Source of the DNA: Truepera sp.
GTDB lineage: Bacteria; Deinococcota; Deinococci; Deinococcales; Trueperaceae
NCBI GenBank assembly: GCA_965218435.1
Contig: CBDCKW010000009.1
Location: 3,488,001-3,552,000, forward strand
Direction of reading: 5' to 3'
Length of the DNA stretch: 64,000 bases
The position numbers were made by a program, and so were the translations under genes. Position 1 is the first letter of the stretch, and every line of letters starts with the position of its first letter. The notes below the pieces were generated by a model that searched no databases, was not told the DNA's origin, and saw only the letters and a list, made by a program, of their open reading frames with translations. Shown here one piece after another: positions 1 through 64,000 of the stretch.

Positions 1-582
1 CACAAACACCACACCTGCTAAGGGCGCGTTAAACGCAGCGGCGAGACCGGCCCCGCTCCCAGCGGCAATCAGCGCCAACCGTTCGCCGGGGTTGCTGCCA
101 AAAAATCTGGCGAGCGCCGACCCGAGTGCGCCGCCCATCTGCACGGTCGGCCCTTCGCGCCCGAGTGCCAAACCGCCCCCGATAGCCAGCACGCCCCCAA
201 AAAACTTGACCGGTAAGAGCCGACCCGGATGCAGGCGACGCAACCGGTAAAAAACCGCTTTGAGGTGCGGAATCCCGCTGCCGACCGCTTCGGGTGCAAA
301 CCGCCGAACCAAAAAAACGGCGATGGTTGCGCTGCCCGCACCCCACAACACACTCGGCAGCCAACCCCAAACGTGCTCGTGGGCGTAAGTCCCTAAAACG
401 GTGCGTAACGCTGCCGCTCCTTCTAAACACCAGCGAAAAGCGAGTGCCAACAAGCCCGTACCAAGACCTAAAAGCGCCGCACGCGGATAGACGCGGCGAC
501 GCTGTGTCCGCATGGCGAGGTAGGTGCGAATTTCACGGTCGGCGCGCCGAGCTTTGGAGTCTAAAGGGGGCTTTGTGGCCAT
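1..582 (-). CDS. clcA: ClC-family H+/Cl- exchange transporter (5' part; runs off the window)
   Basis: Not in the ORF track. Manual translation from ATG 582 is open to base 1 and contains the ClC signatures GSGIP, GREGPTVQMG and GLAAAFNAPLAG. Confidence 0.93.
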   Translation of the reverse strand, partial: MATKPPLDSKARRADREIRTYLAMRTQRRRVYPRAALLGLGTGLLALAFRWCLEGAAALRTVLGTYAHEHVWGWLPSVLWGAGSATIAVFLVRRFAPEAVGSGIPHLKAVFYRLRRLHPGRLLPVKFFGGVLAIGGGLALGREGPTVQMGGALGSALARFFGSNPGERLALIAAGSGAGLAAAFNAPLAGVVFV

Positions 583-631
583 AGAAGCTCATCATACGGG
601 GTAAGGCAAGGGACATTTCTCTTTCTCGGGT

Positions 632-1597
632 CTAAACCTCACTCGCGTAAAGCCGAACCGTCTTTTGTGCCTGTTCGCAGACTTTGTGCCGGAGTTCGGC
701 GGGGGCTAAGACCTCTACCGCGGGGCCGAAACTGAGCAGATATTCGCACGCCTCCCACGCGACCTCGAAGAGCAGCTCGAGGCGTACCCACCCAGCTTTA
801 TCTACCGTTTGCGCCTCACTGATGACGCGCACGTAACGGCCTGAGACGCGCATCCGCTCTACAATCTCGGGTCGAGCCCGCACCGTTACCGGATAGCGCG
901 GCAAGTTTTCCTTAAACGTCTCTTTCGACCTTTCCCAATACACGGCCAGGTCAAATCCGGCGGGGCGCGTACCGGGAGCGCCCGTAAGCTCGAGCCCTTC
1001 GATACGTGACACTCGGTAAGTACGCAACTCGCCGTCTACACCCGCAATCAAGTACCAGGTGCTGCCCCGTGCGACCAATCCGAGCGGGTCTACCAGGCGC
1101 GTCACAGTTTTGTCGCTCCGAGCGTAGTGCAAACTCACTCGTCGGCCCTGCCACACCGCCTCATAAAGCAGCGGCAAAAAGGGCACCGCGTCTTTACTTT
1201 TTGTCCAACCCGCCGTATCGATATAAAGGTGCTGCTGAGCGTCCCTTGCCTCTGCTTGTGACGGCGTAGGAAGCGACGCCAACAGCTTGAGCTGCGCGGC
1301 GTCAAAGACGTTTGACAAGCCCAGGTCTTTAAGTAACGTAGGTGGTTTGCCAAAAAATAGGGTTTGCAATTCCGCGCTGCTCAGCCCGGTAAGCTGTGTT
1401 TTGTAGTCGTTTAGGAGCGCAACGCCGCCGCTCGGCCCCGGTTCGGCGTAAACCGGCACTCCGGCTGCGGTCAGCGCGTCCAGGTCGCGGTAAATTGTAC
1501 GCGGTGAAACCTCGAGCCGCCGCGCCAACTCACGCGCTTTGATTTTCCCTTCAGTTTGTAACGTCAGTAAAAGGCTCAAAAGACGGTCTGCCCGCAT
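632..1597 (-). CDS. YafY/PafC-family HTH-WYL transcriptional regulator
   Basis: N-terminal HTH_11 (MRADRLL...LEVSPRTIYRD) and WYL motif (STWYLIA...RTYRVSRI). Confidence 0.93.
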   Translation of the reverse strand: MRADRLLSLLLTLQTEGKIKARELARRLEVSPRTIYRDLDALTAAGVPVYAEPGPSGGVALLNDYKTQLTGLSSAELQTLFFGKPPTLLKDLGLSNVFDAAQLKLLASLPTPSQAEARDAQQHLYIDTAGWTKSKDAVPFLPLLYEAVWQGRRVSLHYARSDKTVTRLVDPLGLVARGSTWYLIAGVDGELRTYRVSRIEGLELTGAPGTRPAGFDLAVYWERSKETFKENLPRYPVTVRARPEIVERMRVSGRYVRVISEAQTVDKAGWVRLELLFEVAWEACEYLLSFGPAVEVLAPAELRHKVCEQAQKTVRLYASEV

Positions 1598-1603
1598 ATG
1601 TTT

Positions 1604-1650
1604 AGCGTAACAAAACGTTGACAGCAGGTGTCATAGATACTCGTTACGCT
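1604..1650. promoter_or_regulatory. Divergent promoter pair with TGACA-N5-TGTCA operator
   Basis: Palindrome at 1619-1633. TACGCT -10 boxes on both strands (1609-1604 minus, 1645-1650 plus). Confidence 0.7.
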
Positions 1651-1667
1651 GGATGCAGGAGGTCAAC

Positions 1668-2576
1668 ATGGAGACTGAGATGACGTTAGCGGGTAAAGTG
1701 GCGGTCGTCGCCGGAGCAACGCGAGGCGCAGGTCGCGGCATCGCCGTAGAACTCGGCGCGGCAGGCGCAACCGTTTACTGTACGGGCCGCAGCGTGCGCG
1801 GCAACCCGTCGGATATGAACCGGAGTGAAACCATTGACGAGACCGCCGAGCTGGTCACCCAAGCAGGCGGTCGCGGTATTGCAGTGAGGACCGACCACAC
1901 GAAAGAGGCGGAGGTCAAAGCTCTTTTTGAACGCGTCAAAGCGGAGCAAAACGGGCAGCTCGATATTCTGGTCAACGATGTCTGGGGCGGCGAATCGCTA
2001 ACCGAATGGAAAGTGTTTTGGAAACTCGAGCTGAACAAAGGGCGAGTGATGCTCGAGCGGGCAGTCTTTTCTCACATCGTCACGAGCCGTTACGGAGTGC
2101 CGCTGATGATAGCGAACGGGCGTGGCCTCATCATTGAAATCACCGATGGCAACACCTTCAACTACCGGGGCACACTCTTCTATGACCTCGCTAAAGTCGC
2201 CGCTATTCGTCTAGCTGCGGATATGGCCGCTGACTTCCGCCGAGCCGACCTCGAGATTACGGCGTTGGCACTAACCCCCGGCTTCTTGCGTTCGGAAGAG
2301 ATGTTAGGCCACTTTGGCGTTACGGAAGCGAACTGGCAAGACGGCGCGAAAAAAGACCCGTACTTTATTGCGTCGGAAACCCCTTTTTATACAGGAAAAG
2401 CGGTCGCAGCATTAGCAGCCGACCCAAGTGTATACGAAAAGACAGGCAAAGCTTTTTACACGGGTAATTTGGCAATCGAATACAATTTTACTGACACAAA
2501 CGGAACCCGACCGAACTTCCAAACTTTTTTCAAAGAAATAAAGAGCAAAGAAGCGGCCCAAGAGCAGGGTGAATGA
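1668..2576 (+). CDS. SDR family oxidoreductase
   Basis: GATRGAGRGIA NAD(P) motif and YDLAK catalytic YxxxK. RBS AGGAGG precedes ATG 1668. Confidence 0.9.
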   Translation: METEMTLAGKVAVVAGATRGAGRGIAVELGAAGATVYCTGRSVRGNPSDMNRSETIDETAELVTQAGGRGIAVRTDHTKEAEVKALFERVKAEQNGQLDILVNDVWGGESLTEWKVFWKLELNKGRVMLERAVFSHIVTSRYGVPLMIANGRGLIIEITDGNTFNYRGTLFYDLAKVAAIRLAADMAADFRRADLEITALALTPGFLRSEEMLGHFGVTEANWQDGAKKDPYFIASETPFYTGKAVAALAADPSVYEKTGKAFYTGNLAIEYNFTDTNGTRPNFQTFFKEIKSKEAAQEQGE

Positions 2577-3406
2577 GACCGCTCGAGCACAAAGTTGCTG
2601 TTGTCACCGGAGCGAGTCGCGGGGCCGGACGCGGAATCGCCTTGGTTTTAGGTGAAGCGGGCGCAACATTTTACCTGACCGGGCGCAGCGTGCGGGGGGC
2701 GCAGACAAGTGAGCTGGCAGGAACGACGTTGGAGGACACTGCTGACCTGATGGCCGCGCGTGGTGGCGTCGGCATTCCGGTTCGCACCGACCACACCCAA
2801 GACGAAGAAATCGAAGCACTTTTTGCACGTGTTAAAGACGAATATGGACGGCTTGACCTGCTCGTCAACAACGCCTGGGGTGGTTATGAAGAGATGGGGG
2901 ACACCTTCGGCGCACCCTTCTGGGTAGAACCAATGGCACGTTTTGACCGGATGTTCTCAGCGGGCGTACGCTCGCACCTCGTAACGGCGCGGGCGGCGCT
3001 GCCTCTAATGACGGCGCAAAACCGTGGGCTAATCATCAATACGACGCTCGAGATGGACCCTACGTTTTACGATGAAGCCCTTTTTTACCGCACTTCAAAA
3101 CTTGCTATCAACTATTTGACCTTTGGCATGGCGCACGACCTGCGCGTCCGGGGCGGCTACGATTTAGCGGCGATTGGCGTAGCGCCGGGGTGGACGCGTA
3201 CAGAAGCCGTGATGGAAAACTTTCGTAGCGGGCTTCACCAAGAGAGTGACCTCGAGCAGACTGAATCCGTTGAATATATCGGTCGGGCCATTTTAGCCCT
3301 CGCTACGGACCCTGACGTGATGGCTAAAAGTGGGCAGATACTCAGAACCAGAGACCTCGCCCACGAGTATAGCTTTACCGACGTAGACGGCAGACAACCT
3401 GCTTAG
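2573..3406 (+). CDS. SDR family oxidoreductase (tandem paralogue)
   Basis: TGASRGAGRGIA, NNA and YRTSK motifs. ATGA overlap with the upstream gene. Confidence 0.9.
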   Translation: MRPLEHKVAVVTGASRGAGRGIALVLGEAGATFYLTGRSVRGAQTSELAGTTLEDTADLMAARGGVGIPVRTDHTQDEEIEALFARVKDEYGRLDLLVNNAWGGYEEMGDTFGAPFWVEPMARFDRMFSAGVRSHLVTARAALPLMTAQNRGLIINTTLEMDPTFYDEALFYRTSKLAINYLTFGMAHDLRVRGGYDLAAIGVAPGWTRTEAVMENFRSGLHQESDLEQTESVEYIGRAILALATDPDVMAKSGQILRTRDLAHEYSFTDVDGRQPA

Positions 3407-3410
3407 CGGG

Positions 3411-3779
3411 CTACTCGAGTTCCTCCCGCGTCAACCACTCGGCTTCCGGCTCGACTTGCTCAGCTATTGCGGGGCCGGTGTCGCCCCAGTCTTGATTTTC
3501 CAGGGTCATGAGCGCCGACACATCCATCTCGTGCTCGCACAAAATCTGGCACGACAACCTAAAGTCGGGCTCTACGCCGGGTTCGAGCCCCAGCTTGGCA
3601 AATTCGGCTTTGGTGTACGTGTCCGGCTCGCCCAGAGAAAAGGTGACGCGGCAGGTGGTGCAGCGGCATTTGCCGCCGCAGCGGTGCCCGATGTCAATCC
3701 CTGCGTCTTCGATAGCTTGGGTTAGCCGCGTACCTTTGGCAACCTCGAGGTGTCGCCCGTTGACTTTAACTGTTGGCAT
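3411..3779 (-). CDS. 2Fe-2S ferredoxin-type protein
   Basis: CGGKCRCTTC ... RLSCQ cysteine pattern. Confidence 0.9.
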   Translation of the reverse strand: MPTVKVNGRHLEVAKGTRLTQAIEDAGIDIGHRCGGKCRCTTCRVTFSLGEPDTYTKAEFAKLGLEPGVEPDFRLSCQILCEHEMDVSALMTLENQDWGDTGPAIAEQVEPEAEWLTREELE

Positions 3780-3788
3780 GTAACTCTC

Positions 3789-4562
3789 CTAGTCAGACTG
3801 TGAAGCTTGGAGCGCAGCCCCGACGATGCCCGCTTCGTTCAGCAGTTTGGCCGGAACGATGGGCGTTTTGGGTTTTAAGAACTCGAGATACTCTTCGCTC
3901 TTTTTGCTGACGCCGCCGCCCAAAATGAAGAGGTCAGGCGAAAAAATAAACTCGAGGTGTTCCAAGTACGTGTTCACCCGTTTGCCCCACTTTTTCCAGC
4001 TGAGGTCGTCATCTTTACGGACCCTATCCGACGCCCACGCCTCAGCCTCTCTCCCTTTTTTCAAAAATAGGTGGCCGAACTCGGTATTGGGGATAAGTTT
4101 GCCGTTATAAAACATCGCGCTACCGATGCCTGTGCCGAAAGTGAGTAAAATCACGACGCCCTTCTGGTCTTTGCCTGCGCCGAAGGTGACCTCGGCGCGT
4201 CCGGCAGCGTCGGCGTCGTTTAACAGGTGAACTTCGCACCCGGTTGCTTCGGTCAAGAGCTTGTCGGCGTCGAGGCCGATCCAGCCTTTGTCTACGTTGG
4301 CGGCTGAGAGCGTCACGCCGCGTTTGACGATGGCGGGGAAGGTGCAGCCGACCACGCCGGTATAGTCAAAAAACGTCACGATGTCAGTGACCGTCTCGGC
4401 GACGGCCTCAGGTGTTGAGGGCTGAGGCGTGTCTATCCGGTAACGTTCGGTCGTCAGCTCGCCGGTCTCGGGGTTGACGAGCGCCCCTTTGATCCCCGAA
4501 CCGCCGATGTCAATGCCGAGCAGGGGTTGCGTCTTGTCAGAATTTTTCTTTTTACGGGCCAC
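3789..4562 (-). CDS. ppgK: Polyphosphate glucokinase (ROK family)
   Basis: [29 protein letters not shown] and NTEFGH motifs. Start placed at GTG 4562. Confidence 0.88.
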
Positions 4563-4700
4563 AGCGTTATTATGCCCTATTTGACGGCTGGGGCGTCCGG
4601 GTTGTCCGAAAACCGGTTGCTTTTGGGTTGAGCGCCTCGAGTGCAGGGTAGTGCAACGTCTAACACCCGCTAGCCTTGTAGGGTAAGTTTTGGAGGCAAA

Positions 4701-5519
4701 ATGAAACATGTAGAGATTCAAGGCGTAGCGGTTCCGGCGCTGGGTTTAGGAACTTGGGACTTACGGGGCGAGGCGTGTACCGAAGCGGTTGAACACGCCC
4801 TATCGCTTGGTTACCGGCATATTGACACTGCGCAGGGTTACGACAACGAAGAATTCGTCGGGGCGGGGTTGCAAAAATCCAACTTAGCCCGTGACGACAT
4901 CTTTTTGGTGACTAAGGTCAAACCGGACAACTTTGGGCGTGAACAGGTGCTTACGAGCACCGCTGAAAGCCTCGGCAAGCTGCAGACCGATTATGTAGAC
5001 CTGCTCCTGCTGCACTGGCCCAACCCGGAGGTGCCGCTAGCTGAAACGCTGGGAGCATGTTTGGAACTGCAACAGCAGGGCGCGGTGCGGCATATCGGCG
5101 TCAGCAACTTTCCTTCCAAGCTGATGAACGAAGCGCAGGAGATGACCAAGATTTTTGCCGATCAAGTCGAGTATCACCCGTACCTATCGCAAGAGACGCT
5201 GCTGCAGCAGGCAAGAGCCCAAGATTATCTGCTGACAGCCTACAGCCCCATCGCGCAGGGACAAGTCGTGAACGACCCAGTGCTCCAAGAGATCGGCGAG
5301 GCGCACGGCAAAAGCGCCGTTCAGGTCACGCTCCGCTGGCTCGTGCAGCAAGACCACGTAGCCGCGATTCCCAAATCGGCGTCGGAGAAAAATCGGGTGA
5401 ATAACCTGGACATCTTCGACTTTGAACTGTCAGACGATGAGATGGCGCGGATTTTCGCTTTAGAGCGTCGTGAACGGCTCGTTGCGCCGGAGGGTGGGCC
5501 GGAGTGGGATAACAAATAG
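4701..5519 (+). CDS. Aldo/keto reductase
   Basis: [23 protein letters not shown] and IPKS motifs. Confidence 0.93.
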
Positions 5520-5595
5520 GTTTGTAAGACATACGGTTCTGCCGCTCAGCTAAGGTGCTAGACTCGAGCCCAGCTCATCATAAAAGGAGGCTGTT

Positions 5596-6039
5596 GTGAG
5601 AACTGACCGAATGCTCAGGGGTTGTGCCGTACTCCTGGTTGCTTTTCTCGTTTCGTGTGCTCAGCCTAACGAACAGTTTCCAGCGGGATTTGCGTTCGGC
5701 GGTACCGCGTGGCAGCTGGGCTCGCTCGGCGGCAGATCACTCTCAAAAGGTACGGCGATAACGCTCGAGTTTAGAGATAAAAATTTTAACGGTTATAGCG
5801 GGTGCAACTGGTACGGCGGCGACTACACGGTGACGGGTATGGCTATCCATTTCACAGACAGCGGCAGTACGGCTCAGCTGTGCCCCACGCCCGTTGGCGT
5901 CATGCTACAAGAAGAAGCCTACGGACGGTTGCTTGCTGAAACCTTTAGCTACCGGGTTACGGGCGACTCTCTCGAACTGCTAAGCGGTGGAGGCACCGCA
6001 TTGACATTTACGCGAGGAGTGAGCGATCTGAAACCTTAG
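5596..6039 (+). CDS. META-domain (HslJ-like) lipoprotein
   Basis: Lipobox LVSC, GYSGCNWYGGDY and STAQLC pattern. Confidence 0.8.
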   Translation: MRTDRMLRGCAVLLVAFLVSCAQPNEQFPAGFAFGGTAWQLGSLGGRSLSKGTAITLEFRDKNFNGYSGCNWYGGDYTVTGMAIHFTDSGSTAQLCPTPVGVMLQEEAYGRLLAETFSYRVTGDSLELLSGGGTALTFTRGVSDLKP

Positions 6040-6392
6040 TGGGGATTCTCGAGCTTAAGTGGTGCCGGGATTTCTAAATCGGGGCTACGTGAGTCTTGAA
6101 TCACCTGATGAATCTCCAGCACATTGCGCCCGGAAAACGCCTCTCTGGGCAGCGTGCTGCTCTTGGCGTGACCCTCGAGGAACGCCTCGGAACTCGTCCA
6201 CGCTTGAAACTGCTCGTAGGTCTCCCAATAGGTCAGGACGATATATGGCTGACCCGGCGCACTCGGGCGGAGCACCTGGTTAAACAAAAATCCCGGCATC
6301 GTATCAACGAGTCCGGCGCGGTTAGCAAAACGTTCTTCAAACGCTTCGGCGTAGTCGGGGTTGACGAAAATGCGGTTGGCGACGCTGATCAT
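6036..6392 (-). CDS. Antibiotic-biosynthesis monooxygenase / IsdG-like heme-degrading protein
   Basis: ISVANRI..., FEERF, PGF and TYWE...F.AW.SSEAF..GH pattern. Confidence 0.82.
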   Translation of the reverse strand: MISVANRIFVNPDYAEAFEERFANRAGLVDTMPGFLFNQVLRPSAPGQPYIVLTYWETYEQFQAWTSSEAFLEGHAKSSTLPREAFSGRNVLEIHQVIQDSRSPDLEIPAPLKLENPH

Positions 6393-6511
6393 CGGGGCCT
6401 CCAGAAGGGTAGCGTAGCACCCTACCCAAAATTATTTATGAAGATTATTCGCGCGATGAGTTAAACGTCCGACGTTGTTTTAGAACAGAGCCGACTCTAA
6501 GCTAAACTGGA

Positions 6512-7492
6512 GTGATGGAAAGCAAATCTACTTCCACAGCTTGCTGCTCAGCCTCGCGTCAAGCTGTGGGCACTGACGTTTCTGACACTGGAGCTGGCGA
6601 TAACACTTCTGCTGCAAAGATAGAGCCGGGACCGTCAGCGGAGAGCACTGCCGACATGGTGCAGCTTCCGGGTGGGCGCTTTCTGATGGGCAGCGACGAT
6701 AAGAGCTTTCCAGAGGACGGCGAGGGTCCCGTCCGCGAGGTGACGCTCAGTCCCTTTTGGATAGACCGTTACGCTGTTACCAACGCCGCGTTTGCTGCGT
6801 TTACCGAAGCAACTGGGTACGTGAGCGAGGCGGAACGGTTCGGGTGGTCGTTCGTTTTTTACGGGCTTTTGCCTGGAGACTTTCCACCGACTCGGGGCGT
6901 TGCCCAAACTCCCTGGTGGCGGCAGGTCTATGGTGCAAATTGGGCACATCCCGAAGGGCCGCAGTCAGATGTGAGAGGGCGTCTCGAGCATCCAGTGGTA
7001 CACGTTTCGTGGAACGACGCGGCGGCGTATGCCCGGTGGACCGGAAAACGTCTGCCGACGGAGGCCGAGTGGGAGTACGCGGCAAGGGGCGGGCTCGAGG
7101 GCAAACGTTACCCTTGGGGCGACCGCTTGACCCCGGATAAAAAGCACCGCTGCAACATCTGGCAAGGGACGTTTCCCAGCAAGAATACTGGCAAAGACGG
7201 CTTTTTGGGAACCGCGCCCGTAACCGCGTTTGAACCCAATGGGTACGGGCTTTACAATATGGTCGGTAATACCTGGGAGTGGTGCCAAGACTTCTGGAGC
7301 CCGGATTATCACGTGAGCGGCCCCCGCGAAAACCCTTCCGGGCCGCCTGTAGGCGAAGCCAGAGTGATTAAAGGCGGCTCGTACCTCTGCCACGCGTCGT
7401 ACTGTAACCGCTACCGCGCCTCAGCCCGGACGAACAACACGCCGGACAGCACGCTGGGGCACACGGGGTTTCGGCTGGTACGAAGTTTGTAG
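6512..7492 (+). CDS. Formylglycine-generating enzyme (sulfatase-modifying factor 1)
   Basis: RLPTEAEWEYAARGG, GNTWEW and KGGSYLCHASYCNRYR with both catalytic Cys. Confidence 0.92.
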   Translation: MMESKSTSTACCSASRQAVGTDVSDTGAGDNTSAAKIEPGPSAESTADMVQLPGGRFLMGSDDKSFPEDGEGPVREVTLSPFWIDRYAVTNAAFAAFTEATGYVSEAERFGWSFVFYGLLPGDFPPTRGVAQTPWWRQVYGANWAHPEGPQSDVRGRLEHPVVHVSWNDAAAYARWTGKRLPTEAEWEYAARGGLEGKRYPWGDRLTPDKKHRCNIWQGTFPSKNTGKDGFLGTAPVTAFEPNGYGLYNMVGNTWEWCQDFWSPDYHVSGPRENPSGPPVGEARVIKGGSYLCHASYCNRYRASARTNNTPDSTLGHTGFRLVRSL

Positions 7493-7497
7493 GCCGT

Positions 7498-8883
7498 TTA
7501 CTTGGTTAGTTCACGGGCGCGGCTCAGCATCTCTTCGACGCGGGTCAGTTTGACGCGCGGTCGTCCTTGCGCCTTGCCCGCCTCGAGCTCTAACGCGTCT
7601 AACTTGAGCCAGTGGTCAAACGGGAAAAAGCGCACGCCCTTTTCAGTCAAGTACCGCTCGATCCGTGCCGGGTCACAGTCGGCGTCCGTAACGCGGGCCA
7701 ACTCAGGCGCGTCCTCTAAGAGCGACCGCACCGACTCGGCAGCGTCAGCTTTGTTGGTGCCAATCACGCCGGTTGGCCCGCGTTTAATCCAACCTGCGAC
7801 GTACTCACCGGGAACGACCGGGCCACCGACTGATTCGGTCACACGCCCCGCGACGTTGGGAATCACGCCGCGTTTGGGGTCAAACGGAACTTCGGGGAGC
7901 GCGACGCCTTTATAGCCGACTGAACGCAGCACCAACCCGACCGGCAAGATTTCAGTTTCGCCCGTCCCGACGGCTTCTAACCAACCGTCGCGGTCGCGGA
8001 GTTCGTTTTTTTCGGTGCGGAGTCCTTCAACCTTCGTGTCGCCCAAGACCTCGACCGGTGAGCTTAAAAACTTGATATGGACGCGGCGCGGTTTGCCGGT
8101 CAGCGTCCGCGTCGAAAAGTCGCGGAGCACCTCGACGTTTTTAGCGACCGTCCGGTCGTCTGCTAAAGACGCTTCGCTCGCGGCGTCGAGCTCGAGGTCA
8201 CCCGGATCAACGACGACATCGGCATTGGCCAACTCACCGAGCTCACGCAGCTCTTTAGTCGTAAACTTGCCCTGCGCCGGACCACGCCGCCCGAGCATAT
8301 AGATGTCTGTAACGTGGCTCCTCCGCAGCGCGGTGATGGCATGGTCGGCGATGTCGGTCGTGTTCAGCTCGTCGGCGGTTTTGGCTAGAATCCGTGTCAC
8401 ATCAACCGCGACGTTGCCCATCCCGATTACAGCAACGCTCTTTACCGAAAGGTCGGGGCTTAGGTCGGCAAAGTCGGGGTGACCGTTATACCAGGCGACA
8501 AATTCGGTAGCGGACAAGCTGCCAGGGAGTTTTTCACCGGGAATCCCGAGAGGCCGGTCGGAGGGTGCACCCACCGTATAAAAAATTGCGTCGTAAAAAC
8601 GGCGGAGTTCGTCTAAAGAGAGGTCTGAACCGTACGAGACGTGCCCGAAAAAACGTACCCGTGGGTCGTCAAGCGTCTTTTGGTAGAGCTTGGTGACGCT
8701 CTTAATCTTCTGGTGGTCAGGCGCGACGCCGTAGCGGATCAAGCCGAAGGGTGTGGGCAAACGGTCGAAAAGGTCAACGGCGACCGGCAGGTCTTGCTTA
8801 AGTAAGGCGTCGGCGGTGAAGAGCCCGGAGGGACCCGCGCCGACGATCCCGACGCGTAAGGGGCGTTCTGAAGTGTAGGTCAT
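7498..8883 (-). CDS. Ferredoxin--NADP+ reductase (FprA/adrenodoxin-reductase type)
   Basis: GAGPSG, PFGLIRYGVAPDH, GMGNVAVD and GWIKRGPTGVIGTNK motifs. Start at ATG 8883. Confidence 0.92.
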   Translation of the reverse strand: MTYTSERPLRVGIVGAGPSGLFTADALLKQDLPVAVDLFDRLPTPFGLIRYGVAPDHQKIKSVTKLYQKTLDDPRVRFFGHVSYGSDLSLDELRRFYDAIFYTVGAPSDRPLGIPGEKLPGSLSATEFVAWYNGHPDFADLSPDLSVKSVAVIGMGNVAVDVTRILAKTADELNTTDIADHAITALRRSHVTDIYMLGRRGPAQGKFTTKELRELGELANADVVVDPGDLELDAASEASLADDRTVAKNVEVLRDFSTRTLTGKPRRVHIKFLSSPVEVLGDTKVEGLRTEKNELRDRDGWLEAVGTGETEILPVGLVLRSVGYKGVALPEVPFDPKRGVIPNVAGRVTESVGGPVVPGEYVAGWIKRGPTGVIGTNKADAAESVRSLLEDAPELARVTDADCDPARIERYLTEKGVRFFPFDHWLKLDALELEAGKAQGRPRVKLTRVEEMLSRARELTK

Positions 8884-9193
8884 AAGTGAATTCCTTTGTA
8901 AAGCACTATACAAACACTGTATAAATATAGCGGCGCAACCATGCTGGTGTGAACATGTATTTGACGAAGGAGTTCTGCGAGCGGTCACTAAGACCCGCTG
9001 CTATCTTTACCATAACGCAGCTGAACTAACCAGCAGGCTCGAGAGCTCAGACCACTGTTATGCAAAATTGTAAAGCAGGCAATAGAGGTTTTAGGTGTTC
9101 TATACGTTCCGTGAGCAGCAGGAAGACCGCACCGTTGTTACTGGCGCGGCCATTTTGCCCTAGGGTTTAGCTACCGGGTTTTACGGTAGCTAA

Positions 9194-9808
9194 CTATTGT
9201 GGGGTAACGTTTAGATACGCCCAGCTAAACGCGAGGGTGCTGTTACCCAGGCTGTCGGTGACCATCGGACGGAACGCGTAGGCGGTTTCGCCCGCTTGGT
9301 TGATGTCTTGCGCGTCGGGTGCCACAGCGACCGTAACCGTGCAGCTAAGCTGCGTGGGCGCTAAAGCGACCGCAGTTTCGCAGTCAGACGAAGCGACGCT
9401 GAAGGGGCCGGTCGGCAGGGTGCTGGCGGCGTCCGAATTGCGCAGTTCGACCTGGGTAGCAGTAATGCCGTCGGGATCGGTAAAGTCGAGTTTCAGGTAG
9501 AAGGTGCCGCCGGCTGGAACAGTGACCGGGTTGACTTCACCTGAGCCGCTGGTAACAAAGGTGATGTCGTCGGTGCTGATACTTATCTCACCTTGCGGGT
9601 TGGGATTCACAACTTCGCCCCCAGCTCCGCCGGACGCTGTACCACCAGAAGCGAGCACCGAAGTGATCGTTACAGCGGGCTCGGTAGCATCAGGTGCAGC
9701 CGGAGTCATGACCTCCGGGGTGACGGGCTCGAGGTCAGTCTGCTGCGGTCCCGGCGCACACGCGGCGAGGAGCAGGGCAAGAGCGGGGTAAACGAGATAA
9801 CGGTTCAT
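9194..9808 (-). CDS. Hypothetical lipoprotein with Pro/Thr/Gly-rich linker and beta-rich domain
   Basis: Lipobox LLAAC and RBS GGAGG. Confidence 0.75.
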   Translation of the reverse strand: MNRYLVYPALALLLAACAPGPQQTDLEPVTPEVMTPAAPDATEPAVTITSVLASGGTASGGAGGEVVNPNPQGEISISTDDITFVTSGSGEVNPVTVPAGGTFYLKLDFTDPDGITATQVELRNSDAASTLPTGPFSVASSDCETAVALAPTQLSCTVTVAVAPDAQDINQAGETAYAFRPMVTDSLGNSTLAFSWAYLNVTPQ

Positions 9809-9838
9809 CTAAACCTCCCTTAGTACGGCACTCTAACA

Positions 9839-10642
9839 TCAGCGGTCAGCCGAGTTTTGCGCATCTGAACGTTTAGCCTTATCTGCCTGGGTCAGGTCTT
9901 CTCGGGTCAGTCCCGCCTCGAGCCGCGCACGCCCGTAGTTGCAGATAGCTAGTGCCGGACAACCGCTACAACGCGGCGCGTTAAAGGTGCAGACGCGCTG
10001 CCCGTGTAAGAGGAGCGCGATGTGAAAATTGTAAAGCAGGTGTGGGTCGTGTGGTAAGAGCGCAAAAATCGGGGCGTGCGCCGCCGTAGAGGTCTTGACT
10101 TTGGCGCTGATCAGGCCGACGCGCTGCGACACTCGGTAGACGTGCGTATCCACCGGCAAGATAGGTTTGGCAAAGCAGAAGAGTAGGACCAGCGAGGCCG
10201 TCTTGACGCCGACACCGGGCAGGTCGGTCAGCCACGCCATCCCCTCGTCGGCACTTAAGTCAGCTAAAAAACCCAGGTCGGTACTGCCGCTCCGCTCGAG
10301 AATCCGCGTGATCGTCTTTTGAATCTGCGGCGCTTTGGCGTCGGCAAAGTTTGAGGGGGCAATGGCTTTCGCCAAATCTTTGGTCGGCGCGTCCCGCACC
10401 GCTTCCCACGAGCCGAACTGGGTCCACATCCGGGTGTACGCAAGTTCTTCGTTTTTCCAGGTGGTGCGCTGCGACAAAATCGTCGAGATGAGTTCGTGCA
10501 TCGGGTCGCGCCGAGGTTTAAGCTCGCGTTCGCCGTACGTCCCCACCAAAATGCGGTAGAGCTCGAGGGCCTTGTCTTTAAGCGCCTCGTCTTTGGATAC
10601 CCCGTCTCTAAGTGCCCCGTCTTTAAGCGCCGCGTCGTCCAT
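9839..10642 (-). CDS. Endonuclease III (HhH-GPD) family DNA glycosylase
   Basis: LPGVGVKTA HhH, PVDTHV and the C-x6-C-x2-C-x5-C Fe-S motif. The N-terminus has 5-aa repeats. Confidence 0.9.
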   Translation of the reverse strand: MDDAALKDGALRDGVSKDEALKDKALELYRILVGTYGERELKPRRDPMHELISTILSQRTTWKNEELAYTRMWTQFGSWEAVRDAPTKDLAKAIAPSNFADAKAPQIQKTITRILERSGSTDLGFLADLSADEGMAWLTDLPGVGVKTASLVLLFCFAKPILPVDTHVYRVSQRVGLISAKVKTSTAAHAPIFALLPHDPHLLYNFHIALLLHGQRVCTFNAPRCSGCPALAICNYGRARLEAGLTREDLTQADKAKRSDAQNSADR

Positions 10643-11045
10643 ACTGCCCAGTCTGCGGGTTTGCCGCCCTGAGAGACAATAAGACAGCTCGCCTTTGGTG
10701 CGTTTTTGGCTCGAGACTCGGTTCTGCGTCTCACGTAGATAACTCTTCGCAAAAATCTAAACGGCGTTTTTCAGACATCTAGACGCTTTTATTTGCCTTT
10801 TCCATTATTGAGCTCTCCTTTCTATACGGAGCACGGAAGTCAATAAAAGGCAGTAATGTACTTGCTCCAACCAACCCCGTAATAATTTGCTTCAAAGCGG
10901 TTGGACTTGTCAGCCGATAGCAGCGGCGGCGATACAGGTCGGCTGAGCTTTATGCGTGTAACGGGCCGGAAGACCGCACAAGTTCTGTACTCCGATAAGC
11001 CACAAGAGAATTGTGCACTGGCACGCTCTGGGTGATCAAGGCACC

Positions 11046-11252
11046 TAGAGAGCATTTGAAAATCACATCGACCTGAAAACAGGCATCGAACACCCAGCTA
11101 AGTGCTTGGTCATAAGGTCGACCATGACTAGGTAGATGAAGGCTTCACTCGTCTCGGGCAGTACCTCGTAGTCCTTGCTCAAGCGCCGACTGTTGCCGAG
11201 TCAAGCTAGAGTATGCTTGACGACCCACCACGCTTGTACTTGGAGACCCTGC
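11046..11252 (-). mobile_element. IS5-family (IS1031-like) transposase 3' remnant with terminal inverted repeat
   Basis: Translates QGLQVQAWWVVKHTLA*LGNSRRLSKDYEVLPETSEAFIYLVMVDLMTKHLA, matching the IS5 C-terminal WVVERTFAWL...RRLSKDYE. Internal TGA at 11203-11201. End-like TAGAGAGCATTTGAAAA at 11046-11062. Confidence 0.85.
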
Positions 11253-11420
11253 ACCGCTGAGTTTCAAGACCTGACGCATCAACCACAAAACTTTCGTAAG
11301 TGCTATTGACTACGCAAATTCGGTGAAAAACGCAGTTGCGTCTTGCCTTGTAAAGAGGAGAGCGGCGGCGTAAAGTGCCGGGCCGAACATGGGGAGGGTG
11401 AAAACGGTTGTTATCGGCCC

Positions 11421-12461
11421 CTAAACCTCTAGCGGCTTAAGCCTTGCGACCAGGCCGCGCTTGTGCCGTTTGGCCAGCAGCTCGAGTTCACCCTCTATCG
11501 TCTCACTCCACATCTCCTTGGCGCTCTGGTGCTGCCAGCCCAGTTCGCGTTTGGCCTTGTCACTTATGTAGAACAGGCTGGTGGTAGCGGCCTTGACGGT
11601 TTCCCTCGACATAAACGCTGGCAGGCCTGCGCGCCGTTGGAGCGGTTCGAGCGGCGCGAACAGAGACGCCATCACAGCTGGAGGCAGATAGGCCCGCACC
11701 CGACCTCTGCCCGTCTTGACTGCCCACAGCTCTAGATGCTCGGCGAAACTCAAAGGTTCACCGCAGAGCAGATAGATTTCACCGGCCCGTCCCTTCTCGA
11801 CGGTCAGCACAACGCCCCGTACGAGGTCGTTTAGCTCAACGAGGGAGAACATCGACCGGGGCGACCAGGAGACGGGCGGCTTAAGCCGGTTGAGGTAGAG
11901 CCGCAGCGTGTACCCCCAAACCGAGTGGTCGTTAGGACCCATGACCCCGTTAGGGCAGACGACAATTAGCGGCGTCCCGTCCTGCTGGTACCTCAGCGCC
12001 AGCTCGTGAGCCTCGGTTTTGGTCTGTTCGTACCAGGTACCGCAGGGCGCGCGGCGGATGAACGTCTCGTCACGGGGTTGTCGCCCCGAGTCACCGTAAG
12101 CCGCAACGGTCGAGACATATACCGTCTTGGTCACGTTCAGTGCTCGCGCCGCACTCAGCACGTTGTCGGTGCCGTTCACGTTGACCGCTCTCATTCGTTC
12201 CCGGCCTGCTGTGTCCACACCGTATTCATAGTGCCCGGCATTGTGGATGACCAGCTCCGCACCTCTCATTGCGGTCTCTACCGAGTTGCGCGAAGTTACG
12301 TCACCTGCGACACAACGAACACCAAGTTGGGCAAGGTTAAGAGCCTCTGGGCTATCCAAACGGCGCACAAGGGCGGTGACGTGCCAGCCGCATTCAAGAA
12401 GCGCCCGAGTCAAGGGCCGACCAATGTAGCCTGTGGCCCCGGTAAGGAAGACCTTCATCAA
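11421..12461 (-). CDS. NAD-dependent epimerase/dehydratase (DFR-like extended SDR)
   Basis: TGATGYIG, HNAG and YEQTK motifs. Confidence 0.9.
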   Translation of the reverse strand: MMKVFLTGATGYIGRPLTRALLECGWHVTALVRRLDSPEALNLAQLGVRCVAGDVTSRNSVETAMRGAELVIHNAGHYEYGVDTAGRERMRAVNVNGTDNVLSAARALNVTKTVYVSTVAAYGDSGRQPRDETFIRRAPCGTWYEQTKTEAHELALRYQQDGTPLIVVCPNGVMGPNDHSVWGYTLRLYLNRLKPPVSWSPRSMFSLVELNDLVRGVVLTVEKGRAGEIYLLCGEPLSFAEHLELWAVKTGRGRVRAYLPPAVMASLFAPLEPLQRRAGLPAFMSRETVKAATTSLFYISDKAKRELGWQHQSAKEMWSETIEGELELLAKRHKRGLVARLKPLEV

Positions 12462-12846
12462 AACACCCCTTTGGTTCGGTATAGCGGATGACTATGCTGC
12501 TAACAGCCTTTGCCTAGAGATTACTGCGCGCAGCGTGTGGATGTCAAAGCTGACCTGAGCACCGTTTGATAAGGCGATTTAGCAGCTTCTTAGCACCAAG
12601 AATTGCAAACTAAGTACGTCCAAGCCAAAAGTTCAGCTTAATGGTCTGGAGCGTATCTCAAAAAGCATCGTTGGGCGGGATAGCTGCACAAAGTCAAGGG
12701 ATCGAGTTAAGACGCTATCCGAAAATCAGAAAAACCGTCCCAGACCTATCTTCTTCGCCTCGAGATTAAGCAGCTTCCTAATATGAACCGTTTATTTGAA
12801 GTAAACTCCCTCAACTCCGCGTGGCCTGCGTAACCCCTTCAGCGTG

Positions 12847-13227
12847 TTATGCCGACACAACCCGCATAACTTCGTCGAGCACCTCAGGGTTACGCATCCT
12901 CAAACGGTTGGGAAGTGATTGATGATTAACCAAACGCTCCAGAGCAAGCGCCATAATCCTGCCACCACGCGTTATCGGCAAACTGGAAAGTTGGTAAACC
13001 CGGCAGAGGCTCACGTCTACGCTGCTCGTTTCGGCTAGAAGCGTAGCCAAATGAACCTTTAAGTCCTCGCCAATTTGCAGCTGATCTCGCATAATGACAA
13101 ACAACCAAATTTCATCACTGGTTATAAGGTACCTGTTTACAGCAAGCGCAGCTTCAACTTCTGGCAACGCTTCAAGCTTTTTATGGAATCGGTCTCGCAC
13201 AGAATCTGAAATAGCTCTCTCCTCCAC
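12847..13227 (-). CDS. Stand-alone AMP-binding/acyl-CoA synthetase C-terminal-domain-like protein
   Basis: LEALPEVEAALAV...LFVIM...LPITRGGRIM...NPEVLDE resembles the Acs/AACS C-terminus. Start GTG 13227 lies just after a TATAGT -10. Confidence 0.6.
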   Translation of the reverse strand: MEERAISDSVRDRFHKKLEALPEVEAALAVNRYLITSDEIWLFVIMRDQLQIGEDLKVHLATLLAETSSVDVSLCRVYQLSSLPITRGGRIMALALERLVNHQSLPNRLRMRNPEVLDEVMRVVSA

Positions 13228-13237
13228 GGTCCGAGCA

Positions 13238-13271
13238 ACTATAAACCCTGTAGCCCGACCGCCTCCCGACC
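13238..13271 (-). promoter_or_regulatory. Direct-repeat promoter site 1: GGTCGG-gaggc-GGTCGG-N11-TATAGT
   Basis: CCGACC at 13255-60 and 13266-71 on the plus strand; -10 at 13243-13238. Confidence 0.75.
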
Positions 13272-13324
13272 AAGTCGAACAACGCATAGACAATGAGAGG
13301 AAAATTAAGGTAAAATGTGAAACT

Positions 13325-16300
13325 GTGCTAAGAACGCTTGGTGACCTGGTACTCGAGGGGACATCCCTACATCGTCCCAAACCTCTACTGCTGCTGGCCT
13401 ATCTGGTGCTCGAGGGTTCCACCCCGAGACGCAGACTGTCCGAGCTGTTTTTTGGCGACACCAAAGATCCCAACGATGGTCTCACCACCGCACTCAAATA
13501 CCTCAAGCAGCACCCGTCCACCATGCTCGAGGTGGGTCCAAACATAGTCGCAACCGGTGTCGGGTGCGATGTCACACTGGTGTTTGCCAAACTGAAACAC
13601 GGTCTCGTCGCTGAAGCCGCAAGTCTTTACCAGGGGGCTTTCCTAGCGACACTCAAGCTGAATCTAGGTGAGGAGCTGGAAGATTGGGTTTACACCCAGC
13701 AGGACCTGATAGCGCAGCGCTTCCGGCTGACATTAATGAACCACGTCGAAACGCAGACTGATCCGCGTAAGATGGTCAGCTTCGTCGAGCACATATGGCA
13801 CGTAACCAAGGAGCAGGAAATCGACACCGATACGCTGGGGCGGCTTTACCGTTTGTTGGACGCCAGTGGGAGTTCACTTACGCATGAGGTGAGCAAGCAA
13901 GCTGCCGAGTACGGTATTCCCTTGGTGCGTCATAGCAGCGCAGCACGAGAAGCGTCGCAGGGACCGCAGGGGACCGCACGAAACGTTGTCCCAGCTTATG
14001 TTCCCAGCCTAGTCCAGCAACTCGAACGTTTGCGGGAGAGCCCTGAAGGTCTGGCGTTATGCATCTGGGGAGCACCCGGTATCGGCAAGACCTGGACAGT
14101 CGAGCGGCTTAAAGACACCCTGTCGTTCCCCGTTTATAGTGTGATGGCCGCTGTTTCCCCAGCCCAGCTGCCCCGGAGCCTGCCCCGCGCCGCCGGACTA
14201 CCCGCATGGGCCAGAACAGTTCTCGGAAACCTTCAGGACGACAGGCTCACCGGAGGACAGGAGCTGGTCGACGCCGTCGCTGCGATCTTAGCCGCCCACG
14301 CACCGGTGGTGCTGCATGTCGAGGATTTTCATGAAGCCAGCGAACTGGCGCAGACGCTATGGTCGGCATTGGCCCTCTCGGTACAGAGGAGCCCCGGCGT
14401 AGGTCTGCTTGTTACGAGTCGGCAGCCGTCCCCGGCAGGCTTCACTCCCGACCCACTACCGGCGCTTACACGAGCTGAGATTGCGCGCGTGCTCGAACAC
14501 GTTACGGGCGCAGCGTTACCAGCTGAGGCTACCGACTGGATCGAGGACCGCGCTTTAGGGAACCCCTTGTTCGCTCTGGAGTTTTACCGCTACCTTCGTA
14601 AACGAGGCAACCTCTGGCACGATGGTAGCAGCTGGCGCTGGCGTGTTCCCACCAGCACCCACCTCCCCGACAAACTCGAAACGCTCGTCTCGCATATGTT
14701 CCAAGAGCTGGCACTCGAAGAAGGTGCAAACACGTTTGTGCAGTTAAAAGCCCTTCTACCTACCGGGACTTCCGAACAGCTCCTCGCTCAAATTGCCGGT
14801 TTGAGCGACAAAGAGATTCAAGGGGTCAAAAATACCTTGAAACAACAGGGGATATTAGGTGAACAAGATTTTGTTCATCCCCTCTACCGAGAGGTTCTGG
14901 TGGCTGGTCTTAACCGCCCGACGAAGCGTGAGTTAGCCCGGCGCATCGTGACCGTTCTAGAGGAGGCAAATCCCGAACAAGCAGCTCCATTCGTCGCCGA
15001 TGCAGGCTTGACGGATCAGTGCGCTGTGAAACTTTTGCTTCGCGCCGCAGATCACGCACGGTTGCGTGGCCTGACCAGGCAGGCTGGCGAGCTTTTGTCC
15101 CGAGCAGCGGGACATACCCAAGGTAGGCAGCGAAGCGAGCTGCTTTTGCAAGCTGCGAATGCCCTGCAAGACAACCAACCTGCTCAAACCCAACGACTCG
15201 CCGAGCGCGTCCTGGAAGCCGAACCTGCCAACGTCGAAGCGACGCTGCTGTTAGCACGCTGCCTCGTCGTGCAAGGGGAGGGTGAGCGTGCAGACGCAGT
15301 TATGCAAAGGCTCCCCCAGGCTGTCAGGCCCCGACAAGCGTGGCTCGAGCAGCTCATTCATCTGCGTACCGAAAGAAACGACTACGCGGGTGTTATTGAA
15401 CTGTGGCAGGGTGCCGCGGACCTTCACGGCACACTCGATCCGTCAGCTAAGCGTGACGTCGCCCTGTCGCTGGTCTATCTGGGAAAACTCGACGAGGCAG
15501 CCCGGTTGCTCACCCAAACCCTGGCCACCCCGGGCGTTCCCGACGAGGCCCACGCCGCCCTCCTGGAAGTGCGAGCGACCCTAGCGTTCTATACCGGGAA
15601 CTATGCGGAGGCGCTCGCCCTACTCGACGAGTCCGTCGCACTTCTGCGCGCCGCGCCCAAAACCTTACCCCTGCTAAATCGCCTTTTCCAGGCGCTTCGT
15701 GTTCGGGCGATGTGCTACTGGGGTCTGGGCGAAAACCGCTTGGCGATTGGTGATACCGAAGAAGCCATGAGTTTTGCAGGCGAGCTCGGTAGTGGCCGCG
15801 ACTACGCGATTGCTCAGACGTACATAGGCGTTCCCCTGACCGAGCTTGGTGCGTTCGCACGGGCTGAAGAGATGCTGCTCGAGAGCCGCGAGGTCCTGAG
15901 GCGCGCCGATGCCCGCGAGCACCTGGCTGCCTGCGAGGCGATGCTCAGCCACGTCTATATGGAGTGGCAACCACAGGACGCAGCAATAAAGGCTTTGCGG
16001 CACGCCCACACGTCAGTCGAGATCGCCAGAGAATTGCAGGCCCCCGTACTCCTAAGTCAAGCGACGTTTTACGCTTCCTGGGTAGAGACGACCTTCGGTC
16101 AGGGCGAGAAAGCCCTTGCGCTGGCGCAGGAAAGCCTCGAGCTGGCAACCAATTTGGGTCAGCAGCGAAACGTTGCCATCGGGTTGTGGGCGCGGGGCAG
16201 GGCGCTGGAAAAGCTTGGGCAGCCCGACCGAGCCCTAGCAGATTACCTGAAAGGGGAAGGGCTCTGCCGTGGGCTCCATTTCTTGACGTACGCGGCCCTG

Positions 16301-16459
16301 ATCGGTCTCGAGATCGACCGGCTTAAAGACGACGAGAACGCCGCCAGGGTGCGCCTCGAGTACCTGAGCGCACGCGGCGTACGCAGCATGATGCTGAGCG
16401 CACGCGAGCACTTCGCCGCGTTGTTTGGTGAGTTCGGGAGTCTGCGGCTGGACCCTTGA
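13325..16459 (+). CDS. AfsR/SARP-like STAND transcriptional regulator (wHTH-BTAD-NTPase-TPR)
   Basis: LRTLG...KPLLLLAYL (wHTH), LYQGAFL...EELEDW (BTAD), Walker A GAPGIGKT, Walker B VVLHVED, GNPLF and a long helical-repeat C-terminus. Start GTG 13325 follows TAAAAT. Confidence 0.85.
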   Translation: MLRTLGDLVLEGTSLHRPKPLLLLAYLVLEGSTPRRRLSELFFGDTKDPNDGLTTALKYLKQHPSTMLEVGPNIVATGVGCDVTLVFAKLKHGLVAEAASLYQGAFLATLKLNLGEELEDWVYTQQDLIAQRFRLTLMNHVETQTDPRKMVSFVEHIWHVTKEQEIDTDTLGRLYRLLDASGSSLTHEVSKQAAEYGIPLVRHSSAAREASQGPQGTARNVVPAYVPSLVQQLERLRESPEGLALCIWGAPGIGKTWTVERLKDTLSFPVYSVMAAVSPAQLPRSLPRAAGLPAWARTVLGNLQDDRLTGGQELVDAVAAILAAHAPVVLHVEDFHEASELAQTLWSALALSVQRSPGVGLLVTSRQPSPAGFTPDPLPALTRAEIARVLEHVTGAALPAEATDWIEDRALGNPLFALEFYRYLRKRGNLWHDGSSWRWRVPTSTHLPDKLETLVSHMFQELALEEGANTFVQLKALLPTGTSEQLLAQIAGLSDKEIQGVKNTLKQQGILGEQDFVHPLYREVLVAGLNRPTKRELARRIVTVLEEANPEQAAPFVADAGLTDQCAVKLLLRAADHARLRGLTRQAGELLSRAAGHTQGRQRSELLLQAANALQDNQPAQTQRLAERVLEAEPANVEATLLLARCLVVQGEGERADAVMQRLPQAVRPRQAWLEQLIHLRTERNDYAGVIELWQGAADLHGTLDPSAKRDVALSLVYLGKLDEAARLLTQTLATPGVPDEAHAALLEVRATLAFYTGNYAEALALLDESVALLRAAPKTLPLLNRLFQALRVRAMCYWGLGENRLAIGDTEEAMSFAGELGSGRDYAIAQTYIGVPLTELGAFARAEEMLLESREVLRRADAREHLAACEAMLSHVYMEWQPQDAAIKALRHAHTSVEIARELQAPVLLSQATFYASWVETTFGQGEKALALAQESLELATNLGQQRNVAIGLWARGRALEKLGQPDRALADYLKGEGLCRGLHFLTYAALIGLEIDRLKDDENAARVRLEYLSARGVRSMMLSAREHFAALFGEFGSLRLDP

Positions 16460-16580
16460 CCGGGCGTCAGCACAAACCGCAGTGAAGGTGAAAAAATCCC
16501 TGTTCACCCCTTGCCGATTTAGTCCATATACGCACGAAGTTGATCACGAGACGCGCTCTACGCCAGCCTCCACGTTGGCC

Positions 16581-16625
16581 GGTCGGAGGTCGGTCGGAGG
16601 TCGGTCGGAAGCAACCGTGTACCGT
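16581..16625 (+). promoter_or_regulatory. Direct-repeat promoter site 2: (GGTCGG-aggtc)x2-GGTCGG-N11-TACCGT
   Basis: GGTCGG at 16581, 16592 and 16603; -10 at 16620-25. Confidence 0.8.
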
Positions 16626-16701
16626 GATGGCGTAGCGGACGTGAGAAGATCCAAAGCTGTTGGAAAAGCCAAAAACGTCGCGCTGTCGAGGGGGAAAACA
16701 T

Positions 16702-17937
16702 ATGTTTCGCAAGCCCTTGTCGCACACTCTGCCACTTTCCGCTATCGTACTGTTTTCTCTGCTAGCGCCGTGTAGTCAGGCCCCGGTCAACGAAGCTTTA
16801 CCTTTAGTAACGGGCGAGCTGACGACGGCGGCAACGGTCCCCCCGCAGGGCACCCGACCAGCGCATATTCGCTGGCAGGGCGGCAGCCTGACCCTCGAGG
16901 GCTGTGCCTGGCGAGGGGTTGACCGGAAAGCCTCCGCCTTTCGTTCTCTCTATCTGGAAACGGCGCGTCCCCCTGGGCACCTGATGGTTTATGACGGTCG
17001 CCGCGACCGCTACTTCGTTTTCCCTGAGCGCGGCGGTCAGTCGTACTGGCGTAACGCTTCGAGTTCGTTATGGTTCACCTTCCGCAGGGTCGAGCCGTTC
17101 TCGCTGCCGCCCAAAAAATTTACCTACACCGCCTTTTCCGGCACGGACTACCAGCGTTCGCTGTGCCCGGGCAAGCACGTGTCGTTGCTGCTGGCTCCGC
17201 GCCCCACAAGGGAGCTGCTGACGACGGCTCGAGTCGTCCCGGCCCTCGACGCGGCTTACGAGGTCTACCACAGCTTTACCAAACGCGAGCCGCAACCTCA
17301 CCGTCTCGTTTACAACCGCCTGCCTATCGCCGAAATTCCGGACGGCGGTACCTGCGGTGCGGGGTGCGGATACCTCGGCTTTACCGGGATCGAGATCACA
17401 AGCCCGTTTGTAGACAGCCTGATCGGTGGGATCAGCGCCCGCAACGAATACGACCAGGTGGTCTTTTACGAACTGGGCCGGAACTTCTGGTTTTACGGCG
17501 AGCAGCTCGGCGCGCTCGACCCGTTCGTTACCGGCTTCGCTATCGCAGGTCGGTTTATCTCGCTGAAAGAGGCGGGCCTACAGGGCAGCCCGTTTAATGG
17601 GCTGGCGTTTGCCACCTTTCGCAAGGCTGTCACGGACGACCTGCTGGTGACGTTTTTGGCCGACGACAACCTGACCTGGCGGAACACCTTGGGCGAGGGG
17701 CGAGCGCCACCCAATCCTTACCAGCTCAGTGCCAGCGACCTGGCCGGGGCGATGTTCTGGCAGGTCTACAGAGACTACGGCCTGGCAGGGTTGACGCGTT
17801 TTTTTACCGAACTTTACGCCCGTCCCTACGCCGCTACCCCGAAGCGGGCTGTCACCAACTTCGTGGCTGCCGCGTACGCGGCGACCGGCAAAGATTACCG
17901 TTACCTCTTCAAAGACGGGAGCTTGCGCCTGCGGTAG
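16702..17937 (+). CDS. Secreted hypothetical protein with degenerate zincin-like motif (YELGRNFW)
   Basis: RBS GAGGGGG, signal/lipobox-like LLAPC, CGAGCGYLG and DQVVFYELGRNFW. Confidence 0.7.
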   Translation: MFRKPLSHTLPLSAIVLFSLLAPCSQAPVNEALPLVTGELTTAATVPPQGTRPAHIRWQGGSLTLEGCAWRGVDRKASAFRSLYLETARPPGHLMVYDGRRDRYFVFPERGGQSYWRNASSSLWFTFRRVEPFSLPPKKFTYTAFSGTDYQRSLCPGKHVSLLLAPRPTRELLTTARVVPALDAAYEVYHSFTKREPQPHRLVYNRLPIAEIPDGGTCGAGCGYLGFTGIEITSPFVDSLIGGISARNEYDQVVFYELGRNFWFYGEQLGALDPFVTGFAIAGRFISLKEAGLQGSPFNGLAFATFRKAVTDDLLVTFLADDNLTWRNTLGEGRAPPNPYQLSASDLAGAMFWQVYRDYGLAGLTRFFTELYARPYAATPKRAVTNFVAAAYAATGKDYRYLFKDGSLRLR

Positions 17938-17993
17938 CGCCTTAGCCAACTGAGCTCGAGCGCGTAACGGGGCCATAGTATGGCCCTGACGCA

Positions 17994-18027
17994 ACCTGCA
18001 CACCCCGACCACCTGTACACTCCGACC
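17994..18027. repeat. 17-bp tandem duplication carrying GGTCGG half-sites (minus strand)
   Basis: acctgcacaccccgacc / acctgtacactccgacc. Confidence 0.75.
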
Positions 18028-18101
18028 ACGAGAAGCGCGCGGCGCGCCCCCTACCCGCCTCCGTGCGACCGGAAACAGCGTGGTACCCAAGACACAGGGC
18101 C

Positions 18102-18135
18102 GGTCGGAGGTTGGTCGGGCTGCACTGTGCATACT
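18102..18135 (+). promoter_or_regulatory. Direct-repeat promoter site 3: GGTCGG-aggtt-GGTCGG-N11-CATACT
   Basis: GGTCGG at 18102 and 18113; -10-like hexamer at 18130-35. Confidence 0.75.
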
Positions 18136-18358
18136 TACGACTACGTGCTGGGAATGTTGCACAGCGCTCACGACGCGGGGTTTGGGCCGAAGATAGAACG
18201 GCCCGCCACCGTCGTGGGGTAGCCGGTCGGGGAGAAATCCCCAGCCGACGGGGTACACCGCAAGCACGCGCGAAGGGCGCAGGGAGCCGGGACGAGACTC
18301 CAAGTCTACTTGCTGATGGTCCAGCCCTGTCGTTCCAGGGTTGGAAGGGAGAGAAGAG

Positions 18359-21300
18359 ATGAAAAGGTATATGTGGCTCGTCGCCTTCGTTCTGGGGGCC
18401 TGCAATCTGGTACCGCAGGGCGCGCCGGAGGGCGTCACCACGATAGAACCCACCGCCGGACACGCCTACGATTTTGTCTTGAAGTGGGGAACTAAAGGCG
18501 ATGGTAACGGGCAGTTCCAGCTACCACACGGCGTCGCTGTAGACGGTAGCGGCAACGTGTATGTGGCGGATCAAAGCAACAACCGCATCCAGAAGTTCAA
18601 TTCAAGCGGCGACTTCATCACCAAGTGGGGAACTGAAGGTAGTGATGACGGGCAGTTCCAAATCCCACGGGGCGTGGCTGTAGACGGTAGCGGCAACGTG
18701 TTTGTGGCGGATAGTAACAACAACCGCATACAGAAATTTGCTCCTGCCAAAGACAAGGACCCGCAGACCATAACCTTCGGCGAGTTGGCGGGCAAGACCT
18801 ACGGCGGTGCACCCTTTACCGTCACCGCCACGGCCTCGTCCGGCTTGCCCGTAGCGTTCGCTTCGGACACCCCCGGCGTCTGTACGGTCTCGACGACCTC
18901 AGAGGGCGGTACCGTGACCCTGGTGGCGGCGGGGACTTGTACCGTGACCGCCTCGCAAGCCGGGAACGACGACTATGGGGCTGCCGCACCCGTCTCCCGG
19001 AGCTTCGCCGTCGCTAAGGCGAACCAGACCGTAAGCTTTACCAGTGCGGCTCCGGACGGGGCTACGGTGGGCGGCTCGTACCCGGTCGAAGTCGGTGTCA
19101 GCTCAGGCTTACCGGTGGCGCTGAGCGCGGGTCCCGAAGCGGTCTGTACCCTAGACGAGAGCACCGTCACCTTTGTCGGTGCGGGCGAGTGTACGGTGCG
19201 TGCGAACCAGGCCGGAAACGCCAACTACAACGCCGCGCCGGAGGTTACGCAAACCCTCAGTGTCGTTAGGGCGACCACACCCTCCATCCTCACGGCGGTG
19301 TCGGGCTCGGGAACCTACGGAGACAGCGCCACCCTGCGCGCCACCTTGCAGGCGAATGGGGACGCAATTAAAGGCAAAACCGTGAGCTTTACGCTGAACG
19401 GTACCCCAGTCGGAGATGACGTCACCGACGACGACGGGAACGCCACCCTCACGGGCGTAGACCTCACGGGTGTGGACGTAGGTACTCAGACGGGCGCGGT
19501 GACGGCGAGCTTTGCGGGCGACGACGGCATCGGCGGGAGCAGCGAGAGCGGCGACTTGACGGTAGCAAAGGCGGATCAGACGCCCGCCTTTGCCGAGGGC
19601 ATCCCAACGACAGCTGAGCGGGGCAGCAGCGCCACGCTCGAAGTCAGCTCGGCTACGGCCACACCGATCACCTTGAGCAGCGCGGGGAGCGCCTGCACGG
19701 TTTCAGGGCTCGAGGTGTCGTTCGTCGAAGTCGGTAACTGCACCCTGACGGCCGTGCAGGCCGAGACCGCCAACTACAACTTCGGGACGGCCACCCACAC
19801 GGTTGAGGTGGTTCAGACGCTCACCGATACTACCCTGACGAACGTCTCCGGCTCGGGAACTTACGGAGACAGCGCCACTCTGCGCGCCACCTTGCAGGCG
19901 AATGGGGACGTAATTAAAGGCAAAACCGTAAGCTTTACGCTGAACGGTACCCCGGTCGGGGATGACACGACCGATGCGAACGGGGACGCCACCTTGGCGT
20001 TAGACCTTACAGGTGTAAACGCCGGGACGTATACCGACGCGGTGTCGGCGAGCTTTGCGGGTGACGATGAGGACGCTTTAGCTGCGAGCGAGGCGCTCGG
20101 CACCCTGAACGTGACCAAGGCCGACCAGACCCTCTCGTTCAGCTCCGAACCACCGACGAACGCTCGAGTCGGCGGCAGCTACACCGTGAGCGCGGACGCC
20201 ACCTCCGGCCTGCCGGTGTTTTACCGCTCGGCGACCCCGGCGGTGTGTACCGTCCTGGCGAGCACCGTAAACTTCGTGGGTGCCGGGGAGTGCGTAGTAG
20301 CGGCCAACCAGCCGGGAAATGGGAACTACAACGCCGCTCCGGAAATTACCCAGCGCACCACCGTCGCCGCTTCAACAGACGGCACAGCCCTCAGCGTCTC
20401 CGGTGCGGGTACCTACGGCGGCGCGGGCACGCTTACAGCGACGCTCACCACGGGCGGCACACCGCTCTCGGGCAAGTCGGTCGCTTTTACGCTCAGCGGC
20501 AACGCTGTAGGCAGTGCGACGACGAACGGCAGCGGCGTGGCGACCCTTAGCGGGGTGGGTCTCGGCGGTGTGGACGCGGGCAGCTATGCGGACGCGGTCG
20601 GCGCGAGCTTCGCGGGCGACGGTACTTTTGACCCGACCCTCGGTTCGGGTACCTTGAACGTGAACAAAGCCGCTCAGAGCGTCTCGTTTACCTCCACGCC
20701 CCCGTCGAGCGCCGAAGTGGGCGGTAGCTACACCGTCGCAGCGACGGCGACCTCGGCGCTGCCCGTCTCCTTCTCGTCGGACTCGAGCGCCTGTACCGTC
20801 TCGAGTGAGACCGTCACCTTTACTTCGGCGGGTAGCTGCACCGTGCGCGCTACCCAAGCGGGGAACACCAACTACGAGGCCGCGTTCGCAACGCAAAACG
20901 TCACCGTTCAGGAGCCTGCGCCCCCCACGGCTACCAGCGACCTCTACACCGTCACCTTCGACGGTCTCACCCCCGGGCGCATCATCTCGAACGTCGCCTT
21001 GAACCAGGGTATCGTCAGCGCTACGGGCGACCGCACCGACAAGGTGTACGTCTACGCTCGGCGCAGAAATCGGAGCGGCAACGTAGCGATGGTCACGGGC
21101 TCAGACCGGGAACTCCTCATCAGCAAAGACGGCAGGAGTCAGACAAGCTACACTAGGGGCGGATACATCGGCTTCCTCTTTAGAAACTTTGGCGCGGTAG
21201 ACGTGAACACGTTAGAGGTCTCGGGTGTCACCAAAGGTGGCGGGAACGTATCGCTGTTCCGAGGAAGTCGTCGGGTTCGCTCGTTCGCCATTCCCAAAAC

Positions 21301-21415
21301 AGGCGCTTCGGGCAGCGCGACGATCAGTATCGACGCCGAAGACATCGGGCTCGTGGTCGTCACCCTCGGGGGACCCGGTAGAGTAGACGATCTGTCCTTC
21401 GAGGCGAACCGATGA
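18359..21415 (+). CDS. Large surface lipoprotein: 2 NHL repeats + ~8 Ig-like repeats + C-terminal beta domain
   Basis: Lipobox VLGAC. FQ.P.GVAVDGSGNV.VAD..NNRIQKF twice. Repeated QT..F...SGLPV...CTV...G.CTV.A.QAGN.NY and SGSGTYG..ATL.ATL modules. Confidence 0.88.
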   Translation: MKRYMWLVAFVLGACNLVPQGAPEGVTTIEPTAGHAYDFVLKWGTKGDGNGQFQLPHGVAVDGSGNVYVADQSNNRIQKFNSSGDFITKWGTEGSDDGQFQIPRGVAVDGSGNVFVADSNNNRIQKFAPAKDKDPQTITFGELAGKTYGGAPFTVTATASSGLPVAFASDTPGVCTVSTTSEGGTVTLVAAGTCTVTASQAGNDDYGAAAPVSRSFAVAKANQTVSFTSAAPDGATVGGSYPVEVGVSSGLPVALSAGPEAVCTLDESTVTFVGAGECTVRANQAGNANYNAAPEVTQTLSVVRATTPSILTAVSGSGTYGDSATLRATLQANGDAIKGKTVSFTLNGTPVGDDVTDDDGNATLTGVDLTGVDVGTQTGAVTASFAGDDGIGGSSESGDLTVAKADQTPAFAEGIPTTAERGSSATLEVSSATATPITLSSAGSACTVSGLEVSFVEVGNCTLTAVQAETANYNFGTATHTVEVVQTLTDTTLTNVSGSGTYGDSATLRATLQANGDVIKGKTVSFTLNGTPVGDDTTDANGDATLALDLTGVNAGTYTDAVSASFAGDDEDALAASEALGTLNVTKADQTLSFSSEPPTNARVGGSYTVSADATSGLPVFYRSATPAVCTVLASTVNFVGAGECVVAANQPGNGNYNAAPEITQRTTVAASTDGTALSVSGAGTYGGAGTLTATLTTGGTPLSGKSVAFTLSGNAVGSATTNGSGVATLSGVGLGGVDAGSYADAVGASFAGDGTFDPTLGSGTLNVNKAAQSVSFTSTPPSSAEVGGSYTVAATATSALPVSFSSDSSACTVSSETVTFTSAGSCTVRATQAGNTNYEAAFATQNVTVQEPAPPTATSDLYTVTFDGLTPGRIISNVALNQGIVSATGDRTDKVYVYARRRNRSGNVAMVTGSDRELLISKDGRSQTSYTRGGYIGFLFRNFGAVDVNTLEVSGVTKGGGNVSLFRGSRRVRSFAIPKTGASGSATISIDAEDIGLVVVTLGGPGRVDDLSFEANR

Positions 21416-21454
21416 GGTGAAAGAGTCCGCAAGGTAAAACCCGACCGCAGACAG

Positions 21455-21483
21455 AGTGCCGGACGTTCCGGCACTTCTTCTTT
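21455..21483 (+). terminator. Intrinsic terminator
   Basis: AGTGCCGGA-cgt-TCCGGCACT followed by a T-rich tail. Confidence 0.75.
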
Positions 21484-21738
21484 GAGCCCTCAAGCAAACG
21501 ACGCTGCGGCCTAGGCAGCGTACATGAGCTCAGCACTTCGCTGACCAGCTACGACGTGGATGACACGACCGACCCCACGCGAGTTCATCTCATGATGCGG
21601 TAGTTAAGAGGCGTCGTCATCAGCTGAAAACCCGTTTTCAGAGCTGAGCTACCCTTTAGACCGGGATTTGCTGCACTGGCCTTAGCAGACCCTATAGGGG
21701 CAGGCTACGCTGACTTAGCTTCCGAAAAAATCTCGGTA

Positions 21739-22572
21739 CTATCCGAGCGACTCAGGAGCGGCCCAGGTGTATAGCGCATTGACAGGGATAGGCGGTCCGA
21801 AGACGCTGCCCTGCTGAACAAGGCAACCAAGGGCGTGAAATTGCTCTAGCTGCCCTTTGGAGTCTATCCCGCACGCTACGACGGTCGTATCGAGTAAAGA
21901 CGCGATCTCGAGCACACTTCTAAGGAGCAGTAGTGGGTAGTGGGGGTTATGGAGGGGACGAGCCAAACGTTTTGCGATAGAAGCGTCCAGCAAGACGGTC
22001 GTAAAGTCGATTTCCTCAAAACACTCGAGTGACGCCTGTTGACCGCCGAAATCACTTAACGCCAAGCCAACACCCCAACGAGACAGGTCTGCAAGCCACC
22101 GCTTTGTTTCTTTCGAGACTACGGCGAGTTCGCTTGCATTTATGGTGAGTTCAAGATGCTGCGGGGTTAAATTGGCCACCATCAAAGCCTGCTCGACAGC
22201 GTTCAACAAGGGTCTGCCAATGTTACAAACGCTTATCGGAAAACAGACGGTGCGCTTTTCTGAGGTGACGACCTGTTTAGCCCCAAGACATGCCTGAATA
22301 AGAAAAGAGGTTGCTATAGCTGTAACGTCGCCAAGAGAAGTCGGCGCTAGCTTAGCTGTTGTCGTTGCAAATTCGTGATCCGATGTAGTGTGACTAAACG
22401 CGAGTTTAACTGCCCTTAAGGTCTCGACATCGACCACAGGCAAGAAATAAAAAATACCCCGTCCGCTCTGAACGGTTTTATCAGGGATTGCCTTACCCTG
22501 CACTGAAGCTGTCTCGTCAGCGTTTCGCAAGTGAACTGCGGCATCTGTAGGGGGATGATCCGGTTTGCACAT
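21739..22572 (-). CDS. Degenerate EAL-domain protein
   Basis: EAL-fold motifs are recognisable (HLELTI, GVGLALSDFG, VVACGID, LGCLVQQG...GPP), but EAL, DDFG, the KID Lys and AEGVE are altered. Start ATG 22572. Confidence 0.8.
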   Translation of the reverse strand: MCKPDHPPTDAAVHLRNADETASVQGKAIPDKTVQSGRGIFYFLPVVDVETLRAVKLAFSHTTSDHEFATTTAKLAPTSLGDVTAIATSFLIQACLGAKQVVTSEKRTVCFPISVCNIGRPLLNAVEQALMVANLTPQHLELTINASELAVVSKETKRWLADLSRWGVGLALSDFGGQQASLECFEEIDFTTVLLDASIAKRLARPLHNPHYPLLLLRSVLEIASLLDTTVVACGIDSKGQLEQFHALGCLVQQGSVFGPPIPVNALYTWAAPESLG

Positions 22573-22577
22573 AAAAG

Positions 22578-22611
22578 AGTTTGTCAAACAAGGTCCGACC
22601 AACTCCCGACC
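22578..22611 (-). promoter_or_regulatory. Direct-repeat promoter site 4: GGTCGG-gagtt-GGTCGG-N11-CAAACT, 5 nt before ATG
   Basis: CCGACC at 22595-600 and 22606-11 on the plus strand; -10-like hexamer at 22583-22578. Confidence 0.75.
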
Positions 22612-23150
22612 ACCCCTCTGGTGCAGTTAGGTTGTCCAAAGTTACAGACTAAGACCACCCGAGAGTAAGCACCATACGCAAGGTATTCCTATGCTGTTTG
22701 ACAAAAAGCTTAGCGGCGTCGAGAGTTTGGGAAAACAGTCCTCTAAAAACAACAGGTTGAGGCTTCGTTTGAAGATGGTACAGGCGCTCAGGGCGATCTT
22801 CTTGTCTGTCGTGACGGTATCTACTCACGCACCCGGAAGCTTGTTTTCCCGAGAGCCCAAAACCTTCGTACCTTAGAATGTGCCAGGTAACTTAGCTGTT
22901 GGACGCTGGGACGCTGACAATTTGCCAGCGAATTGGAAAGAAATAAGGAATCGCTGGGAGGTTTTTCAGGGCTTGCGGTCCTGGTTGTTTCTGCTTGATT
23001 TTGTGCTGTTGTGCTTGGCTATTACGCTGTATTCGTAAAAGTGTGACTCTTATGCGGTAGTTGAGCGCAAATACTGCTGTAGCAATGAGACACCAGGCGA
23101 AAGACGCCTGTAAAGGTCTTTAGTGTACTGAGTATGTTACCCACTAAAAC

Positions 23151-24545
23151 CTAATCAGTAAGCGGTAGCCGCACCGTAAAGTGCGTTTCCCCCGGTTTTG
23201 AGTCTACCCGCACCGTCCCGTGATGCCGTCTCGAGACGATGCGCTCGACAATATCGAGCCCCAAGCCGGTTCCTTCACCGACGCCCTTAGTCGTAAAGAA
23301 CGGCTCAAAGATACGCGCTTGCACCTCCGCGGGAATACCGGGACCGTCGTCGGCCACGTCTACACAGGCGTAGTTGCCGGACGCGTCGAGCGACGCACTC
23401 AGCGTGACGGTGCCGCCCTCGGGCGCAGCCGCAACAGCGTTGTCGAGCAAGTTCGTCCAGACCTGATTAAGTTCTGCGCCGTAGGCCGGGACAGGGGGCA
23501 GCTCAGCGAGTTGTTTAACGAGCTTGAGGTCTTTTTTCTTAAACTTGTATTTGAGGATGGTCAAGGTGTCGTACAGACCTTGTTTAAGGTCGGTCGGACG
23601 TTTTTCTTGCGCCTGATCCATATATGAATACGCCTTCATCGCGCCGACGAGTTCCGAGATGCGCCGCGTACTCTCTAAGAGCTCACCGACTAAGAGCCGC
23701 ATCTCGACGTCGCGGGGAATCCACTCGAGCACATTCTTCGCCTGTTCTTCGGTCACAGCTGTCATAAAGGGCTCGAGCACGTCCCGCGTCAGGCCGCCTG
23801 CGACGAGGGTTGCAGCCGCGTCCCACGGTTTATGAACGCCTTGTTCCTCTAAAAAGTCACCGAGGTCGTCTTCTAACTCACTTTGTTCGACGACGCCCCG
23901 GGCCGGACTCGTTAGGGTCATGACGTCGTAGATGGGGCTGAAAGGGTCACCGCCCAAAGGTCTGGATTTGAATACGACTTCTGCAAGAATTTTAGACGAG
24001 TGTTCATCAAAACTTTGGAGCGTTTCTAACAGCGTTTGCGCCGCGCGGTGCGCCGCCGCTGCCGGGTTATTGAGTTCGTGCGCCAACCCCGCCGACATCG
24101 TACCGAGCGAGACGAGCTTCTCCTGCTGTTCGCTCAGCCGGGTGTACTCGCGTGTCCGGTCGAGCATCAAGCTGATCAGGCGTTCTAACAGCCCCGGCGC
24201 GTGCGCGTGCATCTCGGGAAAGTGGTCGCGGTGCAGGGTGGCACTTTGTAAGGGTAGCGTGGCCCGCCCGACGCCTGCTGAAGCTTTCATCCTCGAGTAC
24301 GGCAAGCGCCCGGTAATTTCGCCCGCCAACACCGAGACGTAAGCGACCTCGCGGCCCCCCTCATAGAGGCTGATCTCCAGCCGGCCCGAGAGGATAATCC
24401 TGAGCGCGTCAATGTCGTCGCCCTGCTTAAAGATAACCGCGCCTGCGTCGTCTTGATGGAGCGTGCAGTGCGCGGCGAGCCACGCTAAATCCCTTTCCGG
24501 TAGGTCGGAAAGTGCTGGGACACCGGCAAAGTCAAATGCCTTCAC
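23151..24545 (-). CDS. Sensor histidine kinase with N-terminal cyclic-nucleotide-binding domain
   Basis: cNMP-like IFKQGD...GEITG; H-box [12 protein letters not shown]1, F and G2 boxes ([26 protein letters not shown]). Confidence 0.92.
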
Positions 24546-26200
24546 GCGCCGACCTCAGCCAGATACTGATGGACAAACTGCACCGCAATCGAACCCTCAC
24601 CGACCGCCGAGGCGACCCGTTTCACCGACCCTGCCCGTACGTCGCCAGCTGCAAACACACCGGGAACGCTGGTCTCGAGCAAAAAAGGGGGGCGCTCGAG
24701 CGGCCACGCGCCGATTTTTTGCGTCTGCAAACCCGTATAGATAAAGCCGTTGGGGTCACGCGCCACTTCAGCTGTTCCGGCTGCGCCGCCCAACCAGTCG
24801 GTCCGGGGTGACGCGCCGATAAAGATAAACAGGCCGCTCGAGGCGACCTCCTGTTCATCGCCGTTACAAAGCAGCGTCAGAGACCCCAAGTGCCCGTCCC
24901 CGTGAACGGCTTTGACCTCGGCGCGGAGGAACAAGTGGATATTGTCGGCCGCGTAAAGCTGTTCGACCAAATACTGCGACATCTTCGCGCCTAAACTGTC
25001 TCCCCGCACGAGGAGCGTGACCGAAGCAGCGTAGCGAGACAAGTACAGCGCGGCCTGCCCCGCCGAGTTCCCGGCTCCGACGATATGCACCGTCGCACCC
25101 TCGTACGCCGCCGCTTCAGAGACCGACGAACCGTAGTAAACGCCCGCCCCGGTGAGCGCCTCGGCTCCGGGCAACGTAAGCTTGCGGTATGACACCCCCG
25201 TCGCCACAACGAGCGCGTGGCAGCTCAGCGAACCGCCACCCCCCAAGCTGAGCACCTTGTAGTCGCCCTCGAGACTGAGCTGTTCGACGCCTCTAGGTGC
25301 CACGATCTCCGCGCCGAATTTGCGGGCTTGCGTCGTCGCGCGCCGTGTCAGGTCGCCGCCGGAGAGCCCGACCGGAAACCCTAAATAGTTTTCAATCCGC
25401 GAGCTCGTCCCCGCTTGACCGCCGGGTGCGTCGGCGTCTAAGAGCGCCACTCTGAGCCCTTCGGACGCGCCGTACACGGCGGCGGCTAACCCCGCCGGTC
25501 CCGCGCCGACGATCACGAGGTCGTAAAAGCTTTGTTCGGCCTGCGTCTGCAGTCCCGCACGTTCAGCGACCTCGGCCGTACTCGGACGAGCTAGGCGGGT
25601 ACCGTCTTCTAAAATCACCAGCGGCAGGTCGCTCGGCGCGGCGTTCCCCAAGAGCGCCGCCGCCTCGCCGCCGCTCTCGACGTCGAACCAGCGGTACGGG
25701 ACGCCGTGCCGCGCTAAAAAGTCGCGCAGGGTGTAACCGCCTGCGTCCCAACGTGTGCCGATGATCCGCAGCCCTGAAAAGGCGGGCCGGTAGTCGGCGG
25801 TCCAGTCGTCTAAGAGGTCGTCTAGTACCGGGTAGAGCTGCGTCTCGGGCGGGTCCCACGGTTTAAGCAAATAGTAGTGAATCCGGCTCTGATTGATGGC
25901 GGCGATGGCCGCGCCGGTGTCGGCGTAGGCGGTCAGCATCACCCGTTTGGCGTCGGGGTAGAGCGTCATAGCCTCCTCTAGAAACGCGACCCCGTTCATC
26001 CGGGGCATCCGCTGGTCAACTAAAAAGAGCGCCACGGGGTCGCCCCGGTCTTTAAGGTCTTGCAGCGCAGACAGCGCCGTCTCGCCGCTGTCAGCCCGGA
26101 CGATGCGAAAGTTCTCGCCGTACTGCCGCCGCAGGTCGCGGCTTACTGCGCTCAGCACCTGCGGATCGTCGTCAACGCTCATAATGACGGGTTTAGGCAT
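24542..26200 (-). CDS. Response-regulator receiver fused to thioredoxin-reductase-like FAD oxidoreductase
   Basis: VDDD...LVDQRMP...LTAY...KPW receiver; GAGPAG, SSRIENYLGFP, GAGNSAGQA and FAAGDVR. Confidence 0.92.
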   Translation of the reverse strand: MPKPVIMSVDDDPQVLSAVSRDLRRQYGENFRIVRADSGETALSALQDLKDRGDPVALFLVDQRMPRMNGVAFLEEAMTLYPDAKRVMLTAYADTGAAIAAINQSRIHYYLLKPWDPPETQLYPVLDDLLDDWTADYRPAFSGLRIIGTRWDAGGYTLRDFLARHGVPYRWFDVESGGEAAALLGNAAPSDLPLVILEDGTRLARPSTAEVAERAGLQTQAEQSFYDLVIVGAGPAGLAAAVYGASEGLRVALLDADAPGGQAGTSSRIENYLGFPVGLSGGDLTRRATTQARKFGAEIVAPRGVEQLSLEGDYKVLSLGGGGSLSCHALVVATGVSYRKLTLPGAEALTGAGVYYGSSVSEAAAYEGATVHIVGAGNSAGQAALYLSRYAASVTLLVRGDSLGAKMSQYLVEQLYAADNIHLFLRAEVKAVHGDGHLGSLTLLCNGDEQEVASSGLFIFIGASPRTDWLGGAAGTAEVARDPNGFIYTGLQTQKIGAWPLERPPFLLETSVPGVFAAGDVRAGSVKRVASAVGEGSIAVQFVHQYLAEVGA

Positions 26201-26405
26201 CAGAAACGCGTACCACTCAAGAGGTCGGGTAGACGCTGCACTTTTGTGGGAGTACCTTGCATAAGTAAGCGTACTCCGTCAGATGTCTCTTTTAGGTTGT
26301 GAGCTTAGCGTTCGGTCAGCTCTGCGGTCAGGCAACCTCGAGTATGCTGGGCTAGGTTCTGCTGCTCGAGCAGGTTTTAGCAGACTCAGTGAGCAGGCAA
26401 ATAAT

Positions 26406-27233
26406 ATGAGCGCAACCAAAACCACACCCAATACCAGCCTTAGCGCCGAACACCTGACCTTGGCGTATGACCAGAGCGCCATCGTCAGAGACCTGGGCGT
26501 GAGGGTTCCGCCGGGAAAGATCACCGCGCTCGTCGGGCCGAACGGGTGCGGCAAGTCAACCCTACTGCGCGGCCTGGCGCGGCTCTTAAAACCTAAAAGC
26601 GGCGCGGTCTATTTAGACGGTGAGATGCTCTCCAAACTTTCAACCAAGGCAGCAGCAAAAAAATTGAGTATTTTGCCTCAAGGTCCGACCGCCCCTGAAG
26701 GGCTGAGCGTACGCGAACTCGCCGTACAAGGGCGGTACCCGCACACCGGGTTTTTCGGCGGCTGGTCGCCCGAAGATGAGGCGGCTGTCGTGTGGGCGCT
26801 CACGACGACGCGGATGTTGGCGTTGGCCGATAGGCCGCTTACGTCCCTTTCCGGCGGGCAACGTCAGCGGGCTTGGATTGCGATGACGCTCGCGCAGGCG
26901 ACGCCGATTCTCTTGTTGGACGAACCCACGACGTTTTTAGATATGGCGCACCAAGTCGAGGTCTTGTCGCTTTTGGACGAACTCAACACCCGCGAGGGCC
27001 GCACTATCGTCATGGTTTTGCACGACATCAACCAGGCGTGCCGTTACGCACATCAGCTAATTGCGCTCAAAGACGGGGCAATCGTAGCGCAAGGCAGCCC
27101 CAGCGAGGTGGTTGACGAGGCGTTGTTAGAGGCTGTTTTCGGGCTCGAGTGCCGCGTCGTTCCCGATCCGGTAAGCGGGACGCCGCTCTGTTTGCCGCAG
27201 AGCTACCCGCAAAGAGCTACCGCTAAAGTGTAA
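26406..27233 (+). CDS. Iron-siderophore/cobalamin ABC transporter ATP-binding protein (FepC/FecE-like)
   Basis: [25 protein letters not shown] and VLHDINQA motifs. Confidence 0.92.
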
Positions 27234-27379
27234 ACTCGAGCGGAACTAAGCTGTCTTGGCCTGTTCTTGTCACCACGTTTCGAGCAAGTGAGAGATACGG
27301 GTTTTTTCTCTAAACAAGCACCTTCTGGATACTGACTTTTCCTATAACCGCACGCTGCAATCCAACTGCCTCTAAAAAT

Positions 27380-27907
27380 CTAAGACTCTTTACGCCTCGA
27401 GCTGACCTTCGTCAGTTTCTTTGGCGTCACGTCCGACTTGGGGATGATCGAAATCGTCCCGTTGACCTCTAATACGGCGGTTTCAACGTCACTCAAATCT
27501 GCCACGCCGTGAGCGCGGGCGGCCTCCCCCAAGTCATCTACGCTGATACCCTCATGTCGGAGCTTCTCCTCTGCGACCTTGCCCTGATAGACGAGGATGA
27601 CAGGTTGAGACTCGAGCCGTTTGCGGAGGCCCGGTACACGGGTGCTCACACGGTATAAAATCAGCAGCGTCGCAGCGCCCAAAATCCCGCCCAAGGTGCT
27701 GTCGTCAGGGCCGATCATCGCGTTTTGCACGACGTTCGATAAAAGTAGCAGCGTCACCAAGTCAATGGTTGAGAGTTGGCCGAACTGCTGTCCGCCGCTC
27801 AGCCGCAGCAATACGAGCAGCGCGGTGTAGACGATAGCGACGCGTAAAACCGTAAAGAGGACGGTCAAGCCGTCGCCAGAGAGCAGTTGAAGGTGAGAGG
27901 CGTCCAC
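27380..27907 (-). CDS. DUF421/YetF family membrane protein
   Basis: LLRLSG..QFGQLS..DLV and AVLE.NG.ISII pattern. Confidence 0.85.
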   Translation of the reverse strand: MDASHLQLLSGDGLTVLFTVLRVAIVYTALLVLLRLSGGQQFGQLSTIDLVTLLLLSNVVQNAMIGPDDSTLGGILGAATLLILYRVSTRVPGLRKRLESQPVILVYQGKVAEEKLRHEGISVDDLGEAARAHGVADLSDVETAVLEVNGTISIIPKSDVTPKKLTKVSSRRKES

Positions 27908-27926
27908 GGCTTACTCTCCTGCTCTG

Positions 27927-28148
27927 TTACTCAGTTTTTGACTTCGCTGCGTGTTTCAGGGAGAGAGCTGCCAGCTCAGTTTGGGCGTAGTGGAGCTGCC
28001 CGGTCGCGGCCCACGCGTGTGCGCAACCTCTCGGTACCTCGCACTCTCTGAGATGTCCAGCTGTGACGCGTAAATGCTTGGCGGCAGTCTCGAGTTCGGC
28101 TGCCACACTTTCGTACTGCTGGGCTGTCGTCTCAAAGATGTCGGGCAT
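27927..28148 (-). CDS. Small hypothetical protein
   Basis: RBS GGAGG before ATG 28148; EVPRGCAHAWA; operon position. Confidence 0.65.
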   Translation of the reverse strand: MPDIFETTAQQYESVAAELETAAKHLRVTAGHLRECEVPRGCAHAWAATGQLHYAQTELAALSLKHAAKSKTE

Positions 28149-28156
28149 AAACCTCC

Positions 28157-29011
28157 CTACTTTTTGCGGGCCGCTTCTAAGGCGTCCCACTGCTCCGGCG
28201 TCACCTCATCCAAGATATTAAACTCGCCGCCGTTCCACGCGGTTTCGCCGCCGTCTATGGCGATCAGGTCGCCGGTTATAAACGCCGCCGCGTCTGAGAT
28301 GAGGTAGCTCGCTAGGTTCGTAAGCTCGATATGCTCGCCCACGCGCCCCAGCGGAATCTGCTTTTCAAACAGCGCCCCAATCTCCGGCGTCGGCATCAGA
28401 CGGCTCCACGCCCCTTCGGTCGGAAACGGTCCCGGCGCGATGGCGTTTAACCGGATGCCGTACTTGCCCCATTCGGCTGCCAAAGATTTGGTGAGCGCCA
28501 CGACGCCCGCTTTGGCCGCCGCCGAGGGCGCGACGTACCCCGAACCCGCCGCCGCGTAGGTAGTAGCGATATTGAGCACGGTTCCCTTTTGCTCACGCTC
28601 GATCCAGCGTTTACCGAGCTCGAGCGTGCAGTAAAACGTCCCGTGTAAGACGATGTTGAGCACCGCGTCTACAGCTCTAGGCGAAAGCCGTTCGGTCGGT
28701 GAGATAAAGTTTCCGGCGGCGTTATTAACGAGCGCGTCAACCCGCCCGAAATGCGCTTCGGCGGCGTCCATGAGGGCCGTCACCTGATCCGCGTCGCGGA
28801 CGTCGCAGGAAACCGGTAACACCTCGCCGTCCATCTCAGCGGCTGCAGCTCGCAAGACCTCTTCGCGTCGCCCGGTAATCACCAGTTTGGCTCCGAGTGA
28901 CAAAAACCGCTCACCCATCGCCCGCCCGAGCCCGGTGCCGCCGCCGGTAACCACGATGACTTTCCCCTGCAGCAAGGTCTTTGCAAACACATCGGCAAAT
29001 ACTTCTGGCAC
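28157..29011 (-). CDS. SDR, 2,4-dienoyl-CoA reductase type
   Basis: TGGGTGLG, NNAAGNF, SAAAKAG and NAIAPGP motifs. Start approximate (GTG after AGGAGG). Confidence 0.88.
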   Translation of the reverse strand: MPEVFADVFAKTLLQGKVIVVTGGGTGLGRAMGERFLSLGAKLVITGRREEVLRAAAAEMDGEVLPVSCDVRDADQVTALMDAAEAHFGRVDALVNNAAGNFISPTERLSPRAVDAVLNIVLHGTFYCTLELGKRWIEREQKGTVLNIATTYAAAGSGYVAPSAAAKAGVVALTKSLAAEWGKYGIRLNAIAPGPFPTEGAWSRLMPTPEIGALFEKQIPLGRVGEHIELTNLASYLISDAAAFITGDLIAIDGGETAWNGGEFNILDEVTPEQWDALEAARKK

Positions 29012-29397
29012 CTCGAGCCTCCTGTACCCTGCAGCATATAGCACGGCCGCTAAGAGAGGCGCAGTGCTCAGGTTGACTGCGCTGCTACTGACTAGAAGCC
29101 ATTTCAAAAACCCTTGTAGGCTTCAGCCTTAAAGGGTTTGACTGAGTTAGGTGAGGTAGCTGCGAGTAAGCTACGGTGATCTCGGCCCGAAAAGCCGTTT
29201 TTGCGGTAGGTTCTAGGCTGCTAGACACTGCGACGGAAATCATGACCCCACGTGTATTTTTTTGTTAGGCTGGCTTTTGGTGTGCAAGCTGTTTGGGGCA
29301 GCTCAGCTTCCTAAAAATGTACTGGAAAGTGGTCTCTCAGCGGCTTAGTATTGAGGTAAGGTGCTCGCTCAGGAGCGTGCTGAGCGAGAGGAGGAAG

Positions 29398-29595
29398 ATG
29401 CAAGCGTATAAAGGTGTTTTAAGACATGGTGTGGTGGTTTTGCCCGAAGGCGTGCAGCTGCCCGAAGGTGTCACGGTAACCGTAACCGTCAGCGACGTTG
29501 AACTCTTACGCGCCCGAATGCGTGTGGCGCTGATTCGCAACGCGCCTCGGCGTACTCGAGCCCGCCTGTTACCCGACGGGCTCACCGCCAGTTAA
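29398..29595 (+). CDS. Small AbrB/AF2212-like (antitoxin-type) protein
   Basis: YKGVLRHGVVVLPEGVQLPEGVTVTV beta pattern and RBS GAGGAGG. Confidence 0.6.
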   Translation: MQAYKGVLRHGVVVLPEGVQLPEGVTVTVTVSDVELLRARMRVALIRNAPRRTRARLLPDGLTAS

Positions 29596-29629
29596 ACCGG
29601 TGCTGGTCGGTAGGGGCTGATAACCTACA

Positions 29630-30430
29630 ATGGCTGAGGTCACGCTCGTTCCTACCCCGATTGGCAACCTCGAGGACATCACCCTCCGCGCCCTGCGCGT
29701 GTTACGCGAAGCCGACATGGTGGCTGCCGAAGACACACGGCACAGCGGCAAGCTTTTAGCGCACTTTGAGATTTCGAAGCCGCTCGAGCGCTTAGACGCC
29801 CACACCATCACCGACCGTGCTCCAGCCTTACTGGAACGCTACGCCCGGATCGCCTTTGTTACCGACGCGGGTACGCCCGGTCTTAGTGACCCCGGCGCAG
29901 AACTCGTCCAGTTGGCGCTTTTGGGTGGGCATAAGCTCGAGGTGCTCCCCGGCCCGACCGCCCTGATTCCTGCCCTTGTGTTGTCCGGTTTGCCGCTCGC
30001 CCGCTTCTCTTATGAAGGGTTTTTACCACGCAAAGGAGCGTCGCGCCGCGAACGCCTTGGGAGTATCGCGCAGAGCCTGCAGACGGTCGCATTTTACGAA
30101 TCCCCCAAACGCTTGGCTGCAACTTTAGACGACTTGATAACCGTGTGCGGCGAGTCCCGTTCGGTCAGCGTCTCTCGTGAACTCACCAAACGTTTTGAAA
30201 CGACCTACCGGGGTACCCTCGCGGAGGTGCGGGCGCAGCTCGGCGGCGACGTCAAAGGTGAATGTGTCGTTGTGGTGGGGCCGCGTGAGACGCTTCAAAC
30301 TGTAGACTTTTCTAGTTTGGCCCAAACCCTCGCCGAGTCGGGGTTGTCGGGGCGCACTTTAAGAGAGGCGCTAACCCAAGCCGGTGCGCCGCGAAATGTG
30401 GCGTATGAGCTGGCCTTGTTACAACGTTAA
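29630..30430 (+). CDS. rsmI: 16S rRNA (cytidine1402-2'-O)-methyltransferase
   Basis: PTPIGNLEDITLRAL, AEDTR, DAGTPGLSDPG, YESP and RELTKRFE motifs. Confidence 0.95.
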   Translation: MAEVTLVPTPIGNLEDITLRALRVLREADMVAAEDTRHSGKLLAHFEISKPLERLDAHTITDRAPALLERYARIAFVTDAGTPGLSDPGAELVQLALLGGHKLEVLPGPTALIPALVLSGLPLARFSYEGFLPRKGASRRERLGSIAQSLQTVAFYESPKRLAATLDDLITVCGESRSVSVSRELTKRFETTYRGTLAEVRAQLGGDVKGECVVVVGPRETLQTVDFSSLAQTLAESGLSGRTLREALTQAGAPRNVAYELALLQR

Positions 30431-30480
30431 ACCGTAGGTTGCACAGTTAGTATTAGCCTAAATTAGCGTATGCTGTGGTT

Positions 30481-30681
30481 ATGAAGGCTCGAGTAACCGA
30501 AGAAGGCGTTACGATCCCTAAAACGTTGCTGAAGGATGTTGACGTTGTCGAAATTCCCAAAGAAAACGATGTTATTACGGTTATACCTTTCGTAAACGAC
30601 CCTATTCTAGGACTTGGTAGTCAACCTGTTAAGAGCAACGTTACCGACGCTTCAGAAAATCATGACGATCATCTGTACTGA
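30481..30681 (+). CDS. VapB-like antitoxin (AbrB-type N-terminus)
   Basis: MKARVTEEGVTIPK...DASENHDDHLY. TGATG-coupled to the PIN gene. Confidence 0.75.
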   Translation: MKARVTEEGVTIPKTLLKDVDVVEIPKENDVITVIPFVNDPILGLGSQPVKSNVTDASENHDDHLY

Positions 30682-31107
30682 TGAAGTCTGTTTTTGTAGA
30701 TACGGGCTACGGGCTATCTACTGGCTTTAGAGCTGCTGGATGACCAACATCATCAGGCTGCACTCTCTTACTGGAACCAAATAAAAACTGCGTTACCAGA
30801 CCTTGTTACGACCTCATACGTTTTTGACGAAGTGGTCACTTTCTTTAACAGCCGAAATTTACACGCTAAAGCTGTAGAGGTGGGTAACCGACTTTTGCAA
30901 AGCCCTTCGGTCAAGCTTATTCACGTTGACGAAGACCTTTTTAGAACAGCTTGGCAGTATTTTCAAAAGCATGAAGATAAAGCCTATTCGTTTACAGACT
31001 GTGTTTCTTTTGTTGCGATGAGAGAGCAGGGCATCCATACTGCCTTAGCGTTTGATAAGCACTTCATACAAGCGGGGTTCGCAACGCTACCTAGCCCTAA
31101 TGTCTAG
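30681..31107 (+). pseudogene. VapC PIN-domain toxin frameshifted by a 7-bp duplication
   Basis: TACGGGC twice at 30701-30714. Removing one copy gives MKSVFVDTGYLLALEL..DQHH...TTSYVFDEV...YSFTDCVSF...AFDKHF. Confidence 0.88.
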
Positions 31108-31340
31108 CGTCTTTGAGCCACAGGTCTATAGCTTCATCATTTTGCATAGTGGGATGGTTTTTCAGCGACCACGAACCGGCAAGTTTCTGCTAAAGCTGAA
31201 CTTTGCTCGGTAAGCTCGAGCTGCTCCCTAACGGCCTCGGTAATAAATGAGCTGCGTTTGCGGCTGGGTACGGTTTCGTTAAGACGCTCGAGCAGCTCCT
31301 TTGGCAGTGTCACGGTAACTTTTTGGTATTCTGTAGGCAT
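31097..31340 (-). pseudogene. RHH/CopG-type antitoxin-like gene with apparent 1-nt frameshift
   Basis: KVTVTLPKELLERL...RSSFITEAVRE. Deleting one base at 31181-82 restores ETAGSWSLKNHP...IDLWLKDARH*. Confidence 0.6.
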
Positions 31341-31439
31341 CTAGCTAGACTTCCTCTAAAACGTCTAAGTTAGCACAGGCTTGATCGGCCCGGTGCGTCA
31401 CGCAATCATTACTTGCTTCCCCGGCACACCTGCTTAGCA

Positions 31440-32399
31440 CTACAGCAGAGACTGCGCCAAAGCCAAATAATGCTGATACTTTCTCGTTGTAGCTTCTTGC
31501 CAATCGCTCGGACGTTCTACCAACCGCTGATCTAATCCCAGGGGAACTTCGTACAAGCTGCGGGCAAAACGAGCTACCCAAAAAGCGACCAAGAACGGAT
31601 AGTAAACCCTTGTGCGCTCCGCTACAGCGTCGTTTCGGCTGAGTCTCGCGTAGGTATGAATGACCCATTCCCAACGCGAACAGGGTACGCCGAGGTACGC
31701 CGGATGCGTCATCAGATTCGCCAGTTCAAAGGCCGGGTCACTCCACCCGCTCCCCTCCCAATCCACCGCGTAAAGCTCGCCTGAGCAGCTGATAAAGTTG
31801 CTGACGTTGGCGTCAATATGGCAGAGCACGCGTTCGTTTTTAGCGTCCGGTGCGGGGACGCCTGCAAGAGCCCCCAACACGTCCCGGAGGCCGTCAGGCC
31901 AAGCGTGTTCCGGGATAAGGCGAGCTTGTCTAAGTGCGAGCCGTTTAGCTTCTGCGGGCGACGCGGCTGCAAAGACGCCCGAGCGAATAGGTAAGGGGGT
32001 CATCGCTGGTGTGATTTTATGAACCGCTGCGTAAAGCTGTACAAGGCGTTCCCACGTTGCGTCTGTTTGCGGCGGGGCGGTCATAACCTGTCCTCCCAAC
32101 CATTCCTGCACCACAACGGGGTAGTTGTACAGCTCTTGCTCGAGCCAGACCGGGGCCGGAGCTAACCGCAACTCGAGCTGCTGCAACGCCGTCAAAGCCA
32201 AGAATTCGCGTTCTGCGCGGCCACGTTCGTCGCGGAGCGTAAGCTTTACCGCTACGTCCATGTCTCCGCTGGTGGCTCGGTAGATAAGGTTGTTGGCCCC
32301 ACCGTTTACGGGTATGACGCGCCAGCTACCGAAGTCGTGAGGCTGAGGTCCGGCAGGAAGGTGCTCGACGAGTCTTTCAAGGCTGTTTCGCCCGGTCAT
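31440..32399 (-). CDS. Aminoglycoside phosphotransferase/choline kinase family protein
   Basis: GGANN, VAVK, LCHIDANVSNF and VDWE..G..DPAFELA motifs. Confidence 0.85.
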   Translation of the reverse strand: MTGRNSLERLVEHLPAGPQPHDFGSWRVIPVNGGANNLIYRATSGDMDVAVKLTLRDERGRAEREFLALTALQQLELRLAPAPVWLEQELYNYPVVVQEWLGGQVMTAPPQTDATWERLVQLYAAVHKITPAMTPLPIRSGVFAAASPAEAKRLALRQARLIPEHAWPDGLRDVLGALAGVPAPDAKNERVLCHIDANVSNFISCSGELYAVDWEGSGWSDPAFELANLMTHPAYLGVPCSRWEWVIHTYARLSRNDAVAERTRVYYPFLVAFWVARFARSLYEVPLGLDQRLVERPSDWQEATTRKYQHYLALAQSLL

Positions 32400-32489
32400 G
32401 GGCTACCGTAACACGGTGCGTTTAACGCGCTGAGGCTGACTTTTAGAAGCGGCTCGAGCTTAACGGCAGGTTATAGACTGTAGTTGCTT

Positions 32490-33080
32490 ATGCGCCTGTT
32501 TCACTTTAGCGATAATCTTGATATTGACATCTTTATCCCACGGCCCGTCCGCATTTCAGTAGAACGACCCTCGGGTATGGCGTGGCTGAACGGCCCGCTC
32601 GTCTGGGCCATAGACGAAAAGCATCAACCTATGTACCTGTTTCCTCGAGAGTGCCCACGCGTTTTGCTATGGACAACGCCTGAGACAACGACTGAAGATC
32701 ATGACTATTGGTGGCAGGGAAGCAGGAGCAAAGTTCTCGCTTATACCGAAAAAGCGTGGCTGGGGCGTGTTCAGCGTGAGACCATTTACCGTTATGAGAT
32801 GCCGAGTTTGACCTTTGAAGACCTAGATGATGCGGGCATGTGGGTTTCTAAAGTCGCGGTAAAACCTAGCCGACTCGAGGCGCTTTCAAATTTACCGAAA
32901 GAACATCAAGCTTATGACGTCGAACTCCGAGTTTTAGAAAATCTCCTACCCCTTAAAGGAGTATGGAACAGCTCACTTCACGCTAGCGGTATCAGGCTGC
33001 GTAACGCACAGCGTTGGGGCGAGCCCGGCTGGACGCATTCCAAAAAAGGTAGAGTTATCCCCGTTACAAAACTCGACTAA
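32490..33080 (+). CDS. Conserved hypothetical protein (DUF6886-like)
   Basis: MRLFHFS...F.PRP...LVWAID....MYLFPRECPR...SGIRLRNA pattern, recalled from memory. Confidence 0.7.
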   Translation: MRLFHFSDNLDIDIFIPRPVRISVERPSGMAWLNGPLVWAIDEKHQPMYLFPRECPRVLLWTTPETTTEDHDYWWQGSRSKVLAYTEKAWLGRVQRETIYRYEMPSLTFEDLDDAGMWVSKVAVKPSRLEALSNLPKEHQAYDVELRVLENLLPLKGVWNSSLHASGIRLRNAQRWGEPGWTHSKKGRVIPVTKLD

Positions 33081-33211
33081 AAACTTTTTTGAGAAACATC
33101 TAACCCTTTAAGGACCGAAAAGTATAGCTGTTTGTGAAGCTGTCTTTTGCGTGCAAATTTTGAACATCTATTCGGGTAAACTGTTACTAGACGCCCGGAG
33201 GGGCTATTTTT

Positions 33212-36200
33212 ATGTCGCAAACGCTTATCCAGACAACCTCAAAACGACTGCTCGGCCTGCCTGCAGTCGTGCGGCTGATGCTTTTTACGCGGCAGAGCGG
33301 CCCGGCGGTGCTGATTACGACCGCTGAGCGGCTCGAGCTGTTTTCTCAGAGCGGTGTTTTTGGGGAGCCCTCGAGCCTCAACCCAAACTTAAGCGATTGG
33401 CCCAACAAGCGTGACAAAGTTGTCCTCGACCTAAATAACGCCCTAAAGCCGTTTCCCGTCAATCCCGAACGTTACGCGCTCACGCTGACGCTGGGCCAAG
33501 ACTACCCGCGCGAGGCGCTCTTGGCGCAACTCGTGAGCTTCGGTTACTTGCGCGATGAACTGCCGGGGTTTGTGGTGCGCGGCGATACGGTAACGCTTTA
33601 CCTGAACGCTGACGAAGAGAAAGCCTTACGGCTCGAGTTTTTCGGCGATGAACTCGATACCTTAACCTTTTCCGGTCAGGCGGTGCAAAGCTATACGTTA
33701 GCCCCGCGTGAAGATGCCGAACTAGACGATACTGAAGCTGCTTGGACGAGCCATCTCTTAGAGCACCTTCCCGGCCCGGTCTTTTTGGATTCGTCCGAAC
33801 TTTTTGCCGGTGAAATTAACTCGGGCGAACTGGGCTGGCTTTGGGAGCATTTAGCTGCGCGTGAAGTTGTCTCGTTTGGGCGCGACTCGCTCTCACTACC
33901 GGACGAAAAGAGCGGGCTCGAGCCTCTCGGTTACTACCGAGGTAAGCTGACGACCTTTGCTCGAGAGGCGAAGACGTGGCTCGAGGGTGGCTACAGCGTC
34001 ACCTTACTTTTGCGGTTTGAACGCACCGGGCGGTATCTGCAAGAAAAAGTTTTGGAAGGTGTCGAGACGACCTGGGCGAACCAAGTCACTGCGCGTCCGG
34101 GACAGTTGACGTTGGTCGCCGGGGCCGATACGCGCGGCGGTTACCGCGACGTAAAGGCCAAAGAGGTCGTCTTAACCGAAGACCTCTTGTACGGCTATCA
34201 GGGCTCGAGACCGGGCGGCGTCGGGTCGAAGAAGCTTTCCGGGCGGCGTGTGCAAGACACCGTGCAGCTTTCGGTCGGCGACTATTTGATTCACCCCGAC
34301 CACGGTATCGGGCGGTTTTTGGGACTCGAGCCGCGGCAAGTGTTAGGCGTGACCCGCGACTACCTCATCCTCAAATACGCGGGTGAGGGCAAACTCTACC
34401 TGCCGGTTGAGCAGCTGCCCCTGTTGCGCCGTCACCCCGGTACCACCGACGACCCGCCGCGCCTCAGCACGCTGGGTACGAACGAATGGGCGCGGGCGCG
34501 GGAGAAGGCTCGAGTCGGTGCCCAAGAACTCGCGCTCAAACTCATCCGCACCTACGCCGAGCGGCAGGTGCAAGCCGGGTTGCCCATGCCCGCCAACCCC
34601 GAGTGGGACGTGCTCATCGAAGAAAACTGCCCCTTTGTCCTGACGCCCGACCAGAAGGGTGCAGTTCAGGCGACTTGGCGCGATATGGCGAAAGATGTGC
34701 CGATGGACCGGCTGATTTCGGGCGACGTGGGTTTCGGCAAGACCGAAGTGGCGATTCGGGCGGCGCACCGGGCGGTGGGTCACGGCAAACAGGTCGCCAT
34801 GCTCGTCCCGACGACGGTTTTGGCCTCACAACACTTTGAGACGTATCAGGAGCGGTTTGCGGGGCTTCCGGTGAGGCTCGAGCTCCTCTCCCGCTTCTCC
34901 TCGGACCGCGAGGCGCGTGACATTATCAAAGGGCTTAAAGACGGCACGGTAGACATTGTCATCGGCACGCACCGCCTCTTGTCCGAAGAGATTAAATTCA
35001 AGGATTTGGGCCTGTTGATCGTAGACGAAGAACACCGTTTCGGGGTTGGACAAAAAGAGCGGATGAAGGGACTGAAAGCGAATTTAGATGTGTTGTCGCT
35101 CTCCGCCACACCGATTCCCCGGACGCTTTACATGAGTTTGGTAGGGCTCCGCGACGTATCGCAGATTATGACGCCCCCGGCAGGCCGTCAACCGATTCAG
35201 ACGGTGCTCCAGCCCTTTGACCCGATGGTCGCGCGTGAGGCGATTATGTTTGAGCTCGAGCGCGGCGGCAAAACCTTTTATATCCACGACCGTGTGGGCT
35301 CGATGGGTTCAAAGGCGTTATGGCTGCAAAAACTCGTTCCCGAAGCGCGTATCGGCGTGGCGCACGGGCAGATGGGCGGCGACGAGTTAGAAGAGGTGAT
35401 GCTCAACTTTACCGAGGGCGCGTATGACATTTTGCTGGCCACCACTATCGTCGAATCGGGTCTTGACGTCGCCGGTGCCAATACGCTGGTCATCGAACGC
35501 GCCGACAAACTCGGGTTGGCGCAGCTTTATCAGCTTCGGGGCCGCGTCGGAAGGCGCACCACCGAAGCGTGGGCGTACCTGCTCTATCCGGGCCGCTTGA
35601 CCGAGCAGGCGCAGCGGCGGCTTTACGCTATAGCTGAACTCAACGACTTAGGCAGCGGGCATCTCTTGGCCGAGAAAGACATGGAGATTCGCGGCGTCGG
35701 CAACCTCTTGGGCCCGGAGCAGCACGGCAATATCAGCGCGGTGTCGCTCGAGGTTTATACCGAAATGCTCGCTGAAGAGATCGCCAAACTCAAAGGTGAA
35801 GCGGCGACTGAAGCGCGTAAAGCCGTGGCTATTGACCTGAGTTTAGACGCACGCCTCAGTCCGACCTATATCGCCGATGACGACGCCCGCATCGCCTACT
35901 ACGGCCGCCTGTCTGAAACGGACAGCTTGGCTGAGGTAGCGCGGGTACAGCGCGAACTGCGTGAACGCTACGGGCCGCTGCCGCCTGAAGTCAAGGTCTT
36001 TACCGAACTCGTTAAACTGCGCCTTTTGGCGGCCCAAAAAGGTGTAGCGATGATTTCTGAACATATGACCGATGTGCAGATTGCGTTTGCGGGCGAAAGT
36101 TTAGATTACGACGCCCGTAAACTTAAGAGCTTACCTTTTACGGCCGAAGCGACGCGTTATCCGCCCGGTTTTAGCATCAAAAAGCGCGGGATTAAAGGTG

Positions 36201-36247
36201 ACGCGCTCTTAAACGCTATCACTGACGTTCTCTACCTCTGCGGTTAA
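33212..36247 (+). CDS. mfd: Transcription-repair coupling factor
   Basis: CarD-like RID ([12 protein letters not shown]), [37 protein letters not shown] motif and TRCF C-terminus. Confidence 0.96.
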
Positions 36248-36261
36248 GAGCAAAATAAGAC

Positions 36262-36297
36262 ACAGGAAAGAGCGGCCCTAGGGCCGCTCTTTCCTGT
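36262..36297. terminator. Bidirectional terminator (perfect 36-bp palindrome)
   Basis: ACAGGAAAGAGCGGCCCT|AGGGCCGCTCTTTCCTGT between convergent genes. Confidence 0.85.
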
Positions 36298-36310
36298 AGC
36301 TAAACCTAGC

Positions 36311-36820
36311 TTAGAAGTGGTAGTTAAACCCGAGCACGCCGCGAGGCTGGAACGTGAAGGGTACGCTAACGCTCGTACCAAGTTCGGCGTAGAAGCCGAT
36401 CTCACGGTTGAAACGGTATTCGCCGCCGAGGAAGCCGGTAAGCCCAAAGCTGGGGCTTACGGGGAAAACCGTACCCAACTGGAGGCCGGGACCGCCGTAA
36501 AGCACGATGTTTTGGTCGAGCTGAGTAATGGTAAACAGCGCATCTACGTCTAAGCTGAGGCTGGTTGCGAGAAAGTTACCAGCAAAGCTAAAACGCAAGT
36601 CGGGCGTTGCGCCGAAAAGCTGCGCATTTTCAATCGTGTAGTGGACGCTGAGCGGAAAGGGAATCGAAGCGCCGACGTTTTGAGTTGTGTCGAAATTTAC
36701 ACCCTCTTGCGGCGCTATGGTTACCGAAACGCCATTCTTACTTGCGCTTGCGTCTGTTTGAGCAAAGGCGACGCCTGTTAAAAGAAGCGCACCTGCAACT
36801 GCAACCAATAATTTACGCAT
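36311..36820 (-). CDS. Small outer-membrane beta-barrel protein
   Basis: Signal peptide AFA-Q, alternating beta pattern and C-terminal GFNYHF BAM signal. Confidence 0.8.
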   Translation of the reverse strand: MRKLLVAVAGALLLTGVAFAQTDASASKNGVSVTIAPQEGVNFDTTQNVGASIPFPLSVHYTIENAQLFGATPDLRFSFAGNFLATSLSLDVDALFTITQLDQNIVLYGGPGLQLGTVFPVSPSFGLTGFLGGEYRFNREIGFYAELGTSVSVPFTFQPRGVLGFNYHF

Positions 36821-36977
36821 GTTCAACCTCCAAAAGTTGTGTGAGCACATCCCTGCTGCCGCTCACGTTCAAGCGGTTATATCACGGGTGTTCGTGGGGT
36901 AACAAGTAGGAGAGACTACAGCTTTTGTGTAAATAGCCCACAATCCTCTCCCGGATAGAGCACGTTTCGCCGCCATT

Positions 36978-37328
36978 TTAGCTGCTACCAGTCCGCTCGA
37001 GATACCGCTCTTGGCCGTTTCTAAGTTTTTGCGTCATGCGGTTACACGGTGGTAACGCCTCATATTTGCTCAGATAAGCGCGGAGGAGCGCCGCCTCTTC
37101 CGAACGCGGCACCCGGCTGTAACGGCTGCGCCAGTAGACTGCTTGCTCAGTAATACACGGGTTTTTTCCCAGATGCTGCCGGATACGGTTCGGCACGTCT
37201 TTGGCCGACTGACCGATGTAGATGACCTGTTTTTTGGCGTCGGCGAGTTCGTACACCCCCGGTTCGGCGTCGCGGCCACGTTTGGGCGGGAGCGCGTCTA
37301 ACTTTCGCCACCGTGCGCTAATCGGCAC
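36978..37328 (-). CDS. Small GIY-YIG superfamily protein
   Basis: PGVYEL...IYIGQS...RIRQH...E motif. Confidence 0.75.
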   Translation of the reverse strand: MPISARWRKLDALPPKRGRDAEPGVYELADAKKQVIYIGQSAKDVPNRIRQHLGKNPCITEQAVYWRSRYSRVPRSEEAALLRAYLSKYEALPPCNRMTQKLRNGQERYLERTGSS

Positions 37329-37372
37329 TAGCTCTCACCGTCTCAGCTTTCACAACCTCAGTTTTCACAACC

Positions 37373-38398
37373 TCAGCTCTCGTAACCCAGTTCGCGCAAA
37401 GATTCGGGGTCTTCACGCCACTGTTTGTGAACGGACACCTCGAGGTCTAAATACACGCCCCGGCCTAGAAAAATCTCGAGCTGCTTTCTGGCCGTGCGCC
37501 CGATTTCGCGGATCATGCTGCCACCTTTGCCCAGCACAATCATCCGGTGGTTGGCACGTTCCACCCAGATTTCGGCCATGATGTAGATCAGGTCGTCCGA
37601 GGCTTCTTCCGGGTCGCGCCACTCTAAAACCTGTACGGCGACCGTGTACGGGAGTTCTTGACGCAAGTGCGTCATCGCGCTCTCGCGGATGATTTCACCC
37701 GCCCAGGTTTCACGCGATTGGTCGCTGCGGATGTTGTCCGGGAAAAAGAAAGGACCCGGTTCCAGTTCGCTTAAAAGTTCGCTGCGCAGACGGTAGACCG
37801 CTTCGGGGTCGCTTTGGGCGCTCAGGCTATAGCTACGGCTGACAGTCGGTACGAGGTCGCCGTAAAGCTCTAAAGCTTCGTCAGGATACTTGGCCGCGTC
37901 GAGCTTGTTGCCGACTAAATAGATACGCGTGTCGGGGTCTAAACCGCGCAGGAGCCGCGCGACGTCTTTGTCCTCATCTCCCGGGGGGCGGCGCAGATCA
38001 ACGAGCCATAAGATCACGTCAACGTCCACCACAGCGGCTCGTACCTCGCGGTTCATATACTCGCCGAGCGCATCTTTGGGTCGGTGAAACCCGGGTGTAT
38101 CTACAAAAACGAGCTGCCGGTCGTCCTCAGTAAAGATGCCGCGCACGCCGCGCCGGGTGGTTTGCGGCTTTGAAGTAATCGGCGCGACTTTAACACCTAA
38201 CAGCGTGTTCAGCAGCGTAGATTTGCCGACGTTGGGTTTACCTAAGATAGCGACGAAACCCGAGTAGGTGTCGCCCCCGATCTCTAACATTCCCGGTTCT
38301 AAAGGTTCTGGTGCGGTCGTTTCCAGCTCTGAAGTTATAGGTTCTGAGGTTATAGGTTCTGGAACTATGGGTGAGGTGGTCTCTGAGGGTTCAGACAT
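37373..38398 (-). CDS. era: GTPase Era
   Basis: GKPNVGKST, PQTTR, DTPG, NKLD and KH domain (ELPY, GKGG). Confidence 0.96.
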   Translation of the reverse strand: MSEPSETTSPIVPEPITSEPITSELETTAPEPLEPGMLEIGGDTYSGFVAILGKPNVGKSTLLNTLLGVKVAPITSKPQTTRRGVRGIFTEDDRQLVFVDTPGFHRPKDALGEYMNREVRAAVVDVDVILWLVDLRRPPGDEDKDVARLLRGLDPDTRIYLVGNKLDAAKYPDEALELYGDLVPTVSRSYSLSAQSDPEAVYRLRSELLSELEPGPFFFPDNIRSDQSRETWAGEIIRESAMTHLRQELPYTVAVQVLEWRDPEEASDDLIYIMAEIWVERANHRMIVLGKGGSMIREIGRTARKQLEIFLGRGVYLDLEVSVHKQWREDPESLRELGYES

Positions 38399-38608
38399 GT
38401 CGTACTCCTTTATCTTTGCTAACGCTGTCCTAAGGCGAGAAGCTCTAAGGCTGAGGTAGTATAGCGCCTCGAGCCCTCACCTTCCGCAGCTCAAAGCGCG
38501 TCAATCTGTCTTTTACAGACGCTTTTTCACCTGCACGTTCGTTGGTTACGCTTTGCAAAACTTCACAAAAGGGTGTGCAAAAACGCTGAACTATGCTAAC
38601 TTTAGAGC

Positions 38609-39412
38609 GTGACCCTAGGCGATACAGGTAATACGTCAGGCAGCACGTTGGTGCCTGCTGAGCGTCATCAGCATATTTTGCGGTTGGCACTCGGTGAGCG
38701 GATCGTCCGGATCAAAGACCTCGCGCGGAACTTGGGCGTCCACGAGATGACGATTCGCCGCGACCTCGATACACTCGCCGATCAAGGGTTACTCCAGCGG
38801 GTTCACGGCGGCGCACGCCTGACGCAGCAAGCGGGCGCAGAGGTGGCCTACACGATGCGGGCAACGCAGCAACTCGGGGCCAAGGCGCGGATCGCGCAGG
38901 CTGCGCTCTCGCTGCTTCAAGAGGGCGACACGGTAGGGTTTGACGCGAGTACGACGGCGCTCGCGCTCGCGCAGCGGCTCGGCCGGGTACAGATTCAGGC
39001 GGTCGTTACCGGGCTCGACGTTGCCAACGCGCTGGCCGCGGCCAAAGTCCCCTTTACGCTGATCGGCGGCACCTTTCACGAACGGGCGCACTCGTTTGTC
39101 GGCAATATGGTGACGCAGGGCCTGTCGCGGCTGCACCTCGATACGGTGTTCTTTTCGGCCAAAGGACTCTCTGTCCAAGCCGGTTTTACCGACGCGCACT
39201 TACCTGAAGTTGAGGTTAAAGAGCGGCTCATTGCGACGGGCCGGGTGGTGGTGGCGCTCTTAGACAGCTCAAAGGTGGGGCTCGAGGCGTTTAGCCAAAT
39301 CGTCGGCCTAGAGCAAGTTGACGTGCTGATCACCGACACGCGGCCCTCACCAGCACTGCAAGAGGCGCTCGCCGCCGCTGACGTTCGGCTGATCGTCGCG
39401 GAGGAGGACTGA
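38609..39412 (+). CDS. DeoR/GlpR-family regulator of the rhamnose operon
   Basis: [10 protein letters not shown]...RVHGGA, DASTT and DSSK motifs; first gene of the operon. Confidence 0.9.
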
Positions 39413-40581
39413 TGGAGCAGGCCATGCTGGAGGCGCTGCGGGCGCAAGCCATCGAAACGCCGTCGTGGGGCTATGGTGACACAGGCACGCGGTTTAAGAC
39501 GTTTGCTTATCCCGGTGCAGCCCGGAACGTGTGGGAAAAAGTGGCGGACGCTGCCGTGATTCATAAGCTTACCGGTATCGCCCCGCGTGTCGCACTGCAT
39601 ATCCCCTGGGACAAAGTAGACGACTGGGCCGAACTCAAGGCGTTTGCTGAGGGTTTGGGTATCGGTATTGGCGCAATCAACCCAAACGTCTTTCAAGACG
39701 AAGCTTACAAACTTGGCTCACTTGGGCACCCTGACTTGACGGTGCAGCGCAAAGCTATCGCGCACCTGCTCGACTGCTGCGACGTGATGCGTGAGACTGG
39801 CGCGAAAGACCTCTCTCTGTGGTTCGCCGACGGTACCAACTACGCCGGACAAGATAGTCTGAGAATGCGCAAAGCACGTTTTGAATACGGTCTAGCCGAG
39901 GTTTACTCTTGGCTACCAGAGGGAGGCCGGCTGCTCTTAGAGTACAAACCCTTTGAACCGGCCTTTTACGCCACCGACGTTGCCGATTGGGGGATGGCTT
40001 ACGCGCACTGCCTCAAACTCGGACCAAGGGCTCAAGTCTTAGTAGATTTAGGCCATCATCTTCAGGGCACCAACATCGAGCAGATCGTGGCATTTTTACT
40101 CTCCGAAGAAAAGCTCGGCGGGTTTCATTTCAATAGCCGCCGCTACGCCGACGACGACCTCATCGCCGGTACCAAAGACCCCTTTGAGCTGTTCTGTATC
40201 TACACCGAACTTGTGGGGGCCAAACGGGGTGGTCTGCCGGGGGTTGACAACGTCGCCTATATGATTGACCAGAGTCATAACATCGAACCCAAATTAGAGG
40301 CCATGCTTTTATCCGTCCTGAACTGCCAAGAAGCGTATGCCAAAGCACTCCAGCTAGACTTTACGGCGCTCGCGGAGGCGCAAACTGCGGGCGACGTGTT
40401 AGGTGCGCACGAGATTTTGATGGACGCATTTAGAACCGACGTGCGGCCCCTACTGCGTGAGTTCCGCGAGACGTTAGGCATAGACCCTGACCCGCTGCAA
40501 GCCTTAAAGCAAGGCGGTTACGCTGAGAAAAATGCTGCCGAGCGCGGCACCGCGACCGGGGGCGGCGGTTATCCGAGCTGA
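39412..40581 (+). CDS. rhaI: L-rhamnose isomerase (RhaI type)
   Basis: [33 protein letters not shown] and DQSHNIEPK motifs. Confidence 0.92.
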
Positions 40582-41324
40582 TGCGCGTCTCGCTGTTTAT
40601 TACCTGCTATACCGATACGCTCTTTCCTGAAACCGGCCGAGCCGTCGTTGAAGTCTTGGAACGCCTCGGTCACATCGTTGACTTTCCCGAAGCGCAGACG
40701 TGTTGCGGGCAGATGCACGTCAATACCGGCTATCAACAAGAGGTGGTGCCGCTGGTTCGGCACTTTGCCGAGACGTTCCGGGACGCTGAGGTCATCGTCT
40801 CGCCGTCGGCGTCTTGTGTAGGCTTGGTTCGTGAGCTTTATCCAACCTTAGCGCGGCGTACTGGAGATGATGCCCTCGTCGCCGAAGTTGAGGCACTTTC
40901 TAAAAAAGTCTTTGAGTTCTCCGAATTCTTGGTCAAAGAATTGGGTATTTCAGATGTCGGCGCGTACTACCCGCACCGCGTGACGTACCATCCGACGTGT
41001 CACAGCTTGCGGGGGCTTAAAGTTGGCGACGCGCCGATTAAGTTGCTCGAGCAGGTGAGGGGGCTCGAGCTCATCCCGTTAGAAAATGCCGCCGAGTGCT
41101 GCGGGTTCGGCGGCACCTTTGCGATTAAAAATGCCGACACCAGCACCGCGATGCTCTCGGACAAGGTGCGCTGCATCTTAAACGGGAAAGCCGAAGTCTG
41201 CGCCGCCGCCGACAACTCGTGTTTGCTGCATATCGGCGGGGCGCTCCACCGGGGGCGCACGGGTGTCCGAACGGTTCACCTCGCGGAGATTTTGGCCTCG
41301 ACTGAAGGGGACACAGGTGTCTAA
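40581..41324 (+). CDS. lutA: L-lactate utilization protein A (CCG domains)
   Basis: QTCCGQ, YHPTCH and ECCGFGGTF motifs. Confidence 0.9.
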   Translation: MRVSLFITCYTDTLFPETGRAVVEVLERLGHIVDFPEAQTCCGQMHVNTGYQQEVVPLVRHFAETFRDAEVIVSPSASCVGLVRELYPTLARRTGDDALVAEVEALSKKVFEFSEFLVKELGISDVGAYYPHRVTYHPTCHSLRGLKVGDAPIKLLEQVRGLELIPLENAAECCGFGGTFAIKNADTSTAMLSDKVRCILNGKAEVCAAADNSCLLHIGGALHRGRTGVRTVHLAEILASTEGDTGV

Positions 41325-42747
41325 AGCTGTTGCACTACCCATGCGGTTTGAACAGGCGGCAAAACGCACGCTCGCCGACACACAGTTACGCCGCAACTTA
41401 GGTAAGGCAACCACAACCATCCGGGAAAAACGGGCGGCAGTCGTGTCTGAACTGCCCGATTGGGAGGCGCTTCGGGACGCGGGCGCTAAGGTTAAAGCGC
41501 AGGTCATGGCAAACTTGGACGGGTATTTGGAGGGGCTCGAGGCCGCCGTGACTAGGGCCGGGGGACACGTTCATTGGGCCAGAGACGCCGCCGAAGCGAA
41601 TCAGCTTATTACGAAGCTCGTTAAACAGCACGGCGCAAGTGAAGTGATCAAAGTTAAATCTATGACCACGGACGAAATCGGCTTAAATGATGCACTTGCC
41701 GAGGTTGGCGTACAGGCCATCGAAACCGATTTAGCCGAACTGATTATTCAACTCGCCGGTGAAACTTCGTCTCACATTTTGGTGCCCGCGATTCATAAAA
41801 ACCGTGCTGAAATCCGTGAACTCTTTATGCGGACCTTGAAGCTGCCGGAGTTGTCTGATGAACCCGCAGCTTTAGCAGGAGCGGCGCGGCGCTATTTGCG
41901 AGAAAAGTTTTTAAGCGTTCCAGTCGGGATCAGTGGGGCGAACTTTGCGGTAGCCGAAACCGGCACCGTCGGCGTGGTCGAGTCCGAGGGCAACGGGCGG
42001 ATGTGCCTCACGCTGCCTAAAGTGCTTATTTCAGTCATGGGCATCGAAAAAATCCTTCCGACGTGGCGTAACCTCGAGGTCTTTTTACAGCTCTTACCGC
42101 GCTCGTCAACCGGTGAGCGGATGAACCCATATACCTCGTTTTGGACAGGCGTCACACCGGGCGACGGGCCGCAAGAGTTCCACCTCGTCTTGCTCGACAA
42201 CGGGCGCACGGAAGTGCTGGCCGATGAGGTCGGGCGTGCGGCGCTGCACTGTATCCGCTGCAGCGCGTGCTTAAACGTCTGCCCGGTGTATGAGCGGGCG
42301 GGCGGTCACGCGTACGGGTCGGTCTATCCGGGGCCGATCGGGGCGATTCTGACGCCGCAACTTAAAGGCGTCCAGAACGCGTCATCGCTGCCCTTCGCGT
42401 CGTCATTGTGCGGGGCATGTTATGAAGTCTGCCCGGTCAAGATTGATATTCCCAACATCCTAGTTCACTTACGAGCCGAGGTTGTGGAGCAAAAGGCTGA
42501 GAAACCTTTGAACAAGCTCGAGCCCGAACGCCTTGCAATGACGGCGGCGGCTCACGTCTTCGCTGTCCCAAGCCGTTACGAACGGGCGCAACGGTTGGCA
42601 CGGACGGCGCAGGGGCCGTTTGTCCGGCGGGGATTTTTGGAGCGTCTACCGGGGCCGCTCGCAGGTTGGTCACTGGCGAGAGACCTTAAAGCTGTCCCGA
42701 AAGAGCCCTTTAGAGACTGGTGGCGGAAAAGGCAACGCAGTGAGTAA
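41317..42747 (+). CDS. lutB: L-lactate utilization Fe-S protein B
   Basis: KSMTTDEI, ETDLAE, ESEGNGR, CIRCSACLNVCP and SSLCGACYEVCP motifs. Confidence 0.92.
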   Translation: MSKAVALPMRFEQAAKRTLADTQLRRNLGKATTTIREKRAAVVSELPDWEALRDAGAKVKAQVMANLDGYLEGLEAAVTRAGGHVHWARDAAEANQLITKLVKQHGASEVIKVKSMTTDEIGLNDALAEVGVQAIETDLAELIIQLAGETSSHILVPAIHKNRAEIRELFMRTLKLPELSDEPAALAGAARRYLREKFLSVPVGISGANFAVAETGTVGVVESEGNGRMCLTLPKVLISVMGIEKILPTWRNLEVFLQLLPRSSTGERMNPYTSFWTGVTPGDGPQEFHLVLLDNGRTEVLADEVGRAALHCIRCSACLNVCPVYERAGGHAYGSVYPGPIGAILTPQLKGVQNASSLPFASSLCGACYEVCPVKIDIPNILVHLRAEVVEQKAEKPLNKLEPERLAMTAAAHVFAVPSRYERAQRLARTAQGPFVRRGFLERLPGPLAGWSLARDLKAVPKEPFRDWWRKRQRSE

Positions 42748-43369
42748 TGCCAAAACAGAGATTTTAAGCCGGATACGGGGCGCTTTGGGTGAAACTCGAA
42801 GTGAGGTTGAGGTGTCTCGAGCCTACCTCCACACCTCAGACTTATCTCAAACCGAACTGCTTAAAGCGTTCGCTGAGCGTGTGACCGAGTACCGTGCGTC
42901 GGTCTACCGGACGACTGAGGTTGAACTGAGAAAAAAAGTGTCGGAGGTTTGCCGCTTGCACAAAGCAAAAACGCTCGTTATTCCCTCCGACTTACCAGAA
43001 ACCTGGCTTCCTAACGAGGTGCAGTTTATCCGTGACGGCGAACTGACCAACGCCGAGCTGAGCGCCGCCGACGGCGTGTTGAGCGGGTGCGCATTGGCCG
43101 TGGCGCAGACAGGCACCCTCGTTTTAGACGGCGGCATGTACCAGGGGCGGCGGGCACTTACCCTGCTCCCTGACCTACATCTTTGTGTCGTCTTTGCACG
43201 GCAGGTCGTCGGGACGATTCCCGAGGCGGTTACGGCGCTGCAAAAGGTGGCAATACGCCCTTTGACTTTGATTTCGGGGCCGTCAGCCACGTCGGACATT
43301 GAACTAAACCGGGTCGAGGGCGTTCACGGTCCCCGCACGCTTAATGTTTTGCTCGTAGAGGAGTCTTAA
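42740..43369 (+). CDS. lutC: L-lactate utilization protein C (LUD domain)
   Basis: GRRALTLLPD and ISGPSATSDIE...GVHGPR motifs. Confidence 0.9.
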   Translation: MSNAKTEILSRIRGALGETRSEVEVSRAYLHTSDLSQTELLKAFAERVTEYRASVYRTTEVELRKKVSEVCRLHKAKTLVIPSDLPETWLPNEVQFIRDGELTNAELSAADGVLSGCALAVAQTGTLVLDGGMYQGRRALTLLPDLHLCVVFARQVVGTIPEAVTALQKVAIRPLTLISGPSATSDIELNRVEGVHGPRTLNVLLVEES

Positions 43370-45544
43370 GTGGAGTTTCAGCATGTAACCTACCTGTGGG
43401 ACGATGAGAAAGCGGCAGCTTTAGACCCGGTTGAGCGGCTCGTCTACCGCTCGAACTTGTTAGGCCAAGACCAGCGCATCACCAATACGGGCGGCGGCAA
43501 CACTTCGGCGAAACTCACCATGAAGGACCCGCTGAGCGGCGAAGACGTACAAATCCTCTGGGTTAAAGGTTCGGGCGGCGACCTCCGGACGGCCAAACGG
43601 GAGAACTTCGCTTCACTCTATATGCGGAAATTGGAGGCGCTTAAAGCTATTTATGAAGCTGCACCCGATAAAGGTGTCAAAACGCCCATCGAAGACGAGA
43701 TGGTAGCACTGTATCCGCATACAGTTTATGGGCTCAACTCGAGAGCCTCATCAATAGACACGCCGCTGCACGCGTTTATCCCCTTTAAGCATGTGGACCA
43801 CACCCACCCGAACGCGGTGATTGCAGTTGCGGCGTCTGAAAACGGTGAGGCGCTCACCCGTGAAATTTACGGCGATGAGGTCGGCTGGATACCGTGGCAA
43901 CGCCCTGGATTTGACTTAGGCTTAAAGATGCAAAAGATGGTCGAAGAGAATCCGAACCTCAGAGGTCTGGTGATGGGGCAGCACGGGCTGATCAACTGGG
44001 CGGACGACGACAAGGCGTGTTATGAACTGACCCTGACGCTGATTGAAAAGGCGGCGCGGTTTATTGAGGCTAGAGACAAGGGCGCAGCGACGTTCGGCGA
44101 GCAGAAGGTTGCGCAGGTTGGCGAAACAGACCGCAATGAACTTTTACGGCGCGTTTTGCCTGTTTTACGGGGGCTGGTTTCACAAAAAAATCGGTTTGTG
44201 GCGACGGTGGAGGCAAGGGCGGAAGTTTTGGAGTTCGTTTGCAGCTACGACGCGCCCCGTTTAGCTGAACTCGGGACGAGTTGCCCCGACCACTTTTTGC
44301 GCACCAAAATCAAACCGCTTTATCTTGACTGGACCCCGGACGAGGGGGTAGAGGCGCTGCTTGATGGGCTCGAGCCCGCGCTGGCGCGTTACCGCACCGA
44401 TTACACGGCCTACTACGAAACGTGCAGACATCCTGACTCACCGCCGCTACGTGACCCTAACCCGACCGTCATCCTTATTCCTGGTGTCGGCATGATTGCT
44501 TTCGGTAAAAACAAGAGCGAATCACGCGTGACGGCTGAGTTTTACACCTGCGCGGTCGCAGTGATGCGCGGCGCGGAGGCTATCGGTCACTACGTTTCAC
44601 TGCCTGCCCAAGAAGCCTTTGACATCGAATACTGGGCGCTCGAGGAAGCTAAACTCCGCCGGATGCCGCCTGAAAAAGAGTTTGCCCGCAGCGTCGTCGT
44701 AGTTGTCGGAGCGGGTAGCGGCATCGGCCGTGCGGTGGCTGAACGTGTGGCGGCAGAGGGCGCACACGTCGTCGCAGCAGACTTGAGTTTAGACGCGGCG
44801 CAGGCGACAGCGGACATTTTGACAGAGCAGTACGGCGTGGGTATCGGCGTGTCGGGAAAGGGCGTGTCAGGCTGCGGCCCCGCGCTCGGCGTACAGGTTG
44901 ACGTGACGAATCGCCCCAGCATTCAGGAGATGTTTGAGCAGGTCGTTCTGGCTTACGGCGGCGTTGATACCATCATCGTCACCGCAGGCATCTTTATCTC
45001 ACCTGACGCTGGCGGACACATTCCCGACGACGGTTGGGCGAAGACGTTTGGTATCAACGTGACAGGCGGTTATCTCGTCGCCGACGAAGCGCGGCGTATC
45101 TGGGCGGCGCAGGGGCTGAGCGGCAGTCTGGTTTTGACGACGAGTGTCAACGGGGCCGTGCCGAAAAAGGGTTCTTTGGCTTACGACACTTCAAAAGCGG
45201 CGGCGAACCATTTGGTGCGGGAATTGGCGCTCGAGCTTTCTCCCCTCGTCCGGGTCAACGGTCTGGCCCCGGCAACCGTCGTCGAAGGTAGCGCGATGTT
45301 TCCCAGGGAGCGTGTGATCAGTTCACTCACCAAATATGACATATCTTTTACTGAATCTGAGAGTACCGAAGCCTTACGCGACAAACTCTCCGCCTTTTAC
45401 GCCGAACGCACGCTGACTAAATCCCCGATTACCTTAGCTGACCAAGCCGAAGCCGCCTATCTATTGGCAAGCAGCAAGCTGGCTAAAACAACCGGTCAGA
45501 TTTTAAGTGTAGATGGGGGCTTGCCGGAGGCGTTTTTACGGTAA
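43370..45544 (+). CDS. Bifunctional rhamnulose-1-phosphate aldolase / lactaldehyde dehydrogenase (RhaEW)
   Basis: Class II aldolase (GGGNTS, VKGSGGDL, SIDTPLH, DHTHP, SCPDHFLRTK) fused to an SDR (GAGSGIG, YDTSK). Confidence 0.92.
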   Translation: MEFQHVTYLWDDEKAAALDPVERLVYRSNLLGQDQRITNTGGGNTSAKLTMKDPLSGEDVQILWVKGSGGDLRTAKRENFASLYMRKLEALKAIYEAAPDKGVKTPIEDEMVALYPHTVYGLNSRASSIDTPLHAFIPFKHVDHTHPNAVIAVAASENGEALTREIYGDEVGWIPWQRPGFDLGLKMQKMVEENPNLRGLVMGQHGLINWADDDKACYELTLTLIEKAARFIEARDKGAATFGEQKVAQVGETDRNELLRRVLPVLRGLVSQKNRFVATVEARAEVLEFVCSYDAPRLAELGTSCPDHFLRTKIKPLYLDWTPDEGVEALLDGLEPALARYRTDYTAYYETCRHPDSPPLRDPNPTVILIPGVGMIAFGKNKSESRVTAEFYTCAVAVMRGAEAIGHYVSLPAQEAFDIEYWALEEAKLRRMPPEKEFARSVVVVVGAGSGIGRAVAERVAAEGAHVVAADLSLDAAQATADILTEQYGVGIGVSGKGVSGCGPALGVQVDVTNRPSIQEMFEQVVLAYGGVDTIIVTAGIFISPDAGGHIPDDGWAKTFGINVTGGYLVADEARRIWAAQGLSGSLVLTTSVNGAVPKKGSLAYDTSKAAANHLVRELALELSPLVRVNGLAPATVVEGSAMFPRERVISSLTKYDISFTESESTEALRDKLSAFYAERTLTKSPITLADQAEAAYLLASSKLAKTTGQILSVDGGLPEAFLR

Positions 45545-45583
45545 AGACGTTTGGCAAGTCCTTTTTAGCTTTAGGATGAACTT

Positions 45584-46453
45584 ATGAAACTTGCATGGAT
45601 CGGTCTTGGAACGATGGGTGCGCCGATGGCGCAGCGGTTGGTAGACGCAGGGTATAACGTGACGGTACACAACCGTACCCGTAAACGAGAAGAGAGTGTT
45701 ACAGGCGCAAAACGCGCTGCCAGCCCCCAAGAAGCCGCGTCGGACTGCGACATCGTGTTTACAATGGTCAGCGATACCCCGGACGCTGAAGCCGTGATTA
45801 CCGGTGAAAAGGGTGCGCTGTACGGGATGAAACCCGGCAGCGTCCTCGTAGATATGAGCACCATCAGCCCGAGCGTGACGCAAATGTTAGCCGCGCAGCT
45901 CTCTGAAAAAGATGTGGAGATGCTCGACGCACCTGTTTCCGGCGGCAGCGAAGGAGCCCAAAAGGGAACGCTCGCGGTGATGGTCGGGGGCAAAGCTGAA
46001 GTCTTGGAGCGCGTCCGGGACGTACTTTCGCACCTCGCCAAGTCTGTAACTTATGTGGGGCCGTCCGGCAGTGGGCAACTCGTCAAAGCGATCAACCAGG
46101 TCGTGATTGCCGGGACGTATGCAGCAGTTGCTGAAGGGATGGCGGTGGGTCTAGCTGCAAACCTCGATATGGACGCGGTGGTTTCGGCGATTGCAGGCGG
46201 CGCGGCGGGGTCTTGGGTCTTAGAAAACCGCAGCGGCAACATGATTCGGGGTGAGTATCCGCTCGGATTTCGGACGCGGCTGCACCGCAAAGATTTAGGG
46301 ATTGCGCTCTCAGCGGCCAGGGATTTGGGTGTCCCGCTTCAGGTTACGGCGCTCGTGGAACAGCTCGAGACCGGCCTGATTAAACGCGGCTACGGCGACG
46401 AAGACGTGTCGAACATCGCCCGTGCGGTGCGGGAAAGTGCAGGGCTGAAATGA
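45584..46453 (+). CDS. Beta-hydroxyacid dehydrogenase (3-hydroxyisobutyrate/tartronate-semialdehyde reductase family)
   Basis: GLGTMG, DAPVSGG and KAINQ motifs. Confidence 0.92.
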   Translation: MKLAWIGLGTMGAPMAQRLVDAGYNVTVHNRTRKREESVTGAKRAASPQEAASDCDIVFTMVSDTPDAEAVITGEKGALYGMKPGSVLVDMSTISPSVTQMLAAQLSEKDVEMLDAPVSGGSEGAQKGTLAVMVGGKAEVLERVRDVLSHLAKSVTYVGPSGSGQLVKAINQVVIAGTYAAVAEGMAVGLAANLDMDAVVSAIAGGAAGSWVLENRSGNMIRGEYPLGFRTRLHRKDLGIALSAARDLGVPLQVTALVEQLETGLIKRGYGDEDVSNIARAVRESAGLK

Positions 46454-46989
46454 GTTTGGGTGAAGCTTACCTGACCGACGTTCGGAGCCGTTTCGTCAGC
46501 CTGAAAAAGCTGGCAGATGACGCGCTGGGGCAAGCTGACGCTGACTTTTTTACCGTGTCTGGGCCGGAGGATAACAGTTTAGCTGTCATCGTCAAACACC
46601 TGAGCGGGAATATGGTCTCGAGGTGGGGCAATTTGAGTGAAGACGGGGAGAGTGAGACTAGGGACCGAGACGCCGAGTTCGTCATTTCGGAAAGTCAGGA
46701 AGGATTACTAGTGCTTTGGGAAAAGGGCTGGACAACGGTTTTTGACGCTCTGGACTCGCTAACGCCTGACAACCTTTTGGACACCGTAACGATTCGCGGC
46801 GAAGCGCATACTGTTTTGCAGGCCATCAACCGCCAGCTGAGCCACTACGCCTGTCATGTGGGACAAATCGTTTTTCTCGCCAAGCACTTTTGCGGTGAGG
46901 TGTGGGAGAGCTTGAGTATTCCGCGTGGCGAGTCGGTAGCGTTTAACGAGAAGATGATGGGCAAGTCAAAAGAAGATGGGGCAGCCTGA
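46450..46989 (+). CDS. DUF1572 (DinB superfamily) protein
   Basis: NSLAVIVKHLSGNM.SRW...RDRDAEF...HY..HVGQI pattern. Confidence 0.85.
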   Translation: MSLGEAYLTDVRSRFVSLKKLADDALGQADADFFTVSGPEDNSLAVIVKHLSGNMVSRWGNLSEDGESETRDRDAEFVISESQEGLLVLWEKGWTTVFDALDSLTPDNLLDTVTIRGEAHTVLQAINRQLSHYACHVGQIVFLAKHFCGEVWESLSIPRGESVAFNEKMMGKSKEDGAA

Positions 46990-47013
46990 ACTGCCCCGTA
47001 TAGCGAACTTAGC

Positions 47014-48000
47014 TTAGCGGCGGCTTGCTAATGTTAGCCAAGCCGGTTCGATGTCGTAACCGAGCGCCCGGTTGACCCGCAAAATCGGCGTGTCGGTGCC
47101 CGCGCCGCCTGAGTTGATGTGAGTGTGTCCTAACTGCTTGGCCGCGTCAGCACTTAAGGCTTTGAGGACGCGCCCGATACCTCGGTAGCGGTAGGGGGCG
47201 GTGACGGCGGTGAGGCCGGAGTGCAGCATCCGGTCGCCCCGGTCTACGCTTGCTACGCCTATGATCTCTTTGTCTTTGACGGCAACCATAACTGTCTCGG
47301 GAAACGTGGCTTCGTCCTCTACATCGTCAAACTCAGCGGTAGCGATGGGCTCAAAGAGCGGCATGTCGCGTTTGGCTTCGGCGTGAAGAGCTTGGACTTT
47401 ACTGTGTTTTTCGGGGTCGTCAAGCGTTTGATAGGGGAGAAAGCTGAAACCGTTTTGCTCGAGCCCCTCCTTCAATTCTTGAAACCTGTTGACATCAAAC
47501 GCCGTGAGGTCGAAGTGTCCGCCCCACGTCCGGCCTTGCTCGAGGAAGTTTTCATCCCGTAAAAATCCGGCGGGCTCCGTAAAATCCTCTCGGACGACGG
47601 TCCAAACTTCTTTAGCGGGAGGCTTTAAGTCTTCGAGCGCGTAGTGCAGCATTTGGGTGTCTACACCTTGGTTCCGGTAGTCAGCCCGGACGTAGAGACC
47701 CACCCAGTAGCGTTCCGAGTAGCGCATCCCGCCCCAATCGTGGCGAAGATAGCCGGTCGCAATGATTTCATCGTCTAAAACAGCGACGTAGCGACGGTAA
47801 AACGGGTCTTGCCCTGTCAGCTTCAGGTCGAGACGTTTTAACTGCTCGGGGGTGTAGTGAAAATCGGGTTCGTTTTGGGCGTTATGGATTTCTGAGACGG
47901 CCGCGTAGTCGTCCCCTGTCGGTTGCCGAAAGGCAAGTCCTGCTTTGGGTGACAAAGTATGCTCCTTGTACATGTCGAGGTTGTAGGTTTCTGGAGACAT
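47014..48000 (-). CDS. Tandem GNAT acetyltransferase
   Basis: VRADYRNQG and TAVTAPYRYRGIG...N..LGY motifs. Confidence 0.85.
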   Translation of the reverse strand: MSPETYNLDMYKEHTLSPKAGLAFRQPTGDDYAAVSEIHNAQNEPDFHYTPEQLKRLDLKLTGQDPFYRRYVAVLDDEIIATGYLRHDWGGMRYSERYWVGLYVRADYRNQGVDTQMLHYALEDLKPPAKEVWTVVREDFTEPAGFLRDENFLEQGRTWGGHFDLTAFDVNRFQELKEGLEQNGFSFLPYQTLDDPEKHSKVQALHAEAKRDMPLFEPIATAEFDDVEDEATFPETVMVAVKDKEIIGVASVDRGDRMLHSGLTAVTAPYRYRGIGRVLKALSADAAKQLGHTHINSGGAGTDTPILRVNRALGYDIEPAWLTLASRR

Positions 48001-48123
48001 TTAGGTCGCGGTAGACAATCATGAGTCACCCTCTTTCGGTCAGATGGCTGAGTTTAGATGATGCACACGGTTTCTGCAAGCTGTAACCTTGACAGACCCT
48101 GCTATACGCCCGACCATAAAGGT

Positions 48124-49458
48124 ATGACCCTCGCTACACCGCCCCGCGTCCCCGGCCACCCGATTTTGGGTAACTTGCCCGCCTACCGTGACAATCCGCT
48201 CGTTTTTGGCCGCCAAGTCTCAGCCGAATACGGCGACGTGGTGGACTTGCGTATCCTGAACCGCCGCATCTTTTTGCTCTCTCGTCCCGAACACATCCAT
48301 CAGGTTTTAGTCAAAGACGCCGACAAGTTTCATAAATCGCCGGTCTACCGCATTTTTCTGGGCCGTGCGCTCGGTGAAGGTTTGCTGACCAGCGAGGGCG
48401 ACTTTTGGAAGCGGCAACGCAAACTGGCGCAACCTGCGTTTCATTACGGGCGGATTCAGAGCTACGCCGAGACGATGGTCGAATATGCGGACGTGACAGC
48501 AAAGCGTTGGGCTGCTAAGGAGACGGTTCAGGTAGGTCAAGAAATGGCCCGGTTGACGCTCGAGGTCGTCTGCCGGACCCTCTTTAGCACCGATATTCGC
48601 GGTCAAGCCGACCGTATCGGTCACGCGCTCACAGAGCTTTTAGAAGCTGTCACCGAGGCGACGGGTGCGCCGGTTTTTTTACCTGAATGGTTGCCGACAA
48701 GGAACAACCGCCGCATCCGGCGCGGCGTCGCTGAGCTTGACAGTGTGATCATGCCACTGATTGAGGAACGTAGGCGAAGCGGCGACGATACCGGTGACCT
48801 GCTCTCGATGCTGCTCTTAGCCCGCGACGAAGACGGTAACGGCATGAGCGATAAGCAAGTCCGTGATGAGGCCGTGACCATTGTGTTAGCTGGACACGAA
48901 ACGACGGCGAACGCACTTACCTGGGCTTGGGTGCTGCTGGCGCAACACCCGGAGGTTGAAGCGAAACTTCACGCGGAGCTAGATACGGTTTTAGAGGGCG
49001 AATTGCCGAGGTTAGAACACGTCCGGCGGCTCCCTTATACCGATATGGTGATGAAAGAGACGATGCGCCTCTACCCACCCATCCCCGAGTTCGGGCGGCA
49101 GGCGACGGAAGACGTGCAGCTCGGGGACTACGCGGTTCCGGCGGGCACCATCATCATCGTCCCAGTCTACGCGGTCCATCACGACGCCCGTTGGTTTGAA
49201 AGCCCTGATGCATTTCGCCCGGAACGTTTCTCTAAAGACGCGGCTGCAACGCTGCCTAAGTTCGCCTATCTGCCCTTTAGCGGTGGGCCGCGCGTGTGTA
49301 TCGGCAACAGTTTCGCGCAGATGGAGTCGGTGCTGCTCTTAGCAACTTTGGCGCAACGCTACCGGCTCAGCTTGACACCGGGTCAGAGCGTCACGCCCGA
49401 AGCGACGCTGACCCTCCGGCCTCAAGAGACACTGACGATGCATCTTCACCCGCGCTAA
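48124..49458 (+). CDS. Cytochrome P450
   Basis: AGHETT, ETMR, PERF and FSGGPRVCIG heme motif. Confidence 0.95.
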   Translation: MTLATPPRVPGHPILGNLPAYRDNPLVFGRQVSAEYGDVVDLRILNRRIFLLSRPEHIHQVLVKDADKFHKSPVYRIFLGRALGEGLLTSEGDFWKRQRKLAQPAFHYGRIQSYAETMVEYADVTAKRWAAKETVQVGQEMARLTLEVVCRTLFSTDIRGQADRIGHALTELLEAVTEATGAPVFLPEWLPTRNNRRIRRGVAELDSVIMPLIEERRRSGDDTGDLLSMLLLARDEDGNGMSDKQVRDEAVTIVLAGHETTANALTWAWVLLAQHPEVEAKLHAELDTVLEGELPRLEHVRRLPYTDMVMKETMRLYPPIPEFGRQATEDVQLGDYAVPAGTIIIVPVYAVHHDARWFESPDAFRPERFSKDAAATLPKFAYLPFSGGPRVCIGNSFAQMESVLLLATLAQRYRLSLTPGQSVTPEATLTLRPQETLTMHLHPR

Positions 49459-49461
49459 CAG

Positions 49462-50184
49462 CTAACGCCGCGCCACCACCCAGATACGTTCGGTCTCGTC
49501 AGTTGCCGGGTAACCGTGTGGATAGGTCACGGTTTGGACGTCCCGAAACCCTGCCTCGTTTAAGAGCAGCTTGACCTCTCTGGGGTCATAGGGGCGCTCG
49601 AGATGCACTTCGGTAAAGCTCCGCGCCCCTTTTTCGCAGTACGCCACAACTTTGGCGAGCTTCGTTTCCTCGTCAAATGAGTGCGTCCAGAGATAGTACA
49701 CGTCATCTACCCAGCCCTCGGCGCGGTCGTCTTCCCAGAGGTTGCGGAGGCCCACAGTCGTATTGACATCGAAAATAAAGAGGCCGTTCGGTTTTAAGTG
49801 CCGTAAAACCTGTTCGGCGCAGCGGCGAAAATCGTGGGGGTCTAAGAGGTTGTTGAGCGAATCGAAAACGGACACTGCGAGGTCGAAGGTTTTGCCCAGT
49901 TCAAAAGCTGTAAAGTCGCCCTCGACAAAAGTCGCTTTAGGGAGCTTGGTCCGGGCGACGCTGAGCATCTCCGGCGAACGGTCTATCCCGGTGACGTGCA
50001 ACCCCAACTCTACAAACGGCGCAGACGAGTTGCCGGTGCCGCAGCCCAAATCGAGGATACGCCTGACCTCTAAGCCTTCACCGAGCGCGATGTCTAAGAT
50101 AAAGTCGGCCCACGCGCCGTATTCGACGTCGCTCATAATCACGTCGTAAACCTCGGCCAAAAGGCTGAACGGTTCTGCCTGCAC
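49462..50184 (-). CDS. Class I SAM-dependent methyltransferase
   Basis: ILDLGCGTG, GIDRS and DSLN motifs. Confidence 0.9.
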   Translation of the reverse strand: MQAEPFSLLAEVYDVIMSDVEYGAWADFILDIALGEGLEVRRILDLGCGTGNSSAPFVELGLHVTGIDRSPEMLSVARTKLPKATFVEGDFTAFELGKTFDLAVSVFDSLNNLLDPHDFRRCAEQVLRHLKPNGLFIFDVNTTVGLRNLWEDDRAEGWVDDVYYLWTHSFDEETKLAKVVAYCEKGARSFTEVHLERPYDPREVKLLLNEAGFRDVQTVTYPHGYPATDETERIWVVARR

Positions 50185-50261
50185 AGCTAAGTATAATCAC
50201 CTGTAACGCCGCGCCTGCTTTTTGTCCGCTTCAGGTTTTTACGGCGTGGCCCGGAGGAATC

Positions 50262-50732
50262 ATGATCGAACCTCGAGATTTCCGTAACGCTTTAGGCCGC
50301 TTTGCCAGCGGCGTCACCGTCGTCACGATCCCCGACGAGAACGAACCCGCCGGTGTTCGGGGGATTACCGCCAACGCGTTTGTCTCAGTGTCTTTGTCGC
50401 CGCCCTTAGTGCTCGTCTCGATTGACAAAAAAGCCAGGGCACACATGCCCCTGATGAACGCCGAGCGTTACGGCGTGAGCATCTTAGCCGAGGCGCAAGC
50501 TGACGTGAGCGACCATTTCGCGGGTCGCCCCGAGGCGCAGGTAACGCCTGAGTTTACTGAACTAGACGAGTTTACAGTCATTGCAGGGGCCGCCGCGCAT
50601 CTCGTTTGCCGCGTGACCGAACAGCACGAAGCGGGCGACCACACGCTCTTTATCGGCGAGGTCGAGGCGCTCGAGGTTTACGAAGAAGCGCCCTTAATCT
50701 ATTTTAGAGGCAAGTACGAGGGGCTCGCATGA
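50262..50732 (+). CDS. Flavin reductase family protein
   Basis: FRNALGRFASGVTVVT, SVSLSPPLV and AGDHTLFIG motifs. Confidence 0.92.
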   Translation: MIEPRDFRNALGRFASGVTVVTIPDENEPAGVRGITANAFVSVSLSPPLVLVSIDKKARAHMPLMNAERYGVSILAEAQADVSDHFAGRPEAQVTPEFTELDEFTVIAGAAAHLVCRVTEQHEAGDHTLFIGEVEALEVYEEAPLIYFRGKYEGLA

Positions 50733-51016
50733 CGCAAGCGGCGACGCCTGAGCAAGCCCAGGCCCTGACCGACCTCTTAGCGCGTTGGGACGCTGAACTA
50801 AGACGCCTCATGGCCTACCCTGACCTATCTCAAGATACAGCTGTCCGCCTCAATCAGAGCCGCCGCATCTTAGAAAACTACCGCCGCGTTCTTAAAACCG
50901 ACCTCGCTGCGGGTATCGAAAAGGTTCCGGCGGCCGAACTCTTCCGGGCGATCAGCACCGCCGAAGCGTCCTTGCAGCAACTCTCTGGCTTGGGGGCCAC
51001 GCTTTCCGGCACGTAA
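50729..51016 (+). CDS. Hypothetical helical protein
   Basis: ATGA-coupled to the flavin reductase. Confidence 0.65.
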   Translation: MTQAATPEQAQALTDLLARWDAELRRLMAYPDLSQDTAVRLNQSRRILENYRRVLKTDLAAGIEKVPAAELFRAISTAEASLQQLSGLGATLSGT

Positions 51017-51085
51017 GCCAGTCCTGCATTCCGGAAGGTGCATAAACAGGGTTGCATGCTACAGCTTTTGGTGTAAACTAACTAT

Positions 51086-51155
51086 AGAACTTTGAGGGTT
51101 GCATCTCCGCACCCCGCTGCCCCCCCGGCGGAGGTCCTCTCGAAGTTCTTTTTTT
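51086..51155 (+). ncRNA. Candidate small RNA / long hairpin with C-rich loop and U-tail
   Basis: Outer stem AGAACTTTGAGGG/CCTCTCGAAGTTCT, inner stem CTCCGC/GCGGAG, T7 tail and upstream TTGCAT-N16-TAAACT. Confidence 0.5.
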
Positions 51156-51196
51156 ATACCCTTTTGCCCCGACTGTGCGAACCTGATCACGCCAGC

Positions 51197-52168
51197 TTAG
51201 GCCACCTGCAAAATAAGCTTACCGATGTTGAGGTTTTCTCTCATCCGCTCGTGCGCCCGTTCAGCTTCTGTTATCGGAATCACCTCGTCTACCACCGGTT
51301 TAAGCTGGCCTTCTGCAAGCGCGTGACCAAACATTTGCATAAATTTCTCTTTGAGATTGACGCGTTCTGCAAGCGGACGGCTGCGGAGCGTCGAACCTTT
51401 AAGCGTCAGACGTCTACTCATCAGCTGACGCAAGTCAAGCTCGGCGTGAGCGCCGCTCAGTGTAGCGATGACGACTAGCCGACCGCTCGTGCGGAGTAGC
51501 GCCAGGTTGCGGGCAAAGTAGTCTTGTCCGACCATATCGAGGATCACGTCAACGCCGTCCGTATGTTCTTTTAACACTTCGGCGAAGTCAATCTCGTGGT
51601 AATTAAACGCCGTTGCCCCCAACGTCTCGCAAAAGCGCACCTTTTCGGCGGTTCCGGCAGTGGCAAAAACCTGTGCGCCCGCCTCACGTGCGAGCTGAAT
51701 CGCCGCGGTTCCAACACCGCTCGCGCCGCCGTGAATCAGCACGGTTTCACCGGCCCCGAGTCCAGCCTCGAGAAACAAATTCAAGTACGCCGTCAAAAAG
51801 ACCTCGGGTAACCCGGCTGCTTCGGTCATGCTCCAGCTTTCGGGAACCGGCATTAAGAGCCCCGCCGGAGCCGCCACGTATTCGGCGTAACCACCGCCGG
51901 AGAGGAGCACGCAGACGTGTTGGCCGATCTGAACGTCAGAGACGTTCGGGCCGAGTTGTGCGGCGCTGCCGGAGACCTCGAGCCCCAAAATCTCAGACGC
52001 TCCGGGCGGGGGTGGGTAGTGACCGGCCCGCTGCGACAAGTCGGCGCGGTTGACTCCGGCGGCCCGAACGCGGATTAACACTTCACCCTCGCCGGGAACC
52101 GGGTCGGGCACGTCTTGCCAGCTGAGGGCGCGGCTGTCACTGTTAGCGTCGTAAATGATAGCTTTCAT
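51197..52168 (-). CDS. NAD(P)H-quinone oxidoreductase (PIG3/zeta-crystallin family)
   Basis: GVNRAD, GLEVSG, HGGASGVGTAAIQ and GSTLRSR motifs. Confidence 0.92.
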   Translation of the reverse strand: MKAIIYDANSDSRALSWQDVPDPVPGEGEVLIRVRAAGVNRADLSQRAGHYPPPPGASEILGLEVSGSAAQLGPNVSDVQIGQHVCVLLSGGGYAEYVAAPAGLLMPVPESWSMTEAAGLPEVFLTAYLNLFLEAGLGAGETVLIHGGASGVGTAAIQLAREAGAQVFATAGTAEKVRFCETLGATAFNYHEIDFAEVLKEHTDGVDVILDMVGQDYFARNLALLRTSGRLVVIATLSGAHAELDLRQLMSRRLTLKGSTLRSRPLAERVNLKEKFMQMFGHALAEGQLKPVVDEVIPITEAERAHERMRENLNIGKLILQVA

Positions 52169-52244
52169 AGTCTCCCAATCAGACAAGAGGTGGGTGTAAA
52201 AAATCTTCCTGTGCAGTCTCGTACTGCTTTATACAGTACGCGTT

Positions 52245-52766
52245 ATGGAACTGCCGTTCGACCTTCGTCTGCTTATCGCTTTGGTTATTTCACTCGTGCT
52301 TATCACAGTAGCTAAAACTGCCGTTAAAAGTGGGAAATCCAAAGAAGCTGTCAGCTACCCCTACGTTCCCGCCGAGAGTCTGTTTACCAAACACGAACAG
52401 GCGTTTTTGCGGGTGCTAGAGCAAGCTGCTTGAGATTACCGCGTATTCGGCAAAGTGCGCGTTGCTGACGTAGTTGAAGTGCGTAAGGGTCTATCTAAGA
52501 GCGAGTGGCAACGCGCTTTTAACCGCATTTCACAAAAGCACATTGATTTTGTCCTCTGTTATCCCCAAAACCTCAGCGTGTGGTGCGCTGTTGAACTTGA
52601 CGATGCTTCGCATAAAAAGGTTGATCGGCGGGCAAGAGACACGACGCTGGAAAAAATCTTCGCTGCTGCTGGAGTGCCACTAGTACGCGTTCCGAGCAGG
52701 CACACTTACGACGTCGCTGAAATAAGGGCTTTACTCGACACGCAAACCATTCTAAAAGCTGCTTGA
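52245..52766 (+). pseudogene. DUF2726-domain membrane-anchored protein with in-frame TGA
   Basis: N-terminal TM, LFT..E..F..VL, then TGA 52431-33, then in-frame DYRVFGKVRVAD...KHIDFVLC...VELDD.SH...RD. Confidence 0.82.
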
Positions 52767-52804
52767 GGACGTTTCATACAACGCCCTCAGCAGAAGTTAA
52801 TTAC

Positions 52805-53752
52805 TCAGCCCTTAATCCCAGACATCACCAAACCACGGACATAAAAGCGTTGCAGACTCAAAAAGACGAGCGCGAGCGGTACGACCGACACAGCTAAGGC
52901 CGCTTGCCTCAGGGATTGTCCTGAAGGCGTATCGTACGCCGACTGCATCAGGTAGATGCCGACCGTCAGGGGTTGCAAGCTGGGGTTGGTGCGCGTTACC
53001 GTCAGCGTCCAGATAAACTCGTTCCACTGGTATAAAAACACAAACACGCCGAGGGTGACGAGCGCGGGTTTGAGGAGCGGCAACACCACGCTCCAGAAGA
53101 TGCGAAACTCGGACGCGCCGTCGATCCGGGCCGCGTCCAACATGGCGTCGGGGATGCTCACCATAAACTGCCGCATCAGGAATATCCCGTAGTACGTCAC
53201 CATAAACGGCAAGATGACCGCGGCGTAGGTTCCGAGTAAGCCAACGCCGCCCTGCCCGAAGAGGTCGTTACCGCCTGCCAACGGGAAAAAGCGCATGATA
53301 AAAAAGAGCGGGATCAAAAAGAGAAAAAAAGGAAACATCTGTGCGCCGAGCACCGCCCGGAAAATCAGGTTGCGCCCACGAAACTGGTATTTTGCCAGGG
53401 CAAACCCGGCCATCGTGCTGGTGATGAGTTGCAGCACCGTCACGGTTGCGGTAATAAATAAGCTGTTGGCGTACCATTTGAGCATCGGCAGGGCGGTAAA
53501 GACCTGTTCGTAAACGCGCCACTGCGCGACTTTGGGCCAAAATATGGGCGGCGTGGCGACGCGCTCGGCAGGTGTCCGAAGTGCGCCGACGAACATCTCT
53601 AAAAAAGGCAGCAGCACGAGCAGCGCCCCGGCAGCGAGGAGCGTGTACTTGACGATGTTCCAAAAAAGCTGCATCCCTTTCGATGACCTGGCCGGGGGGT
53701 TCGCTTGGGGTTCGCGCTGCGTCAGCGCCGGTTGGCTTTCGGTAACAGCCAT
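52805..53752 (-). CDS. Carbohydrate ABC transporter permease
   Basis: EAA-like DAARIDGAS loop and TM helices. Confidence 0.92.
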   Translation of the reverse strand: MAVTESQPALTQREPQANPPARSSKGMQLFWNIVKYTLLAAGALLVLLPFLEMFVGALRTPAERVATPPIFWPKVAQWRVYEQVFTALPMLKWYANSLFITATVTVLQLITSTMAGFALAKYQFRGRNLIFRAVLGAQMFPFFLFLIPLFFIMRFFPLAGGNDLFGQGGVGLLGTYAAVILPFMVTYYGIFLMRQFMVSIPDAMLDAARIDGASEFRIFWSVVLPLLKPALVTLGVFVFLYQWNEFIWTLTVTRTNPSLQPLTVGIYLMQSAYDTPSGQSLRQAALAVSVVPLALVFLSLQRFYVRGLVMSGIKG

Positions 53753-54672
53753 CAGTACGCCTCGAGCCCGCCGCGTCTAAAAAAGCGCAGCTGAATGGCC
53801 GTCAAGATAATAATGATCACAAAGAGCACAAACGCCGCTGCCGACGCCCGCCCTAAACGCAAATCTTCAAACGCCGTCTGGTACATGTAAAACGCCGTGA
53901 CATTGGTGCTTCCGGCGGGGCCACCGTTCGTCAGCGCCAGGATAAGACCGAACGCGCCCATCCCGCCGATAAAACTCGTGACGGTCACAAACAGCAGGGT
54001 CGGGCGTAAAAGCGGCAACGTGACGTGCCAAAAACTCTGCCAGAGGTTGGCTCCGTCGACTTCGGCGGCTTCGCTGTACGAACTGTCGATGCCCTCGAGC
54101 CCCGCCGAAAAGATCAGCATATTCGCCCCCAGTCCGGTCCAAATCGCCACGATGATCACCGCCCACATCGCGACTCGCGGATCGGTCAGCCAGTTGGGAC
54201 CGACCACGCCGAAAACGCCTAAAAGCCGGTTGAAAAGCCCGTAACGCCCATCTAAGATAAACGACCATAAGTAGGCGATGGCGACGACGTTGGTAATCAT
54301 CGGCAGCCAGTAGATTGAGCGCCAAAACGCCCGGAAACGGCTCTCGGTAAAGGTAAACGCGATCAAGAGCGCCAGCGGAATCCCTAAAAAGACCGTGCCG
54401 CCCGCGTAAAAAAGCGTATTGAGGAGCGACCGCCGGAAGTTATTGTCTTGCAAGATAAAGGTGAAGTTGTCCAACCCGATAAAACGCGGCGCGGAAAGCC
54501 CGTTCCACCGGGTAAAGGTCAGGTAGAGCGAAAACCCTACCGGTAAAAGGAAAAAAACGACAAAAAAGACCAAGACGGGTGCCAAAAACGCGTAGGGTGC
54601 CCAGTCTTTTTGCTGTCTTTTACGGCGGGGAGGAGCTGTCAGCGGCCCCCTCCCCGGCGACGTCGTGCTCAT
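53752..54672 (-). CDS. Carbohydrate ABC transporter permease
   Basis: EAAEVDGAN, FIGLDNF and GGPAGST motifs. Confidence 0.92.
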   Translation of the reverse strand: MSTTSPGRGPLTAPPRRKRQQKDWAPYAFLAPVLVFFVVFFLLPVGFSLYLTFTRWNGLSAPRFIGLDNFTFILQDNNFRRSLLNTLFYAGGTVFLGIPLALLIAFTFTESRFRAFWRSIYWLPMITNVVAIAYLWSFILDGRYGLFNRLLGVFGVVGPNWLTDPRVAMWAVIIVAIWTGLGANMLIFSAGLEGIDSSYSEAAEVDGANLWQSFWHVTLPLLRPTLLFVTVTSFIGGMGAFGLILALTNGGPAGSTNVTAFYMYQTAFEDLRLGRASAAAFVLFVIIIILTAIQLRFFRRGGLEAY

Positions 54673-55940
54673 CAGTAAAATTCAGCCAAGATCGCGGTGA
54701 TCTCTTGGTCGGCTTGAGCTAGCGCTGCGTCGGGGGCCATATCGCCCCGGTAGGCTTTGAGCAAGTAGGTTTGCAAAATGGTCTCGATTTCAGACGCTTG
54801 GATGACGTTGGGTTCGGTGACCGAGCGCGACAATGCGTCGGCAAAAGGGGCGGTAAAAAAGTCACCGAGTTGATCTTGGGACGCGTTGATGTCGGCGTTG
54901 TTGGCAGTCAGCGCACCGAGCCCAACTAACATCTGACCCATACACGAGGGGCCGCCCTCTTGCTGCGCACTTTCCTGCGAGTTCAGCCATTTGATAAACG
55001 CCCACGACTCGTCTTGCATCTTGCTGTTGGCGGCGACGCCGAAGAAAAAGGCGTACTGCAAGCTTTTCCAATTGGGTCCCATAGGGATTTGACTGACCCC
55101 GACGGTATTTTCAAAGTCGTCGCCGAAAACCTCGCGGAAAGTGCCCTCTTGCCAGCTGGCCTGGACGGTCATCGCCACGTCGCCCGACTTAAAGGCGTCC
55201 GAATCGACGTTGAGGTCGGCAGAACCGGCCTTAAAAAGATCAACCATTTCTTGCAAAGAGGCGAGCGCCTCGGGAGAGTTCAGGTTGGTTTCGGTGAAGT
55301 CGTCGTTAAAGAGGTCCATGCCTTTGGAGTAGAGGTGCGTCAGGTAACGGTGGACTACTCCGGCGACGCTCGGGTAGTAGTCCGCGTAACCGATCTGTGT
55401 CGCGCGGCCCTGCGCGTCTCGTTTAGTCGTCGCCGCAGCGTCTTTCATCAGCTCGTCCCAGGTTTTGGGCGGCGCTTCGATCCCCGCAGCTTGAAAGATC
55501 TTTTTGTTATACACCAGCAAGTAGTTGGCGACCTCGGTCGGTACCCCCCACACCTGGTTGTTAATCGTCACGGCGTCTACGGTACTTGGCACGTAGCCGT
55601 CGTTGACAAAGCTCAAAATGTCGTCGGGGGGCGTGGCGAGCAGGCCGTTATCAACGAGCTGCGCGGCCCAGATCGAATAGACGTGGTAGATATCCGGTGA
55701 CTGACCGCCCAACCGTGCGGTTAGGATGGTTTGCAAGTAGTCGCCGTAAGGAATCTGCTGATGGATGACCTTGACGCCCGTTTCCTCCTGGTACTGCTTA
55801 AAGCAGGGCTCGAGCACCTTGATGTTTTCCGGTGGATAGTGCGTCGCTAACGTGATCGTTTGCGCGGCGGCCGTGCCAGAAACGGCTGCGAGCAAAGCGA
55901 GTAGCGACAAGACTACGACTGAGGGCAAAAATCTCTTCAT
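54672..55940 (-). CDS. Carbohydrate ABC transporter substrate-binding protein
   Basis: Signal peptide, PDI, LVYNKKIF...PKTWDEL SBP family 1 pattern. Confidence 0.92.
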   Translation of the reverse strand: MKRFLPSVVVLSLLALLAAVSGTAAAQTITLATHYPPENIKVLEPCFKQYQEETGVKVIHQQIPYGDYLQTILTARLGGQSPDIYHVYSIWAAQLVDNGLLATPPDDILSFVNDGYVPSTVDAVTINNQVWGVPTEVANYLLVYNKKIFQAAGIEAPPKTWDELMKDAAATTKRDAQGRATQIGYADYYPSVAGVVHRYLTHLYSKGMDLFNDDFTETNLNSPEALASLQEMVDLFKAGSADLNVDSDAFKSGDVAMTVQASWQEGTFREVFGDDFENTVGVSQIPMGPNWKSLQYAFFFGVAANSKMQDESWAFIKWLNSQESAQQEGGPSCMGQMLVGLGALTANNADINASQDQLGDFFTAPFADALSRSVTEPNVIQASEIETILQTYLLKAYRGDMAPDAALAQADQEITAILAEFY

Positions 55941-56303
55941 AAGTTTTCCCTTCGGTTCGGCAGGTAACGTTCGATCTACCCTTATATCCTACTTTGTTAA
56001 GAGGCGCACCAAAAGCCGGGTTGATTACGTTTGGCCGCCTTTAGCTTCGGTAGAACTACGCTAAAACGGTTAAAAATCCGCCACCTAAAGGCGTAGCATG
56101 GGTAGAGAGTGTTCGAGAAATAACCCCTACTCGAGCTCGAGTATGAAGCGGTGCTGCTCCGCTATGAGGCCGACTTGTCAGTTAGTATGCAAGACATCGG
56201 TGTGCTGCTCGGTTACCTTTGCCGCGTAGGTGAAGCGCACAGCATCTTCTTTTTGCGGCGACCTGTACTTAGGGTTATCAACTTGCGGGCTTAACCTGTG
56301 AGC

Positions 56304-56533
56304 TAGAGGCTATGATGAACTTCCGAAGCGGGTCTTGCTCAGTTGGGAATGCTCGCAGTGTTCCGTCCTGCTGGGCTTTTCTAAGGCTCCACTTGGCTTT
56401 TACAAGCCTTACGGAACTTGTCATTGACGGTTAGTTACCGTACCTGAAGGTGCGAGCAGGCTCAGGGCCGAAGCTTGCGTCTACAACGGCTTCCAGAAAC
56501 GCATCTTCTGACTGGAGTTCATAACACGCTCTA
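56304..56533. mobile_element. MITE-like 230-bp element with IS5-type imperfect terminal inverted repeats
   Basis: TAGAGGCTATGATGAACT versus the reverse complement TAGAGCGTGTTATGAACT (14/18 match); no ORF inside. Confidence 0.5.
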
Positions 56534-56674
56534 AGCTGCACATACTTTCCGGGGCATAACTCGAGCCCACTTGGGCGCAGTGCCCTCAAACCCAGAAACT
56601 CGGCCCTAACCGGCTAGCTAGCACGGTGGGTTCTCGGTATACTCGTTACATTACAGTGGATACTTTAAGGAGGC

Positions 56675-57448
56675 GTGATGTCGCTGAGCTGGCGGTTAAG
56701 GTACAGGTTGAGACGTGGGCCGAATAGGTTGAGATATAGAGCGTCGGGGACGCGGTGGCAAAAGTGGCTGGGCGTTGGGCTGTTGCCCCTGGCGCTGTCT
56801 TGGGGCGCTGCGCAAACCCAAACGACCGGGCAATCCCAGAGCACTGACTCAACCGCCAAGTCAACCGCCGAGTTAACCACTGTGCCAACCGCCGCGCCGC
56901 TCCCAACAGTTTCGCAAGACGCGACCCGCGCTGAACTTTTAGACCTGCTCAATCAGGTGCAGACGCAGCTGCAAGAACTCGGCGCTCAATCTGAGCCGGG
57001 ACAAAAGACAGACGCGCAGCTTACCGAACTTCGCTCCCAGCTCGAGGTGCTCCTTTTGCAAGCTCAGCTCGAGCGGTTGCAACGCGAGAACAGCACCTTA
57101 GCCGAGCAGTTACGGAGCCGCACCTCGTCCTCGCTGAAAGATGCGGGGGCGCTCGAGGGCCAGATCACACAGCTTAAGGCGCGGCAAGACAACATGAATC
57201 AGCAGATGGAGGTGATTGCCCACCAGCACGCCGAAATCTTAGAATATTCAGACCTCGGAAAAGGTGAGCCGAAGACCCACAAGGTGCAAGTCGGTGATTC
57301 ACTTTCAAAACTCGCTTTGGAGTATTACGATGACGCAATGCGCTGGACCGACATCTTGAAAGCGAATCCTAAAATCACTGATCCCAATATCCTTATGCCC
57401 GGAACGGAGCTGACGATTCCTGCCAAACAGGACGAAGCGTCTAACTGA
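56675..57448 (+). CDS. Secreted coiled-coil protein with C-terminal LysM domain
   Basis: HKVQVGDSLSKLA..YY....W..I..AN..I.DPN...PG..L.IP and RBS AGGAGG. Confidence 0.88.
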   Translation: MMSLSWRLRYRLRRGPNRLRYRASGTRWQKWLGVGLLPLALSWGAAQTQTTGQSQSTDSTAKSTAELTTVPTAAPLPTVSQDATRAELLDLLNQVQTQLQELGAQSEPGQKTDAQLTELRSQLEVLLLQAQLERLQRENSTLAEQLRSRTSSSLKDAGALEGQITQLKARQDNMNQQMEVIAHQHAEILEYSDLGKGEPKTHKVQVGDSLSKLALEYYDDAMRWTDILKANPKITDPNILMPGTELTIPAKQDEASN

Positions 57449-57630
57449 CACGCGTTCAACCAACCTGGCGACACCTGACCTCGTGACGTCGCGTGAGGTA
57501 GCCTCGGGAAAGACAAGACCCGCATACAGGTCAGTGTGGACGGCCTTCTAAATTTTGGTTTGAGGTCTCGAGCTGCTCGGTGGCATTTCTTATCAACCGC
57601 TCGGGTCAGGGTGCGCGGTAAAGTAAAGGG

Positions 57631-58842
57631 ATGAAGATTCTCCACACCGCCGACTGGCACGCCGGGCGAGTTTTACATGGTCAGCCGCGCACGCCTGAAA
57701 TCCGCGACGCGCTGCGTGAAATCGCTGAGCTGGCCAAAGCTGAGGCCGTTGACCTCGTGCTCGTCGCCGGGGACCTCTACGACACCCGCAACCCCGGCGC
57801 GGAGGCTGAAACTGCCGTTTACGAGTTTTTTAAGACGTTGGGTGACGCGCAGATTCCAAGTGTAGTCATCGCGGGCAACCACGACGCACCGGGGCGGCTC
57901 GAGGCCGCCGCCGGACTTTTAGGATTAGCTGGAGTTTACGTCGTCGGCGAACCTAAAGTTGCTCAGCAGGGTGGCGTCTTTACCCTCCAGCTTGGAAACG
58001 AAACGGCCCGAATTGCGGCGCTGCCGTTCGTCTCCGAGCGGCGTATCGTCAAAGTGCATGAGCTGTTGGGTAGCGACCCCGGCGCGTGGCGCGAAGGTTA
58101 CCGCGAGGGGATGCGCAAACTTATCAACAACTTGACCGGTGCGTTCAAAACCGATGCGGTCAACCTTTTGCTGCTCCACACGACGACCGAGGGAGCCAAA
58201 CTCGCGCATTCCGAATACGAGTTTCACTGTACCGACGCCTATACGCTCGCCCCCGACCTGTTCCCCGACACGTGTAACTACGTGGCGCTCGGGCACATCC
58301 ATATGCCGCAACGGGTGCAGGGGTTGCCGGAAAATGCGGGCCGTTACGCCGGGTCGGTCGTACAGCTCGATTTTGGCGAGCAGGGCGATACGAAGTACGT
58401 TTACATCCTCGAGGCCAAAGCGGGCAAACCCACACAGGTCTTAAAAGAACACGCGCTCCAGGCGGGTAAACGCCTGAAACGGGTCAGCGTCTCACGGGAC
58501 GAATTGGACCGGAAACTAAGTGAACTCGAGTGGGACGGCTGGCTCAAGCTTTCGCTTAAGCTCGAGCGCCCCGACCCCGGCTTAAAAGACCGTTTGAAAC
58601 GCGACTATCCCAACTTGCTGGTGGTCGAGCAACTCTTACCCGAGCGCGAACGTCTGGCAGAGCGCCCCACCGACCAACGCAACTTAAACTTGCTAGACGC
58701 CTACGCGCAGTTTTACGACGATGAGCGTGCGACGGCCTTGCCCGAAGACTTGCGCCGCGCTTTCAGCGAGCTTTATGAGCAGACACAACCCCTCGCCGAC
58801 GACGCCAGCACCGAACCTAACGCTGAACCTACCGCACTGTGA
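57631..58842 (+). CDS. sbcD: Exonuclease SbcD (Mre11 homologue)
   Basis: HTADWH, AGDLYD, AGNHD and ALGHIH metallophosphoesterase motifs. Confidence 0.94.
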   Translation: MKILHTADWHAGRVLHGQPRTPEIRDALREIAELAKAEAVDLVLVAGDLYDTRNPGAEAETAVYEFFKTLGDAQIPSVVIAGNHDAPGRLEAAAGLLGLAGVYVVGEPKVAQQGGVFTLQLGNETARIAALPFVSERRIVKVHELLGSDPGAWREGYREGMRKLINNLTGAFKTDAVNLLLLHTTTEGAKLAHSEYEFHCTDAYTLAPDLFPDTCNYVALGHIHMPQRVQGLPENAGRYAGSVVQLDFGEQGDTKYVYILEAKAGKPTQVLKEHALQAGKRLKRVSVSRDELDRKLSELEWDGWLKLSLKLERPDPGLKDRLKRDYPNLLVVEQLLPERERLAERPTDQRNLNLLDAYAQFYDDERATALPEDLRRAFSELYEQTQPLADDASTEPNAEPTAL

Positions 58843-61613
58843 GGCCCTTAAAACTTGTGCTCAGCGGCTTCACCTGTTTTCGTGAACCGACCGAAGTCAA
58901 TTTTGAAGACCTGGAGCTGTTCGCCATCTCCGGGATGACGGGTTCGGGTAAATCAACGCTTCTGGACGCGATGACCTACGCGCTTTACGGTCAGACGGCT
59001 CGGCTCGGTACCCGCTTGGGCGATACCCTTTTTAGTCCGAATTTAGACAAACTGAGCGTGCAGCTCACCTTTCGGACCGGCGCTGAGACGTACCGGGTCG
59101 CGCGGATTTCTGAGCGTAAAGGCGCACGCGGCCCCAAAAATGAAACGCGCGTCGAGCACCTCGGCCCGGACGCGTCGTGGAAGCAGCTCGCCGACAGTGA
59201 AAAACTTAAAGACGCCGACCGCAAACTTGAAGAGATCGTCGGCCTGACCTACGACAACTTTACCCGCGCGGTCTTGCTCCCGCAGGGCGCGTTTGACCGC
59301 TTTTTACACGCCAAACCCGGCGAGCGCACGAACCTCTTGCGTGACCTGTTGGGCCTATCTATCACCGCCGAGATGCAAAAAAGGGCAAATACCACCGCGA
59401 AAGAGGCCGACCTGCAGGCCAAAGGCATCGAAGAACGCCTGACGCATGACTACGCGGATGTGACCCCTGAGCGAAAACGGGCGCTCAATCAAGAACTCTT
59501 AGAGCTGATGGACGAACAAAAGGCGCTGCTGAGGGCTCGAGGTACGCTCGCGGAACGGGTTCAAGAGCTGAAAGCGTTACAGAGTTTGCTCGAGGAACAA
59601 GCCGGGGTGGGGCGTAAATTGGTGGCGCTCCGGGCACGAGAAGATGAGATGACGCGGGCTAAAGAGCGGTTAGCAAAGGCTAAAGACGCCGAGACGTTGT
59701 TACCTTACCTGAACGACCTCGAGACCCGCCTGCGTAAAGTTCAGACGCTGAGCCGCCAGCAAGAGCAGCTTAAAAACGACCTGCTGGGAGCCGAAACTGC
59801 GCTCGGCAAAGCTCAAACTGCCTTAAAAACTGCTGAAAGTGACGCCCAAACGCTCCCCGACCTCGCTACTCGGATGGAAGGGCTCGCGGAGACGCGGCCC
59901 CTATTGACGCGGCTTAAAAGTCAAGGCGGCTCGTTAAAACTGGCTGAGAATGAGCGAGAACCCTACAGCGAGGCCGCGTGGGACGCGTTGCGGGACCAGC
60001 TGCGGGAGTTGCCGGGGCTCGAGCGGGCACGCGGTGACGTGACCGACATGCAGATGCGCCGCAATCAGGCCCAAACAGAAAAAGAGGAGGTTGCAGCGCA
60101 GCTGCAAAAGGCGCAAACCGCCCTGACTAGACTCACCACCGAAGGCAAAGGAGCCAAAGCTCGCCGTGAACACGCTGAAACCGCCTATGACGAGGCTGTT
60201 CAAGCGGCCCCGGCTGCCGCACTTCGGCCCCACCTGCATGTGGGTGAAGCGTGCCCGGTTTGTGAACAGACGGTCGCCACGCTGCCGCCCTCCATCACGA
60301 ATGACCTGACCGACCTCAAAGCGGCCAGGGACAAAGCTGTGAAGCTTCACGAACAGTTGCAAGAGGCTTATACGGAGCAGCGCACGACCTTAAAAACGCT
60401 CGAGGCCCGCTTGAGTGACGTGTCTGAACGCGCCGCCCGCGCGGAAGAAGACCTGAATCACCGCACCGAATTGCTCAACACCTTGACCGACAAGTTGGGC
60501 GAACGTGAACCGTCTCGGTTACGTGCCAAACTCACGGCCAAACAGCGGGCGCTCTTAGCCGGTTTAGCGGCGAGCATTTTAGAGAAAACCGGGGGCTCGG
60601 ACCCCGAAGCGGCGCACGCCGCGCTGACTCAAGAACGCACCCGGCTCGAGGCTGGGTTGCGGCAGGCACAAACCGCCTTTCACGCGGCGCAGCGCACCGC
60701 CGACCGCCTGAACGCCGAAGCGTTTGGCATCGGTGAACGGTTGGGTGAGGCGGTAGACGCGCAAGCCCAAGCCGACAAAGTATTTGCCGAACTCTTGTCG
60801 CGCACCAGCTTTCCCAACCCGGACGCGCTCCGCGCCGCCGCGCTCCCCGCCGAGCAGCAGCGCACCCTCACGGAGAAAACCGAACGCTACGCGCACGATA
60901 AGGAGCAGCTCTCGAGGCAAGCCCAAGGATTAGACGAGCGGCTGGCTGGCAAAACCCTCGAGCCCGGTGCGTTAGAAATAGCCCGTACCGAACAGGCGCA
61001 GACCGAAACGCGTTTGGGCGAAGTGCAGAGCCGTCTGGGAGCCCTTAAGGGCGAGCTGAAACGTCTAGCAGAACAGCTGGAGACCGCTAAACGCCTCCGC
61101 CAAGAGCGGGGTGAACTCGAGAAAACCGCCGCACTTTACGGCACGCTCTCCCGTGACCTGATGGTCAACAACTTTCCGGCGTATATGTTGGAGCGCGTCC
61201 AGGCCGAACTCGCGCAGCGTGCCTCGGACATCTTAAAGACCGTGACCGAAGGCCGTTACGACCTCTTTTTTCGCGGCGACGAGTACGTCGTGTTGGACGC
61301 CTGGACAGGTTCCGAGCGGAGCGCCCGGACGCTCTCGGGTGGCGAGTCGTTTATCACCTCGCTGGCGCTGGCGTTAGCCCTTTCCGATACGCTCGCCGGG
61401 AGCACGTCTTTAGGCGCACTCTTTTTAGACGAAGGCTTCGGCACGCTCGACGCGGAAACCCTAGAGGGCGTTGCCAAGGTGCTAGAGTCTTTGACCGCGC
61501 ACGGGCGGATGGTCGGCGTGATTACGCACGTCGCTGCCCTGACCGAACGGTTACCGGACAGGCTTATTGTCCACAAAGGGCCGGAAGGGTCGGTGGTGAC
61601 GTGGGAGGTGTAG
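58839..61613 (+). CDS. sbcC: SbcC (Rad50-type SMC ATPase)
   Basis: Walker A GMTGSGKST, Q-loop LLPQG, zinc hook CPVC, LSGGE and LFLDEGFG. Confidence 0.94.
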   Translation: MRPLKLVLSGFTCFREPTEVNFEDLELFAISGMTGSGKSTLLDAMTYALYGQTARLGTRLGDTLFSPNLDKLSVQLTFRTGAETYRVARISERKGARGPKNETRVEHLGPDASWKQLADSEKLKDADRKLEEIVGLTYDNFTRAVLLPQGAFDRFLHAKPGERTNLLRDLLGLSITAEMQKRANTTAKEADLQAKGIEERLTHDYADVTPERKRALNQELLELMDEQKALLRARGTLAERVQELKALQSLLEEQAGVGRKLVALRAREDEMTRAKERLAKAKDAETLLPYLNDLETRLRKVQTLSRQQEQLKNDLLGAETALGKAQTALKTAESDAQTLPDLATRMEGLAETRPLLTRLKSQGGSLKLAENEREPYSEAAWDALRDQLRELPGLERARGDVTDMQMRRNQAQTEKEEVAAQLQKAQTALTRLTTEGKGAKARREHAETAYDEAVQAAPAAALRPHLHVGEACPVCEQTVATLPPSITNDLTDLKAARDKAVKLHEQLQEAYTEQRTTLKTLEARLSDVSERAARAEEDLNHRTELLNTLTDKLGEREPSRLRAKLTAKQRALLAGLAASILEKTGGSDPEAAHAALTQERTRLEAGLRQAQTAFHAAQRTADRLNAEAFGIGERLGEAVDAQAQADKVFAELLSRTSFPNPDALRAAALPAEQQRTLTEKTERYAHDKEQLSRQAQGLDERLAGKTLEPGALEIARTEQAQTETRLGEVQSRLGALKGELKRLAEQLETAKRLRQERGELEKTAALYGTLSRDLMVNNFPAYMLERVQAELAQRASDILKTVTEGRYDLFFRGDEYVVLDAWTGSERSARTLSGGESFITSLALALALSDTLAGSTSLGALFLDEGFGTLDAETLEGVAKVLESLTAHGRMVGVITHVAALTERLPDRLIVHKGPEGSVVTWEV

Positions 61614-61618
61614 ACACT

Positions 61619-62467
61619 GTGAACGCAGTGTTAGACAAGTTGGTCGGACTCCTCTCCGAATTGCCGCAGGTCGAAGCGGTGGCGCTCGGGGGCTCGAGGT
61701 CAGGCGCACACGCCGACGCCGCTTCGGACTTTGACCTTTACATTTGTACGGACGACATCATCCCCTTAGAAACGCGGCGGAGCATCGTGCAAAGGTTGGG
61801 CGGCGCGTCTTGGGACAATCTGGGTCACGACTATTTCGGCGGCGGCGACGAGTGGCATGACGCGGGGACGGGCGGCCACTTTGACGCGATGTACTTTAGC
61901 TTGGAGTGGTTGCGCGAACAAGTCGAGCGTCCGCTCAAACACCATCAGCCGAGTTTAGGCTACACCACGGCGTTTGCCTATACGGTGGACCGTTCTCGCA
62001 TCCTTTACGACCCGCAGGGTAAATTTGCGGCGCTTCAAACACTAGCTTCAGCACCCTACCCTGAGGCGCTTCGAGAGTCCATTGTCCGCTACAACCATCC
62101 CCTTTTACGCGAGACCATCTCGTCGTACTTCGCGCAGCTGACCAAAGCTGTCACTCGTAACGACCTTGTAAGTGTCAACCACCGTTTGGCCGCACTTTTA
62201 GCGAGCTACTTCGATATTCTTTTTGCCGTAAACCGGGCGCTGCAGCCGGGCGAAAAGCGGCTCTTGCAACTTGCCGGAGAGTTGCCGAGCTTGCCGGAAA
62301 ACTTCGGGCGAGACGTAACCACAACGCTTTCTGCAACGGGGGATGAACTTTTGGGCGCTCTAACCCGTCAGTTGGACACGCTTGACGTGTGGCTCACGCG
62401 TGAAGGGTTTGACGTCGCAACCTCAAGGTCGGGTCCGCTCGGGGTAGACCACACGGCGGAAGATTAA
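61619..62467 (+). CDS. Nucleotidyltransferase-domain protein (DUF4037-like)
   Basis: LGGSRS...D..SDFD Pol-beta motif and FAVNR...PGEKR. Confidence 0.82.
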   Translation: MNAVLDKLVGLLSELPQVEAVALGGSRSGAHADAASDFDLYICTDDIIPLETRRSIVQRLGGASWDNLGHDYFGGGDEWHDAGTGGHFDAMYFSLEWLREQVERPLKHHQPSLGYTTAFAYTVDRSRILYDPQGKFAALQTLASAPYPEALRESIVRYNHPLLRETISSYFAQLTKAVTRNDLVSVNHRLAALLASYFDILFAVNRALQPGEKRLLQLAGELPSLPENFGRDVTTTLSATGDELLGALTRQLDTLDVWLTREGFDVATSRSGPLGVDHTAED

Positions 62468-62471
62468 AGTT

Positions 62472-62798
62472 TCACCTCGTTATTCGAGGATCGATCCGGT
62501 CAACATACAGTTTTGCCTCTTTAAGTCCTGCGCCCGTTTCCTGCTGCACGTGTTTGGTGGCCCCCACCTTGTTGCCGCTGTCAACAAGCGTCTGCACCTC
62601 GCGCTGCTGCACTTCAGAAAGCTGAATAGGTGTTGCGGTAGCCGAGCTGCGTTTACGGTAGGACGAACCGACAGCGATAAAAGCAGCACCTAACGCAGTA
62701 AAAACAGCCCCCTGAGCGGTGTCGGCACCTAAAAAATTGACCACTGCAGTTAGAAAAAAGAGTCCGGCTGCAACGTAAAAAAGGGTAGTCTGACGCAC
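62472..62798 (-). CDS. Small membrane protein with ribosomal L7/L12-CTD-like domain
   Basis: Two TM segments, then GNKVGATK.V..ETGAGLKEAK.YVD. Confidence 0.75.
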   Translation of the reverse strand: MRQTTLFYVAAGLFFLTAVVNFLGADTAQGAVFTALGAAFIAVGSSYRKRSSATATPIQLSEVQQREVQTLVDSGNKVGATKHVQQETGAGLKEAKLYVDRIDPRITR

Positions 62799-62976
62799 GA
62801 TGCCTCCTTCGGTTGAGAAGCTGACCTGAGGTTAGCCTTTAGCGACGTTCGTAACACGGTACATCAGCTGCAGGTTACTGAGGTGAGACCGTAGGTGGCG
62901 TGCGGCTTTTACTGATTTTTACGGTTGGGTTGCTGCGCTCGAGGTCACCCCTCAGCTGCTCGAGGTAAGCTGGCTC

Positions 62977-63495
62977 ATGCTGGACAAATCACCATTACTG
63001 CGCTTCGGTAATGACCCGGCCTCGGTAAAGGCGGCGCTGGAGCATGAATATACGGCGTTTGGGGCGCTTCCGGCGGCGCTCGCCGAGGTTTGGTTAACGC
63101 CATATCAGCCGGGCAAGTGGTCACCCGCGCAGGTGACCGAACACGTCCTCAAGGTCAACGTCGGGATAAGTAAAACGCTCTATCTGCTCCGCCGTGACGC
63201 GCCGCTACCCGAGCAGCCGCGGACACCGGGCGTTTTAAGAGACGGTAAAGCACAAGCACCTGAGTTCTCACAACCGGGGGCAGGGCTCGCTTGGACGGCG
63301 CTCGAACCGGGGTGGCTCGAGAGCAAGACCCGCTTTTTAGCCGAGGCCGCACAAGCCCGGGTTACGCCAGCCGGTGAGTCCGGGCGCACCTGGTTTCACC
63401 CTTACTTTGGCGACCTGAACGCGTTTGGTTGGCAGCAGGCGGCGGCCTTTCATATGGCGCATCACCGTAAACAGCTGCGCGGGTTGACAAGCTAG
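62977..63495 (+). CDS. DinB family protein
   Basis: PGKWSPAQVTEH, HPYFG and HMAHHRKQ motifs. Confidence 0.88.
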   Translation: MLDKSPLLRFGNDPASVKAALEHEYTAFGALPAALAEVWLTPYQPGKWSPAQVTEHVLKVNVGISKTLYLLRRDAPLPEQPRTPGVLRDGKAQAPEFSQPGAGLAWTALEPGWLESKTRFLAEAAQARVTPAGESGRTWFHPYFGDLNAFGWQQAAAFHMAHHRKQLRGLTS

Positions 63496-63710
63496 AGCCT
63501 CGTCGGGGTCTGCAAAGTCTCGGGGTCTGTAAAGTCTGTGGTAGAGCTCAATGTTTCGGTGCCGGGTTCGGTAAATTTAGGCACTGCCGATGTGGTATAA
63601 ATTTACCATATTGCGTATAGCCGAGCTTAAAGCGCCGCTTTAGCAAACCTTTAGAACATACTAGACGCCGCAGAGCAGTACGTCTGCAGCACATCTAAAG
63701 AGGCCGGGAG

Positions 63711-64000
63711 GTGTGTATCAACTCTATAACGGAGTCCGATGAGCAGCTGATTTTGCAAATGGCTGCGCGTGACGAGGCGGCTCTCGCTGAACTCTATCGG
63801 CGCTACGGGCCTTATCTGGCGGCGCTTTCTAAGCGCATGTTGGGCGACAGCGGCGACGTGCAAGGATGTGTTCAAGACGCCTTTGTGCGGGCTTGGGAAG
63901 CGGCGGAGCGTTTTGATCCGGCGCGGGCGAGTGCCAAGACGTGGCTCGTAACGATCGGTCACCGCATTGCGATCAATAAGCTGCGCGGGCGGCGGCCCAC
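63711..64000 (+). CDS. ECF sigma factor (SigK-like), 5' part; runs off the window
   Basis: Not in the ORF track. Manual translation gives SDEQLILQMAARDEAALAELYRRY...VQDAFVRAW..AERFDPARASAKTWLVTIGHRIAINKLR. Start uncertain. Confidence 0.88.
   Translation, partial: MCINSITESDEQLILQMAARDEAALAELYRRYGPYLAALSKRMLGDSGDVQGCVQDAFVRAWEAAERFDPARASAKTWLVTIGHRIAINKLRGRRP

Follow-up and report, generated by a model that had tools for sequence, protein, structure and literature searches.

The window analysed here is a 64,000-nt stretch of the genome of Truepera sp. (GCA_965218435.1, contig CBDCKW010000009.1, positions 3,488,001-3,552,000). It carries a gene for a large STAND NTPase protein, next to which stand four promoter-like sites built on GGTCGG direct repeats. 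The question raised by this locus is whether the protein is a transcriptional activator of the four genes into which the sites point. Its predicted fold and domain architecture suggest that it is an AfsR-like "large SARP", and, by analogy with AfsR, it likely activates these neighbouring promoters through their 11-bp direct repeats. The features are collected in Table 1.

Table 1 Features of the putative regulator locus (window positions).
Feature	Positions	Strand	Description
Species-specific island	10699..23147		~12.4 kb; entire module and epimerase gene
Epimerase gene	11421-12461	-	Inside island
Gene A	12847..13227	-	126-aa stand-alone C-terminal domain of acetoacetate/acetyl-CoA ligase
Site 1	13271-13238	-	GGTCGG gaggc GGTCGG gctacagggtt TATAGT; 2 repeats, 11-bp period; toward gene A, divergent from regulator gene
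Regulator promoter	13287..13316	+	Sigma-70-type, TAGACA-18-TAAAAT; consensus match only
Regulator gene	13325..16459	+	1044 aa; SARP-like wHTH + BTAD (~1-210, predicted), STAND NTPase, TPR region to C-terminus
Site 2	16581-16625	+	GGTCGG x3 (16581, 16592, 16603), 11-bp period, spacers aggtc; then aagcaaccgtg TACCGT; toward gene B
Gene B	16702..17937	+	411-aa secreted protein, widespread unnamed family, gluzincin-like predicted fold
Site 3	18102-18135	+	GGTCGG aggtt GGTCGG gctgcactgtg CATACT; 2 repeats; toward gene C
Predicted 5' leader of gene C	18142..18358	+	~220 nt; fold z-score -2.0
Gene C	18359..21415	+	1018-aa lipoprotein, lipobox VLGAC, NHL repeats, repeated Ig-like (Big_3_5) domains; Pfam and internal repeats
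Terminator-like hairpin	21454-21476		3' of gene C; terminator scan
Gene D	21739..22572	-	277-aa stand-alone degenerate EAL domain; Pfam EAL, E 1.5e-20
Site 4	22611-22578	-	GGTCGG gagtt GGTCGG accttgtttga CAAACT; 2 repeats; toward gene D

All four sites were found where the original prediction had placed them, with the spacers and -10-like hexamers that it described. Each is intergenic and oriented into the adjacent gene, and all have a common layout in which a unit of GGTCGG plus 5 nt occurs twice (three times at site 2) and is followed by 6 nt and a -10-like hexamer. What the sites have in common is limited to the hexamers, their period, the spacing ahead of the -10 and two bases of the -10 itself (A and T), and the remainder differs. 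A few additional flanking bases are common to sites 2 and 3 and to sites 1 and 4 (families D8 and D18). The -10 hexamers are weak, and no -35-like hexamer was found at 17-nt spacing at any of the four sites (GGAGGC, GAGGTC, GAGGTT and GGAGTT occupy this position). If the repeat is taken to be the heptamer TCGGRNN, 8 bp separate the end of its 3' copy from the -10.

Within the window, a search for GGTCGG-N5-GGTCGG gave six overlapping matches at four places, namely the four sites, outside which no such pair had been noticed; shuffled sequences are expected to give 0.03 and none of 100 reached six. The exact hexamer pair occurs at six places on both strands of the 4.8-Mb genome. Four are the described sites, and the remaining two (GGTCGGTTTTGGGTCGG) are without a -10-like hexamer. 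The full pattern GGTCGG-N5-GGTCGG-N11-NANNNT occurs only four times in the genome, all inside 9.4 kb around the regulator gene; the genome-wide scan that had been proposed as a check showed a pattern unique to these sites. Hexamer pairs with one mismatch number 73 in the genome, and NANNNT follows four of them, which is about the chance rate. Across the phylum (364 genomes scanned), the full pattern gave 25 matches in 21 genomes and a reversed control pattern about 38, with a background of ~0.06-0.1 per genome in the 363 other genomes. Every other genome has at most two matches, against four in this one. An origin of the four sites by chance, or as remains of duplicated DNA, without any role in regulation, is very unlikely. 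The over-representation of GGTCGG alone in the window (102 occurrences, 49 expected) and the flanking bases shared in pairs would suit such an origin, but the low shuffle expectation, the uniqueness in the genome, the restriction of what is kept to the elements named above, the position of every site between genes and facing one, and the recurrence of an equivalent architecture in other genera all argue against it.

For the N-terminal 210 residues of the regulator, the predicted fold resembles that of SARP domains in AfsR and EmbR. No Pfam match was found in the first 230 residues, where the Trans_reg_C and BTAD models were silent even at E <= 10; these domains were found in none of 30 sequence homologues, and a profile of 19 homologues retrieved no SARP from PDB by sequence. 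The assignment to SARPs is thus based on a structure prediction, for which Foldseek E-values are modest and TM scores about 0.54. For an AF2 model of residues 1-250 (pLDDT 88), the six best Foldseek matches in PDB were AfsR (8k60 and 8hvr; E 4e-4 to 9e-4, TM 0.53-0.55) and EmbR. VIA gave Z scores of 13.0, 12.0, 11.8 and 11.5 over 201-222 residues for AfsR/EmbR, and its next match (Z 8.2) covered the wHTH alone. The STAND NTPase corresponds to Pfam AAA_16 (residues 231-356) and has the Walker motifs GAPGIGKT and LHVED. The start of the gene agrees with homologues beginning MLRTLG.

In size (~1000 aa) and in the order of its parts, wHTH and BTAD, STAND NTPase (NOD/NB-ARC) and TPRs, the regulator resembles AfsR of Streptomyces coelicolor, PolY and RslR3, in line with the published outline of large SARPs as a SARP part followed by NTPase and TPRs (PMC10972967). 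It differs from AfsR in being only 15-17% identical in structural alignment, and from AfsR and the large SARPs in being invisible to the two Pfam models. EmbR of Mycobacterium tuberculosis (2fez, 2ff4) has the same wHTH and BTAD fold (Z 11.5-11.8 in VIA, covering 204-222 residues), but its C-terminus holds an FHA domain, it is regulated through Ser/Thr phosphorylation, and it lacks both TPRs and a STAND NTPase. MalT, another STAND activator, has a C-terminal HTH of LuxR type, and the MalT boxes are arranged otherwise. The parallel drawn with MalT and further STAND activators in PMC10936776 lies in a STAND switch that depends on a signal, binds ATP, has a sensor of TPR/SUPR type and governs the DNA-binding domain.

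The sites, too, resemble those of SARPs. In published SARP promoters, as described in PMC10936776, direct repeats recur every 11 or 22 bp and a distance of 8 bp separates the 3' repeat from the -10; the afs box spans 22 bp (-40 to -19) and comprises two 11-bp repeats. As in the AfsR operator so described, two 11-bp repeats here make up a 22-bp box, followed by 6 nt and a weak -10, with no usable -35 and the 3' heptamer at the same 8 bp; three-repeat sites comparable to site 2 are also on record for SARPs. The small cluster-situated SARPs ActII-ORF4, DnrI and RedD are described as acting through direct repeats (heptamers there) of 11-bp period overlapping the -35 region in several nearby promoters, and like them the regulator is encoded within its own predicted target set. 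These proteins differ in being without an NTPase-TPR sensor part and in having antibiotic biosynthesis genes as targets.

The regulator gene has a -35/-10 consensus promoter of its own (10 of 12 consensus positions, the best in 12700-23200), with the GTG start 8 nt past the -10 in a leaderless-type layout, whereas the four target genes have no such promoter. Since the box overlaps the core promoter, a bound protein could occlude RNA polymerase, and site 1 is 16 bp upstream of the -35 that belongs to the regulator gene. The regulator might then bind the boxes but repress or merely modulate, site 1 serving mainly for autoregulation of the divergent regulator gene. We consider this unlikely: a -35-like hexamer is missing at the four promoters and present at the regulator's own, the box-to-(-10) distance equals that described for SARP-activated promoters, where the activator stands in for -35 recognition (PMC10936776), and the SARPs characterised in the published accounts are activators (PMC10936776, PMC10972967). 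It is from the box position and the missing -35 that we infer activation rather than repression. If the regulator works as AfsR does (PMC10936776), successive repeats would each be occupied by a SARP domain, two in all or three at site 2, placed side by side along a single DNA face. These domains would replace -35 recognition, and RNA polymerase would be brought by them to the weak -10 ("sigma adaptation"). Until ATP is bound, and probably also a ligand sensed by the TPRs, the SARP domain would be kept inactive by the NTPase-TPR part.

No orthologue of the regulator was found in the 364 phylum genomes (best N-terminal identity 42%), and its closest homologues are metagenomic (55-59%). Up to 600 bp upstream of homologous regulators was searched for exact hexamer repeats followed by N11 and NANNNT, at periods of 7-16. 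Among 19 regulators from other genomes, period 11 occurred seven times in divergent orientation, against 0-2 times for each of periods 7-10 and 12-16 in either orientation. A replication with 27 further regulators gave period 11 four times divergent and twice co-directional, with two matches for the remaining periods together; the matches at L062 and L087 can be read on both strands and are ambiguous. Analogous divergent repeats of 11-bp period thus occur in only 11 of the 46 pooled Deinococcota homologues, the nine other periods summing to two, and these counts are not independent because the homologues are mutually related. A whole-locus scan was noisier (14 for period 11 and 13 for periods 12 and 18, with coding repeats intruding there). 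GGTCGG-N5-GGTCGG-N11-(C/T)A...T itself is found in divergent orientation, 57-92 bp upstream of homologues, in three genomes (G006, G333 and G334), and G333 has two such promoters, which lead into a Big_2 lipoprotein gene and an ORF of 149 aa. NRTCGG repeats adjoin 5 of the 19 homologues with the recognition-helix region DPxD[SGA]L and none of the 27 with other helices; they are absent in the other 14 of the 19 (1.1-3.6 kb of sequence covered).

OmpR/PhoB-type response regulators also bind direct repeats one helical turn apart, and two further SARP-like N-termini are encoded in this genome. The repeats could thus be real operators of another protein, be it a SARP-like paralogue, an OmpR-type response regulator or some other factor, and the adjacent regulator could have other targets. 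This seems improbable, as the motif occurs at no further place in the genome and surrounds the regulator gene on an island that unites regulator and sites. Moreover, homologues elsewhere have their own repeats directly alongside, the GGTCGG box accompanies homologues in three further genomes, and the paralogues have other recognition helices and no GGTCGG repeats.

The targets had been described as a giant surface lipoprotein and three apparent pseudo-enzymes. Gene C is the only one of the four with a canonical lipobox; its predicted leader had no match in Rfam. "Pseudo-enzyme" fits genes A and D, because the former is a lone ligase C-terminal domain and the latter a degenerate EAL domain, but it does not fit gene B. 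Gene A, a single-copy gene with no Pfam match, aligns to positions 539-651 of the 657 of NCBIfam NF002937 (E 5.6e-12, far under the family cut-off); its start codon is uncertain, with a GTG 10 nt past the -10. In gene D, the acidic and lysine catalytic positions of active EAL domains are replaced, and its ATG lies 5 nt past the -10 in a leaderless-type layout. Gene B had no match in Pfam or NCBIfam. Its AF2 model (pLDDT 81.5) matched M1/M60/M61 peptidases in Foldseek (E ~1e-4), and the entire family has YELGR at the position expected for HExxH. Gene B is no decayed copy; its family is widespread and strongly conserved (148 homologues, with the motif FYELGRNFWFY invariant in 120 of 120).

Three of the five congeners (G002, G003 and G005) lack, at this position, the island that holds the module, and its flanks (window 9207-10698 and 23148-26194) lie 0.1, 1.0 and 3.2 kb apart in them, respectively. 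Between these flanks no match to the island content was found, save for a 68% epimerase match elsewhere in G005, and the island showed neither mobility genes nor repeats at its flanks. Defence islands often contain STAND NTPases with TPR sensors, and the location of the gene on a species-specific island would agree with an Avs-like anti-phage sensor that uses its winged helix as effector instead of regulating specific promoters. We give this reading hardly any credence, in view of the predicted wHTH and BTAD transcription-activation module, the cognate repeat promoters around the gene, and neighbours that are surface or secreted proteins and include no nucleases or other effectors.

Predicted fold, site geometry, the repeats of homologues and the recurring GGTCGG box thus support the reading of the locus as a SARP/STAND-type regulator together with four direct-repeat promoters cognate to it. 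"Undescribed" applies to this regulon and its divergent subfamily and not to the principle, because large SARPs of the AfsR kind are already known. Its predicted output would be a small accessory regulon of a gluzincin-fold secreted protein, an NHL/Ig-like lipoprotein, a degenerate EAL domain and an acyl-CoA-ligase C-terminal domain. In contrast to those of AfsR, the predicted targets form no biosynthetic cluster and include no afsS-like gene; they are degenerate enzyme domains and secreted or surface proteins, encoded on an island of 12 kb. SARPs are described in the literature as "mainly found in actinomycetes", and the locus would represent an ordinary SARP mechanism in an unusual bacterial group, the Deinococcota.

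The four GGTCGG direct-repeat sites (sites 1 to 4, pointing into genes A to D, respectively) were all found exactly as the original prediction had described them, with the same spacers and -10-like hexamers. In site 2, additional GGTCGG matches at 16588 and 16599 arise because the aggtc spacer runs into the next hexamer. The window contained six overlapping matches to the hexamer pair against 0.03 expected, and none of 100 shuffled sequences reached six. In the whole genome (4.8 Mb), the full pattern with N11 and NANNNT was found only at the four sites. The exact hexamer pair occurred at six places in the genome, namely the four sites and two copies of GGTCGGTTTTGGGTCGG, and one-mismatch pairs carried NANNNT at the chance rate (4 of 73). 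Across 364 genomes of the phylum, the full pattern gave 25 matches in 21 genomes, compared with about 38 matches of a reversed control pattern (our own count from the table of matches), and never more than two in any genome elsewhere. Chance is excluded as the origin of the sites at the window, genome and phylum levels, and it is very improbable that the repeats are non-functional. The copies of GGTCGGTTTTGGGTCGG are two identical 17-mers outside the window (genome C9:2949642-2949658 and C9:610373-610389) with no -10-like hexamer at N11; no further exact hexamer pair exists in the genome, and the two may belong to another repeat.

Positions of the regulator module and neighbouring features in the window
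Feature	Position	Strand	Description
Periodic repeat	10566-10636		15-nt period, 5' end of endonuclease III-like gene
Island	10699-23147		12.4 kb
Epimerase gene	11421-12461	-	NAD-dependent epimerase
Gene A	12847-13227	-	126 aa; stand-alone C-terminal domain, acetoacetate/acetyl-CoA ligase
Site 1	13271-13238	-	GGTCGG-gaggc-GGTCGG-N11-TATAGT
Best sigma-70-type match	13287-13316		TAGACA-18-TAAAAT
Regulator gene	13325-16459	+	1044 aa
Site 2	16581-16625	+	three GGTCGG (16581, 16592, 16603), aggtc spacers, N11-TACCGT
Gene B	16702-17937	+	signal peptide, no canonical lipobox
Site 3	18102-18135	+	GGTCGG pair, aggtt spacer, -10-like CATACT
Gene C leader (predicted)	18142-18358		about 220 nt
Gene C	18359-21415	+	lipoprotein; NHL repeats, five Ig-like repeat units
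Gene D	21739-22572	-	stand-alone EAL domain; ATG 5 nt after the -10
Site 4	22611-22578	-	GGTCGG pair, gagtt spacer, -10-like CAAACT
Small ORFs	22691-23038	+	61 aa and 52 aa
Histidine kinase and response-regulator genes	23151-26200	-	conserved pair beside the island

According to excerpts of PMC10936776, SARP promoters contain direct repeats spaced by 11 or 22 bp, with the 3' repeat 8 bp from the -10. The afs box described there is 22 bp long (-40 to -19) and consists of two 11-bp repeats, the first 8 bp of each being contacted; it overlaps a poor -35 and is followed by a suboptimal -10 (CACTGT). The rule that the repeats overlap the -35 region, used here for comparison, was taken from excerpts of the same paper and of PMC10972967. 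Each of the four sites has the arithmetic of the afs box, that is, a 22-bp box (GGTCGG plus 5 nt, twice), 6 nt and then the hexamer. When the repeat is read as the heptamer TCGGRNN, the 3' copy ends exactly 8 bp before the -10. All four sites thus show the period, the 8-bp distance and the -35 overlap of SARP target promoters, and the triple repeat of site 2 resembles the three-repeat sites of DnrI, ActII-ORF4 and others mentioned in PMC10972967. The "-35" positions at 17-nt spacing read GGAGGC, GAGGTC, GAGGTT and GGAGTT, none of which is a -35, whereas the strongest sigma-70-type match anywhere in the region lies 8 nt before the GTG of the regulator gene. Thus, judged from the sequence, the regulator looks constitutively promoted and its four targets activator-dependent. 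Repression or autoregulation through the repeats, rather than activation, is improbable beside this arrangement.

The regulator starts at the GTG at 13325, the point at which its homologues begin with MLRTLG; a longer ORF from 13094 would cross site 1. Pfam detected AAA_16 and AAA_22 at residues 231-356 and several TPR families at residues 613-977, and the translation contains the Walker motifs GAPGIGKT and VVLHVED. Both the NOD/STAND NTPase, with its Walker A and B motifs, and the C-terminal TPRs that mark large SARPs are therefore present in the protein. Residues 1-242 matched no Pfam family up to E <= 10, including Trans_reg_C (PF00486) and BTAD (PF03704), and neither of these two was found among 30 sequence homologues (0/30). 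A phmmer search of the PDB with the whole regulator returned TPR proteins only, and a profile of 19 homologous N-termini (A1) hit no SARP chain in the PDB, giving only weak TPR-like matches. Sequence comparison thus does not place the regulator among SARPs as curated models recognize them, a criterion of detection rather than of structure.

An AF2 model of residues 1-250, built on the 19-homologue alignment, had a mean pLDDT of 88 (above 90 up to residue 200) and predicts strands, three helices and a beta-hairpin wing followed by a helical bundle. The six best Foldseek matches in the PDB were to AfsR (8k60 chains J and I, and 8hvr_I; E 4e-4 to 9e-4, TM 0.53-0.55) and EmbR (2ff4 and 2fez). VIA-align scored AfsR and EmbR at Z 13.0, 12.0, 11.8 and 11.5 over 201-222 residues, and the next row, at Z 8.2, covered the winged helix only. 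The OmpR-type winged helix and BTAD are therefore present in a predicted, not a solved, structure, which bears out the SARP-type wHTH-BTAD N-terminus of the original prediction at the level of fold. Large SARPs are described in an excerpt of PMC10972967 as a SARP domain followed by a NOD/STAND NTPase and TPRs; given its predicted SARP fold, NTPase and TPRs, the regulator therefore has this domain order. It differs from AfsR, however, in sharing only about 15% identity with it and in escaping the curated domain models. It also lacks the usual, though not defining, SARP context of an actinomycete host and a secondary-metabolite cluster: its named homologues belong to Deinococcus, Meiothermus and Thermaceae, and its targets are not biosynthetic genes according to Pfam and NCBIfam.

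We consider it likely that the regulator activates transcription in the manner of AfsR. Its SARP domains would occupy successive repeats side by side, substitute for -35 recognition and recruit RNA polymerase, and the NTPase-TPR part would gate the SARP domain through ATP and some signal, by analogy with AfsR, whose autoinhibition is relieved by ATP binding (PMC10936776, in excerpt). A role as a defence-type STAND protein is extremely improbable; PADLOC matched no family in five proteins at E <= 0.01, a blank that is compatible with a new defence system.

No orthologue of the regulator was found in 364 genomes of the phylum, the best N-terminal identity being 42%. The closest proteins are metagenomic (P0003-P0008, 55-59% N-terminal identity), and metagenome-contig scans with the regulator and one of these homologues (P0007) as queries found no encoding locus. 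Therefore, the repeats were tested family-wide. Up to 600 bp upstream of each regulator were searched for an exact hexamer repeat followed by 11 nt and NANNNT, with periods of 7 to 16 and in divergent and co-directional orientation; the search was restricted to upstream DNA because a whole-locus period scan was confounded by coding repeats (multiples of 3). For 19 regulators other than our own, period 11 in divergent orientation gave seven hits, and other periods or the co-directional orientation gave 0-2 each. A second, independent set of 27 regulators gave four divergent and two co-directional hits at period 11 and two at all other periods together; at two of its loci (L062 and L087) the repeats were read on both strands and are ambiguous. 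In both sets, divergent repeats upstream of homologous regulators thus favour an 11-bp period, which supports the original prediction. The phylum-wide pattern scan lends independent support, in that three of its 21 non-own matches (in G006, G333 and G334, three other Deinococcota genomes; two without the unpublished G334) lay 57-92 bp upstream of the gene for a homologous regulator, in divergent orientation.

The regulator of G333 has 908 aa with NB-ARC and TPR domains, and two such promoters follow, GGTCGG-attta-GGTCGG-N11-CATACT leading into a Big_2 lipoprotein gene and GGTCGG-actta-GGTCGC-N11-CATACT into a 149-aa ORF. At other homologues, the divergent promoters lead into, among others, genes for Ig-like lipoproteins, AhpD/CMD-like proteins and a secreted protein. 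In the G333 locus L058 (G333:C121), near-identical promoter-plus-leader copies at 8683-8735 and 9642-9675, beside a homologous regulator, precede two different genes; they read aaaaacGGTCGG...CATACTAAG..ATCTCCAAAGG..AAAGGAGGTTC, and 19 bp upstream of the first box there is a third GGTCGG.

The hexamers vary with the regulator (GGTCGG, GATCGG, TATCGG, GATCAG in three copies, GGACAC, GTTAAG and GTTAGC). Five of the 19 regulators with a DPxD[SGA]L recognition-helix region had NRTCGG-type repeats beside them, against none of the 27 with other helices; the region of our regulator reads DPNDGL. The converse fails, since 14 of the 19 DPxD[SGA]L regulators had no NRTCGG repeat in the 1.1-3.6 kb examined. 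Because of this and because the regulators are related to one another, the covariation of helix and hexamer is suggestive but does not amount to statistical proof. A search for looser NRTCGG repeats beside the other 34 homologues found one unconvincing site only (locus L026). The two other SARP-like N-termini of this genome have different helices and no GGTCGG repeats, and binding of the repeats by another protein instead of the AfsR-like regulator is unlikely.

The closest NTPase-TPR relatives (L004 1420-4572, and also L002 and L006; 29-34% identity) have the NTPase at their very N-terminus. Their C-termini, inspected by eye, look SARP-like (LRLEVLG...KKRFELLALLL...LWRGTYL), so that the domain order would be permuted. 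This C-terminal domain was not substantiated in L004, where hhalign against A1 was not significant (E 0.11) and Pfam detected nothing, and it is kept as a lead only. Direct repeats of CTGACC-N5-CTGACC are found just downstream of the L004 gene (4585-4640), before a small zinc-ribbon ORF.

The four putative targets were predicted to be a surface lipoprotein and three pseudo-enzymes. Gene A, which is unique in the genome, scored 44.6 bits with the acetoacetate-CoA ligase model, whose cut-off is 639, and aligned to 539-651 of its 657 positions. ANL ligases combine an adenylation domain of about 500 aa with a catalytic-lysine C-terminal domain. Gene A has no such adenylation domain, and it reads PITRGGR in place of the lysine-bearing PKTRSGK-type motif of the ANL C-terminal domain. 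Gene A alone cannot be a ligase. Gene D matched Pfam EAL (E 1.5e-20), but compared with active EAL domains it has TINA for EITE, SDFG for DDFG, LLD for KID and CGID for EGVE, and by eye KLA at the EAL motif position. The full set of c-di-GMP phosphodiesterase residues (E of EAL, N, E-x-x-E, DD, K and E-G-x-E) is thus not conserved, and the EAL domain of gene D, in which the catalytic acidic and lysine positions are replaced, is degenerate.

Gene B is one of a widespread family that has no name; it had 148 hits at E <= 1e-5 in many phyla (P0033-P0151 among them), and the members are often fused to RTX, PEP-CTERM, T9SS or PKD modules. The predicted structure of gene B (pLDDT 81.5) resembles M1, M60 and M61 gluzincins (E about 1e-4, TM 0.3-0.42), and the ESM Atlas yielded only sub-0.9 leads, to the M60, M61 and DUF6055 families. 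The HExxH helix and downstream Glu ligand of gluzincins are not found; the sole candidate helix contains YELGR, which we place at the HExxH position by our own reading of the model and not from an alignment. The sequence FYELGRNFWFY is kept without change by 119-120 of 120 members, so the missing HExxH is a family trait and not decay of this copy. The members might all be pseudo-peptidases, or they might represent a new type of catalysis. The prediction therefore stands for the lipoprotein (gene C), the lone domain (gene A) and the degenerate EAL domain (gene D), but not for gene B as a decayed enzyme. The predicted leader of gene C is G+C-rich with several hairpins (fold z -2.0) and may add a second control layer; Rfam found no known RNA or riboswitch, the leader included, in 12500-23200 at E <= 1.

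A DNA search of five congeners showed that the sequences 9207-10698 and 23148-26194 lie 0.1, 1.0 and 3.2 kb apart in G002, G003 and G005, respectively, and that the intervening island is missing from these three genomes; the right flank was not found in the remaining two, which are uninformative on the island. The island comprises the whole module and the epimerase gene, and the endonuclease III-like and histidine kinase genes adjoin in the three congeners. Thus, the regulator and its operators were acquired or kept jointly, as a single accessory island. G+C drops to about 0.50 at both module edges, and no integrase or mobility genes, tRNA-like target or flanking direct repeats were seen at the island borders.

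In the endonuclease III-like gene, the periodic repeat encodes N-terminal KDxAL(K/R)D peptide repeats. The two small ORFs, the shorter with a hydrophobic helix, lie in low-G+C DNA between site 4 and the histidine kinase gene and have no repeat box in front. The histidine kinase has an N-terminal cyclic-nucleotide-binding domain; the gene paired with it encodes a receiver fused to a thioredoxin-reductase-like flavoprotein, an output without a DNA-binding domain.

In actinomycetes, SARPs are the textbook activators of antibiotic clusters, and how they act at promoters was not solved until 2023-24. An excerpt of PMC10936776 describes them as mainly actinomycete regulators. D. deserti has a receiver-SARP response regulator, the targets of which are given as unknown in an excerpt of PMC3564903, and another Deinococcus "SARP" is an unrelated use of the name (PMC1274311). 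In the open-access literature we found no SARP-STAND regulon or operator described for Deinococcota, which is not proof of absence. The proposal of an undescribed regulon holds to this extent, but the operator principle is already known; what is new is a divergent branch missed by domain models, a new phylum and non-biosynthetic targets.

The locus and its relatives would extend SARP operator logic, namely side-by-side binding on 11-bp repeats at a fixed distance from the -10 and with no -35, to Deinococcota, with surface and secreted proteins as targets instead of metabolite clusters. One regulator, four promoters and a clear 22-bp box would make a compact and unusually clean test system, the relatives with different repeats a natural series for the recognition code of SARP domains, and curated domain models would be missing a whole branch of the SARP family. 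At somewhat short of an even chance, we tentatively propose that Deinococcota contain a large SARP-STAND family unseen by Pfam, in which each member has its own divergent hexamer "address label" of 11-bp period co-varying with its recognition helix (DPxD[SG]L with NRTCGG, DPHGSLR with GGACAC, etc.), and which forms portable sense-and-respond cassettes moving accessory surface-protein genes between genomes as self-regulating islands. If so, the window would hold the most complete example of such a cassette, with one regulator and four labelled promoters in 12 kb.
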